A DNA stretch of 64,000 nucleotides from Takakia lepidozioides (taxonomy: Eukaryota > Plantae > Bryophyta), in contig CM060731.1 of the NCBI GenBank assembly GCA_030704615.1, forward strand, positions 40,300,001 through 40,364,000. Direction: 5' to 3'. The notes under the pieces are model-generated. The model was not told where the DNA came from. It saw only the letters and a list, made by a program, of their open reading frames with translations, and ran no database searches. Positions 1 to 64,000 of this stretch are shown piece after piece; the stretch's first letter is position 1, and every line of letters starts with the position of its first letter. A program made the position numbers and the translations under genes.

Positions 1-129
1 CTGTTGTGTGTGCTGCTTGTGTCTGTAGTCAGATAATGTCGGATCGATCTATGAATCTGGACCCACACTCGATCCCTACTCCTTCAGCTATCCATGCATG
101 TGCTTGCAAGGTGAACGATGGCGGAAAAT

Positions 130-420
130 GCAGGGCTCCTGCAATTCAAGAAGATCAAGATCCGGGCATTGCGGGCAGTTCCTAAAACGTTGGCGCGGCG
201 ATTTCTATTGGCCTATTTCGTGCGGGCATTCCGGGCAGGTTCCAAAGAAATTGACGACGATGACGTGTCTACGATGACGTGGCGACGAAATGTGGCGATG
301 ATGACGTGGCACTATGGCACCCTATTCCCGCTCTACGCTAAACTAGCTTCCGACCTTCGGTCATCGCTAGAACTAGGGCTTCGCGTTGCTCCGCACTAGT
401 AGCGACCAATTCTGAGAACT
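130..420. repeat. Dispersed ~250-bp repeat, second copy at ~20150-20380; probable duplicated upstream region of the PPR gene family
   Basis: Shared AAAACGTTGGCGCGGC...GGCACCCTATTCC...CTAGAACTAGGGCTTC...AATTCTGAGAAC. Bases ~45-100 also match the reverse complement of ~24980-25030 and ~26230-26276. Confidence 0.7.
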
Positions 421-1485
421 GCGTGGCACAAAAAGGGGCGAGTCATCCCCATGGTGTTACATACATACATCCCGTATTTCATTGTTTTTTGCAAGAAAAT
501 GGTAAACATTTCATTGCCAGATGAGTTGTGGCCTCCCTTGTTTGATGAGAGGTAGGGCCTACCCGAGGACGCTGGGAGGCCGCACGCTAAATGAAATTTT
601 CCAAAAATCTCATGAAATGTTTTGGAGCAAATCCGCCACCTCATGGGCTATAAATGATCTTGAACAAAGAGTGAGTCATATGCAAAAGTGAGTGGGATCC
701 ATCCAAACCTGGTAAACAATGAAGGATTAACTGGATAAGTACTTTAAGACCAATAATCCATTTATTTTATTTTCACTTATTTTATTTTACTCCACAAAAT
801 GTTTTATGCTAAATACACTCAGAGTTATTTTAAAAACTCTTAGCCGGTCCATACTACTGAGGCCTTGTGGTGACCTTTGACACCCAATGCTTTTGGAGCT
901 TTATCATCAATATGCAACTGGTGCAAGTGGGCATTCTCTCTCAGGACAGAGATGAAGGATATTCAAAAGCAGCTTGCACTAAGCAAACTACAGTGCTTGC
1001 TGGTCAAGCATGTGTACTGGTCTTTTATTTTCTACTGTCCCCACCCCACCAGTGCATTGGATGCTTAAAATTCTAGGAAGCCTATTGACATTGGGTGGAC
1101 TTGAAACGGGAGTACATTAATGTCTCTGTGACTAAATGCCGGCCTTGTGACCTCGTGTCCTTGTTTGTTTCGACCCGAAGCGCTTTGCTTCAGGTAAGGT
1201 AGTGCATTGGATTTAGTTGGAAAGCTTGGGGCCTTTCCCTCTTTAGAATATGCCTACACGGGCCATTCCCTGCAACTCCTTGGAGTGTGATCTCTGAATG
1301 GTAACAAGCGGACTCCTACCGCTTGGGGGCAGCCCCTCCGCCCAAATTGGGCAGTCGTATGCTCTGTCTAGCATACTCGACACTTGGGCTCGGGTTGGTT
1401 CCTGTGCTTAAACTTATGGCCTGCGAAAACAATCAAAAATTTAGCTCCTATCAACATCAACACTCCTCAGGGTGATCCCTAGGAA

Positions 1486-3634
1486 TTGGTTACTTATGCC
1501 AAATCTAGGGCTTCATGTGTAGTTTTTGGGGTGAATCCCAGGATGGACGATGTGTCCTTTAAAACTACATGCTCTAGCTTAGGCTTGGATTTCATGGCTA
1601 ATGGTACCATCTCGAGACTTGATAACAGGGGTACGTTGAAGGTTGCAATGACCAAAAGTGCTTCTAATAGAGTCCCGCATCAATTCAATCTCAAAGAAGT
1701 TCGTCCCTTGACTGGCTGGAGAGCGGTCTTAGACATTGGTGATTCAATGGGGCGCTCTAGGAAGACAACCAAGGGCAACAACTTCAACTTGAGAGTTTTT
1801 CTAATCGGTTTGATGCTCTGGATGAGGTTGAATCCAAACAGCCAGAAGGACAAGATGCCCTAAGTGTACGGAACTTGAACATCCTGAATCTGAAGGATTT
1901 GGTACTCTGAATGGTTTACCAATCCTCAAGGTTTACACAAGACGAACAAATTCTATACACGGGGTAATTGTCCCCAAGCCGTCAGATGGACAATCTGTCC
2001 CTAAGTGTGCAGAGCCTGAACGTCGTGTAACTGAAGGATTTGGTACTCTAAATGGTTTACCAATCCTCAAAGTCTACACAAGACGAGCAAAATCTATACA
2101 CGGGGTAATTGTCCCCAAGCAGTCTGACGGACAATCTGCCCCTATGTGTGCGGAGCCTGTGCGTCGTGTAACTGAAAGATTTATTGGTACCCTGAATGGT
2201 TTAACCAATTCTCAAAGTTACACAAGACGAGCAAAATCTACACATGGGGTAACTGTCCCCCCTTTGCAGAACGGTTGGCCGTCCAGGAGCAATCACAAGC
2301 TACCTAGACGACAAACAATTCACCAAACGCAAGGGCTGGCTTGCGGCTGGCCACTTTCAACTTCTCAGGGTTGACCAACCAAAGGAAACAACTTGAAGTG
2401 GGACAAGTTCTTCGGACTAATGATATTCATATCTGGGTTGGGCAAGAAACATGGGAAACGTCGGATAAACTGGTTGGAGATGTCATTGGTTATAAATGGG
2501 CAGGTAAGTGTGTACTCTCAAGGCAGCCTCTGCAAAACGCGGTCAAAAAGGGTCGGATTCTTTGTCCGTGATTTCTTGTTTACAATTGTGAAATTATCAA
2601 CAAGGGTTTGAGGTACGAGCAGTATCTGGCTAAAACTGAATTTGAAGGCGGCATGAGTACAAAGGACCTCTTTGTTGGTTTTGTTACATGCCCACAGAGG
2701 GGACCCTTAGTGCTGACGCAGACAGGCCTTCGAAGATGTAAAGCTGGACTGTGCTTCGTTCCTTGCCAAAGGTCAGGTGGTACTATTGGGGACTTTCAAC
2801 CCCGGGTGGGCAAAGGGATCCATCAGGACGATATCATTGGACCTTTTGGTGAGGACGAGCTGAATTATAATGGCAGACGGTTAATTACTGTCTAGAAGAG
2901 CTTCAACTTTTGACCTTGAATAACAGGACAAGAGGTGACCAAGTGCAGTGGTGACTCGTGAGAAATCCCAAACTGGGGAACGTTCCATTGTGGACTATAT
3001 CATAATGGACAAAATTTTGTTCCCCCAGTGTGCCAATGTGTTGATCGACAGAACTGATATTGGTACCTCTGACCACTTCCTGGTTTGGACTGAGATCAAA
3101 AGGTGTTTTCCCACCACCAAGAGATCTGTGAAACGTTCGATCAGAAGTGGCGCATAGAAAATTCCACAATGAGGAGGTCAAGGCTGAGTACGTCCAGGCC
3201 TTGCAAGAGGCTCTCCCTCATTTTGTCCAATCGCTCCAAGAACTTCAGTCACACTCTGTTAACGCAAGAAATGAAGTCGAAAGAGCAGTGGACTCTTGGG
3301 AGAGTTTGTTTCCTCCGTGGCTGACAGAATCATTGGGAGGAAACTAATTGTCTGCGGTAGAGCAGTTAATTGGTGGACTAATGAGATTAAACTCAAGATA
3401 GCTGAGAGACGAGCCCTCTATAAAGAGTGCTGCAATTTGGAAACCAACAGAGAATTGTGGGCGAGGTACTACCAGCTCCGTAAAGATATCAATCAGCTTG
3501 TTAGGTCTCAGAAGAAATTATACTGGGACAAGTTATACAGTGAAATAAACTCAAACCACCATGGTGGTAATGACAAGAAATTCTGGTTGGCCCTTCAACG
3601 TTTGTACAAGCCGAAAAACGGTCAGCAAGTACAA
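1486..3634 (+). mobile_element. LINE (RTE/RTEX-like), 5' part: N-terminal region, AP endonuclease and linker; frameshifted
   Basis: APE motifs RLATFNFSGL, VGQETW, GDF, SIVDYI and SDH at 2341-3090. The ORF ends ...KPKNGQQVQ at the insertion point and continues in frame at 14257. Confidence 0.85.
1858..2260 (+). repeat. Three tandem 141-bp (47-codon) repeats within the LINE coding frame
   Basis: Units spaced exactly 141 bp (TAAG/TATG at 1861, 2002, 2143). Read as PKC..E...EGFGTLNGLPILKVYTRR..SIHGVIVPK.SDGQ.. with no stops in the first two units. Confidence 0.9.
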
Positions 3635-3821
3635 TGTCGTGCGCATACATATCGCTACACAACTACATCGCTGTCCAAAACCACACAACACATGTGCACA
3701 CCACACACTAGTATACCACTAGTCTACCACTAGTCCAGCCACTAGTCCAACCACTAGGCTACAACTAGTCAGTCACTAGCTGCCACTACGCTGCCCACTA
3801 TGGCAGTCACTAGTCCACACA
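3635..3821 (-). repeat. LTR segment A of element 1 (PPT-proximal half), with internal CACTAG micro-repeats
   Basis: First ~65 bp near-identical to 40449-40510. Bounded TG...CA and adjacent to the PPT. Confidence 0.85.
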
Positions 3822-3822
3822 A

Positions 3823-3832
3823 TCGCCCCCCT
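3823..3832 (-). promoter_or_regulatory. Polypurine tract AGGGGGGCGA of element 1
   Basis: Purine tract, one T, then TG of segment A. Identical at 40535-40544. Confidence 0.8.
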
Positions 3833-4081
3833 AGCTGGTGCTTAGGTCCCTCTAAGTCCAGGTAGCCACAAGATGTGATAGTGACCATAGCCTCACTAAG
3901 TCCTCCACCACTATCCCTACTACACTCAAACTCGATAGATCAAGAGGCCGGGTGCAAGAGTTGCCCCATCGTTAGTCGCCGTCTTGCAACCTGTGAACTT
4001 GAGCTTGGGATCTCATGTATTGACTCCTATGAGCTTGGCCTCCCATGTCTTGTTAGCTGCCTCCAGTCATGTCCACTGCCA

Positions 4082-7000
4082 CTATCCCAAGCAGTGTGGA
4101 CACAACCAATCTCCGTCAGGAACTTCTCAAGAGGTGGTGTCAAGCATCCCATATGCCAACCCCTTGAGCACCGATCACACACCAGCATGGTGGCTGCCCC
4201 TTTGGCAGACCCACAGAGCATGCACCTCAAACCTGCAGGTACCACTGCCAAGTTTGGGTCAACTCTGCCATCGACATTGGGAAGGTGACATGGCGCACAA
4301 TTACGCACATGGTCCTTTCCAAGTCATGCCATCCCGACCCTCTAAGATCAGGACCCCTGAGGGCAACACCTCTCGAACCCTCAGAATAACACGCCCTGCA
4401 GTAACATCCAGAGTCGTAGGAGCAGTCTGCTGCAAATAAACATAGTCACCAGGGCTAAACCTCCGAACCCCAGGACGATATCCTCCACCACGTATAGTGG
4501 CATACCTCAACGTATCACGGTGCTGTGCAATGGCAAGGTTCTCAAAAGCCATGGGCATGACTTTCTTGAACAACTCTGCACGCTGATCACATGCACGTAC
4601 CCACACGTCCGGATCGTCAAGGTTAAGGACTTGAGCAGTGTCCCTACGAATGGCTGCAGGCAAATCCGGCTCTCGGCCAAAGAGAAGGAAATATGGTGAG
4701 AAGGAGGCAAGTGATGCTTGTTTGCTGAACCTGTAGCCCATGGCTAACCAAGGAACCTGAAGATCCCAATCTCCTAGGTGTCCCTTCTGCAAGCCATACT
4801 TGCGCAAACCCCTCTTCACCGTCTGAACAACTCTCTCTGCTAAGCCATCGGCCTCAGGATGATCCCGAGAAGTGGTGCGGTGGTCTATCAAGGCTTTATC
4901 ACACAAAGCCTGAAACTCCCCCAAGAACTCTCTCCCTTGGTCCGTGAGTACCTCAGCTGGAGCACCAAATCGGCTAAGCACACGATCCAAGAATGCATAC
5001 GCAGCCCCTCACTAGCCTTGTCAGGCAATGGAACCAACTCAATCCACTTGGAGAAGTGCTCCACCATCACCAACACATATCTGTGGTGGCGCATAGTCAG
5101 TGGCAACGGTCCTGCGAAGTCAAGACTCCACCTGTAGCCCAATCCCATGATAGGTAAAGGATGCAACTGTGGTGTAGGGGCGTTGAATGAAGCACGCACC
5201 CTGTCACACACCATGCACCTAGCCACAAACTGTTGCACCTCTGTATGCATACCACGCCACCAATACTGCCCCTGCAGTAAACTGTGAGTGCGTCGCACTC
5301 CAAAATGCCCCAACTCCTCATGGGCATGCCGCACTAACCGTGCACGTTGTGTGGGGTGAGGCACAATCCTCACCCGACCACCCCCACACTCGAAGTAGGT
5401 GTATCCCCTCCCACTTGAACCTCTTGGCTCGTTGCAGGATCCGATCCCTCTCCCTGGCAGTCACAATGGCTGCCGTGTCTCCGTGCGGAGGTAGTCCAAC
5501 ACAGCCGAATCCTCATGTATATCTCTGGCACCACCTAGCTCATCACTAGCCTCAGGGTCCTCAGACACTCCGTCTACAGTCATCCCTGTTGTAGGTCCAA
5601 TCTGACCTCCCGATGCCAAGATACACAAAAATGCAGATGCGTGCCATCCCGGCACCATCTCCTCGTCCGTCTCACCATGCCACCGAGCTCCAGTGTCATC
5701 CTGCTGGCTCATGGATTGACTCAATCCATCCGCATCCCGATTGTCGATGCGAGTATAAGTGCTGCAAGCTTCCCCGTAAGCTTGTCTGACTCCATCAACC
5801 ACTTGAGTTGGTGATCCGTGACAGTGAAAAAATTATTAATAAATGCCCCCCTCTTAGCTAACAAATTCCAGCGCCTCTTTGTTCGAGCGGCTAGCGTAAG
5901 CCACTACGAACTCTCTTCCCTCATCATCCACCTGTGTGAGCACCGCTCCAAGCCCCAGCATGCTCCAATATGCAGCTGAAAGGGACGCCCCCTGATAGGT
6001 CGTCTCAAGATAGGCGCCGAGGTCAACCTCGCCTTGAGCTCTTGAAAAGCTCGTTCCTGCTCATCTTCCCACTGCCACTCCTGGTCCACCTTGGTCAGCT
6101 TGGTTAGAGCCTTTGCAATGGTACTAAATCCCTTGACAAACCGTCTATAATAGTTTGCCAACCCCATGAAAGCTCGAACTCGGCTCACATCCGTGGGGCG
6201 TGGAATTTGTGCAATGGCTCTACCTTAGTCTGCTGTACCCCCAATCCTCCAGGATATATCATGTGACCCAGATACTCAATCTGGTTGTGGAAAAACTTGC
6301 ACTTCCCGGATGCAACTTCAATCCGTGCGCTCTCAAGCGCTCCAATACCACCTGAAGGTGTCTCTCATGCCTCTCCATCGTAACACTAAAGATGATGATG
6401 TCATCTATGTATGTAGCACCGAGCAAAGTCCACCCCTGCTAGAATCCTATCCATGACTCTCTGAAACTCTGCAGGAGCATTCTTAAGCCCAAATGGTAAG
6501 AACGCCACTGATATAGGCAATCCTTGCCGTGCTCATTGATCCCCCAGAATGCCGTCTTCTGCTTGTCCGCCTCCTTGATTGGCAACTGGTGATATCCGGA
6601 TCGTAAATCCAAAGTGCTAAAGGCCTTAGCATGCCCGATGGCATCAAAGATCTCCTCTGGTGTTGGCATGGCATACTTATCGGACTTGGTCTGACGATTT
6701 ACAGGCCGGTAATCACCGCACATACGTCTCTCCGTCCAATTGCCATAGACATCCTTCTTGGCTGGCATCACTGTGGCTGAAGCATACTCTCCACCAGAGA
6801 GCTCCACCAAACCTGCCTCCCAGATCTTGAGTCCTCATCTGAATCAAAGACCTCTCCATGTCACTGTATCTATAGGGTCTCCGAAAGATTGGCGTGTCAG
6901 TGGCCAACTCAATACGGATCTCTTGACCCTTCAGTGCTCCCAAGTCCTTCAAACTGAAGGCAAAGCAATTCCTGTAAGCCCTCAGGAACCGCCGTATACG

Positions 7001-7111
7001 TCGTCTCTCTCCTCCGGTGACAATGGGTCCAATGTCAGGCTCCCAATTGTCCTCCGTAACTACAACCTTAAGTCCAGTGGGCTTAGAGGTAGAGGACGCG
7101 TCCCGTGGTTG
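4082..7111 (-). pseudogene. pol of element 1: RT, RNase H, integrase (HHCC and DDE) and C-terminal PHD finger; frameshifted, RNase H region garbled
   Basis: RMCGDYRPVN, FSTLDLRSGYHQ, HEELGHFG...CMVC, WSLDFAGP, TDQGREF, GLAER. PHD CMLC...CDRC..GWHMGC...WLCPHC, then TAG at 4082-4084. Confidence 0.92.
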
Positions 7112-10100
7112 CTATGCTGCAACCTCTTGAGCAGTACTCCCTACCTGCTCAGTCAATGACAAGGCCTCATCCTGCCCCATCATCTCATCCTTGAGGACCT
7201 CCTCAACCCGAGAAGAATCCCCAACCTCATCCATCACAGCCGCCTTGGCTGCCAACTCCCTCTGAACCTCGAGCACCTCCCACGTGTGCCATGGATGCAT
7301 GCACCCCGTGGTCCTCATATGCTCGCCCCCACTCACTGCCTGTACCGTCTCGGTAGGCAGAGAGACCATTGAGGGAAGTGTATTCCGCACTCTGCGTTGC
7401 TCAGCTAGAGCCAAGCTGATAATCCAGGTCAAGCAATTGAGATCCATTGCTTGCCCCAACACTTGACGACGTGATGCCTCAGAAAGAGACGACACCGCCG
7501 TGGTACCAGTGGTAAAACCCATTGCCCGCTCACGCTCGTCAGCATTAGGCTCCACTAACTGCTGCAACTGAGCATCCCACAGGAGGCCAGGTCCACTATC
7601 CCGGAAAGCATGCGATCCTGGGAAGCTGAGCAGTGTAGGTAATGCTGCTCGTGGTTGACCCACCTTGTTGACCACTGCCAAAGGCGAACGGTCATCGTGT
7701 CTCACACGTTGAGACTGCCTCCCTGTGTCCAGAATGTTATCCACTGTGAGATGTGCTGGCCGCTGCACCCATCAAATGCACGCTTGAGCAGTGCGGGTGG
7801 CATCATGTTAGTCCACCATAGCCGTGGACGATGAGCCCGTGACCCCACTGTAGCTGCATCTAGCAACACTGCTGACCCAAGCCACGACCGGACTTGATGC
7901 ACACTGGCCATCACCCTGGCCCGAGAATCGCCCATCAGTGGCACATTCTCCAAGATGTATGCTGAGATACAGCTTGATGAAGCTGCAAGTGGCGCAAAAC
8001 CCGCACCATCTCCCAAAACAGACCCGACCTCGAGTCTCGCAATCCATTGCCATGCCCGGCTGATGAATGCCCTTGGCAGGGCCAACCTGCCACTACCAGA
8101 TCAATGGAGCCAACCCGCTCCAAATCCTGCGCCCCCAGCAACGAAATGTCTGCTGGCAAGGCCTGCTGATATCCACGAATTGCAGACACCGACAACAACT
8201 CAGGGTACCGCTGCACCAACTGAGCAACATGGCGAAGTGAAACGCGTCGTGCAGTCTCATCCCTCTCCACATACAGGTAACGCCGAACTCGTACACCTGC
8301 CTGTAACACAGCAGCCAATCCGGTGCTGATCCCGCCAAACAAGTCCAGAAGACAAATGCCTTCATCCGGAGACTGCCACACAATAGGTGTGGTGTCCAAT
8401 GGAGACAATTGAGGTGGTCCTGGTGCAATCCCCACACTCTCCTCCTCTCCTGACGGTACAAAAGCCTCCACCCAGGCTTGTTGCACCCGTCGATCAGCAT
8501 CCCGCTGCAAATCCTTGCTCGTGCCCCACAATGGAGTCTGAGCAACCATGGTAGGCAACTCCGCCATACCATACATGTCATCCTGCTCTCCCGGAGGTGG
8601 TACATCCTCTGAATGAGCATTGCCCTCAAGCAACTCTCTAGGCCAACTCACTGCCGCTGTGAATGCTGCTAGTGTCGGCATCTTGCCTCGCTGGGCAACC
8701 GCAACTCCTCCTATGAACGTCACAGGGAGCTGCACACGCCGGCCCTCCCCTGACTGCCATGCAGGCCTATAGGAAGCTGACTCCTCCCAAAAATCCAGGG
8801 TGAAGCCCATGGGGTACAACACTGCCCCACCAACCAGGACATCGTATGAGACTGCGTCTGTCACAATGGCCTTGGCTCGCATCACTGAGCCATCTGTAGG
8901 GTGATCCGGCCGTAGTCTGATAGCCAACTCACGCCGTGTCATGCCCCGAGCCTGCTCCGATCCTCCCAGAGACGTCTGTATCTGGAAAGGACAAGGCTCC
9001 ATATCCGCCTCCGTGAGGCCCAAGCCTGCAATAGCAGCTCTGCCCAGCATCAATGGCTGAGCTCCCGAGTCCAACAAGACCCGCAGTGGCCGGTACCTCT
9101 TGCCTGCCGGTCCACTCAAACAGAAAATGCCATCCTGGTTGTCTAACATGACAACTCCAGGTGTCACCATGGCGCGCTCAATGGCTGGCCTAGCTGGCAG
9201 CTCCATCAACCTGGCAGCTGCAGCTTGCCATGGCGCCGCCGTGGCAGTCTTGACCCTCAAATCCGAGGATCCCTCCGGCACTACACCTCCCACTATCTCC
9301 GCAGAAGATGAAGTAACCTCCCCACTCTCACAGAGTGTAGCTGCCAGCCTGAACACCTCAGCTCTTACCCCGGCGTCGCAATCATGGTAGCCGAGAACAA
9401 TGGAGCCTGGCACACAGATGTGGCCGCTCCTAGCAGCACACTAGCTGCCGTAGCCTTGGCAACACTAGGTAGTGGTGCTACCCGTGTAGCTCTCCCCAAT
9501 GGCATAGTAACCTCCGCCTCGGTAATAGTCGGGCGAGAACTAGGTGCCATGGATGGCGTCGACACTGTCTCCGCCAATGTGAATGACTGAGGAAGCCTAG
9601 CCTGACGGCTTGCCTCCCCACGCTGTGGATCCAACTCCACCTCTGCACCTCGTGGCTCAGGAACTCGTGCTGCTCCTCGAGTCACGGCTGCAGCAGACTC
9701 CACCTGCACTAGTGGTAGTGCTGCTCCACACATGAATCCCATGCCTCCCATATCTCCTCCCTCAGGAGCAGGAGGTGGACCATCCGGCCTTAGAGCCGGT
9801 ACCACCTGAGCTGTAGCCATGGCAGCGAGCCTCTGCTCTAGCTGCTGAAGCCGGTTGGCCATGCCTTGGTCAACACCCTGACCTCCGCGTCCTTGGCCAC
9901 GTTGAGCTTGCCCTTGGCCTGCACCTCGTGGCTGGCCACCTCGTCCTCTCTGGGCTGCTCCACCTCGCCCCCGCCCCCGGCCACCATTGTTCCCTTGGGA
10001 ACTGGCCTGGGCGCAACTCAGGATGCAAACCATAACACTGGGCCTCTCCATGCCCGTGCTTGCCACAATGCCCACACTGCAACTGTGCAGGCTGTGCATG

Positions 10101-11275
10101 TGCCGGCCCTTTGCCTCCCTCTGGGCAATCCTTCTTGACATGGGGTCCTCCACATGTCCAGCACACCACATCCGCCCGTTGTTGGCCAGCAAATGAAGGG
10201 AGAGACCCCTGCATCTGAGGTCCTCTCTGCCCTTCCCTGAGCTTCACCTGAGCCCCCTTGTTGCCTTGAGCACGTTGAGGTAGTGGTTGGCTAGGAGCAC
10301 CACTACCCCGTGGTGTCTCCTTAGCAAATCCCACCATGACCACTCGTTCCTCCACCATGTTGAGCTCTATCCGCTCTGCCAGCAAAAACATTTGCTAAGG
10401 TGGGTTGGGCCGCTTGTAGGAGAGTTGCATCCCGCACCTTCTCCTCAGCTCCTTGTCCAATATCCCATACCAGAATTGGACTGCCTGAGCTTCCGTAACC
10501 CCTTGGGTTACATTTATCAAGCGCCTCATGCGAGTGAAAGCCTCCCTCAAGCTCTCGGTCGGCTTCCGTTGGAACTCTTGCAAGCTCCGCAACTTCTCTG
10601 TCCTCACCCCTTGGTAGTTCCCTCTCAACTCTTCGAAGAACTCCACAACAGGGTTGAAGGCAGGCGTGCTAGTGGGTGCGGTAGTGGCTTGGGTGGACGT
10701 CGTAGCTACTGTACCACCAGTCCCACTGCTGCTTGCTGAAGCTGCCGGTGCAGCGGCAGGTGTAGCCACTGCCCTCGTGGCTCTAGTGCCCCTAGTGATG
10801 GAGACATAGTCGGGTGACCAGTACATCCTCCACTCCTCGATCTCAACCTCATGCCCCCGCCTGAACTCATGGTAATCATCCATAGGCGGCCCCTCAAGGT
10901 GCTGAAACAGCCCTTTCCATGCCATGAACGGCGTAAATAGTTGTGGATTGCGCATTTGCTGCAAATCACACCAACTATCAAACTCTTGGATAAAATCATC
11001 CAACTCAATGGTGCCCACCGCCCCAGAGTACCTTCGTGGCCCTTGGTAGCTCCATACATCTCCTCCATTGTGTCCCACAACAATGGCAAAGAAACAACTT
11101 GCACCGCCGGTATGAGCCCTCCTGATTCACAATCCGAATCAGAACCTTCCGTGGAAGACACAGGAGGTGAAGGTGGCCTAAACCGCACACCTCGTCTCGT
11201 GTACCCACTAGTATCGCTAGTGCTCGAACCGGCACTGTCCCCAGCAACTAGTGGCACCTCCGTGTTGACACTCAA
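7112..11275 (-). pseudogene. gag (two Zn knuckles, RGG-rich), aspartic protease and C5 DNA methyltransferase of element 1; frameshifted
   Basis: CWTCGGPHVKKDC and CGHCGKHGHGEAQC knuckles; LLDSGA protease; MTase motifs DLFGG, YVE, GWPCQ, ENV, RPRLWWTN, ERERAMGF, LGQAM. Confidence 0.9.
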
Positions 11276-11499
11276 CCGGTCATGAACATGTCCCTAACCC
11301 CCTCTCCACAAGGTAACCGGGTAGAGAACCTGTTGCGGCTTATGGTTTGGAATACTAAGTTCCTAACATAGCCTACACCTGACTTGCATGACCATGGGAA
11401 TATCATGAAGATACTCCTCAAACCGCCCTCCACGAGCTTCAAAATTCGGCCTTCCAGACCACATGCCAGTCCTTAGTCCACCAGTGCCTCCACGAGTCA

Positions 11500-12420
11500 G
11501 CACATCCACAGGTCAACACGGGCCACCACAGACCAGCAGGCCCACACAGCTCACTGGTCACAGCCGTCACAGTCCCACAGGCCACTGGCCACAGCTGGGT
11601 CACAGCCTCAAAGGCCTCAGCCTGGCCCCTCACAGTCACAGCCTCACAATCATGTTCAAGGCCTCATCACAGTCAGGCCTGTCTCACAGCCCGTCACAGC
11701 CTTGTCACGCCCCTTCACAGCCCCAAAGTGGGCCCCACAGGGCAACAGCCCCTCACAGGGGACAGGCCCGGAACAGCTCACAACAACAGCCCCTCACAGG
11801 CCCAGACAGCCGCCCCAAAGGCCCACGCCTGTCACAGCCCTCACAGCCTTTCACAGTCACAGCGGCACTAGCCCTCACAGCCCTCACAGGCCCCAAAGGC
11901 CTCAGGCACGGCCTGTCACAGCGGTCAAGCCCCAAAGGCCTCAGGCACTGTCACAGCCCCTCACAGCCCCAAAGGCCTCAGGCACGCCCTGTCACACAGC
12001 CCCTCACAGCCCGTCACAGCCCCAAAGGCCATGGCACGGCCTGTCACAGCCCCTCACAGCCCGTCACAGCCTCAAAGGCCTCAGGCACGCCTGTCACAGC
12101 CCGCCCCAGTTGTCACAGCCCGCCTCACACAGCCTGTCACCACAGCCCCACAGCCCAAAGGCCACTGGGCACAGCCTGCCTGACACAGCCCGTCACAGCC
12201 CCACAGGGCACAGGGCACAGCCTGTCACAGCCCATCACAGGCCTCAAAGGGCCTGTCACAGGGGCCCCAAAGGCCACACAGCCTGTCACAGCCTTCACAG
12301 CCCTTCACAGCCTGGTCACAGCCCCACAGGGCACAGGGCACAGCCTGTCACTTTCACAGCAGCACAGCTCACAGCTCGCCACAGCCTCACAGGTCATGCC
12401 ACAGTCACAGCCCCAAGTAT
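11500..12420. repeat. Low-complexity tandem array of ~10-11-bp CCCGTCACAGC/CCCTCACAGC units in the leader of element 1
   Basis: Dozens of TCACAGC motifs; the array accounts for the S/Q/P/T-rich ORFs here. Confidence 0.9.
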
Positions 12421-12879
12421 TAGCCATTTCTCCAAGGGGTTTAGCCCGCCAAGCTAGGGTTTGTGTCTCTTGGACTCTAGGCTTCTTTCCACCGAGCTAT
12501 GGTGGCTGTGAGGAAATCAGCAAGGTATCCTTGCTCTTTCGGCTCCCACACACCACCATAGTAGCCCTAAGCCATGAGGTGGTTGCCACACAACCAAGCC
12601 TTCTTTCTCACTTAGCCTCCCCAAACACGCCACTAAACTCAATGGCAAACAACCAAGCCCTGCTGGTTCCCAGCCCTTGTGAGCACTCATTCAAGCACTC
12701 TCATTGGCCATAAGCATCTGTCTTAGAGCCTATTCCAGCCTTCTACACCTGTTGCTTCAAGAGTTGCGCTCCCTTCAAGCTTGAAGTTTGAACCCCAACT
12801 CACATAGGCCCTACAAGTGCTGTTCTTTTCACTCCAAGTGGAAAACCAGCCCTAGACCTTCCGTTCTAGCTCTCTAAGG

Positions 12880-13230
12880 CTTGAAAACAAGAGCCTCAAT
12901 GGCTGAAGGCATGCTCCACACATGCCCCACTCTCACCATAAGAGAATCAACTCCTTTGCTTCATTTCTTGCACCACACAAACCTGATAATACAAGCTTCA
13001 GCAGGCTGAAAGCATGCTCTACATGCCCTACAGGGAAACCAGCCCCTTCCTTCCTTTCTTGCACTCCCACACCTAAAAGTGCAAGCTTCACCAGGCTGAT
13101 AGCATGCTCCACACATACATTGCCCTCACATAAGGGAAGTCAGCCCTTCCCTCTTCCTTGCTTGCCCTCCAAGCTTGAAGATGGAAGCTTCAATGAGCTG
13201 AATACATGCTCCACACATGCAACCTCTTCA
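12880..13230. repeat. Four degenerate ~95-100-bp tandem repeats
   Basis: GCTGA..GCATGCTCCACACATGC-like motif recurring near 12901, 13003, 13094 and 13197. Confidence 0.65.
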
Positions 13231-13909
13231 CACAAGAGATATCAGCCCCCTATCTTGGCTCCTTGGCTCCTTGATGCTCTCTAAGACAAGACTAAGCACT
13301 CCATAGCTTTGCCAAGCTCTGAAACCCTAAGGCTTACATTTCCAGCCACAGACACTTCTCTTGTGGTGCAAGAGCTCTTCTTCCAAGCTCTGAAACCCTA
13401 GGTGCACATTCCATGGCCTTGCCGCACCTCTTAGCTCCTGTTCCAGCCCTGCTCTCGCCATGACAAGAGCCCTCTTGCTGAAGCTCGAGATTGAAACCCA
13501 TCTCACCATACTCCACAAAGTGCACTGATTTGCCCCAAGCCAATCAGCCCTTTCGCTTGGTCTTGCAATCCTTCCACAATGACAGCTCGCATTCCAAGTC
13601 CAGTTCTCAGCTTTGCCACCAAAGCCACTATAACCTGCTCTTGACTGGTCCTCTTCCCAATCGTGCTTGCTCATGCATGTACACAATCTGAAACCATCAA
13701 GGTGCTCTGGAATTACCTACAGTATGGTGCTTTCATCTCTGAAGCTGAAGATCGAATGCCAAGGTTTACCACCTCGTAACCCACATCGCCTCCGCTTCTA
13801 ACAACCAAGAGCTCCACGGTGCTCCTTGCATAACAACTTGGTTTCTCTCATTCTCAAGCAAAAACCACAAGTGCTACAACTAACTCGTATCTAGCACTCA
13901 TAGATACGA

Positions 13910-13925
13910 GCTCATCTTTCTCGAG
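13910..13925 (-). promoter_or_regulatory. Putative self-priming PBS of element 1 (CTCGAGAAAGATGAGC)
   Basis: Directly follows ...TTATCA, the end of LTR segment B. Bases 13910-13926 are the exact reverse complement of 14090-14106. Confidence 0.8.
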
Positions 13926-14252
13926 TGATAAAGAAGAAGAATACAAGCACAAGCTCATGCGAGCTCACAAAGCTGAAGCATAAACTCAGGCATATATAAC
14001 CTCATCACTCAAATACAAGTCAAGCCAAGTGCACCCCACGCCATGGGGAATCCACACTACGGCGCCATAGCTAGGCGCGGTGAGGCTCAACTCGAGAAAG
14101 ATGAGCCTCCCGCGCTTGCCGTGAAGATAACCACTCCAGGGCCTAAATTTGCCTTGACCCCTGGATTGACACTTGGGCCAATCCCAAATGTCAATATGTA
14201 AAAGCTAGCTATTTCCTAGCTAGTTTCACACTAGTGGTAAAATAACTTAACA
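13926..14252 (-). repeat. LTR segment B of element 1 (PBS-proximal half)
   Basis: Bounded TG...CA. Shares the TGATAA start, AGGCTCAACTCGAGAAAGATGAGCC, GTGAAGATAA and the TAACTT(A/G)ACA end with 51555-51908. Confidence 0.85.
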
Positions 14253-14256
14253 ACAA

Positions 14257-16400
14257 GCGCTGAAGACTACTAAAGGTGCAGTGGTGACTTCATCGGTTGA
14301 CATTGTCAAAACCTTTGAAACTCACTCCAGTATCCTTAGGAGAACTTCTAGGTCTAACAGTGAGGGGTCTTCTGCTGAATGGAGGGACACAGTTGGAAAA
14401 ATTGTTCCTATGATTCAAAACAGCCCTGCTGAACTGGAGTATATTTCAATGGCTTATAATGCTCCCATTAGTTCTTCTGAGATTGTAGAAGCAATTGAAC
14501 ATATAAATGGATATAAAGCTGGTGGACCTGATGGTATTGTCAACGAGCTTATCAAGCACGGTGGCGATCCCATGATAGAGGCCCTAGTTCTCCTCTTTAA
14601 CCTTATCTGGAAGACTGAAATGATCCCCTTTCACTGGCGACAGGGGGTCATTGTCAATCTATACAAGAAGGGTGACAGAGAAGAACCAAGGAACTACCGT
14701 GGCATCACGCTCCTCAATGCTGTTGGCAAGACATTATGCAGAGTTATAAGTACTCGTCTCGAGGTTGATCTGGAGTCTAGAGGTTGTTTCCACGAAGGCC
14801 AAGCTGGCTTTCGGCGAAACAGGGGCTGTGTGGATCATATCTTCACTCTAAGCCAGATTATCCAGGGAAGGAAAAAAGAAGGGAAACCCACTTATGTCTT
14901 TTTCCTGGATGTCAAAAAGGCTTATGACACAGTGTGGAGAGATGGCCTATGGTTCCGCCTCTGGTCTTGTGGGATCAAGGGAAAGATGTGGAGAGTTGTC
15001 CACAACTTGTATGCTCACACCAAAAGTTGTGTCACTGTTAACGGACAAAAGTCCAACTTCTTTGACATAGACCAAGGTGTAGCTCAAGGATGTACTCTCT
15101 CCCCTCTGCTCTTCAATGTTTTCATCAATCAACTCCTCGAGGATGTGGAAAGTGAGGGATTTGGGTTAAGGGTGGGTGATACCACCATACCAGCCCTTAC
15201 GTTTGCGGATGACTTCGCAGGCATAGGGGAGACTCCAACCAATCTCCAAGAGTTGATTGATTGCGCGAAGAGATACTTTGATCTTTGGGGCTAGGGCCTA
15301 ATGTCAGCAAATGTGCAGTGGTAGCATTCAACGACAGAGGAGAGGGAGGAAGTGATCTTAAGTGGCAGTGGGGTAGCCAAGAGATCCCGGTCCTCCCTTC
15401 CTACACTTACATGGGCGTTGAGTTCTCCTCCAATTGTAATTGGGATGCACATATCCGGAAAGTTGTTCAAACTGGCAAGGGCAAAGCTCTGGGACTCACT
15501 AAATTTTTCCACTGCAAAAGGGTCAACTCTGAGGTTAAGAAAACCATGCTTTGTCGCGTTATTAGACTGCCTTGGAGTACGGATCTGCTATATGGGTTGA
15601 TAACTCCAACCAGGCTAAGTCTCTAGAATCCATTCAAGTGGGGTGCTTAAGGAGTGTATGTCAACATGCTCCAAAACAGCCAATGTGGCTGTTCAGGGTG
15701 AGTTTGGCATTCCGTCCTTAAGCTCTCGACGAGATGAATTCAAGGTCAGATGGTGGGGTCAGCTGCAACATATGCCCAACACCAGATATCCTAAGTTAAT
15801 CGACTCTATATCTTGGAAACAAGACCGCCCTGTCAAACCGGCTAGAGAGTAGAAGAGATCCTCAAGGACCTGGACCTGGATCCGCAAGTCTTGACCCTGC
15901 TGGATAAATCTGACTTAGAGGCTGTAGTGTCCTTAGCCATGTCTGTTGCCATGAGATTGTCTGATGAAAATGAAGTTAGGCAGAAAACTTCCCTGAACTT
16001 GTTTCCAGTCTGTGACGTGGGGGAGGACATCTTGGATGACCTCAAGGGTCTACCCACTCTCGGCACTAGACTGAAATTTAAACTCAGGGCAGGAAGCCTA
16101 CCTTTGAACAACAAACAGAAATAGAGAGGAAATGGAGAGTGCAATTGCCCGTTGTGTGGGCAATCTGAAGACAGTATTCATTTTCTGATACACTGTCCGG
16201 GGTTCTCTCACCAAAGAGACGCTCTCTTCAAATCTATTAAGGGAATTGTGCCTGTGCCCCTGTTTACCAACTTTGAAAGTTTCGAGGCTGAGCCAAAGCC
16301 CAGGCCCTCCATAGGCCTAGTTTTTGGGCAAATCAGATTGATGCTTGTGTGAAGGGATTTCTAGAGGATATCTGGAAAACCCGGATTAATTCTTTATATG
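14257..16400 (+). mobile_element. LINE (RTE/RTEX-like), 3' part: reverse transcriptase and C-terminal Cys/His motif
   Basis: GPDG, NYRGITLL, QAGFR, LDVKKAYD, GVAQGCTLSPLLF, FADD; CPLC...HFLIHC at ~16146-16197. Confidence 0.92.
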
Positions 16401-17499
16401 GAGGTAAGTCTTACTACCAACGTCAGCCCCTGACAGAGGTAGGTTCTGTCCCTTTTGTTCCCGCTCAAACTGGGCGCGGGGTCAATGGCCACAAGGCTGC
16501 GGCAAACAACGTCTTGTGAGTACAATATATACAGGGTTTAGCCACAAGTAAAAAGCTCAGAATTTTGTTTTGCTATCCACTTTTTTCCAGACGTAAACAT
16601 GATTTAGAGAAAGTTGTGCTAGCTCCCTGCATAGGTGTCGACTCACTATGGAGGTTTAATATTTTGCTAGGTCTGCAAGATGTCAGATGTGGCTTTGTTA
16701 TCACTTACTGATATTGACTTCAGCTTGTCATTGATGATAGGTGGAGAAGAAATTCAGAAAGGATGCATTGTTGAACTTGCTTGAGGAGGCCATGAAGTTG
16801 AATATCTTCTCAAACTTTTTCTTATCCTGCCGCCTGGCTCAAGTCCTATTTTTGACATCACTCTAGTTTGTGCAGGAAAACAGTCACAGAACAAAGAAAG
16901 AATTGGACATGGAGAAGCAGCTTGGAGAGGCAAAACAACTGCTGCAAAGGTTTGAGTGGTCAGTTTGTTTTCAGGATTTGGATGGCTGTTTTCGGGGAGA
17001 AAGTTCATTCAAATGCCCTCGCAGTGAGCTAAAGAAGGAGGGCATGTTTCATCCCTTGTAATCATACAAGTGTGTGCACTGATTGTGCAGCAAAAATCTG
17101 GCAAACAAGTGAAAGGTGTCCATTGTGCAATACCAGATCCACACAAAAACCAATCACAATTCACCTGTGAATTGCATACCCTCACCATGCAACAACCATT
17201 TTGGTGCAACCCAATCTCAAAACATCTTAGAGGCTCTCTTTAGTGTAGTCCATTTTTCTGTACATTCTTGCCCAAGAAAGATCAAGTTTTTCACATCCTG
17301 TAAGTAGCTCAATGTACATATCAATCAAAGCATCTGTCATATCTGAAGCAGTGTTACCAATTGGACTTGAGCCATCAAAGAGAAATGTTTACCTTGATGT
17401 CTCTTGACCTTTCTAAATCATCTCAGGTCTGCATCTTGATTATAAGACCTCCCAAGAGGTGTGCATAATTAGGTTTCCTCTACCACCTGTTCCACCAAG

Positions 17500-19900
17500 A
17501 GCAGGTGGTGTCTGAGAGACAAACAACGGCAGTAACTTGTCAAAGTCACTCCAAACCACCACAGATCCACCCAACGAGCTAACTTACAGAATTCCATATG
17601 CATATCAGGGCCGAGTCTGATGAGAGGGCAAAACAGGCAGAAATAGGTGGAAGAAGAAGGTGCCCTCACCACAGTGTCCTTGACCTTGTCTCATGACCCC
17701 CAAAGCTTCTCCTCATCTCTGTTATCTGTTTTTGGATACTTTCCTGCTGCCACATCGGCAGTAACTTGTCAAAGTAACTCCAAACCACCACAGATCCACC
17801 CACCGAGCTAACTTACAGAATTCAAGAAGGTATTTTGCTGCACGTTCTGCCACCTCCAGATTCCCATGAATTCTGCAGGCACCTAGCAAAGTCCCCCACA
17901 CTGTAGCAGCTGGTTCGCTTCGCATTTTCTTGAAGTCCTCTACCTCATCCACATGTCTTGCACGGCCTAGAAGGTCCACCATGCAGCCAAAATGTTGGTC
18001 TGTGGAAGTCAGGCCATGAGCTTGACTCATAGAATCAAAGTAATGACTGCCTTCATCTACTAGTCCCACATGGCTACATGCAGAGAGAACACATATAAAA
18101 GTGATACCATTTGGCTTCAACCCTTCCTGTTGCATTTGTTCCAATAGTTGCAGGGCCACCCTACCAACCCGTGCTGAGCATATCCTGCAATCATAGCACT
18201 CCATGAGACCACATCTTGTTCAACCATATTGTCAAACACTAGCCAGACATTCTTTATCTCCCCACATTTGGCATACATGTCAACAAGGGTATTTTCCAAA
18301 GTGACTGTTGGCTCAATTCCATCCTTGATAATGTCAGCATGGATTTCTGTGCCCTTTTCCAGGGCTGCTAGGCTGGCACAGGCGTTGAAAACAGAAACAT
18401 GCTTGGATGTCACGCCTTCCCATATCATTCGCTCATGTGTCTCCAAAGCCTCCCTACCACATCCATGCTGGACATATCCTGAAATCATTGCACTCCATGA
18501 GACCACATCTCGTTCGCCATATTTTCAAACACTTGACATGCATCTGTTAAGTTCCCGCACTTGGCATACATGTCAACAAGGGTATTCTGCAGAATGATGC
18601 CATATTTGATGATGGCAGCATGGATCTCTGTGCCCTTTTCAGGTCCACCAGGCTGGCACATGCATTGAGAACACACACAAACGTTACCTGGTTGGGCATA
18701 ACCCCTTTCTGTATCATTTGCTCATAGACCACATCCAAGCTGAGCATATCCTGCGATCATCCAAACTATCAATGGTTCACTCAACCAGCTAACTTGCAGA
18801 TTTCAACATGAAAATTTAGGGCCGATTCTGATAAGAGGGGAAAACAGGGTGAAATATGTTGAAGAAGGTGCCTGCATTAGCAGTGCCTCGTTCTATCAAT
18901 CGTGCCGCTGCCGCTGCTGTTTCGCACATCATTTGCTTATAGGTCTGCAAAGCCTCCATCCCGCACCCTTGCTGTGCATATCATGCAATTATCGCACTCC
19001 ACAACACCACATCTCGTTCAGCCATACTGTCGAACAGTCCCTTGGCATCCTTAATGCACCCACATTTGACATACATGTCCACCAGGGCAGTGTTCAGCAT
19101 GACACCGGGTACAATTCCAGATTTGACGATGCAAACATGGACCTCTTTGCACTTTTCCAGGCTGCCAGGCTTGCACACGCACTGCAAACGCACACAAACG
19201 TTATGTGGGCGGTTTCACCCATACATGTCCACGAGGGCAGTGTTCAGAATGACAGCTGGTACAATTCCAGCTCTGACGATGTCACCATGGACCTCTTTGC
19301 CCTCTTCCTGAGTTGCCAGGGCAGTGTTCAGAATGACGTTCGGTACAATTCCAGCATTGATGATGTCTCCATGCACCTCTTTGCCCTTTTCCAGCGCTGT
19401 CAGGCTTGCACAAGCATTGGAGATTCCTCCAGCAAATCGCTCAGGGTTGAATTCAAGGGCATCCTCACCCCACAGCTGTGGATCGTGATGCATTTGGACT
19501 TGGTTGGTGATAATAGTAAGTCCTTTTGGGATGAGCAGATTGCCCAACATTATATTCCACGTGATCAAATATCGTTGAAGCATTCTGTTGAACACTTGGT
19601 GAGCATCCATGATGCTCCCGCACTTAAGATACATGTTGACAAGGGTGTCGAGTAGAAAAACTTTTGGAGCGAATCCACTTTGGATAATGTGTGTGTGCAT
19701 CTGCTTTCCAGCTTCCAGACCTTCCATCTTGATGCACTTAAGCAAGAGACAGACATATGTATCTGAATCTGCTGAAATGCCTCCTTGGTTTAAAGTCTGT
19801 AGAGGCTCTGTCAGACTGCCTGCCGCACAAAGTATCTTCACATGCCCAGAAGTGCCATTCTCTACGATCCTAACGACTTCAAGCCCAACAGGGAACAAAC
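17500..19900 (-). pseudogene. Scrambled PLS-class PPR gene fragments (P/L/S motifs and E domain) with an embedded P450 patch
   Basis: NTLVDMYAKCG, DVVSWSAMIAGY, PNGITFICVLSACSHVGLVDEG, CMVDLLGRA, VWGTLLGACRIHGN; many frameshifts. Confidence 0.9.
19411..19550 (-). pseudogene. Cytochrome P450 (CYP72-clan-like) fragment in frame within the PPR ORF
   Basis: LGNLLIPKGLTIITNQVQMHHDPQLWGEDALEFNPERFAGGIS, containing the PERF/meander region. Confidence 0.85.
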
Positions 19901-22900
19901 CCTACAAAAATGCCACGGGCTTCCATTACCTGACCCTTCACTTTCAGATTAATGTGACCTCCCCCCTCCAAAGGCTTCTTCACCTCCTCGTTGTGAATTC
20001 TTCCTGCATTGTTGGTGCTATCCCTCCACCCCAGCCATGATTCCAGCAACCACACCTAGCGCACAAAGGCAGATGCGCACAGAGACACGCAAACACAAAC
20101 GAAGCGAGCGAGAAAGAAGCGGCAGCGCGCGCGCGCGAGTGACAAGTTCGGGCTCCGAAAACGTTGGCGCGGCAATTTTTATTGGCGTATTTCGGGCGGG
20201 CAATCCGGGCAGACTCGACAGAATTTGACGACGAAACGTGGCGACGATGACATGGCGACGAAAACGTGGCACTTTGGCACCCTATTCCTGCTCTATGCTA
20301 AAACTAGCTTCCGACCTTCTGTCGTCGCTAGAACTAGGGCTTCACGTTGCTTCGCACTACTAGTGACGAATTCTGAGAACAACATCCAGATAGATGGGCT
20401 ATATTCAAGTTTTATGAACATCATATTCAAATAAACGGAGAAAATGTGGTCAAAGGACCTTACACTCTGTCAAGCCTCCGATTGTTGTGGTGTGCTGAAT
20501 CATGCTCCCTAGTTTTCCCTTCCTCTTATGTTTTGCCAAGGCAAGAGAGCCCATTGCAATTTGAGGATTGTTTCTTTTTTTAATTTGACGGGTGTAATGA
20601 CTCTGGCTCGTTTTGATACAACAAGTAGATTTTGTTTATAAATATTTGTTATATGATATATTTTTCATCTTTATTTTCCTTGGTTTAGATTTCAAATCGT
20701 TTGGATTCTGATTTAATGTCACAGTTTCATGGTTGTTTTTTAATTTAATGCATATTTGTTCCGGCGTTCATCATTTATTGTCTTTTCCCTTAATTTTTTT
20801 TTTTGTCTTTATTTAAAGCATATGTTATCTGGATTCTGTCAGTCCGCATTAACATTTTGTTAACAACCATATATCCGAAGATATATTTTTGAAAAAACAT
20901 AGTTGTCTATATATAATTAGCTTGACAAAAATTATTGTTCTGAAAAAAATCTTTTGTCTTGATAAAGAATACTGATATTGATATTGATATTTCTCTTCAA
21001 ACTTGCAGGTAATTTGTTCTATGAGCTCTCCTTGTTGATTTTCTGAAAACAGTTCCTTTTGTTTTTCCTGATTTGATCATCATGTTTGGCTCTTTCCGGC
21101 CTTGGAACCATGAAGGTCATAAGTTCTCTTCTGATGCGTCTATTGCAATCCTGCTTGGATGCAATTTCCAGGCCCTGCGTATTTGTGGCAATAAGGAAGC
21201 AAACGGAGAGTCCATTGTGCTTAAAATTGTTGGAGACCCGGGCATACTAGGAGGGGTTGAGACCAGTGGGTTTGAGCCTGATAGATGTTTGAGGGTGTAT
21301 TAAAGATTTTAAGCTGGAAGATGAACCTCAGTTATTTATGCACATAGAAGTTGTGATGGTGTTGTACCTTTAGCCCCAAGCATTCCATGGAGGAAGAAAA
21401 AAAAATCATTACGTCCATAGGAACCTCGAAGAGCTTAGAAAAAAGATTTCCAATATCCCTGAAGAGGAATCTTGGGTAATCTCAAGAGCTTATTGAACAA
21501 GACCGCCTAACAATGAAAAGAAATGAAATGAAATGGTACTTTATAAGACAAAACTAGAGCCAAAAAGCAGCCCTAATGCAACTACTACTCAAGGGATTGC
21601 CCAAGGGTCAAGGCCTCGTGCAGGTAAGCTGCCAAGCATTTCTGACCCTCATAATGGAGACTTCAGTGAGAGATTGAGTGGATTCTCACACAGATCTCAT
21701 AATACGGAGGGCACTAAAAGAAGTGTTCTTCAGTTTCAATTTCTTGGTTGCACCTGGTGCAAGCTGGGCACAGGCAGTCTTCCCGTTGCAGGAAAAGAAA
21801 GAGAATTAAATGAAATGGAACTTATAACATCCGCAGAAAGCTCAAAGAGCTTATGGGACAAAATGGGGGAAAACAAAGAGATAGGCTCAACAAAACCAGA
21901 GCCACAAATCAGCCCAAAAACAACTATTGCTCCCTTCTCCTAGTTTGTCCCGATCAGGCATCAAATTTCGAACCAAAAAATATCACAACTGGTGGACTAC
22001 ACATTCAGCTGCATTTCCTTTTAAAATCTTCACTATCTCAGCCGTTCAAATTTAATGTAAGTATGGTCTAACACAACCTCGCTGCAGTGTCACACACAAC
22101 AAGGCATAACGAAGAGATGCATTACCGGGGGCTTCCTATAGGTGGCCAAATGATAAATAAACCCTACTAAATGACAAAAATTTAGGACACAAGTAGCATG
22201 GGGGACAGGCAGTATGAGAAAAGAAAAGACCAATACTAATGGCCAGCTTCTCACTGTGGTGGCAAAGAAAAAAATTCCATTTCCTCCTCCCCCACATCAT
22301 GCAATACAAAGCGCATGGCAGGCACCACTAGAAGCATTCGTGTCTTTTCCGAATCGACTACATGTCCAAAACCACTGAGGGAACAACTTTGAGAGGTTTG
22401 TTACTACTGCGCAGTCGTAACGGATAAATTCGCATTTCTAATGGCGGATAGAAGTTGCATCAATGACTCCGCAGTCGGCGCAATATTTGCGGCGATTTAA
22501 TTCAATTACGTAAATTGTTTTTTTTTTAAAACAGCAATTACAAGTGGTTTTAAGCACTACAGAACGACTCTTAACAACTAGGCATTCATTGCACACCCTA
22601 TTCAAAAATGGAATTTTTATAAGTGCTCCACATGGCTCATGACGTGGAATATTTTAATGTATTTTAGGGCTTGTGTGGCTCATAGAGATTGTTCTAATCG
22701 TCGGATGTAAAATGATCTAAGGGTGGAAGAGTAACTTTGTCCTTTGCCTGAATTTGTCTAAGTGTTGGGGGAGGGATGGAGGCTTGGGAGAGAGACGAAC
22801 AAGTGATGCGAGAAGGACGAAGACCAAATCGAGGCCCATGTCCTGTTGTTGCAAGCGTTTATGGTGTCAGGGGCGCAATATGTGCAAATGTGGGCTCTTG

Positions 22901-23129
22901 GCTCCCCTTTGTACCATGATTTGGTACTCTTCTTGATGATCACAATGCTCTTGGGGGAATCAGCTTGGTCTTAGAGCCCATATTTTAATCTTTGCCCGCT
23001 CAGCTGCACCGTGGTGGTTCTTACGGACCAATCCCACATTACCTGATTACAGATACAAGCAGCACGTACAAGAGGTCTTCTTGGGTTCATGGTCAGTCTA
23101 ATCCGCAATGGGTCATGACACAAGGTAGA

Positions 23130-24820
23130 GGACAATGTGGTGAGGGCACCTTCTTCTTCGACCTATTTCAGCCTGTTTTGTTGAGATGTAGTGTCGTGGA
23201 GTGCGATGCTTGCAGGATATGCACAGCAGGGATGTGGGATGGAGGCTTTGGAGACCTATGAAGTTGCGAAGGGAGAGTTTGATAACATGGCTGAACGAGA
23301 TGTTGTCTCATGGAACACGTGAATCTTGCAAGACATGGCCAGCATGTGTGCAGGATGAGGGCATTGGAGACATATGAGCAAATGTTGCGAGAAGGGGTGC
23401 AACCTGACTGGGTCACATTCATTTGTGTTTGCAATGCATATGCAAACCTAGCAGCCCTAGAGACTTGGAGACCTGGTAAAGGGCAAAGAGGTCCATCATG
23501 ACATCGTCAAAGCTGGAACTGTACCAGATGTAACAATACCTCGTCGACATGTATGCCAAACATGGGAGCATTCCCTTGTGGACAAAGAGTGTTCAACAAT
23601 ATGGTTGAGCGAATGTGTGTGTGGTGGAACGTGATGATCGCAGGACATGCACAACATGGGCGGGGATTGCGGGTTTTAGAGACCTATGAGCAAATGATGT
23701 GGGTCTAGGGGGTGAAGCCCGAGCACATTACGTTTGTTTGTGTTTGTAGTGCATATGCGAGCCTGCTGGAGAAGGGCAAAGAGGTCCATGGTTGCATCGT
23801 CAAAGCTGGAATTGTGGCAGATGTCATTCTGAACAATACCCTTGTGGACAGGATGAGCAAATGGTTTGGGAGGGGGTGAAGTCCGACCGTAAATTATGTT
23901 TGTTTGTGTTTGTAGTGCATGTGCGAGCCTGCTGGAGAAGGGCAAAAAGATCCATGGCTGCATCATCAAAGCTGGAATTGTGGCAGATTTCATTCTGAAC
24001 AATACTCTTGTGGAGATGTATGCCAAGCTCAAAGAGGAATTGGAGACATATGAGCAAATGTTACGGGAAGGAGTGCAGCCTGGCCGGGTCGAGGCGGCAA
24101 AGAGGTCCATGGTGACATCGTCAAAGCTGGAATTGTACCATATGTCATTCTGAATAGTACCCTTACATAGATATGTATGCCAAATGTGGGTGCATCAAAT
24201 ATGCAAAGGGAGTGTTCAACAATATGGCTGAACGAAATGTGGTATGATCATGGAGCCCATGATTGCAGGATATGTACAGTGGGATGGAGTCCTTGAAGAC
24301 CTCTAAGCAAATGGTGCATGAATTAAGGTGTGTTTAGCCCATTGACCACATCAGGTTTCTTTGTGTTTGCAATGCGCATTATATGTGCAAGCTTGGCAGC
24401 CCTAGAAAAGGACAATTATAAGGTCCATGGTGACATTATAAAGGGGTGTTCGCTGAGATCATGAGATCAGGTCTTTGATCTTGTCATAGATTGAAAAAAG
24501 TCTAGGGTAGTTTATGTCTAACCTCATTTTCAAGGACAGTCTTTGGGCACCAAACCTCTACAGTTTTGGACACAACCCCCTCTAGGTCTACTCCCATTAC
24601 GAGGATCAGAAATGCTTGGGGGCTTACATGCATGGAGCTGCGATGCTTAGACATCGGGCAATTACATTCTCCTTTGCTCTTTGCATCTGTTTACTGGTTC
24701 ATGGTGACATAGTCAAAGCTGGAAATGTACTAGATGTCAGCCTGAACACTGCCCTGAAGCCTAACCTGGAGTTAATGCCAATGTGGCAGCAGGAATTATC
24801 CAAAACCAGATAACGTAGAT
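23130..24820 (+). pseudogene. Degenerate PLS-class PPR fragments
   Basis: ALETYEQM, PDWVTFICVCNA, EKGKKIHGCIIKAGI, LNNTLVEMYAK. Confidence 0.85.
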
Positions 24821-25839
24821 GTGGAGAAACTCATTGGTGAATCTATGGTGGTTTTGTAGTGATTTTGATATGTTACTGTAGGCAGGGTTGGGGTGTTTCA
24901 TCGAAGAACTTCACGCCGTCAGTGTCAGCTGCTTCAGCTGCTAGCATCAAGGCTGAAGATGTATTCATTGTTTGTACACAGGCATGGATAGCTGAAGGAC
25001 GAGGGATAGAGTGTGGGTCCAGATTCATAAGAGGGCCGGATTTCAAGTGAAGAAACCGACATCCAGACAAAGAAGTTTAACACTTTGATAAGGTATGATC
25101 TGGACTGAATATGTTGTCTTAATGGCTGACGTGAGGCTTTTCACATATTCTCACCTCTTTGTCATGGTAGGCATGATGGTACATCCACAAGCTGTAGTGC
25201 CTTTGGATGAGAAGCAGTCCCCTCACAAAGTATACCGCTCGTTTTCTCAAGAGCATACCAATTCTTTGCCTGCCAGAATGCTACGCTATCCTTTTCACTC
25301 TGAAACAGAATCCACTTGTCATGTAGGGTTGGAGTAGCCCTGCCTGAGTTACCATCACACCCTCTCTTATTGTGTGGGCGACAACCTAAGATTACCATGA
25401 TTGATTATTTTCAAGATCTTCAGGAACACTCAATCAGCTGACATGATTGCTGTTAGCTGTGTCAAGTCGCAATCTCAAGCTTAGAATGGAACCTCAAGGC
25501 TGGCTTGGTAGAGCAGGGACTATTCCCCTTTGGGTGCTTATTACATGTATTCTTACCTCTGAGTTGGCAATTTTGTGCAACAGGCCTGATGGACTGGAGA
25601 AGGCTTATGTAAGGCTGACAACTAATTATGATGCGTTGGATATGGCAAACAAAGTGTGTATCATCTAGAATGGTTCTTGTTGTTTGGAACTGGGTTGGTT
25701 TGAGAGGTATTTTGTAAGTTTTGTAGTTTTGCAAAGTGCTTTTCATGAGTTTCATCCATAAACGTGTGTTAAAATGTCTGGCTTTAGAACAGTTATGTTT
25801 TGATAGCTTTCATAGTTATGTGCGAATGACTGCTAATGA

Positions 25840-26079
25840 AGGCACCTTCTTCAATTTCACCTTGTTTTCCCCCTCTATCAGAATCGCCCCTAATTATTCA
25901 TGTTTGAATTCTGCAAGTTAGCTGGTTGAGTGAAGCTTTGATAGTTTGGAGTGACTTTGACATGATTCTGCCAATGTGACAGCAGGAAAGTATCAGAAAC
26001 AGGTAACACAGACGAGGAGAAGTTGTGGAATGAATACTTTTCTGACCCCAGTCAATGGTGGGACAATCGAGGCAAGAAG
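25840..26079 (+). pseudogene. Exon-like module ending in an OSB-type PDF motif (DEEKLWNEYFSDPSQWWDNRGKK, then GT)
   Basis: Translation of 26011-26079 followed by a GT donor. The upstream part recurs at 17520-17830(-), 18760-18870(-), 35910-35995 and 36222-36310. Confidence 0.6.
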
Positions 26080-26299
26080 GTGAATGTTTGTTGGATTATA
26101 GAGAGTAGCAGATGCAATTGAGCGTAGGAACTAGTGTGATAAGTTGAGTTGGGTGCTTCTTAGAACAAGTCTAGGCTGTCATCGTCAACTGCTAGCAACA
26201 AGGCAAGGTTGTATGCATGATTCGTGTGAGGCATGGATAGCTGAAGGAGCAGGGATAGGTGTGGGTGCAGATTCACCCAAGAGGGCCGGACTTGCGGCA

Positions 26300-26642
26300 T
26301 TCATAACGCCAGTATCAATGACATACATGATAACTTCAATATTCCCACTCTTCCCATCCACAAATGTTTCAAAGCAATTCACCTCACGGCACTCCGTTCA
26401 CTCACAGCTATTATCACCAACAAATGCCAATTGGAATCCGGCACTTCAAATGCACCATAGGTCCCCCAGGGTACCCCCTGGGTACCTAGGGATACACAGA
26501 CTCCCCTACTTTCTACTGTTAATTGGTGTCCCATAGGACACCTTTCCTTTTATAGGGCCCACCCCCGAAAGGGGGCAGTAGCCGCAAGGCGAAGTGGCTC
26601 TTAGTTACGCCGGCTTCGGCCGGAGTCTTCTCTCTCTCTCTC
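26300..26642 (+). mobile_element. 5'-truncated LINE 3' end (possibly Dualen/RandI-like) with structured 3' UTR and (CT)n tail
   Basis: Frame ends ...HKCFKAIHLTALRSLTAIITNKCQLESGTSNAP* at ~26460, followed by several hairpins and TCTCTCTCTC. Confidence 0.5.
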
Positions 26643-28054
26643 CTGTACACCGGCTGAAGGACTTTAGGTAAGGCACCATATTCCTGGAATCCCTGCAGTC
26701 CATATAATGAACTAGGGCCTGTTTGTGTCTACAAGGAGCGAATGAGACGGTGAGATGGTTGGGCAGTTGTTGGATGTATCTTCTTTCCATTTTGAACTTC
26801 AGGTGGATTGGGCTGAGGAAGCATGTGGCTGACAACATTACCAGTACTGCAATTTCATTTCCATTTTTAGCTCCACAATTTCAGGCAATGTCTACCGTTT
26901 TGCAGGTTCTCACATCTTACTTGCACATGCACGAGCGTACTGACAATACACTTCCGTATGAACAACCCATGTACAACTGCTACGCATTGAAAATGTGCAA
27001 CAGGTGGAGTTCCGAGTGAAGAATGTTTGCAATTTGAGGTGCATGCATGCATGGTAGGTATTTCGAATTAGGAGACGTTGTTGAAATGTTTGGGGTCGAA
27101 GTTTTTTATTCATTCCTAAGGCAACCATTTGCAATTGAAGATGGCATTCCGAATTTACACATTCACATTGTAGTTGAATACCTATTTTGATTCGCTGGCC
27201 ATGTACAACTCTTTCATTTGGAGTTGGTAATGTTGCCTTAGCAAAGGACCTGCATTTGAGGTTGAAAGAAATATTTTTCATGGCTCTCTGGCGTCCAATA
27301 TATAAGGTCGGAAAGAACTATCATCCATATTTGTGTTCCACATGAAAGGGAGCATGCACAACCTGCAACAATACAATGCCCATGGAATGTTATTATTTAT
27401 ATGATTACAAGGCAAAGGACAAAGCTGCCACTGAGGCTACAAAGAACGACGTGGACAAAAGTTCATTCGGACCCCAAAGAGTCAAAGAAATGAAGACTAC
27501 GCTTGCTGTTCATCAGAAAATGCAACAATACTGCCCCCACTGCAGTACGTTCAGAAAGCAACAAATATAATGCCTCTCCAACCACATATGTGAACAAAAC
27601 AGCCCACCCAGAATGAATATACTGACATACTAGTGTGGCAATGCCAATTCAAAAGGAAGCATCCCTCACAAGCACCCGCCACTATTTAATCCCGCCCTAC
27701 TCTCATGTGGGTGGAGGCTGCCGATGAGAAACATTGCCTCCACTTCATGCATGTTATGTGCATGTCATGTGGACCAATGTGCACCTCACCTGATGATGGA
27801 ATCAGTATTCAAATCGCATCCCTTTAGTCCTGAAGATGCATGTGGCCATCCGAAACCGTGCAACACATGATTTCCCCCTTCAAAATGTCATGTTCTCCAG
27901 CCTCACTAAACACATACTCTCCACACACCACATTGCCATTCAGCACTCCCAAACTCCTTCAGTTTCCTCAGACCCCCATTGCCTCCTCCGCACTCTCCCT
28001 CATCCATTTGCCTCGCCTTGTAGCCTCTTTCACTTCCGCCTCTCTCACTTAGCA

Positions 28055-28287
28055 ATGTCAGACGCTCAAGAAGGAGTAGGCAGCTCCTGGCTGCAAGAGG
28101 AAGCTTTAGTTGATGTCGACACTCACAAGGAGTTGGTAGGAGATATTATTGGCATCGTGGGGACTCGCATCTCCGGATTGGAAACCTTGGTGGATTGGTC
28201 AAAACCCACAGCAGGAGACATCATTCTTACAGCGCATGTATCCGCAAGTAGAGTGGGCTGGTCTGGCTTTTACGACGACACCAACAG
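28055..28287 (+). pseudogene. 5' half of an unknown ORF interrupted by the chromovirus; continues at 35208-35634
   Basis: ...FYDDTNS joins ATAKQPN... in frame once the element and one AACAG are removed. Confidence 0.5.
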
Positions 28288-28992
28288 TGTCGCGGCCCTT
28301 TGCCTTGAGGGCAGGGGGTCGGGACACATGAGGGGCTGCCCCTGTGGTGGGGGCAGGCAGCGATAGGTATGGGGGCTGAAGCACCCTTGAGTGCCCAAGG
28401 CACTCAAGGAGGCGGAGGCGCTCACTAGGTGGAGCCCCGCACACCGGGTTGCGGGGGGTGGCTCCACAAGGGTGGTGGTAGCTTAGCGGGACTTAGTGGG
28501 GGTGGCATAGGACTCACCATGGGGCGGAGACCTCGTGGTGGGAGTCGTGGGGAGTCTTGGGACTCATCACGGTCCATAGGGGCCGTGGTGAGTGGGCCAA
28601 GACTCACCGCGACTCATCACCGGGAGTCGAGGGTTTTCGTGGTGGTTCGCCATAAAATGGCATGGCTGGTTGTGAAACCCCCGCGGACAGCTACAGAAGT
28701 ATATATAGGGAGTAGTAACCCCGAGAACGGTGCAAGCCCGTTGGTGACCAAAAACTAGTGAGTAAGCGAGCGAGCCGGAAAGCGACCAAAGAGTGGGGAG
28801 CTGTTCCGGACTGCCATCTACCAAAGGGAACTAGTCCCAAATGGAGGGTTTGGAAGCAAAGGGGGACCGTTATGTCCCGGTGAGCAGCCGAAGCTCCAAG
28901 TTGGCCCGGCGGCCAGGTTGGGAGTCAGGCGCGCGCATCAAAGCGAGTAACTATGACTTGAAGGGGAGCTTACCGAAGTGAGGTGCGCGACA
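28288..28992 (+). repeat. 5' LTR of the chromovirus
   Basis: TG...CA; near-identical to 34474-35202. Confidence 0.96.
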
Positions 28993-28994
28993 CT

Positions 28995-29006
28995 TGGTAT
29001 CAGAGC
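28995..29006 (+). promoter_or_regulatory. PBS complementary to initiator tRNA-Met
   Basis: TGGTATCAGAGC, 2 nt after the LTR. Confidence 0.95.
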
Positions 29007-29047
29007 TTAGAGTTCAGTACGCGATCGTCCTTGGGATTGGCCTCATC

Positions 29048-32000
29048 ATGGGGTCGGGCAAGCCAAAGCGAAAGCGGAACGGCCCAAAAGATGATGATCC
29101 TGGTGAGCCCGATGGGGGCGACGTGTCACCGAGGCGGCCGTTTGAGGAAGCGATGCATGTTTCCGAAAACGAGGTCAAGAGCGAGGAATCCGAGGAGTCG
29201 GAGCCCGAGGAATCCTTGAGAGCTCCGACAAACCAAGAGATGCCCCATGCCGGCAGCCTTTTGGGAAGGGTTGTTGGCGCAGTTTGGCGGACGTTGAAAG
29301 ACGTGTTGAAGGCGGCTAATGCCACTTCCACTAAGGCAAAGTTTAAGGTGAAGCCTAAGGAACCCGGCACCTTCGAGGGCGTCCGAAATCGGAAGGCACT
29401 CAACACCTGGCTCTTGGAGCTAGAGCAGTACTTCCGGGCGGCCAAGTTGAGTGACGAGGATCGGGTGGAAGTGGCTCCCACCTATTTGAGGGGCTATGCT
29501 CAACAATGGTGGCAGAAACGCCTTCACGACCGAGGTCCAAGCCCGGAAACCTTGAACTGGAGTGGGTTCAAGGAATTGATGAAGAGACAGTTTGTGCCCC
29601 TCAACGCGTCCTGGCTTGCCCGGGACAAGATGAGGAATTTGAAGCAAACAGATGACATTCGGGGTATGTCCAGGCTTTCAATGTGCTGTTGCTCGAAGTC
29701 GCGGACATGGCAGAACCAGAAATGGTCTTCAACTTTGTGGCGGGACTGGCCCCATGGGCCAGGCGGAAGTTGGAGGAGAAGCCACCCAAGACTTTGAACG
29801 AGGCAATTGAGAGGGCTGAATGTTTCTCGGATGTCCCTAGGGTGAAAGACAAGGCCGTACGGAGCTGAACCACAAGAAGACCCGGCGGGAAGGTGACTCC
29901 TTCCGACCGGAAAAGAAGTGGGATAGGCCACGCGGCAATGGCACGTGGAAATCGAAGGGAGGGCCTTCACACGTCAAGGCGGCACCCGGTGCTCGAAAGG
30001 AAAAGCGGGTGGAGGCTTATGGCGGACAGAAGGCGACCTTTGATGGAGTGTGTTTCAATTGCGGGGAGCCCGGGCACATGGCCAAGAAGTGCACGAAGCC
30101 CCGCAATTGAACATGACTCGGGCGACCACGGAGCTGTCGGAAGATACCATCAGTCGCTTGGTGGAAGCGGTGGTCGCCAGGACTTGCAAGGTAGGCAAAT
30201 TATTCTTGTGAGTTGTATCAGAAACTGGCGCCTTGCGAAAAAGGGAGTCAGTTATTGTTCGTGGATGGGATAATATCCGGAACTAATGTGTCGTTGTTGG
30301 TGGACACAGGAGCGTCGCACGCACTCCTTCATGACACCGGCAACGGCACAAAAGCTTGGGACTCCCGACAAGTTACGTGGGGGCCTCTATTGAGGTGCGT
30401 TCTGCCGAAGGAGAACCACAGTTGGCGACAGGTTTTCGTGGATGTTCCTCTTCAACTGGGAGTTGGGAGGGACGTGAAAACTTCACCATTTGCGAGATCG
30501 ATGGAGTGGATCTCATTTTGGGGATGACCTTTTTGAGCAAATCCGGAGCGGTCATAGATGGCCGCAAGAGAGTAGTCACGCTGCCATGTGGGAATGGTGG
30601 CGAGGTTTTAACGAGTGTCGGAAACCCCAAATCCGTGGGAGGGCGAATAAACCTTCTGTCAGCAAAGGGTGGGCCGTGGAGGAGGCACACGAGCCCCAGT
30701 TTTGCTTTACATTAAGAAGTGAAGGAGAAGGCGATGGGAGCCGAGCCCAGATTGGATCAAGGGGATTTTGGAGAAATACCAGGATGTGATGCCGGAGGAT
30801 TTACCAAGCGGCTTGCCACCGCGAAGAGGAGTTGACCACAAGATTGAGGTGATACCGGGATCGGAACCGCCGCCTGCCAAGGCGCCCTACCGGTTGAGCC
30901 ACAGAGAGTTGGTCGAGCTGAAGACTCAGCTCAAGGATCTAATGTCAAAGGGGTACATCCGGCCGAGTAAGTCACCTTACGGAGCCCCGGTGCTATTGCA
31001 GACAAGAAGGATGGGACGCTGCGGATGTGTGTCGATTACAGGGCTCTGAATAAGGTGACTATCAAAAAACCGGTACCCTTTGCCAAGGATCGACGACCTC
31101 TTCGATCGGTTGGCAGGAGCGAAGTATTTCAGCCGAATCGACTTGCGCTCGCGGCTATCACCAAATTCGGTGGCGGAAGGAGATGAGGAGAAGACCGCGT
31201 GCAGGACAAGGTATGGTTCATATGAGTTCTTGGTGATGCCTTTTGGGCTCACCAATGCACCAGCGACCTTTAGCACGCTGATGAACAGCCTTTTCCAGGA
31301 GTGGTTGGATGACTTTGTGATCGTGTACATCGACGACATCTTGGTGTGTACTCGAAAACAAAGGGGAGCACCTGGAGCACCTCAAAAGGGTGTTCCAAAA
31401 TTGCGGGAAGGGAAGCTGTATGCCAAAGCTTCAAAGTGCGAATTCGGGGTCACGAAAGTGGAGTTCTTGGGGCATGTGATTACACAGGATGGGATCAAAA
31501 TGGATGACAGAAAGGTGAGGGCGATCTTGGACTGGGAGCCTCCGACTTCGGTCTCGGGAGTGCGATCCTTCCTAGGACTCGCCTCCTATTACCGAAGTAT
31601 GTGAGAAATTTGCCAAGATCGCGGGGCCGCTGTCGGACCTTCTGTGTAAATCCAAAGTCTGGGTATGGAACACATTTTGTGGCCAAGCTTTTGCTGAATT
31701 GAAGCAGCGGATGACGGAAGCTCCAGTCTTGAAAATCCCGGAGTTCGATCGTCCGTTTGAGATTCATACAGATGCATCGGACTTCGCGATTGGGGGTGTA
31801 CTTATGCAAGATGGACGTCCAGTGGCTTACGAAAGTAAGAAACTGAATGAAGTGGAGCGGTGGTCGACGCACGAAAAAGAGATGAAGGCGTGGTGCATTG
31901 CCTTGAGCTCTAGCCCACTATGTTGGTTCCAACCCGTGAAGGTGTTCACGGACAATGTCACGGTGAAGTATTTTGCCACGCAGCCCAAGTTGTCCCCAAA

Positions 32001-33571
32001 ACAACTTAGGTGGCAAGATACTTTGGCGGTGTTCGATGTGGATATCCAGTACAAACCGGGACGGGACAATGTGGTGGCCGATGCTTTAAGTAGAAAGCAG
32101 CAGCTCTTGTTGGTGTACAAGGGCGAGACGGCGCTCCAAAAGGAAGATCCGAAGGCTTGCCGGAAGGATGAGCTGGCAAAGTCCGTGCAGGACTTGAGAA
32201 TGGGGGTTAAATCGCAGTTCCACTTGCAAAATGGGTTGCTCCGGTATAAGCAAAAGCGTCTCTACGTGCCGAAGGGAGGGATCAGAGATAGCCTCTTGAG
32301 AGAATGCCATGATAGCCCGCTTGCGGGCCACGGCGGAGCCAAGCGCACTGCGGCCTCTTGAAGAAAGAGTATTTCTCGCCCAAACTGAGGAGGAGGCAGA
32401 GAAGTATGTCAAGACATGCACCACATGCCAACAAAACCGGAGCGAGTACAAAAGCAAGCGGGCTGTTACAACCCTTGCCGATTCCAGGGGACTTGGGAAA
32501 GCGTCTCGATGGATTTCATGACTACTATGCCGTTGTCAAAAGGATTCGATGCAATCATGGTGGTGGGATAGGTTCAGTAAAATGGGCCATTTCATCCCCA
32601 CCAAGGAGACAGCAACGGCGTAGGAGACAGGGCGACTTTACTTCCCCCCACGTCTTAAACATCATGGAGTCCCGAAGGATATTGTCTCGGATCGCGATCC
32701 AAAGTTTACGAGTAAATTTTGGAAGACACTTTGAAGAAGATGGGACGAGGCTGAAGATGAGCACCGCCTTCCGACCTACGACGGACGGCCAAACGGAAAG
32801 AGTGAATTCTGTAGTGAAGCAATTCTTGCGGAATTACGTGTCGGCAGACCAATCAGACTGGATGGAACACTTAGACGCGGCAGAGTTCTGTTATAATAAC
32901 ACAGAACACTCCGCAACGGGTTTTCCCCTTTCGTATTGGTCTATGGAAAAGCACCTCTGGTGCCGACAAGTTGGGCCGCCCAGGACGTTGAGGAACCGGC
33001 AGTAGTGGCGGTACTGGAAGAACGCGAGCGTTTGTTGAAGCTCGCAAAGTACAATATTGCCAAAGCTAGGAAACGGTATGAAAGGCAGGCGAATGGGAAG
33101 CGGAGGGAAGTGAAGTTTGAGGCAGGCACAGAGGTCTGGTTGAACATCAAGAATTTCCGACTACCACCCCGGAAGTGAGTCCGAAGTTCGTACCTCCGTA
33201 TGCGGACCCTTTCGCATTCGGAAGGTTATGAATGAGGATGTGTATGAATTGGAGCTACCGGCAAACAGCAAGGTGCACCCAGTATTCAATGTCTCCCTTT
33301 TGAAGCCTTACTTCAAAGATTAAGCGCGTCCAAATCGGCATCAAGTGTTGCGTCCGCCACCTATGCTTTGGATCATGAAAATGAACCTGAGTACGAGGTG
33401 GAGGCAATACTTAAGTCGAGGAAGTTCAGGAACCGAGAAACGGAGTATCTCGTCAAATGGAAGGGCTATCATCATGTGGAGGCATCTTGGGTGCGTGCCT
33501 CAGAAATGGGAAACGCATCCGAGGCGGTTACAGCTTTCGAAGGGCGACCTCAAAAGCGGAAGAAGCGTTGA
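29048..33571 (+). pseudogene. gag-pol of the chromovirus with C-terminal chromodomain; frameshifted
   Basis: LVDTGA, YIDD, TDASDFAIGGVL, HDSPLAGHGG, TDGQTERVN, EYEVEAILKSR...EYLVKWKGY...SW. Confidence 0.93.
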
Positions 33572-34473
33572 TGGGGACATCAACCTTGGAGCGTGGGGGA
33601 GGAAATGCATGCTTAGCCCGGTTTAGCTAGCTCAGGAATCCGATTGCAAAAACTTGTATTGTACAAAAATTTGTTATAAAGGAAATGGGTTCCAAATATT
33701 GTGCGTCCTATTGTGTTTGGAATGGTGATGCATGGTGTGGTTGGCTAGTGTGTAGAATGCATGCTAGCTTACAAAAGTGGGAAGGTAAATTGGGTTAATC
33801 GTGTGTTTGCGCAGTGCCGAAATCGGGTGACTCCCATCCAAGGGGCAAGGAAACTTGCGACTTTCTTTGGGAGTTCACGTGCTAGTGCGCACCTGGCGCG
33901 TGCGCGTACTATAACTGCGCTACCGAGGGGGTTGCCTTGTAGTGCAGGCTAACGCGGAAGCTACATGCTTCCGTTCACGTACTATAATCGTGAAGCCTCA
34001 GGACGAAGTCGTAGTGCGGCTTCGGCGTGTTCCCGTACCAGGCCAGCATTCCAGGCAGACCCAATTGTAGTGATTGGGGCGCACGGTTGGTTCAAGGTTA
34101 TCTTCCTAGTCAAAGAGGGTTCCAGGTGAACCCTTGCTCAAGGTGATGCCAAAAGCGGCATCATGAGCGAACGCAAGCAATGTTGTTGCAGTAAGGCGAT
34201 TCGATCCTCGGGGAGGATTGTTCTTTGGCCTTGAAATAGGCCAAGAAGAGTGCACTGGGAGGAGCTGGGGAAGCTCCACCCTTGGCCGGGACTTGGAGGA
34301 AGTCGGCTGAACTAGCTAGTGGAGAGTAGAGTCAAGTGTGGGGTTTGGTTCTTTGCCATGGGACGCCATGGTGCGGAAACAAACTCCTTGATGTGGGACG
34401 CCACAACTTGGATGTTCGTTTCTACAAATGGACAAGTCGATGAGGACATCGACTCCCTGTTGGTAGGGGTGTG

Positions 34474-35202
34474 TGTCGCGGCCCTTTGCCTTGAGGGCAG
34501 GGGTCGGGACACATGAGGGGCTGCCCCTGTGGTGGGGGCAGTGGCAGCGATGGGTATGGGGGGCTGAAGCACCCTTGAGTGCCCAAGGCACTCAAGGAGG
34601 CAGAGGCGCTCACTAGGTGGAGCCCCACACACCGGGTTGCGGTGGGGGTGGCTCCACAAGGGGTGGTGGTAGCTTAGCGGGACTTAGTGGGGGTGGCATA
34701 GGACTCACCATAGGGGGGAGACCTCGTGGTGGGAGTCATGGGGAGTCTTGGGACTCATCACGGTCCATAAGGGCCGTGGTGAGCGGGCCAAGACTCACCG
34801 CGACTCATCACCGGGAGTCGAGGGTTTTCGTGGTGGTTCGCCATAAAATGGCATGGCTGGTTTTGGAACCCCCGCGGACAGCTACAGAAGTATATATAAG
34901 GGGAGTAGTGACCCCGAGAACGGTGCAAGCCCGTTGGTGACCAAAAACTAGTGAGTAAGCGAGCGAGCCGGAAAGCGACCAAAGAGTGGGGAGCTGTTCC
35001 GGACTGCCATCTACCAAAGGGAATTCTCCTAGTCCCAATTAGGTAGAGGGTTTAGAAGGAAGCGAAGGGGGGACCGTTTATTCCTGGTGAGCAGCCGAAG
35101 CTCCCAAGTTGGCCCGGGCGGCCAGGTTTGGGAGTCAGGCGCGCGCATCAAAGCGAGTAACTATGACTTGAAGGGGAGCTTACCGAAGTGAGGTGCGCGA
35201 CA
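34474..35202 (+). repeat. 3' LTR of the chromovirus, preceded by the PPT-like GGTAGGGGTGTG
   Basis: TG...CA; copy of the 5' LTR. Confidence 0.96.
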
Positions 35203-35899
35203 AACAGTGCAACTGCAAAACAGCCTAACACCGTTGTTCTCATGTCAAGATTCCTGTGCGCTCCTAATGAAGAGTGGGGGCCACATGCTTTGGGCCCGGA
35301 CCCTGCAAAGGAGAACGAGTGTTTTCATATTCTGCGGCTGCTTCAGAGGGGCTCCAGACGTGAAAGACCTTGGACCAGGGCTGGTTACATTTGCCTAACG
35401 ATTGAAGATGGAATAATGCATGTCATGTTTGCTTCCTTCATGCATGGCGGAAGAACTCATCCTCGTGTTTCTTGTGTTCTTGCCGCATTGGGGGAGCAAT
35501 CACTTTCATATCACTCAGTCTTCTTCTTTCGCTGGGATGTGTGTGTGTGTGTTTGGAAAGAGAGAATGATTAGGCAGGAGGTTCAGGTGGCTAATTGGAA
35601 TTTCAAAGAGGTTGACTGGTCAGTAGCATGCTGAACCTCTTTTCACTCTGCTTTCCTAGATTGCTTCATTTCTAGGTTTCAACAATGCACATGCCAAAAA
35701 CATATTGTGACATCAATCTTTCCATATATTGATGTCAAAGGTGTATTCCTGGTATTCTGTTGTCATTTTGCCTCCACATTGTTTTCCCAACCTGCTTCCC
35801 ATTACTTGCACATGCAAACCATCCTGAAAGATGCACCTAGGTTTTTTGACTCCTACTTTTTGTAGTCTTATGCAATTCATGTGTAACAACATGTCAGAT

Positions 35900-37708
35900 C
35901 TACAAAATGTCTGTGGTGGTTTTGGATGACTTTGACAAGTAACTGCCGATGTGGCAGTAGGAAAGTATCCAAAAACAGATAACAGAGATGAGGATCTACC
36001 AAGCATGGTGTGGTACGAATGCTTTGGAGACCTATGAGCACATGATGCATGAAGGGGTGAAGCCCAACCACATCACGTTCATTTGTGTTTGCAATGCGTG
36101 TGCAAGCCTGGTAGCCCTGGGAAGGTGCAAAGAGGTCCATGGTGACATCGTCAAATCTGGAATTGTACCCGATGTCATTCTGAACACTGCCCTGGTGGAC
36201 ATGTATGTCAAATGTGGGTGTATCTGTGGTGGTTTGGAATGACTTTGACAAGTAACTGCCGATGTGGCAGCAGGAAAATATCCAAAAACAGATAACAAAT
36301 ATGAGGATCTACCAAGCATGGGTGTGGTACGAATGCTTTGGAGACCTATGAGCAAATGATGCATGAAGGGGTGAAGCCCAACCACATCACGTTCATTTGT
36401 GTTTGCAATGCGTGTGCAAGCCTGGGAGCCCTGGAAAAGGGGAAAGAGGTCCGTGATGACATCGTCAAAGTTGGAATTGTACAGATGTGATTATGAACAA
36501 TACCCTCGTGGACATGTATGCCAAATGTGGGAGCATTGAGGATGCGAAGGCAATGTTCAACATTATGGCTGAACGAGATGTGGTGTCGTGGAGCGCGATG
36601 CTTGCAGGGTATGCACAGCAGGGACGTGGGGTGGAGGCTTTGGAGACCTATGAGCAAATGATGGGGGAAGGGGTGAAGCCCAACCACATCACGTTTGTGT
36701 GCGTTTGCAATGCATGTGCAAGCCTAACAGCTCTGGAAAAGGGCAAAGAGGCCCATGGCGACATTGTTAGAGTTGGAATTATATCCGATGTCATTCTGAA
36801 TGATGCCCTTGTGGGACATGTATGCCAAATGTGGGGGCATCAAGGATGCAAAGGCAATGCATGGCTGAATGAAATATGGTGTTGTGGAACGCAATGCTTG
36901 CAGGGTACATCACGTCTGTGCGTTTGCAAGCCTGGAAGCCCTGGAAAAGGGCAAAGAGGTGCATGGTTGCATCGCAAAACCAGGAATAATACTGTCAACA
37001 ATACCCTCGTGGACATGTATGCAAAATGTAGGTGCATCGAAGATGCGGAGGGAGTGGTTGACAGTATCCATGATCGCAGGGTGTGCTCAACATGGATGTG
37101 GCAAGGAGGCTTTCGAGATATACGAGAGATTGCAGCAAGACAGGATGGAGGCTTTGGAGACCTATGAACAAATGATGGGGGAAGTGGTGAAACCCGACCA
37201 CATCACGTTTGTGTGCGTTTGCAGTGCGTATGCAAGCCTGGCAGCCCTGGAAAAGGGCATGGTTGCATCGCCAAAGCTGGAATTGTACCAGATGTGGTTC
37301 AGAACAATACCCTCGTGGCCAGATGTGGAATGCGATGATCGCAGGATATGCCCAGCATGTTGTCATAGGGAGGTCCTTCAACTATTTGAAGGAATGCATT
37401 AAAAGAATGGCTTGAAGCTAGATAGCCTTTATATGTCTCTGCATGCAGCCACACTGGCCTACTAAATGAAGGAAGACAAGTTCTCTTTGCCACCACAGTG
37501 AGAAGCTGGCCATTGGTTTTGGGCTGATCAGCACAATCCTTAGGACGCCTCTTTGTCTCATCAAGAATCTTCGAGTATGTGGTGACTGCCACACTTCCAC
37601 CAATTCATCTCAAAGATTGTTTGGTCGAGCAATTGTTGTATGGGACGCTAAACCGCTTTCTACTACCACATTGAAGATGGGATTTGTTCTTGTGGTGATT
37701 ACTGGTGA
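35900..37708 (+). pseudogene. PLS-class PPR-DYW (C-to-U RNA editing factor) pseudogene with internal duplications
   Basis: PPR motifs plus HSEKLAIGFGL, KNLRVCGDCH and CSCGDYW* (TGA at 37706-37708). ~35910-36220 is tandemly duplicated. Confidence 0.9.
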
Positions 37709-38214
37709 AAGGATGTTTTCCTGCCAACATGCAAGTGTCTTGCTTCATTCATTGATCTGTGTAGCTACTCAGCTCCACCCTTTCCTCAGAGTCTTGACCA
37801 TCATGTACTGCCAGAGAGGGCTGGAGGATCAGATGAGGGTTTGACAGATTCAACAAAAAACATTAACAGAGGGTGGCTGAACACTGGGGATTCTAACTGC
37901 TCACAGTCCCGAATGTGCATGGATTAATAAAGGTGAAGTCCAAAACACCGGATGGGATGCCTTCCCTTCCTCACCCATACATTCTGTTCCTGTCAACAAT
38001 GGCTGGGATGCTATCCCTTGCAATTCTACAGTTAATGATGAACACAATCTGTCAGGTGGGTGGTCACCCTCCAACACTGCAATGGGCCCCAGTTGTGTTA
38101 CTTCTGGGACATAAGCAGACAAGAATTGTGGCTGGCCATCATGGAGGCTAATAATGAAGACAGAGCCATGCCATCACATTAAGCCCTCATTGGTATGGAC
38201 CGGCTAAGCAGATT

Positions 38215-38765
38215 TGGTGTCATGGAATGCCATGCTTGCAGGATATCCACAGCAGGGGCATGGGATGGAGGCCTGGGGGAAAGGGTGAAGCCCGACCAAC
38301 AGAATGTAACCCAATGTCATTTTGACATTGCCCTGGTGGACATGTATGTGAAATGTGGGTGCATTGAGGATGCAAAGGGAGTTTTGACAATATGGCTGAA
38401 TGAGATGTGATGTCGTGGAATGCGATGATCGCAGGATATGCCCAGCATGTTTTGATTCCGTGAGTCAAAATCATGGCCTCGCTCCTACAATGGAGCATTT
38501 TGGCTGCATGGTGGACCTTCTTGGCTGCGCAGGTAGGTCGAGTGGAGTGGGCAAGGACTTCATGAACAAATGCCAATCGAACCAGCTACTTCAGTGTGCA
38601 GATCCAGACCTGCTGGTGCTTGCAGAATTCATGGCAATGTGGAGGTGGCAGAAGTGCAGCAGCAAAATACCTTTCTAAATGGGATCCACATGATGCTGCT
38701 ATTTATGTGTTACTATCAAGGCTGGCAGGCGGGACGATACTCTGCCAAGATGAGAAAAATGTGGG
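38215..38765 (+). pseudogene. PPR S/E-domain fragments
   Basis: ALVDMYVKCG, EHFGCMVDLLG, ACRIHGNVEVAE, DAAIYVLLS. Confidence 0.8.
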
Positions 38766-39869
38766 AACAAAGTCACCACCCTGGCTTTGGTGGGGAAACT
38801 CTTTACATTGGCTCCCAAGATAGAAAAATTTGGGTGTGCTCTCTGTTCATTTCTATCGCAAATGAGAGAGATTATCATGGTAATGTTGAGAATGAGAAGA
38901 TGTAGTCATTTTCTGTTGCTATGAATGTTGGTATTAGCTATCATTGTGATTGTTGGGTACTATGTGCCCTTGGGTATGGTGGATTCAGCGTGGTTTCGAA
39001 TGAGAAAGAGCGTTTCCTGCATCTTTCTCGGGGCTGATGGAGAAAGATAAAAGAATGCGTTGTTGAGTGCATAGATTCATAAATAAATTGCTACGGACTA
39101 AGTTGTGACTTGTTTTGCGCGGGCCTGGGCCCTGACACAGACTAGACCTCTGATCAAGCCCTAATGTATTTTCTTAAGCATGTTCCATGATCACATGCCT
39201 AATACTAGACACCCTAAGATACCAGATGTAGGGCTGTTATCCCCCTACTCACAAACACTGGCAATTTCCGATTGAGTGTTGATCCAGTGTGATCTTGCAC
39301 TCAAAGGCCTTCATCAATTTACTGTGACAGGAAATAAATTGAGTGACAGGTGCGATAATGACAATACAGGGAGGGTTAAAGTTGATGCAATCGAAGAAGC
39401 CTATAATATCCAAGTATACCAGGACTTGCTGTTCACAGGTGGGGCCTTTTCGAGGGTGGCAGCGCTAAGGTTACTTAAGCTTTCAAACCTTTGACATTAA
39501 ATACCAAAAAAATCTGATTAAGGAAGGATAATTGTATAGCTGAATATTTTTGTTTCTTAAGCTTAAGTTATTGTGAGTTATGTTGTGTTCAATTGAGTTT
39601 CAGAAATGCTTGTAACAATGTATTGAGCTCTACAAAGATATTCGCATGTGTCTAATATGACTATGTGCAATACAAGTATGGCCATTAAAGAAGAAATTCA
39701 AAAATGCAAAACACTAGCGAGAGTGGTCGGGACCATCAGGGAGTACTCCTAAGTAATTCTTACAATGTCCGTTTGGTGGTACGCAAGTATTACAATAGAC
39801 TTGATGTCCTTTCAACGTCGTACAAGACGAGACGAAAATTGTCAGCAATTACAAGTTCTAAGGACTAAT

Positions 39870-39999
39870 GTGGGCCAAATAGGTTATCTTCTATCTGCCA
39901 TGTGTTGTCTGATGAGGAATACCCAGCCCATGACGTGATAGTATGTTCACATGCAGTGGCCCAAAGGCATCAATGACATTTGGGTTTTAACCTCCTAGT
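39870..39999 (-). mobile_element. Continuation of the Dualen-like LINE: second half of a chromodomain
   Basis: Reverse strand reads ...YYHV-WAGYSSSDNTWQIEDNL, completing AYIIEAI from 51909-51930. Confidence 0.75.
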
Positions 40000-40087
40000 T
40001 GGTTCGTGCGCATACATATCGCTACACAACTACATCGCTGTCCAAACCACACCACACATATATGCACAATAAAGTAGTCTGCCACAA

Positions 40088-40533
40088 TGATAAGAAAACT
40101 AGAAAACACACTGCTTCACACAGAAACAACATAATCCACTCGCATCACTCATTGAAAACTGAAGTCGAGCCAGGGGCACCCCAAGCTATGGGGACTCCAC
40201 CCCACAACAACCTGTACCCCTACATAAGCACACTCAAACCTAAACACATGCAGGAGCTCGGTCGCGCAGGCTCAACTCGAGAAAGATGAGCCGCGCGACT
40301 GCCGCTCTCGTGAAGATAAGACGGACCAGGTGTCAAACTAAACTTGACACCTGATTTAACACTTGACCTAAATCCAAGTGTTAAATACAAATAACTAGTT
40401 TTATTCTATTCTAGCTGTTTTCACACTGTGCTTATTTAACTTGACAGCTGTCGTGCGCATACATATCGCTACACAACTACATCGCTGTCCAAACCACACC
40501 ACACATATATGCACAATAAAGTAGTCTGCCACA
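40088..40533 (-). repeat. Canonical complete LTR (A-GC-B, 446 bp) with internal palindrome GACAGCTGTC
   Basis: On the minus strand it starts TG one nt after the PPT (40535-40544) and ends TTATCA, as does the PBS-adjacent copy. Confidence 0.88.
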
Positions 40534-40793
40534 ATCGCCCCCCTAGCTGGTGGATAGGTCCCTCTACCTCCAGATAGCTACAAGATGTAATAGCCACAGC
40601 CGTACTAAGTCCTCTATCACTGTCCCTATTGTACTCAAACTCTATAGACCAAGAGGCCGGGTACAAGAGTAGCCCCATCGTTAGTCGCCGTCTTGCAATC
40701 TGTGAACTTGAGCCAGGACCTCGTGTGTTCAAGGTCTCCTAGTAGCTGGGCCTTGCGTTTCTTGTTAGCCTTCCATGGTTGTATCCACTCCCA

Positions 40794-43700
40794 CTATCCA
40801 ATGCAATGTGGACATAACCAATCCCCATCCGGAACCATCTCAAGAGGTGGAGTCAAGCATCCCATATGCCAACCTCTAGAGCATCGATCACACACCAGCA
40901 TGGTGGCTGCCCCTTAGCAGACCCACACAACATGCACCTCAAACCTGCAGATACCACTGCCAGGTTTGGGTCAATCCTGCCATCGAACATTCGGAAGGTG
41001 ACATGGCGCACAATTACGCACATGGTCCTTCCAAGTTATGCCATCCCGACCCTCCAAGACCAAGACGCCTGAGGGCAAGACCTCTCGAACCCTCAAAATA
41101 ACACGTCCTGCAGTCACATCCAGGGTCGTAGGAGCAGTCTGCTGCAGATAGACATAGTCACCAGGGTTGAATCTCCGAACCCCAGGACGATAGCCCCCAC
41201 CACGTATGGTAGCATACCTCAACGTATCACGGTGTTGTGCAATGGCAAGGTTCTCGAAAGCCATGGGCATGACTCTCTTGAACAACTCTGCACGCTGCTC
41301 ACATGCACGTGCCCACACGTCCGGATCGTCAAGGTTAAGAACTGTAGCAGCTTCTCTGCGAATGGATGTAGGCAAATCCGGCTCTCGGCCAAAGAGAAGA
41401 AAGTATGGTGAGAAGGAGGCAAGTGATGCTTGCTTGCTGAACCTGTAGCCCATGGCTAACCAGGGTAACTGAAGGTCCCAATCTCCTAGGTGTCCCTTCT
41501 GCAAGCCATACTTGCGCAAACCCCTCTTTACTGTCTGAACAACTCTCTCTGCCAAGCCATCGGCTTCAGGATGATCCCGAGAAGTGGTGCGGTGGTCTAT
41601 CAAGGCCTTGTCACACAAAGCCTGAAACTCCCCAAGAACTCTCTCCCTTGGTCCGTGAGTACCTCAGCTGGAGCACCGAATCGGCTAAGCACACAATCCA
41701 GGAATGCATACGCAGCTCCCTCACTAGCCTTATCAGGCAATGGAACCAATTCAATCCACTTGGAGAAGTGCTCCACCATCACCAACACGTACTTGTTGTG
41801 GCGCATGGTCAGTGGCAACGGCCCTGCGAAGTCAAGACTCCACCTGTAGCCCAATCCCATGATCGGAAGAGGGTGCAATTGTGGAGTAGGGGCGTTGAAT
41901 GAAGCACGCACCCTGTCACACACCATGCACCTAGCCACAAATTGTTGCACCTCTGTGTGCATACCACGCCACCAATACTGCCCCTGCAGTAGACTATGAG
42001 TGCGTCGCACCCCAAAATGCCCCAACTCCTCATGGGCATGCCGCACTAACCGTGCCCGCTGTGTTGGGTGAGGCACAATCCTCACTCGACCATCCTCCCA
42101 CACTCGGAGCAGGTGTGTCCCCTCCCACTGAACCTCTTGGCTCGTTGTAGGATCCGATCCCTCTCCTTGGCAGTCATAGTGGCTGCCGTGTCTCCACTGC
42201 GGAGGTAGTCCAACACAACTGAATCCTCATGTATATCTTTGGCGCCACCCTGCTCATTGCTGGCCTCAGGGTCCTCAGACACTTGATCTACAGTCATCCC
42301 TGTTGTAGGTCCAACCTGGCCTTCCGCTGCCAAGATACACAGAAATGCAGATGCATGCCATCCGGGCACCATCTCCTCGTCCGTCTCACCATGCCACCGA
42401 GCTCCAGTGTCATCCTGCTGGCTCGTGCATGGATTGCGACTCAACCCATCTGCATTTCGATTGACCAAACCCGGTCGATGCACCACCTGAAAGTCATACT
42501 CTTGAAGGATGAGTGCCCACCGTGCAAGCTTCCCCGTAAGCTTGTCTGACTCCATCAACCACTTGAGTGGTTGGTGATCCGTGACAAGGGTGAAGAGATT
42601 GCCGTATAGATAGCACCTGAAGTGTGCCACGGCCCACACTGCAGCTAAGCATTCTCCCTCATATGAGCTATACTTAGACTCTGCAGCATTGTTCGAGCGG
42701 CTAGCATAAGCCACTACGAACTCTCTTCCCTCATCATCCACCTGTGTGAGCACCGCTCCAAGCCCCAGCATGCTCCAATCTGTATGCAGCTGAAAAGGAC
42801 GCCCCCTGATAGGTCGTCTCAAGATGGGCGCCGAGGTCAACCTCGCCTTGAGCTCTTGAAAAGCTTGTTCTTGCTCATCTTCCCACTGCCACTCCTGGTC
42901 CACCTTGGTCAGCTTGGTTAGAGCCTTTGCAATGGCACTAAATCCCTTAACAAACCGTCTGTAATAGTTTGCTAACCCCATGAAAGCTCGAACTCGGCTC
43001 ACATCCGTGGGGCGTGGAACCTGTGCAATGGACTCTACCTTAGTCTGCTGTACCCCCAATCCTCCAGGATATATCATGTGACCCAGATACTCAATCTGGT
43101 TGTGGAAAAACTTGCACTTGCCCGGATGTAACTTCAATCCGTGCGTCCTCAAGCGCTCAAATACCCCCTGAAGGTGTCTCTCATGCTCCTCCACCGTAGC
43201 ACTAAAGATGATGATGTCATCTATGTAGCACCGAGCAAACTCCACCCCTGCTAGAATCCTGTCCATGACTCTTTGAAACTCAGCGGGAGCGTTTTTAAGC
43301 CCAAATGGTAAGAACCGCCACTGGTATAGGCAATCCTTCCCGTGCTCATTGATCCCCCAGAATGCCGTCTTTTGCTTATCCGCCTCCTTGATCGGCAACT
43401 GGTGATATCCGGATCGTAAATCCAACGTGCTAAAGACCTTGGAATGCCCAATGGCATCAAAGATCTCCTCTGGTGTTGGCATGGCATACCTATCGGACTT
43501 GGTCTGACGATTTACAGGCCGGTAATCACCGCACATACGTCTCTCCGTCCAATTGCCATAGACATCCTTCTTAGCTGGCATCACTGTGGCTGAAGCATAC
43601 TCTCCACCAGAGAGCTCCACCAAACCTGCCTCCCAGAGATCTTGAGTCCTCATCTGAATCAAAGACCTCTCCATGTCACTGTATCTATAGGGTCTCCGAA

Positions 43701-43926
43701 AGATTGGCGTGTCAGTGGCCAACTCAATACGGATCTCTTGACCCTTCAGTGCTCCCAAGTCCTTCAAACTGAAGGCAAAGCAATTCCTGTAAGCCCTCAG
43801 GAACCGCCGTATACGTCGTCTCTCTCCTCCGGTGACAATGGGTCCAATGTCAGGCTCCCAATTGTCCTCCGTAACTGCAACCTTAAGTCCAGTGGGCTTA
43901 GAGGTAGAGGACGCGTCCCGTGGTTG
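40794..43926 (-). CDS. pol of element 2: RT, RNase H, integrase and PHD finger (few frameshifts)
   Basis: 561-aa ORF with LPFGLKNAP, YIDD, HTDWS, YEGECLA, TDHQPL; integrase HHCC/DDE; PHD ending DWLCPHCIG*. Confidence 0.93.
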
Positions 43927-46900
43927 CTATGCTGCAACCTCTTGAGCAGTACTCCCTTCCTGCTCAGTCAATGACAAGGCCTCATCCTGCCCCATCATCT
44001 CATCATTGAGAACCTCCTCATCCCGAGAAGAATCCCCAACCTCATCCATCACAGCTGCCTTCGCTGCCAACTCCCTCTGAACCTCGAGCACCTCCCACGT
44101 GTGCCATGGATGTCTACACCTCGTGGTCCTCACCGGCTCGCCCCCACTCGCTGCCTGTACCGTCTCGGTAGGCAGAGAGACCGTCAAGGGAAGTGCACTC
44201 CGCACTCTACGTTGCTCAGCCATAGCCAAGCTGACAATCCAGGTCAAGCAATTGAGATCCATTGCTTGCCCCAACACCTGACGACGTGATGCCTCAGAAA
44301 GAGAAGGCACCGCCGTGGTCCCAGTGGAAAACCCCATAGCCCGCTCTCGCTCGTCGGCATTAGGCTCCACTAACTGCTGCAACTGAGCATCCCACAGGAG
44401 GCCAGGTCCACCATCCCGAAAAGCATGGGATCCTGGGAAGCTGAGCAGTGTAGGTAATGCTGCTCGTGGTTGACCCACCCTGTTGACCACTGCCAAAGGC
44501 GAACGGTCATCGTGTCTCACACGTTGAGACTGCCTTCCTGTGTCCAAAATGCCATCCACGGTGAGGTGTGCTGGCCGCTGCACCCCATCAAATGCACGCT
44601 TGAGCAGTGCGGGTGGCATCAAGTTAGTCCACCATAGTCGTGGACGATGAGCCCGTGACCCCACTGCAGCTGCATCCAGCAACACTGCTGACCCAAGCCA
44701 CGACCGGACTTGATGCACACTGGCCATCACCCTGGCCCGAGAATCACCCATCAGTGGTACATTCTCCAAGATGTATGCTGGAGATACAGCTTGATGAAGC
44801 TGCAAGCGCAAAATCCGCACCATCTCCCAAAACAGACCCGTCCTCGAGTCTCGCAATCCATTGCCATGCCCGGCTGATGAATGCCCTTGGCAGGGCCAAC
44901 CTGCCACTATCAGATCAATGGAGCCAACCTGCTCCAAATCTTGCGCCCCCAACAAGGAAATGTCTGCTGGCAAGGCTTGTTGGTATCCACGAACTGCAGA
45001 CACAGGCAACAAGTCAGGGTACTGCTGTACCAACTGAGCCACATGGCGCAGTGAGACGCGTCGTGCAGTCTCATCCCTCTCCACATACAGGTAACGCCTT
45101 ACCCGCACACCTGCCTGTAGCACAGCAGCCAATCCGGTGCTGATCCCGCCAAACAAGTCCAGAAGGCAAATGCCTTCATCCGGCCGCTGCCACACAAAGG
45201 TGTGGTGTCCAATGGCGACAACTGAGGTGGCCCTGGTGCAATCACCGCACTCTCCTCCTCTCCTGACGGTACAAAAGCTTCTACCCAAGCTTGTTGCACC
45301 CGTCCATCAGCAGCTTGCTGCAAATCCTTGCTCGTACCCCACAACGGAGTGTGAGCAACCATGGCAGGCAACTCCGCCGTACCATGCATGTCATCCTGCT
45401 CTGCTGGAGGTGGCACATCCTCTGCATGGGCATTGCCTTCCAGCAACTCTCCAGGCCAACTAACTGCAGCTGTGAAGGCGGCTAGTGTTGGCATCTTGCC
45501 CCGCTGGGCAGCTGCAATACCCCCAATGAATGTCACAGGAGCTGTGCACGGCGACCATCCCCTGACTGCCATCCAGGCCTGTAGGATGCTGACTCCTCCC
45601 AGAAATCCAGGGTGAAGCCCATGGGGTATAACACTGCCCCACCAACGAGGACATCGTAAGAGACCGCGTCTGTCACAATGGCCTTGGCTCGCATCACTGA
45701 GCCATCTACAGGATGATCCGGCTGCAGTCTAATAGCCAACTGATGCCGTGTCATGCCGCGAGCCTGCTCTGATCCTCCCAGAGATGTCTGTATCTGGAAA
45801 GGACAAGGCTCCATATCCGCCTCCATGAGGCCCAAACCTGCAATAGCAGCTCTGCCCAACATCAGTGGCTGAGCTCCTGAGTCCAACAAGACCCGCAGTG
45901 GCCGGTACTTCTTGCCTGCCGGTCCACTCAAAGTGAAAATGCCTCCCTGGTTGTCTAACAAGACAACTCCAGGTGTCACCATGGCGCGCTCAATGGCTGG
46001 CCTAGCTGGCAGCTCCGTCAACCTGGCAGCTGCAACTTGCCATGGCGCAGCCGTGGCAGTCTTGACCCTCAAATCCGAGGATCCCTCTGCCACTATACCT
46101 TCCACTAACTCCGCAGAAGATGAAGTGACCTCCCCACTCTCACAGAGTGTTGCTGCTAGTCTGAACACTGCAGCTGGTCTCACCCCCGGCGTCGCAATCA
46201 TGGTTGCCGAGAACAGTGGGGCTTGACACACAGAGGTGGCTGCCCCTAATAACACACCGGCTGCACTAGCCTTGGTAGCAGGTGTCAGTGCTGCACGTGT
46301 AGCTCTCCCCAATGGCATAGTAACCTCCGCCTCGGTAACAGTCGGGCGAGAACTAGGTGCCATGGATGGCGTTGACACTGTCTCCGCCAAGGTGAATGAC
46401 TGAGGCAGCCTCGCCTGACGGCTTGCCTCCCCACGTTGTGGATCCAACTCCACCTCTGCACCTCGTGGCTCAGGAACTCGTGCTGCTCCTCGAGTCACGG
46501 CTGCAGCAGACTCCACCTGCTCTAGTGGTAGTGCTGCTCCGCACATGAATCCCATGCCTCCCATATCTCCTCCCTCAGGAGCAGGAGGTGGACCATCCCG
46601 CCTGGGAGCCGGTACCGCCTGAGCTATAGCCATGGCAGCGAGCCTCTGCTCTAGCTGCTGAAGCCGATTGGCCATGCCTTGGTCAACACCCCGACCACCT
46701 CGTCCTCTTTGGGCTGGTCCACCTCGCCCCCGGCCACCATTGTTCCCTTGGAACTGGCCTGGGCGCAACTCAGGATGCAAGTCATAACACTGGGCATCTC
46801 CATGCCCATACTTGCCACAATGCCCACACTGCAACTGTGCAGGCTGTGCTTGTGCCGGCCTTCTGCCACTCTCTGGGCAATCTCTCTTGACATGGGTCCT

Positions 46901-48069
46901 CCACATGTCCAACATATCACCCCTGGTTGCTGTTGGCCTGCAAAAGATGCCACGGGCCTCTGCACCTGAGGTCCCCTGTAAGCTCCATGGAACTTGGGCT
47001 GGGCAACCTTGCCCCCCTGACCACGCTGTTGGGCAGTCCCTTGTGCCTGTGGGCTGACAGCTGTGCCCCGTGCAGGCATGTCCTTGCCAAATCCAATTGT
47101 AACAACTCGCTCCTCCACCATGTTGAGCTCAATCCGCTCAGCCAGCAGAAACACATCTGCTAATGTGGGTTGGGCTGCTTGTAACAGGGTTGCATCTCGC
47201 ACCCTTCTCTTGAGCTCCTTGTCCAGAATTCCATACCAAAACTGGATTGCCTGAGCTTCAGTAACCCCTTGGGTCACACTTATCAAGCGCCTCATACGAG
47301 TGTACGCCTCTCGCAGGCTCTCACTGGGTTTGCGCTGGAAGTCTTGCAAACTTCGCAGCTTCTCTGTCCGTACACCTTGGTAGTTCCTCCGCAACTCCTG
47401 GAAGAACTCCACCACCGGGTTGAATCTAGGCACATGTGTTGTAGTCGTGGCAGGAGGAGTAGTAGCACCTTTTGAACTGGTACCACCTGCAGAAGTACCA
47501 GCACTACTTGCTCCACTACTAGTGCTGGCAGTGGGAGCTATTGGTACTGATGCAGCTACTGGTCGCGTCGTGCCTCGAGTAATGGAGACGTAGTCAGGTG
47601 ACCAATACATCCTCCACTCCTCAATCTCTGCTTCATGTCCTCGCCTGAACTCGTGGTAATCGTCCATAGGCGGGCCTTCCAAATGCTGGAACAGTCCCTT
47701 CCACGCCATGAATGGGGTGAATAGCTGTGGATTGCGCATCTGCTGCAAATCACACCAGCTGTCGAACTCCTGGATAAAGTCATCCAACTCGATTGTGCCC
47801 ACAGCTCCAGAGTACCTACGAGGCCCCTTGGTAGCTCCATACATCTCCTCCATGTCGTCCCACAACAATGGCGAATGAAAGTGCACACCTGTTGATGAAG
47901 CCTCCGAGTCTGTGTCTGACTCTACAGTAATTGAGGGTGGCGGTGAAGGTGGTCTGAACCGAATACCTCGTCTTGTGAACCCACTCTCACTGTTACTGCC
48001 TGTAGCCGTACTCCCCTCAAAACCCTTGGGTAACTCCGTAATGACACTCACAATGTGCACCTCCTCCAC
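43927..48069 (-). CDS. gag, protease and C5 DNA methyltransferase of element 2; MTase domain (~44240-45170) uninterrupted
   Basis: Two Zn knuckles, LLDSGA, LDLFGG, YVERD, AGWPCQG, YILENV, HRPRLWWTN, ERERAMGF, RRQVLGQAMD; ends TAG-CAA-CCA. Confidence 0.92.
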
Positions 48070-48588
48070 GTGACACTATAAGGCTCTAGTACTAATCTAA
48101 TAGTGACACGGGTGGGCACCTGTTGCAGTTTAAGGGTCATATCCCAATGGCTCAGGGCACCTGCACCTGCATCCACCGCAAGAACTCCTATGGTTGGCTG
48201 GTCATCAACCCAGCCTCACCATAGAAGAAACACTGGTGGTCTTGCTGGTCATCACTCCAGCCTCACCACCGACAGCATACTCTAGGATTGACCGGTGATC
48301 AAATCCGGCCTAATCCCTATGAAAGCAAGCGCCCACACAAAACCAACATGGCGCACAGTCAAGCATGCAGGTGTTGGGGGGGATCCAAACACAAGAAATC
48401 AAAACATCAACACCCCCACACCAAAATCCAGCTGCAATGCTGATCCTGCAGAATAGCCCAGCCCAAAACCCCGGACTGACTGGCCTCCACCAAGAGAGGC
48501 TTTGGCAACTACAAGTACAAGGTAATAAAAATAGTACAGAGATGGAGGGGAAGAATAGAAGCCCGACCAAGCAAGATCTAATCCTGAT

Positions 48589-49338
48589 CTATGCTATCAA
48601 CTGCCAGACTTCTCTCAAAGTGCCTCGCTCTGCATGATGGTAAGGTGTAGGAGGTATATCTATGTCCAGAAACCTGCCACTAACCTTGTCCCAAGCTACA
48701 ATAGCTCGCTCTAACCAACCCTCCTCCTCTTTCTGCCAAGTAGAGACAAAGCAATACTCCCCTATCTCCCGCTCACTGAATACTAAAGAAAACAAAGGTA
48801 GGGTTTGATAGTCTCTCAACTCGAAAGCTTTGAGACGGTTGCGGGTGTCCTCATTGCGAATGACTGCATCTCCTTCACGCACAACAAACATGTCATTGCT
48901 GATGAACCCCCGCTCGTGGTTGCCCTGTGCAGAGCGTATCCGGCTGCAACCATGTCTGATTGCACAAACTTGTGTAGCTCCTGCTCCTCTGCTCCAGTAC
49001 ACCACGGCCTTGTGGCTGAACACCTTGGTCCCCGGGGCTGTCTTTGGCTGTGTTCCAAGCCTAGCTTTCACCCACTTTGGTATTTCACCTACAGCTGCAG
49101 AACTGCTGGCTCCAACAGAGTTCTAACTGTCCAAGGCGATATTGAGGCCCTCAATGCCAACTACAGCAGTCTGTTGTCTACTGCTAATGCCTGACTCCCA
49201 GTATGCAATCAACTCGTCCAACTGTTCTCCACTCAAATCAGTCTGAGTTCCTTGGGAAACATAAATCCTGTCCCTTTGTGTGCACAGGCTAAGAGAAGAG
49301 ACCTGCCCTTCAATTACGTCCTCATTTCCCCCAGCCAT
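48589..49338 (-). pseudogene. Extra sense-strand ORF (~250 aa, one internal TAG) upstream of gag; function unknown
   Basis: ORFs 49123-49338 and 48589-49071 are in the same frame, separated by one stop and 17 open codons. Confidence 0.45.
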
Positions 49339-50186
49339 GTAAGGAGTACATCCACAGATTTGTCTCTCATATAGACCAGCACAGGTTCTAGAGACAGAAT
49401 TGTGGATTTTTTATGGCACACTCACACTCTAAAAATTCCATAGATTTTTAGCAGAGTCCCAAAAACAGAAACCAGGTCTAGGTAGGTAGATTTCCCCTTT
49501 TTGCAGCTATCCTCCCAAAAACTGAGTCAAACGGAGTCCATCTGACAAAGTTATGACTAGTTAGGCTCTAAATCATTTAAATTAGATCAAAAGGTTTTTT
49601 TTTTTTTTTTTTTTTTAACACCAAACCGTTCTCGCCATTACAACCTGTTCCCAGGTTATCTATGGGTTCCCGAGGCCGTTCCCCTCCAGGCTTCTCCAGG
49701 CACCAAGAACTCTCCAACTCCAAGACTCGACCTCACTTATGGATGGGGTATCACACCCTGGAGCAGCAGGCGTGCGATAACGGATTGCCCTGCATCACCG
49801 AATTGGGGACAACGGCAGAGCTCGAGCGCCTGGGCTTAAGCGCATCCGAGATTGATGATCTCCGACACAGTCTCAAGGCATTTCCACATGCCTTTCAGCT
49901 CTACATCAGCGGCAGATTTTTGAGAAGTCATGCAGACAGACTGCTACAGCCTAACACTTTACAGCAAATTGAAATTCCTTGTGTCTGGGCATCAACACCG
50001 AAAACCTATGTAGGTACGCATGCAAAAATTGTTGCTGATGGCTGATATATGTGCCTATTCAAGAGGCCCGTTGCAGGTTAAAGGACGATTGGCAGGGAAA
50101 TAGGCAAGAGTACTTTCCACTGAGCTGACCTTACGATCCCCAGAACTACTTGGAAACGGTAGCAACGAGAGCAGAGGTCGGACCTC

Positions 50187-50517
50187 ATCAGTGGGAGGGC
50201 ACCTAGATGAGATCATTCTGAGTTGACCAATGGCATGCTTTGGCTCCCTGAATAATGTTGAGAGCCGTGAAGGCAGGATGCTCTGATGCCCAGAGACTGG
50301 TATCCAAATGACATATGGCAACTGCGTGCATGATTGATCCATCTACAGCTGCCAACGACGCCTGCACCACCTTGGTTCCTGTGACATGATGGCAGTAGTA
50401 GAGAGCCGAAGGAAACATAACGTTGTGGCAAATGACAACATTCTCGCCCTCTACCACACTTCGCTTGGTAAAGTCAACAACCTTCACTGGTGCCTTGGTA
50501 ATGCCTACACGTCCCAC
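50187..50517 (-). pseudogene. Captured BURP-domain gene fragment (C-terminal half)
   Basis: Four CH dipeptides: ICHNVMFPSALYYCH...AVAICHLDTSLW...ACHW, then LI*VP where the conserved W is mutated to TAG. Confidence 0.88.
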
Positions 50518-50599
50518 TGATTTTGGTGAACAAAACTGACAAGGCCAACCGTTTTTGTTTTTTTTTTTTCAAGAAAGCTGATGGGTGCTTTCAGCAGGC

Positions 50600-51400
50600 A
50601 AGTGAGAGTGGATCGCTCAGGTGCGTGGCCCAGTTGTCCAAGGGACCCTTGCCTGTAGCAGCAGCTTGCACAGCAAAACCCAAAGCAGCAACCATGGCCA
50701 GCCTTGCATGCTTAATTTCGGCGAGTTTTAGAACCTCTTTCTTCTCGGGGTCAGCTGCCAGTCCGAGGGGATCGAAGTACTTGCCACCAGGATACAGACG
50801 CCTCTCTGGGTCTAACTCGGTATTCCTTTGGAACTCAATGTATCCTACCACAAGAGTCTCAATCCAGACAAGAGCAGAGATGCTGAACGACAACGAGAGA
50901 CCGAAGTAAGAGGGACCATCAGCAAGTTCCACCTTTACAGCATCTTGCCATGTCACGCCAGTGAACGTCTCGACAGACAACGCTCAACAATGGCAAGCAT
51001 TGCCCATTTACCGTGGATCAGTTCGCATTCCCTGAACCTTTGGAGGCCGAACACCTCACTGTACGGTCGGAAGGGAGTGGGGTTGATATCCTTCCTCTTA
51101 TCAAGACGGGTTCCGATCACGACTCCAGCAGGGTTCTTAGCCAAGTTCTGGTTCAGTGAATCCAGCTCGAACTGCAGATACTCTGGAGATTTTCCCAGGG
51201 ACAGTGGATCGAAACCGTAGTCACCAACCAAAGATCCATCCAGCCCAAGACGGGGCCTTTGCACCTGGGAACCACAGAGGCCTATCCGCCGACCCAGTCT
51301 TCTTAGACCCAAACAGCAGGTCCAGCCCACCTGCTTGTTGTAAAAAGCTTGGACCCGCTACATTCCCAGGAGGTTAGAACTGCTGCAGCGACGCTTTGAG
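50600..51400 (-). pseudogene. LHCB4: Captured chlorophyll a/b-binding CP29 copy without a visible intron
   Basis: [93 protein letters not shown]. Frameshifted; A-tract at 50552-50569. Confidence 0.93.
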
Positions 51401-51542
51401 TGGTTCTTGCCTTCCTGTTATGCTCCACTAGGCACACATAGCCAGTCTAACTACCGGCTCTCGTGACCAAGCTATATTATAATAGTGCTTAAAAACAAAA
51501 ACGTCACATCTAGCTTAGCACTAGAAAACTAGATACGGCGTG

Positions 51543-51554
51543 ATCTTTCTCGAG
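51543..51554 (-). promoter_or_regulatory. Putative self-priming PBS of element 2
   Basis: Bases 51543-51555 are the reverse complement of 51742-51754 inside LTR segment B. Confidence 0.8.
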
Positions 51555-51908
51555 TGATAAGAAAACTAGAAAACACACTGCTCACACCAGAAACAACATG
51601 AATCCATCGCTATCACTCATTGAAACTGAAGTCGAGCCAGGGGCACCCCAAGCTATGGGGACTCCACCCCACAACAACCTGTACCCCTACATAAGCACAC
51701 TCAAACCTAAACACATGCAGGAGCTCGGTCGCGCAGGCTCAACTCGAGAAAGATGAGCCGCGCGACTGCCGCTCTCGTGAAGATAAGACGGACCAGGTGT
51801 CAAACTAAACTTGACACCTGATTTAACACTTGACCTAAATCCAAGTGTTAAATACAAATAACTAGTTCTATTCTAGCTGTTTTCACACTGTGCTTATTTA
51901 ACTTGACA
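51555..51908 (-). repeat. 5' LTR segment B of element 2
   Basis: Near-identical to 40088-40446. Confidence 0.95.
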
Positions 51909-54460
51909 ATGGCTTCAATGATATAAGCATTGTTATTATCGTCACTATGTGGTGAGGATGGGGGGGACAATGCGGTGATTAGTTGGGCGGGGGTGGGGGA
52001 GCCTTGCATACTAGGTGATGGAGTGAATGGCGTAAGCAAGTTGTGGTTAGGTTCGGGAGGGTGTGTGTTAGGTACTTGATATGGGGGATCGGGTTGTGTA
52101 TCTGTAGGAGTATTGGTGGTATATGCCGTTTTGAGTGTTTGATAGATGGAGGCAATAGGGGAAGATCGGTACTGGGGGAGCAGGTCTTGGGCCGTATGTG
52201 GATAGTAGAGGCAGGGGAGATCACATTGGAGAGTGCAGGCTGCTGAGGGATGACAAAAGAGGGTGCAAAGGTGGTGTAGGCATCGATTGGTTTTGGACGT
52301 GGCTCAGGAGAACTTAAGAGTGAATTCGCTTGGTTTTAAAAGTCTATGGCCGGTGGCGGTAGTAAGTTGGGTGAGGGTGGTGATGTGGCATTATTTGAAA
52401 TAGGTGAGGATGGGGGTCTTTTGTTTGGGATAAGAGACGTCAAATTGCGATAAAAAAAGGTTTGTGAGCCATGCGCGTTCTAAAGGTGACGAGGTGTTAG
52501 GATAGGCTGGCAGATCAGTTTGTATGCTAATTTTCATTTGGCGTAGGATGAGTATTGTGTGTGCAGTGGGGGAGTGTAGGCAGGCCTGTAGGTGCAGGGA
52601 TGATAATGAGTAGAGACCACTGTATTTTAATGCAAGGTGTTTGAGAAGTCCCTGATAAATGATACCTAGACGCCCAGGATCGTTGAGTGTTATTTTTAGT
52701 TGGGTGCCTAATGTACGAGCATATGAGATGATTAATGGGCTCGAACCAATTCCGTAGTGGTCAGTAGGGAGTTGCGTGAGGGCATTGGGAGTGCTAGTCG
52801 GTAGGCCACATACACGCTTTGTTAGCTGAATAATACTTTTATCAAGTTTTTTTTATGTCCGGTAGGGAGAAGGGTACGGCGTGGAATGAGTATTGAATTT
52901 GTGTTTGTAGTACGGATTGAATGATTGATAATTTTGGTTGAATGGCGATAGGGGATTTGAGCAGGGCAAGGCTTTTGGTAGCGAGTTTGGATGATATAGA
53001 TTCTTTTTGGATATGCTATGTGAGGGAGAGAATGAGTTGTATACCTAGGTAAGTATATGGCTCGTCTGGTCCTAGAAAGAGAAATGATGTGTCTTGGTAG
53101 TGTACATAGAGTTTGCAATGTGAGGCTATGGCAGTTTTGGTGAGCCGACTATGATGTGTTGCGGCTGTGATGGCGCACTTGTGCAGGCTGAGTTCCATGC
53201 CTAACCATAAATTGAATCTGAATAGTTTGTTAACTTGTCGGTTTATGTGTTGTGGTTTATGCCAGGATAGCTAGATCATCTGCATATGCTGCAGCGGAGA
53301 TGTCACTTGATGAGGTTTTGTATTGGTATCCGAGCTTGCCGCGAGCTAGCCATCTGAGAAGGGGTTCTAGGAAGATAATGAATAGGTAGGGAGCTTAAGG
53401 TATCACCTTGGATAGTTCCACGGAGGATGGGGATAGGCGGGGTGGAACCATAGTATGCACCAAAATATTCAATAGTACTGTTTGTGTAGATGTTTCCTAT
53501 TAGTTGGATGGCATCAGTGGGGTAACCAAGGTCAAGCATGATAGCAAGTAGTCTAGCATGATCTAGGGAGCCGAAGGCATTTTTAAAATCGATATATAAA
53601 AGATAAATATCTTGCTTTGTAAGTTTAGCATCTTCGAGTGCGGATAGAACATATTGTATTTGTCGTGTTGTGCTGCATGTAGCTCGGAATCCTTCTTGGG
53701 GGTCACTAAGAATTTGGTGTTGCTCGCCATAACTTGATAGCATTGTGGTGAGTCTTCCAACTTTGGAGAGAGCAGCTGTCCAGTGAGGAATATCATGGGG
53801 ATTGGTGGGTGGAGGCATAAGTGCTTGACATTTGTTAAGGTGTTTAGGTAGGTGATACGTGGATCCGAAGGCCAGTTGTTTCCCAGGTGGATGGGGGTAG
53901 TGGTAGGTATAATGGTGAGGGCACGCCTGATTGTGTGGTATGTGTTAAGATGTGATGTCCATATACGTTTTTGAGTATGGGTAAGGTAGCCACCATTTTG
54001 TTTTGAGCGTGTAGTTTGTGGGATTTCAGGGGGGGCAGAGCAGGTGGCAATGACACTGTTGGTCATTTCTTTCATTGAAGTTGTGAGTATGGTCTCGGCT
54101 TCGGTCCAGGCTTTGTCAGGGGATTGCGAGAGGTTTGCTTCGGAGAGTATGTCGGAGAGTTGTATCATAAGGTGTAAGGATGTTGGTTGGAAATGCTTTA
54201 GGAAGGTGACTATGTTATTGTGGGGAAGTGGGGTTAAGATTCTAGATTGTGGTGGTGAGACATGTATGGGTGGAATAGGTCTAAAGGAAATGAGAGATGA
54301 TGGGATGGTTACTGACACGGGGTCATGGTCTGAGTTGCATAGACTATTAATGTGTACATGACTGCTGAGGTATGTGGGGATGTCGTTTTGTGTCTTGAGG
54401 TAGAAACCGTCAAGAAGGCTTAAGGATGAGTAGTTGAGTCCACCTTGTCTGGAATAGTGG
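51909..54460 (-). mobile_element. Degenerate LINE (Dualen/RandI-like): end of APE, RT and start of a chromodomain
   Basis: SLLDGFYL...SDHDPV (APE); QEGFR, YIDFKNAFGSLDH, RGTIQGDTLS, AYADDL (RT). Clade assigned from recalled motif similarity only. Confidence 0.8.
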
Positions 54461-54479
54461 TGATTCTTAGAGGGTTGTT

Positions 54480-57245
54480 TGGGACTTAGATGCTTTTACG
54501 GGTTCTGTGGGGTACCCTTAATTTTTGTGCAGGCCTGTGGATGGTACAGGAGACCAGCAGAAAACTGAGGGGTGACAGGCACAGGCTTTAGGGGGGGGTA
54601 GACAGGCTCACACAACCAGACATAGCCTCACACAGCCTCACACAGTCAGACACAGCCCGACACAGTTTTACACAGCCAGTCACAGCTCGGCACAGTCATA
54701 GCTCGACACAGCTTGGCACAACCCGTCACAGCGTATATAGGGAACGGTTATCATCGACAGGGAACGACTGTGTGTGGGAACGACATCTGCAGAGGGGACG
54801 TGTTACTTCAGGGGTGACAGTTAATTAGTTAGGTGGTTGGAACAGCTTGTGGGTAGATGAGGTGGGGCGGCAACAGGAAGGGGATCAGTTCTGGGGGGGA
54901 AAACTTCTTGGTGAGGCATGTGAGGAGATCAAGCGGAGAGCAAGCGGAGGAGAGCACGGTGATGGAGGGGAGACGATCAGTAGATGCTTGTACATGCAGA
55001 GCTGTAGCGATACAGTAGAGCAGATTAGAGACACCTTGGCTTCGGTCTGATACCTGATAAATCTGAATCTGATACTTATTCGATACAACTCACACTTTGT
55101 GTAGAGTGACTTGAGTGAAGCTGTGGAATGAATGAATGATTCATTGGAACTTGATAGATACTGAAGCAATCTGATGCTTCAGTATGCACAGTAAGGTAAT
55201 TGGCTAACATGAAGGCAAGAAGAAATACAAATAGGAAGCACAACCATGATTCACTAGCTGTAGGTCATGACTGATTGTTCTGAGCGGGCTGAGTGCTTAG
55301 AGATATCCAACTCTTCTATCTTGGAGTTCCCTCCTCGGATAGTGAAGGGATGGGTGAGTAAAAGCCGCTCGACATTTGGCGACCATACTGGGGAACCGGG
55401 TAATGAACAACCAGATGTGACAAGCATCTGGTGGGATCATGGTGGTTGGAGAATTAAAGATCAAATTCCCTGTGGAACTGAGAAGGAAAGATTGTCCAAA
55501 CAATTCTTTCAGAGGTTCTTGGAATTGCCAGACGGTTGTAAAGAAAACATTCTTACGAGAGTGCATGATGCTGACCCTGAGTGGGGTCTGGAGAAAGGGG
55601 TGATAAAGATTTATCAAGTGGCTTGTAGAGGAAGAGCACGTTGGTTACCAACACTGGTATATGTGATAGCATTGCTATCCATTAAGCGAGTAGAGTTTGA
55701 AGGTCGGGAGGAAAGGAAAGTGAATGTTTACACTCATATGCATGAAGAGCTTGTACAGGTAAAGAATTGGATTCCTAAGGATATTCTGTGGATCAAACTC
55801 ACACCAAGAACAGATTTTCAGACTTGTTTGCCATATGGTTGTATGGTAACGAAGACCTCTAGTGTAGCCAAAGGCGCATTGAAGCTGGAAAGAAATCCGG
55901 GCATATACGAGAGGTACTACAGGAGAGAGTTTTGGTTATTGCCTCATTAAAGATATGAAAGACATGGGACATGAGTGATGAAAGAGATGCTAGACTCCAG
56001 AGATATTCAGCAAAAAGAGAAAGTTATCTGAGAGCTAATTATCCATATCTTTGGGAGAGGGGAATAGACATAGGGGAATCATCTGGACCTCTCACACCAT
56101 TAAGATTAGGGAGTACATCACCCATACCGGAAGAACTAGAGTTGGATGCCACTCCTTCTTATTCTTTACAAGAAAAATTAAGGGAATTGGTACAAGAAGA
56201 CGATCAGCCATGAGGGGAGAGATCTAAGGTACATCCCTGGATAAAAGATTTGACAGAAATCTTTGATAAGAGTTGGCATGGAACACCAAAAGCAGGAACT
56301 CCAGTTTCTGAAACGGAAGACAAAGAAGAAGGGGAGGATGTGGCAGAGCCAACGGAGAGTTCAGACTCTCCAACACCATTGCAATTGAGTTACATGAGTG
56401 AAGAAGAAGAAACCCAAATGCAGAACTTGGAAGATAAAAACAGAGAGAAGAAATTGGAAGATGAAGGGTATGAAGAAGTAGAACCAACAGTTGAGGTTGA
56501 GACTACAATCAGGACATCCCAACCTGTTGGACTTGGATCAAGTGGAGCACTTGGATCATAGGCCAACGAAGGTGTCGGCTCAGGGGGATCAGGCGGGCAG
56601 CCTGGATCTGGCTTTGGGGGGACAGGGAGTGTGGGAAGTAGTTCAACTGGAGTTGGGAATACTGTGAATATAGTGGGGCCAGTAGCAGGGAGTGCTCAGG
56701 GGCCAGCACTTGGTGGAAGCTCCACCACAACTACAACAGGTCCTCAAGGACCAGCGCCAGCAGGGGGGCTAGCACTTGTCAGTGGGCAGGGTGTAGGGCC
56801 ACAGATGGCGTTACAACCAACACGGGCAAAACCACCTTTTCCAATATATGCAAGAAAATGGGATCCCGATGTACACATCAGCCGATTTGAGCGCATGTGT
56901 ATTGTGAACAATGAGAATGGCGATGATGCCAAAATGAGACTGTTTCCTTGCTCACTTATAAAGAAAGCAAGTGAATGGTATGCAAGATTCCCTGATAATT
57001 ATTTCCTAACCTGGAATGGCTCAAGTGAAACATTCCGAAATAGGTTCAGGACAAGTAAAACTGAGGATGAAGTGTATGGAAGTTTACAACACTTAAAGCA
57101 AAAGAAGCATGAAACTGTTGAAGAGTACATGGAAAAGATGGAATTGATGATGAAAAAGTTGGCTGTTGTACCAGCACCAGGATTACAGAAGACTTGGTTT
57201 GTGAGAGGACTGAGACCAGAGTTGTACATGACTGTTCGTCTAATT
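54480..57245 (+). mobile_element. Truncated Ty3/Gypsy-type element: CACAGC-repeat leader, extra ORF(s) and gag
   Basis: Retrotrans_gag-like DPDVHISRFE...RLFPCSLIKKASEWY...TW...F..RF...LKQKKHETVEEY...FVRGL at 56830-57225. Boundaries uncertain. Confidence 0.7.
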
Positions 57246-57276
57246 GTGAGATTTAGGATCAATGTGTGTAGGTATG

Positions 57277-57402
57277 GATGGATGAGAGTAGGATGGATGT
57301 GCAATAAGATGGATGAGAGTAGGATGAATGTGTAATCAGATGGATGAGAGTAGGATGGATGTGTAATCAGATGGATGAGAGTACGAATGGATGTGGAATC
57401 AG
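57277..57402. repeat. Minisatellite, 4 x 31 bp (GATGGATGAGAGTAGGATGGATGTGTAATCA)
   Basis: Units start at 57277, 57308, 57339 and 57370. Confidence 0.9.
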
Positions 57403-57659
57403 AGGCGAGTCTCCATGGAATCACCCTCCTGTAGCTTCATGTCTGAAACGGTCCTGTCACCAAGAAACCTTACGTTCAGCCTGTATCAGCACCGCCTCCT
57501 CTTTGAATTGCAATCGACATGTTGGTTGGCGAGAAATCTGAATCCATCGTGTCCCATCTTGTTTTGCTGCTTCGAAACCAAGTGCAACTGCCAAATGCAG
57601 GTGCTTTCAACCATCATGTACTGCTGTGGCGTTTGCAATGGCATGGCAAGCCTCCTGGC

Positions 57660-60260
57660 CAAGACTCAGCCCCAAGTCGCCTACATTCCATGGAATCGCG
57701 TTGCTGATTTCATTACTGGGGAATCCTCCCGTACAGATGGCCCATGCACTTTCCACAGGCATCACCAAAGAGGCCATCCGGAGGGATCTCTGTTAGCTCC
57801 TCGCACCAACAGTGCTTTGACTATGACAAGGTACATCTTGGGCTGCCGTTCATGTGTTGCAATGCCTATTCCATGATTTCCATGAATGCAGAGAGTGCCT
57901 GAGTCCCCTTAGAGTGATAGTAACGGAATGTAATTTGTGGTTGTATATATCACTGCTCATATGGTCCAGAGGACATAATTACGGCCCTCTTGGATGTTAC
58001 CCCTGCAATGGCACACAAGAAACGCCGAGCAAAACCTGCAAAGAAGAAGGGGAGGAAGCCAAGAGTCACAGTCGCTTCCACTGAAGCAAAACCAAAACAA
58101 GCAAGGACCACACAAACAAAAATCGGGGGAAGGCATCAAGAGGGGATGCATGTGCAGGTTTGTAGTGAAACAATGCTATGTGGACCCTAGTCTATTATGA
58201 AAAGAGACATGTCAATGGGGCTGGAGAGGTCTGCCATGGACCCACTTAGCAACTAGGTCGTATTTCATTAGCTCCCCACTTGAGCAATGACATGAAATCC
58301 TGGGTGTTACATAACCTACGTCTGGGACTAAGCATCAACAAGATAATGGCAAAGCACACGCAGAGGGTGAGAGATATCATGGATGGGGGGTTGGAGGTTA
58401 CTCGTGATACCTTCCTTCTTTCAAGTGACATCCGAAATATTGCCAACAAGTGCGATGAAGAAACTTTCAAAAAGCACTCCAATGATGCACAAAGTGTCCG
58501 AATGTGGGTGCATGAAAACCCAGCAAGCGTTTTCTACTACCAAGAAGAGTGTAATCACCCTGCGTGGACGTTGAATGACCGAAAACTGGACCTTCCATTT
58601 GTGCTTGGCATACAAATTGATTGGCAGAGAAAACAAATGCTCAAAAACGGCCATCGTCGCATAGTTGCTTGTGATGCAACCTTTGGGACGAATGAAAAGA
58701 AGGTTGCGGCAGTTTCTTAACCCAAATGTCCTCAAAGCTTGTCAAATTATGTTCTTCATGTGAACTTTTCTGTTCTCGTACCATTTCCTTTGAACTCACT
58801 TCAGTTACACATGATTATTGCTGCAGTACCCCTTGTATACCATGATGGTATTTGACGACTGGCTGAATGGTATTCCAGTGGCTTACATTATCACTGCAAG
58901 GTGCAAAACCATCGATCTTACGCCTTGGATGGAGGCACTCAACAAACAAATGATAAGTCTGCAAGTAGACTGGCGTCCAAATGCCTTTATTGTGGATGAC
59001 GCAGATGCTGAAATTGCTGCAATTAGGTACGTCCATGAACTCAGGCAATATACCTACCATGATCTCTTAGTTACACATGAATTTTAGTTTATCTGCCTGA
59101 TAAGAGAACAGATCTGTGTGGGGGGATTGTGCTGTTTTCTTGTGCTTGTGGCATGTTCGCCGAGCCTGGCAGAAGAATGTTGTAGCAAAGGTGAAAGACC
59201 CAGTATTGCAAGCGGCTATCTTACAAGACCTGGCACAGATCATGTACGATAGAAAGGAGACCTCTGGGGATGCAAGTGAAGCATGGGCCGTAGTCAAAAT
59301 TTTGGACATGCGGGAGAAGTACCCTTCTGAGACAGAATTCTGCATCTACATGGAGACAGAGTGGCTTCCAAAAGCCAAAATGTGGATGAAGGGATCCCGG
59401 AACAAACCTCATGCCTCTCAAGACACTAATGCTGCCATAGAAGCATACCACGGGATCCTGAAAGCGCAATTGAAGAGCACCAAAAGCATCCTCGGTAGTA
59501 GGCGGGTGGATTGGCTCATCTCTGAACTGACAGGTGATGTGCTAACCCATTACTGGTACATGTCACATGCGAAGGCTTATGGGTTCATCTGAAACAAGCG
59601 GTAGGAGGGATTTGTTTGTACTTCTATTTTGCTTGCCAACGACATTCCAGATGCGAATGTGCACCTACCTGACACACCCGGAGGCATTGCAACAGTTCAA
59701 TGCCACCGCCATTTGGGTATGACATATACTGTCCACAATCCGGATTCTAAGTGGGGTTGCTGTGATTGTCATTGGGCCTAGAAAGGAAATATGTGTGCAC
59801 ACCAGGTAAAGGTTTTGAAGATGTTCCACCCCCATGTGGAGGACGGGCTGATTGCAAAGTTGTGCGGATCCCTATTGGGCACATATAAAGGTGGCCTCCA
59901 CAACTTGCTAGCTGCCCATCAGTCCCCCTCTTCCATGCCTTCGTCTTCACAAACTCCCCCAGGTCTGACCTCCCCTTCTATGGCTCACAAAACATCCGCT
60001 GGTACCAGTCCATTGCCCAACCTACTTGCCCTTATCTCTACAGAGTAGGAAAGTATTATTCAATTGACAGATACCAGCAAATTCCTCCAACAACATCTTC
60101 TTGCATTGGTGAGAGCTACAAAGGGAAAGATTTTGGACTTGACTGCCATGATGGAGGAGGGTCTTCAGTACCCTGGTGAAGACCCAGTTATGACTACTGT
60201 GGATGATGGGAATGGAAAGTCACTTGTACGGTACAAAGACTTTCTGGAGAGGCATGGCTA
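57660..60260 (+). pseudogene. Intron-containing MULE-type DDE transposase / SWIM zinc-finger gene with stops
   Basis: AYIPWNRVADFI.GE, CSYGPED, RGCMCRF, ACDATFGTN, FIVDDADAE, CLWHVRRAW, TNAAIEAYH, SWIM CDC......MCAH. GT-AG introns at 58703-58826 and 59027-59111. Confidence 0.85.
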
Positions 60261-61180
60261 CACAGGCAACCTCCCATCCGTGCCGTCTGCCACCAGGAGC
60301 AGGAAGATTTTGTACACCGGCGGTGTTGAGGAAATTGCTACACATCCCAAGGGAGTTGCTACACGAGGGCTCCAAAAAACGCTGACGCCATAGCTGTGTA
60401 GGACTTAGCCATTTCAACTTCTTCTCTAATGCGCCCGCTAGATAGCTAAGTTAGGCCAACCACTATCAAGAATTGCAAAGTAGTAGGCTTCTTGATTATT
60501 TCTTAGACAACCTGATATTTTAGTTATGGCTAAACAGAGTGGCAAAACCTGCAGCAACTACTCCCTGAGAGAGAGGTCGAGATATAGAGTCGGCGCCATT
60601 GTACTTCTAAACAACGGAGTGTATGCGGAAGGTGCAGAGGAACGAGGCGCTACTGATGAGTGTTTCCAGGGAAATAGCAGGAACACACAGGGTCAAATGC
60701 AAGCGAATTTAATGGATGAAGAAAGTTGTGCACTACACGCCTTATTGCCATGGCATGGCGTGCTGAGGCCAGAAGCCAGAGCTAAACGCGGCAAACCCCA
60801 TGATGGCCGCAGAGCCAACAGCCAATGGCTACTCAACAGAAACACCACAAAGCCAAACGGAAGAACCGTAAGCTGAGGCGCTTGAGACAACAAGAATGGA
60901 AACCAGGGGCAGTATACGTGAGAGTAGTGCAATGTTCTGATCAAAGGAAGCACAAGGCTCAGCTCCCATCAGATAGTGGAGTAGGCGAGAAGGTTACGAA
61001 GCTGCGTATTGTCAAGCAAAGACAGACAACAACCCAATCTGCATACGGGCGGAGCTCACGTACAAAACAAAGAAGGACGCAGGGTAGGAAATATAAAGAA
61101 GGAAACAAGAAAGCTCTCTCGCTATTCTTTTTGCTGCTATTGACAATGTCACGCGATACTAAGCCTGGTCGGCAGCTGCA

Positions 61181-63543
61181 TTGAGTAAGGCCCAACGAGA
61201 GGGAGGCGACTCAGAACGAGGACAAACACTTGCATATGGTTGGAGCAGGCTGTGTAGTAGCAGCCCCAAGAGGAGCGTAGGTGCTGATATTCCCTGGAAC
61301 GTGATGGAGAAGACGATAAGAAAGAGCCTTGTGGGAAGGCCAGTGAGTGTCGGAAAGCCAGGTCTGCCAATTGAGGTTGAGTGGGACAAGGCCGCCAGCA
61401 CTACGGGAAATGGCGAGGCCTCGGTACACACCGACAATGAGCAAAGGCAAATCCATAGACAAAATACAGATAAGCTCGAAACCTACATTAATGACAAGTT
61501 CTGGCATGTTGATATGAATAGTCCCTGCAAGAACACAGCTACACTCTTTAAGATGACACTCTCTCTTTCTACAATAACAAGACTCCCTCATCTCAACATC
61601 GATCTACACATGCACAGCGAGGCCCTGAAACTAACACCTTATCAATCAATCAAAAGCAAGATACTCTACTCTAAAGTCCTAACTCGAACACCATTAATTT
61701 TACTCTCATGCCCAAGTAGCAGCACTCAAATTTGCTACACCTATGGACAAGATGACAGACAAGAGCGATTCAAACCACTTAACAAGAAAACTAGGATCCA
61801 TCCCTGTGGAAACCTATGTTGCGGAACCAACCATACACTAGTCAGTGTACCAATTATGCATACCAAAAACACTAATGCAAACTGGCTAATTGCAGAGAAT
61901 AACCAGAAGACGCTCACAGGCTGGTACAGACCCAGCATGCAATCAAAGCTATGGAAGATGAGTGCACCACCACTAGGCTTAACAGCAGGAGAAAACATGG
62001 ACGAAGACATATTTTTCCTGGAAAACAAGAGATGGCTGCATGCTGAGCACAAAGTCATAATAAATGGGAAAACGCCAAGGAGCACACTGGCAGCACAAAA
62101 TCACACAGAAGAGGAGCGCATGTCGCCTGCTGAACGTGGAATACTCAAGGGCACACTCGCAGCACTCAACTTTGCACCAGCTAAGTTCACTACCCAGCCT
62201 GGTAGCAATAGAATGCAATTGCTCATTACCGTCGTCAACTCTAGAGGGAATGCCAACACATATCAACTGTCTATTTTAATGGCTACTCGGATATACCAAG
62301 GTGCCTCCCAAAACTATATGGTATGGAGAGCCCTATATGCTTCTGATAGTGCCAATCATTGCCCTGCAAATTACCTCAGAGCCTTACCACCCATGTGTTA
62401 TCACCTAACCCCGAAACTGGGCCGTCACACAATAACCATGCGCTACCAAAGGCCATACTTGGCACTCACTGCTACTATCAAGAACTTAATATGATGCCAC
62501 AATACATTAAACTTCCATCATACTGTAATCACTATGGGCTTGATAAACCCAGATCTGAACAAAGAAAAATGGAGAAGCATGAAGCTATTCGATTGTGGAA
62601 GTATACGCACTGCCCCGTTATGACTAATCTCTACCGTGCTCAAAGCTTGAAAGTGTTATTGCACTCGCTGCCTTCAGCGTTACTTGTAAATCGATTGCAA
62701 TGTTCTATCCATAACTTATCAAAATTCACAAGTGCCATTCAGTGCTATGCTAAAAAACTCAAGGTGATATCACAACAATACACTGCTAAAACTCTGAAAG
62801 TCTTACTGCGTTCCTTTCTGCTAATACGAGTGGGAAATTGATTGATGTGCTACACCAACACGATATCAAAATCCAAAACTGTCACATACTGTTATGATCA
62901 AAAACGTAATGTGATGGTATCTCAGGTCTTAACTACAATAGGGCAGATTCCTTTGTATACAAACCTAGGATTTCTGAATAGGGAAAATTTTGATTCTCTA
63001 ATTTTGATGAAGCAGCCCCAAGCAGGAGCAACCATCCTGCTCGTGCAACAAGCTTTTACGAAACTGGTAACCTTTGTGTTGTGTGGAGGGGCTCTAAGTA
63101 GACACCAAGGCACTGAATATAGAGGCTTGCTCTCGGTGGACTGCCTTACAGTCATAAGCATTAAATCACTGAGAGATAATAGAAGCACACTGGTAGAACT
63201 CTTCTGGGCCCGGTGGCCGAATACAATCACCAACTATGGTAAAACACAGCCAGCTGAAGCCTTAGAATGGGCTTGGATCAGGGACTCTATCAGTATCATC
63301 AAAGAAGATAACCAGAGGATATGCTACAAGAAAGGGCCCATGCCACAGATGACAATTTTCTCTGTTGCCTTCAATGTGCACTGCTCAAGCCTATTACTAA
63401 CTATATTGTGTGCTGCAATCCAAGACCAAGTAATAGAGGCACGCCAGCAAATTGAGCCCCCCGCCAAGAAACAAACGCCTACAGCAAACAGCCAACAAAT
63501 AAGAGTAATGGCAGGAGCTCAAATTATGCGTTGTATTCATTGA
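61181..63543 (+). other. Long unassigned ORFs (437 aa, 233 aa), probably decayed TE-borne coding sequence
   Basis: Long A/C-rich frames with no recognised domain. Confidence 0.3.
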
Positions 63544-64000
63544 GCCAACCCAGAAACCAGATGCACTATCTGAGAGAATGACACGGACACTCGGGCAACA
63601 CAATGCACTACCGCCCACAAATGCAGAAAAAGTCTCCACTATTACCAGAAACGTATGCCAAATAACCTGCCATAGGCCACAAGACGCCACAACAAAGATA
63701 ATACAACAATCCATTGCTCAAGATCTGAAAGTCCCAGTACATCCGTTGTTGTTCATGCCAACTGAAAATAGAACTTCGTGTTATACTCACGTGATATCAA
63801 AAACCACAATCGTTAACTGTTGCTATGACCAAAAACTTAAGACAATAGTAACCCAGAATTCGGCTGCAGTAAGACAGAGGGACATAAATGTGCACTCGGG
63901 ACCTTTGCATAGGAACAAACTTGCTTCTCCAGTCTTGGTGAAACTCCCCCAAATACTTAATATGCTGCCACAGTGCACGATAATGCTACTGTACTATGCC

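Follow-up and report, generated by a model that had tools for sequence, protein, structure and literature searches.

The DNA analyzed here (the window) is a stretch of 64,000 nucleotides from Takakia lepidozioides (contig CM060731.1, positions 40,300,001 to 40,364,000). Its positions 40003-51908 are occupied by a decayed bryophyte Ty3/Gypsy retrotransposon, copy 1, which carries its own DNA methyltransferase and is bounded by permuted, split LTRs. The element sense is the minus strand, in which the layout reads B-PBS-genes-PPT-A-GC-B-A (Table 1). A preliminary description of this DNA had proposed the same split-repeat layout, and our analysis recovered this layout, with the palindrome at the same position. 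On the plus strand, the two A copies, A1 and A2, were 100% identical over 85 nt (40004-40088 and 40451-40535), and the two B copies (40088-40446 and 51555-51908) were 97% identical. Of the eight differences that separate the 5' and 3' B of copy 1, seven fell in the last 70 nt (U5), and the remaining 253 nt of B were identical; clustering of this kind lies outside what textbook reverse transcription predicts. The internal sequence between the PBS-like site and the PPT measured approximately 11 kb.

A1 and the 3' B meet at the palindrome GACAGCTGTC (40443-40452), where they are separated by the spacer GC (40447-40448). As had been described, the outer ends of the element are the two halves of this internal palindrome, and the GC is missing there. 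The 5' outer end starts with TGTCAAG, as B does behind the internal GC. The 3' outer end stops at ...GCGCACGA; compared with the CGACA found just ahead of the internal GC, it lacks a single base, which belongs to the terminal CA of A2. Judged by the positions of the PPT and the PBS, the true LTR is A-GC-B, with the palindrome lying in U3, and the B|A2 joint connects U5 to U3, since the U5 end, as set by the boundary between the 5' B and the PBS, abuts the first bases after the PPT. Both of these points of the preliminary description were borne out. The spacer T that it placed at the joint is one possible reading, but the absence of any spacer is an equally good one, owing to one shared A. A second PPT/PBS pair that would make B-A the true LTR was rejected, as the end of A lacks a purine-rich sequence and has no PBS behind it. 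The 5' B probably holds the promoter, R and U5, because the segment complementary to the PBS sits there.

The target duplication of copy 1 is degraded, with three of four bases alike (ATGG versus TTGG), in agreement with the degraded ATGG repeat noted earlier. It had also been claimed that copy 1 interrupts a LINE chromodomain. The interrupted element does carry RVT_1, but its chromodomain is suggested by a single weak Chromo match in the flank (39868-39969, minus strand, E 0.0045). Viewed as a Gypsy element, copy 1 has a PPT upstream of the 3' LTR and, at the PBS position downstream of the 5' LTR, a self-complementary site; its insertion has the target duplication (4-6 bp expected) and the TG...CA type of termini, here TGT...ACA. 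Neither copy 1 nor the relatives examined carried two complete direct terminal repeats in which the limits of the LTRs coincide with those of the insertion. The order of the repeats in copy 1 is that of the split direct repeats of DIRS/PAT/Ngaro elements, A1-internal-B1-A2-B2.

Table 1. Features of copy 1 and of the sister copy in the window, listed for copy 1 in element sense.
Feature	Position	Strand	Remarks
Target duplication, element 5' side	51909..51912	-	ATGG on the plus strand
5' B, outer TGTCAAG to ...TTATCA at the PBS	51555..51908	-	carries the PBS-complementary segment
PBS-like site, 12 nt	51543..51554	-	exact complement of B position 155-166
Leader region with captured host-gene pieces (chlorophyll a/b-binding, BURP)	50206..51330	-	no counterpart in copy 2
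gag-like ORF	46654..48069	-	Retrotrans_gag E 0.0012, below cut-off
ORF with weak aspartic-protease signal	45536..46915	-	E 0.02-0.03
Dnmt3-type cytosine-5 DNA methyltransferase ORF	43930..45288	-	PF00145 E 7e-13
Reverse transcriptase + RNase H ORF	42085..43767	-	Pfam
Integrase: H2C2 zinc domain + DDE core (rve)	41603..42103	-	frame broken behind rve
PPT, AGCTAGGGGGGCG in element sense	40536..40548	-	kept in relatives
A1, first LTR part (U3 start), ends ...CGACA	40449..40535	-	repeat comparison
Palindrome GACA-GC-TGTC, A/B boundary	40443..40452	.	kept in relatives
3' B copy	40089..40446	-	repeat comparison
A2, terminal second A, directly joined to the U5 end of the 3' B	40003..40088	-	
Second target duplication, degraded	39999..40002	-	TTGG on the plus strand
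Sister copy, B'-PBS-genes-PPT-A'	3636..14253	-	ends TGTTAAG...CGACA

The Pfam domains on the minus strand followed one another in the order weak gag, C-5 DNA methylase, RVT_1 and RNase H, and Integrase_H2C2 and rve. The sequence of reverse transcriptase, RNase H and DDE (rve) integrase is that of a Gypsy polyprotein and is intact in relatives, in which an intact rve integrase is also present. The methylase ORF, whose nearest solved structures are DNMT3A/3B, lies between the protease-like ORF and the reverse transcriptase ORF, inside the polyprotein region. Copy 1 itself is, to judge by its broken reading frames, dead. No tyrosine recombinase (PF00589) was detected in the ORFs of copy 1 tested, including the 3.5 kb that separate gag from the 5' B, in the plus-strand ORF 11463-12710 of copy 2, in the scanned ORFs of the relatives L005 and L007, or in the Pfam lists for the called genes of L003, L005 and L007. 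The ORF behind the integrase core of copy 1 gave no match to a Chromo domain; in relatives, the integrase tail is a PHD finger.

The sister copy (copy 2) was 88% identical to copy 1 over approximately 7.5 kb of internal sequence (3818-11209 against 40530-47985). It is composed of B' (13925-14253) and A' (3636-3823) around the genes, without a second B or A, and its target duplication is perfect (ACAA at 3632-3635 and 14254-14257). It sits in a plus-strand LINE ORF, with RVT_1 downstream. The host frame is open for 113 codons before the insertion site and for 344 codons after it, and the two LINE halves are in frame when the sister copy and one copy of the duplication are removed. The sister copy is a clean DDE-type insertion that ends at the palindrome halves. 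Its B...A form and an extra B-A unit found in a Calypogeia relative (L001, below) would be the reciprocal products of an unequal A-by-A exchange; B...A is also the form expected from a one-LTR circle or from cleavage of the two palindromes. A canonical LTR element with a tRNA-Met PBS and a 5-bp duplication (AACAG) was found at 28288-35202, 5 kb from copy 1. The assembly and the method therefore recover ordinary layouts.

The PBS was the exact complement, over 11-15 nt, of a segment of the element's own B in both window copies and in the relatives L001, L029 and L005, and 13 of 14 nt were complementary in L008. In all six elements the segment lay at about B position 144-164, in or beside a mid-LTR hairpin. 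In a control run on the exact matches, and thus with L008 outside it, none of 2000 shuffles reached such matches. The complementarity is maintained in five different sequences and includes a compensatory pair between two Calypogeia elements. A PBS of the tRNA type was rejected for copy 1, whose site is complementary to its own B and is not of that type. Priming is thus predicted to be independent of tRNA and of the self-priming kind known from Tf1/Sushi; complementarity of the PBS to the element's own 5' LTR-derived RNA is present in sequence, the segment as RNA 5' end being putative. Under this arrangement, the region that is transcribed and gives the primer would begin at about mid-B. The 5' B would keep about 150 nt of upstream sequence together with R-U5, and a permuted copy could therefore still be a functional parent. 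Self-priming is described for Tf1/Sushi and is predicted for the plant element Tcn1 (PMC6317226). These elements share with the copy 1 family a PBS complementary to their own LTR-derived RNA, but they have ordinary LTRs and a chromodomain, whereas the copy 1 family has the mid-LTR hairpin segment and, in relatives, a PHD-finger tail.

Relatives were sampled by the methylase ORF alone, and the surrounding DNA was then inspected. Relatives of the methylase ORF occurred in Calypogeia fissa (70% identity), Marchantia, Riccia, several Sphagnum species and many metagenomes. Four relatives were complete, and all four had the layout B...A-xx-B-A, ends TGTCA...CGACA and perfect 4-bp duplications: L001 (Calypogeia, AGGT, with one extra B-A unit), L029 (Calypogeia, AATG, with the internal spacer mutated to AC), L008 (Sphagnum troendelagicum, ATTC) and L005 (a JGI metagenome contig, CTTT, methylase 41% identical). 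The 3' side read PPT-A-GC-B-A in L003, an ENA metagenome contig whose 5' side is cut off, and in L030 from Riccia sorocarpa, which had no 5' B within reach. L007 has intact ORFs and was seen at its 3' end alone, where PPT-A-CGACA is followed by AT-rich flank. In L002 and L031 (Sphagnum) and L004 (Marchantia), decay was too advanced to show termini, and two further decayed loci, recurring in many samples, showed no repeats, palindrome or credible termini.

Metagenome contigs were also scanned with a 16-nt palindrome motif, which samples both possible permutations equally because each keeps one intact palindrome. Among the 120 loci listed, two were family members (L133 and L137), each having an A-GC-B-A block with differing flanks; the rest were mostly chance matches on unrelated contigs. 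The preliminary description had predicted ends of the form TGT(C/T)A.../...GACA together with 4-bp duplications, and this was found in the sister copy, L001, L005, L008 and L029; the predicted ...GACA 3' end was also found in L003, L007, L030, L133 and L137. It had named ordinary A-GC-B LTRs in most copies as the result that would speak against its scheme, and no copy with A-GC-B at both ends was found among the window copies and relatives examined. Since the four complete relatives, the sister copy and the partial relatives agree and none is ordinary, we regard the permuted layout as the normal integrated form of this clade. A chance origin of the anatomy of copy 1 is judged to be excluded, because the same anatomy and perfect 4-bp duplications recur in independent genomes.

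The palindrome, ...ACGACA-GC-TGTCA..., was kept from the window copy to the most distant relative, being present in L001, L003, L005, L008, L030, L133 and L137. The spacer was GC in seven elements of different taxa and AC in one (L029). Because it is constant across taxa, the spacer is inherited through the RNA and not copied from flanking DNA. Circles of the IS3 family, in which the ends are abutted across a short spacer and opened by a DDE enzyme, resemble the copy 1 family in their abutted ends. Their spacer derives from flanking DNA and varies, whereas that of the copy 1 family is inherited and near-constant, and an IS3-like origin of the spacer was rejected for its constancy. The PPT was kept in the window copies and most relatives, with a different tract in L005. 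Not every member has TG...CA at the LTR ends that the PPT and PBS define: U5 finishes with ...GTTT in L001 and with ...CTT in L029, and in L003 B reaches the B|A joint with ...GTTTT. The palindrome halves are therefore the only integrase-type ends common to the whole family. The B|A joint was exact in all five elements in which both of its boundaries could be defined independently. A measured 85-188 nt and B 314-358 nt, with A shorter than B in every element.

These elements were thus inserted in DDE fashion at the palindrome halves, with loss of the GC and with an exact U5-U3 joint. Textbook integration uses the ends of linear cDNA, and circles with joined ends are seen as by-products. The best explanation of our data, and one that we consider reasonably probable, is that copy 1 belongs to a green-lineage clade of Dnmt3-carrying Gypsy elements that integrate as a permutation, through a cut at the palindrome in cDNA whose ends have been joined. 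Ordinary reverse transcription would produce an LTR-genes-LTR cDNA, and its U5 and U3 ends would then be connected, whether through ligation to a 2-LTR circle or through polymerase run-on across the ends. At the palindrome closest to the joint, which lies in the PBS-proximal LTR, the integrase would expose a CA-3'OH on each strand, leaving the two-base GC as 5' overhangs that would be lost on repair, and would insert the resulting permuted linear molecule. The product could replicate again, its 5' B giving the region upstream of the primer-complementary segment and R-U5, and its 3' A-GC-B giving U3-R. Cutting the two palindromes of a linear cDNA could produce B...A but never the terminal B-A. 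A closed 2-LTR circle is a candidate intermediate, and the enzyme that cuts it would be the integrase itself.

The permutation was one-sided. All nine informative insertions had the form B...A-GC-B-A and none had the form B-A-GC-B-PBS...A, a skew that would arise by chance about 1 time in 500 if both were equally likely. A free 2-LTR circle cut at random should give the two permutations equally, because it contains two identical palindromes, and end-joining is expected to give less clean joints than the five of five exact ones seen here. A free, randomly cut circle does not fit well with the one-sidedness, the exact joints and the U5-clustered B differences. In every case the palindrome used was the one closest to the U5-U3 joint, because A never reaches the length of B. 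A "nearest palindrome" rule is ad hoc; the integrase could stay near the former ends, or the joint could be made by polymerase up to the palindrome, leaving a ready 3'OH at CGACA. The reading of copy 1 as the footprint of circular cDNA, as put forward in the preliminary description, is thus in keeping with the layout and the ends, but a random cut of a symmetric circle predicts both permutations, against the nine to none observed. Its mechanism appears plausible and would need amending for the one-sided permutation.

An alternative without a closed circle, which we consider unlikely but worth serious attention, is that the permuted molecule is made directly by reverse transcriptase and that the integrase acts at or close to the ends of a molecule that is linear or nicked. 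The plus strand could run off the end of the minus-strand template onto the other end and recopy A as far as the palindrome, or a DIRS-like templated scheme could start from read-through RNA. Direct synthesis of this kind would explain both the single permutation and the exactness of all five B|A joints, and the U5-specific B differences of copy 1 would fit a separate inheritance of the 3' U5. To our knowledge, tyrosine-recombinase elements with this repeat layout display the same one-sidedness, only one permutation having been seen in them. Against it, we found no complete PBS and PPT scheme that yields the terminal A without an untemplated jump, and in most elements the similarity between A1 and A2 matched that between the B copies, which fits an origin of both in one cycle.

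The remaining explanations fare far worse. An ordinary Gypsy copy rearranged after insertion, by nesting, unequal exchange or tandem formation, would account for the imperfect duplication of copy 1 with its lost terminal base, and unequal exchange does occur in the family, as seen from the extra B-A unit of L001 and the B...A sister copy. Such a local accident is nevertheless highly improbable: the same layout with perfect 4-bp duplications was present in four independent complete elements elsewhere, the sister copy has a perfect 4-bp duplication at the palindrome halves, and no ordinary copy was found among the elements examined. That the A-B-A block results from a repeat collapse or mis-join in the assembly is harder still to credit, given the identical architecture in the separate Calypogeia, Sphagnum and Riccia assemblies and in several metagenome contigs, and the normally assembled canonical LTR element 5 kb away; in its favor, the family is extremely repetitive in the source, and the short-read (Logan) contigs, at about 90-100 nt, are too short to span the block. 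Misassembly or local rearrangement at copy 1 thus appears very unlikely. The repeat layout is of the split-direct-repeat type (PMC5890265, PMC8969392) and would speak for a tyrosine recombinase, or some other enzyme provided in trans, as the agent of integration, as in DIRS/PAT/Ngaro, and yet we give this scarcely any credence. The perfect 4-bp duplications and the TG...CA-type ends are the mark of a DDE enzyme, DIRS elements are without target duplications in the account of PMC8969392, and the ORFs tested had no recombinase domain, while an intact rve integrase is present in relatives.

Two elements of similar build are on record. KnitGypsy-Dnmt3 of Klebsormidium nitens (de Mendoza et al. 2018) is shown in the Fig. 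4c legend with Gypsy domains and DIRS-like repeats in the order A-coding-B-A-B; termini, palindrome, duplication, priming and mechanism are not given there (PMC5890265). It is like copy 1 in its Gypsy domains, its Dnmt3-type methyltransferase within the polyprotein region and its DIRS-like repeats, and differs in its host, an alga as against a bryophyte; the likeness is judged from the published description. For Gypsy-7a_cRei of Chlamydomonas reinhardtii (Craig et al. 2022), which is active in laboratory strains, the Fig. 6A legend mentions 'LTR subparts' and the left LTR is without the final 8 bp of the right one (PMC9940879). It shares with the copy 1 family the PHD finger (found in relatives) and the same LTR asymmetry, its A being very short; in contrast, no DNMT is among the domains that the legend lists, and the displaced segment is 8 bp as against 85-188 nt. 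A literature search for split direct repeats together with an integrase gave nothing beyond these two passing notes, and no further mention of KnitGypsy-Dnmt3 in the literature searched beyond de Mendoza et al. 2018. The novelty claimed in the preliminary description was therefore overstated, as the layout is noted for KnitGypsy-Dnmt3 (PMC5890265) and hinted at for Gypsy-7a_cRei (PMC9940879) in these legends; it has been recorded twice in passing without an explanation, and copy 1 is a bryophyte case of a known but unexplained kind.

In split-direct-repeat elements, as outlined in PMC8969392, the order is A1-internal-B1-A2-B2 and the internal B1-A2 represents the joined termini. PAT, Ngaro and TOC1, of the DIRS order, share this layout with the copy 1 family, but they use a tyrosine recombinase and leave no target duplication, whereas the copy 1 family has a DDE integrase and 4-bp duplications. 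The earlier statement that circles are dead ends for DDE integrases was likewise too strong, since retroviral integrases are reported to cleave palindromic LTR-LTR junctions (PMC1180852; PMC1905944). The retroviral 2-LTR junction (foamy virus, HIV-1 in vitro) resembles the present case in that a palindrome of two CA ends, separated by a few bases, is cut internally by a DDE enzyme and processed ends result. In retroviruses, however, ligation itself creates the palindrome at the joint, and the route is a side path at most; in the copy 1 family the palindrome is inherited within U3, at a distance of 85-188 nt from the joint, and integration through it appears to be obligatory. An older circle-junction model of retroviral integration is reportedly due to Panganiban and Temin.

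A wider proposal, which we put forward tentatively and with more doubt than confidence, is that joined-end cDNA is the obligatory route of integration for the whole clade, from green algae to liverworts and mosses, and that an inherited U3 palindrome serves there in place of the cDNA ends. If true, it would be a natural realization of the abandoned circle-junction model of retroviral integration, and the strict one-sidedness would point to a joint made by polymerase or held by protein and not to a free ligated circle. In practical terms, LTR finders that expect two identical terminal repeats will mis-annotate such elements when run on the genomes of bryophytes and algae. The clade is large, old and highly successful, and its footprint, made up of the permuted layout, the exact U5-U3 joint and the 4-bp duplications beside the palindrome halves, is impossible from linear ends. 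Solving its mechanism would show a second way of feeding a DDE integrase and would link LTR elements to DIRS-type elements and to the circle junctions of insertion sequences, and the active Chlamydomonas relative makes the question experimentally testable.

Comparison of the 3' B with the 5' B of copy 1, the permuted Gypsy element, revealed that the mismatches between these LTR parts were concentrated in the final 70 nt (U5; window positions 40089-40155 versus 51555-51622), while full identity between copies was observed over the other 253 nt of B and 85 nt of A. The summed contig depth in the bin 40094-40147 was approximately 50-fold below that of the neighbouring bins. Textbook reverse transcription does not account for the U5-clustered B differences in copy 1.

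Variation in the repeat units was also observed among family members. A relative from Calypogeia fissa has the layout A-GC-B-A-GC-B-A, that is, the usual layout plus one further B-A unit, and its AGGT duplication is still perfect. The extra unit probably arose by unequal exchange between A copies, with the B...A form as its reciprocal. In the sister copy, A' is about 100 nt longer than the A of copy 1 (window 3700-3815), because it contains a run of short CACTAGT-like repeats.

The sister copy interrupts a LINE-type element, and copy 1 was inserted within another decayed retroelement, which may be either a LINE or a chromovirus; the coordinates of these and other features are collected in the table. 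The 5' region of the sister copy contains an unexplained ORF of 416 aa, for which a Pfam search returned no match. The window also carries an ordinary LTR retrotransposon, with LTRs of about 705-730 nt that are 94% alike and end in TGTCG...CGACA, a PBS of the tRNA-iMet type (TGGTATCAGAGC), and a 5-bp target duplication, AACAG. The terminal pentamers of this element are similar to each half of the palindrome in the permuted family. Further, two blocks of diverged-repeat arrays lie 12 kb apart. Successive repeats start about 155-166 nt apart in the block near 23 kb and about 300-314 nt apart in the one near 36 kb.

Coordinates of features in the window and in relatives of copy 1
Feature	Position	Strand	Remark
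LINE-type element	2600-3635 and 14258-15623	+	split by sister copy
RVT_1 of split LINE-type element	14281-15291	+
ORF, 416 aa	11463-12710	+	sister copy
Repeat array, 23 kb block	23183-24756
Ordinary LTR retrotransposon	28288-35202	+
Repeat array, 36 kb block	35910-38456
Retroelement around copy 1	39868-39969 and 51911-54318	minus
Chromo, weak match	39868-39969	minus	immediately downstream of copy 1 insertion site
RVT_1 of retroelement around copy 1	53306-53818	minus
Copy 1 leader	50206-51330	minus	PBS-to-gag interval
BURP domain, C-terminal portion	50206-50517	minus	copy 1 leader
Chlorophyll a/b-binding protein piece	50594-50980 + 50956-51330	minus	two adjacent frames, profile positions 5-161
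Integrase-then-PHD finger	L003 5696-7015		open frames
Integrase-then-PHD finger	L005 16739-17431		open frames
Integrase-then-PHD finger	L007 11291-14335		open frames
Extra B-A unit layout	L001 15454-16429		Calypogeia fissa

In relatives with open frames, a PHD finger, and not a chromodomain, follows the integrase. A domain search of the post-integrase region of copy 1 (40974-41618) gave no match. The leader of copy 1 contains fragments of host genes in the same orientation as the element; these chlorophyll a/b-binding and BURP pieces are absent from copy 2 (the sister copy), and they look like a retro-capture of host mRNAs.

Window positions 39986-41100 were compared with sequencing runs X1, X3, and X5; thousands of short contigs stack on the family, which was found too in a separate "plant metagenome" run. 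In a second organism (X6), a 5-kb contig matches the internal part of copy 1 from 40529 onward, with a different LTR. The source organism carries the family of copy 1 in extreme abundance.
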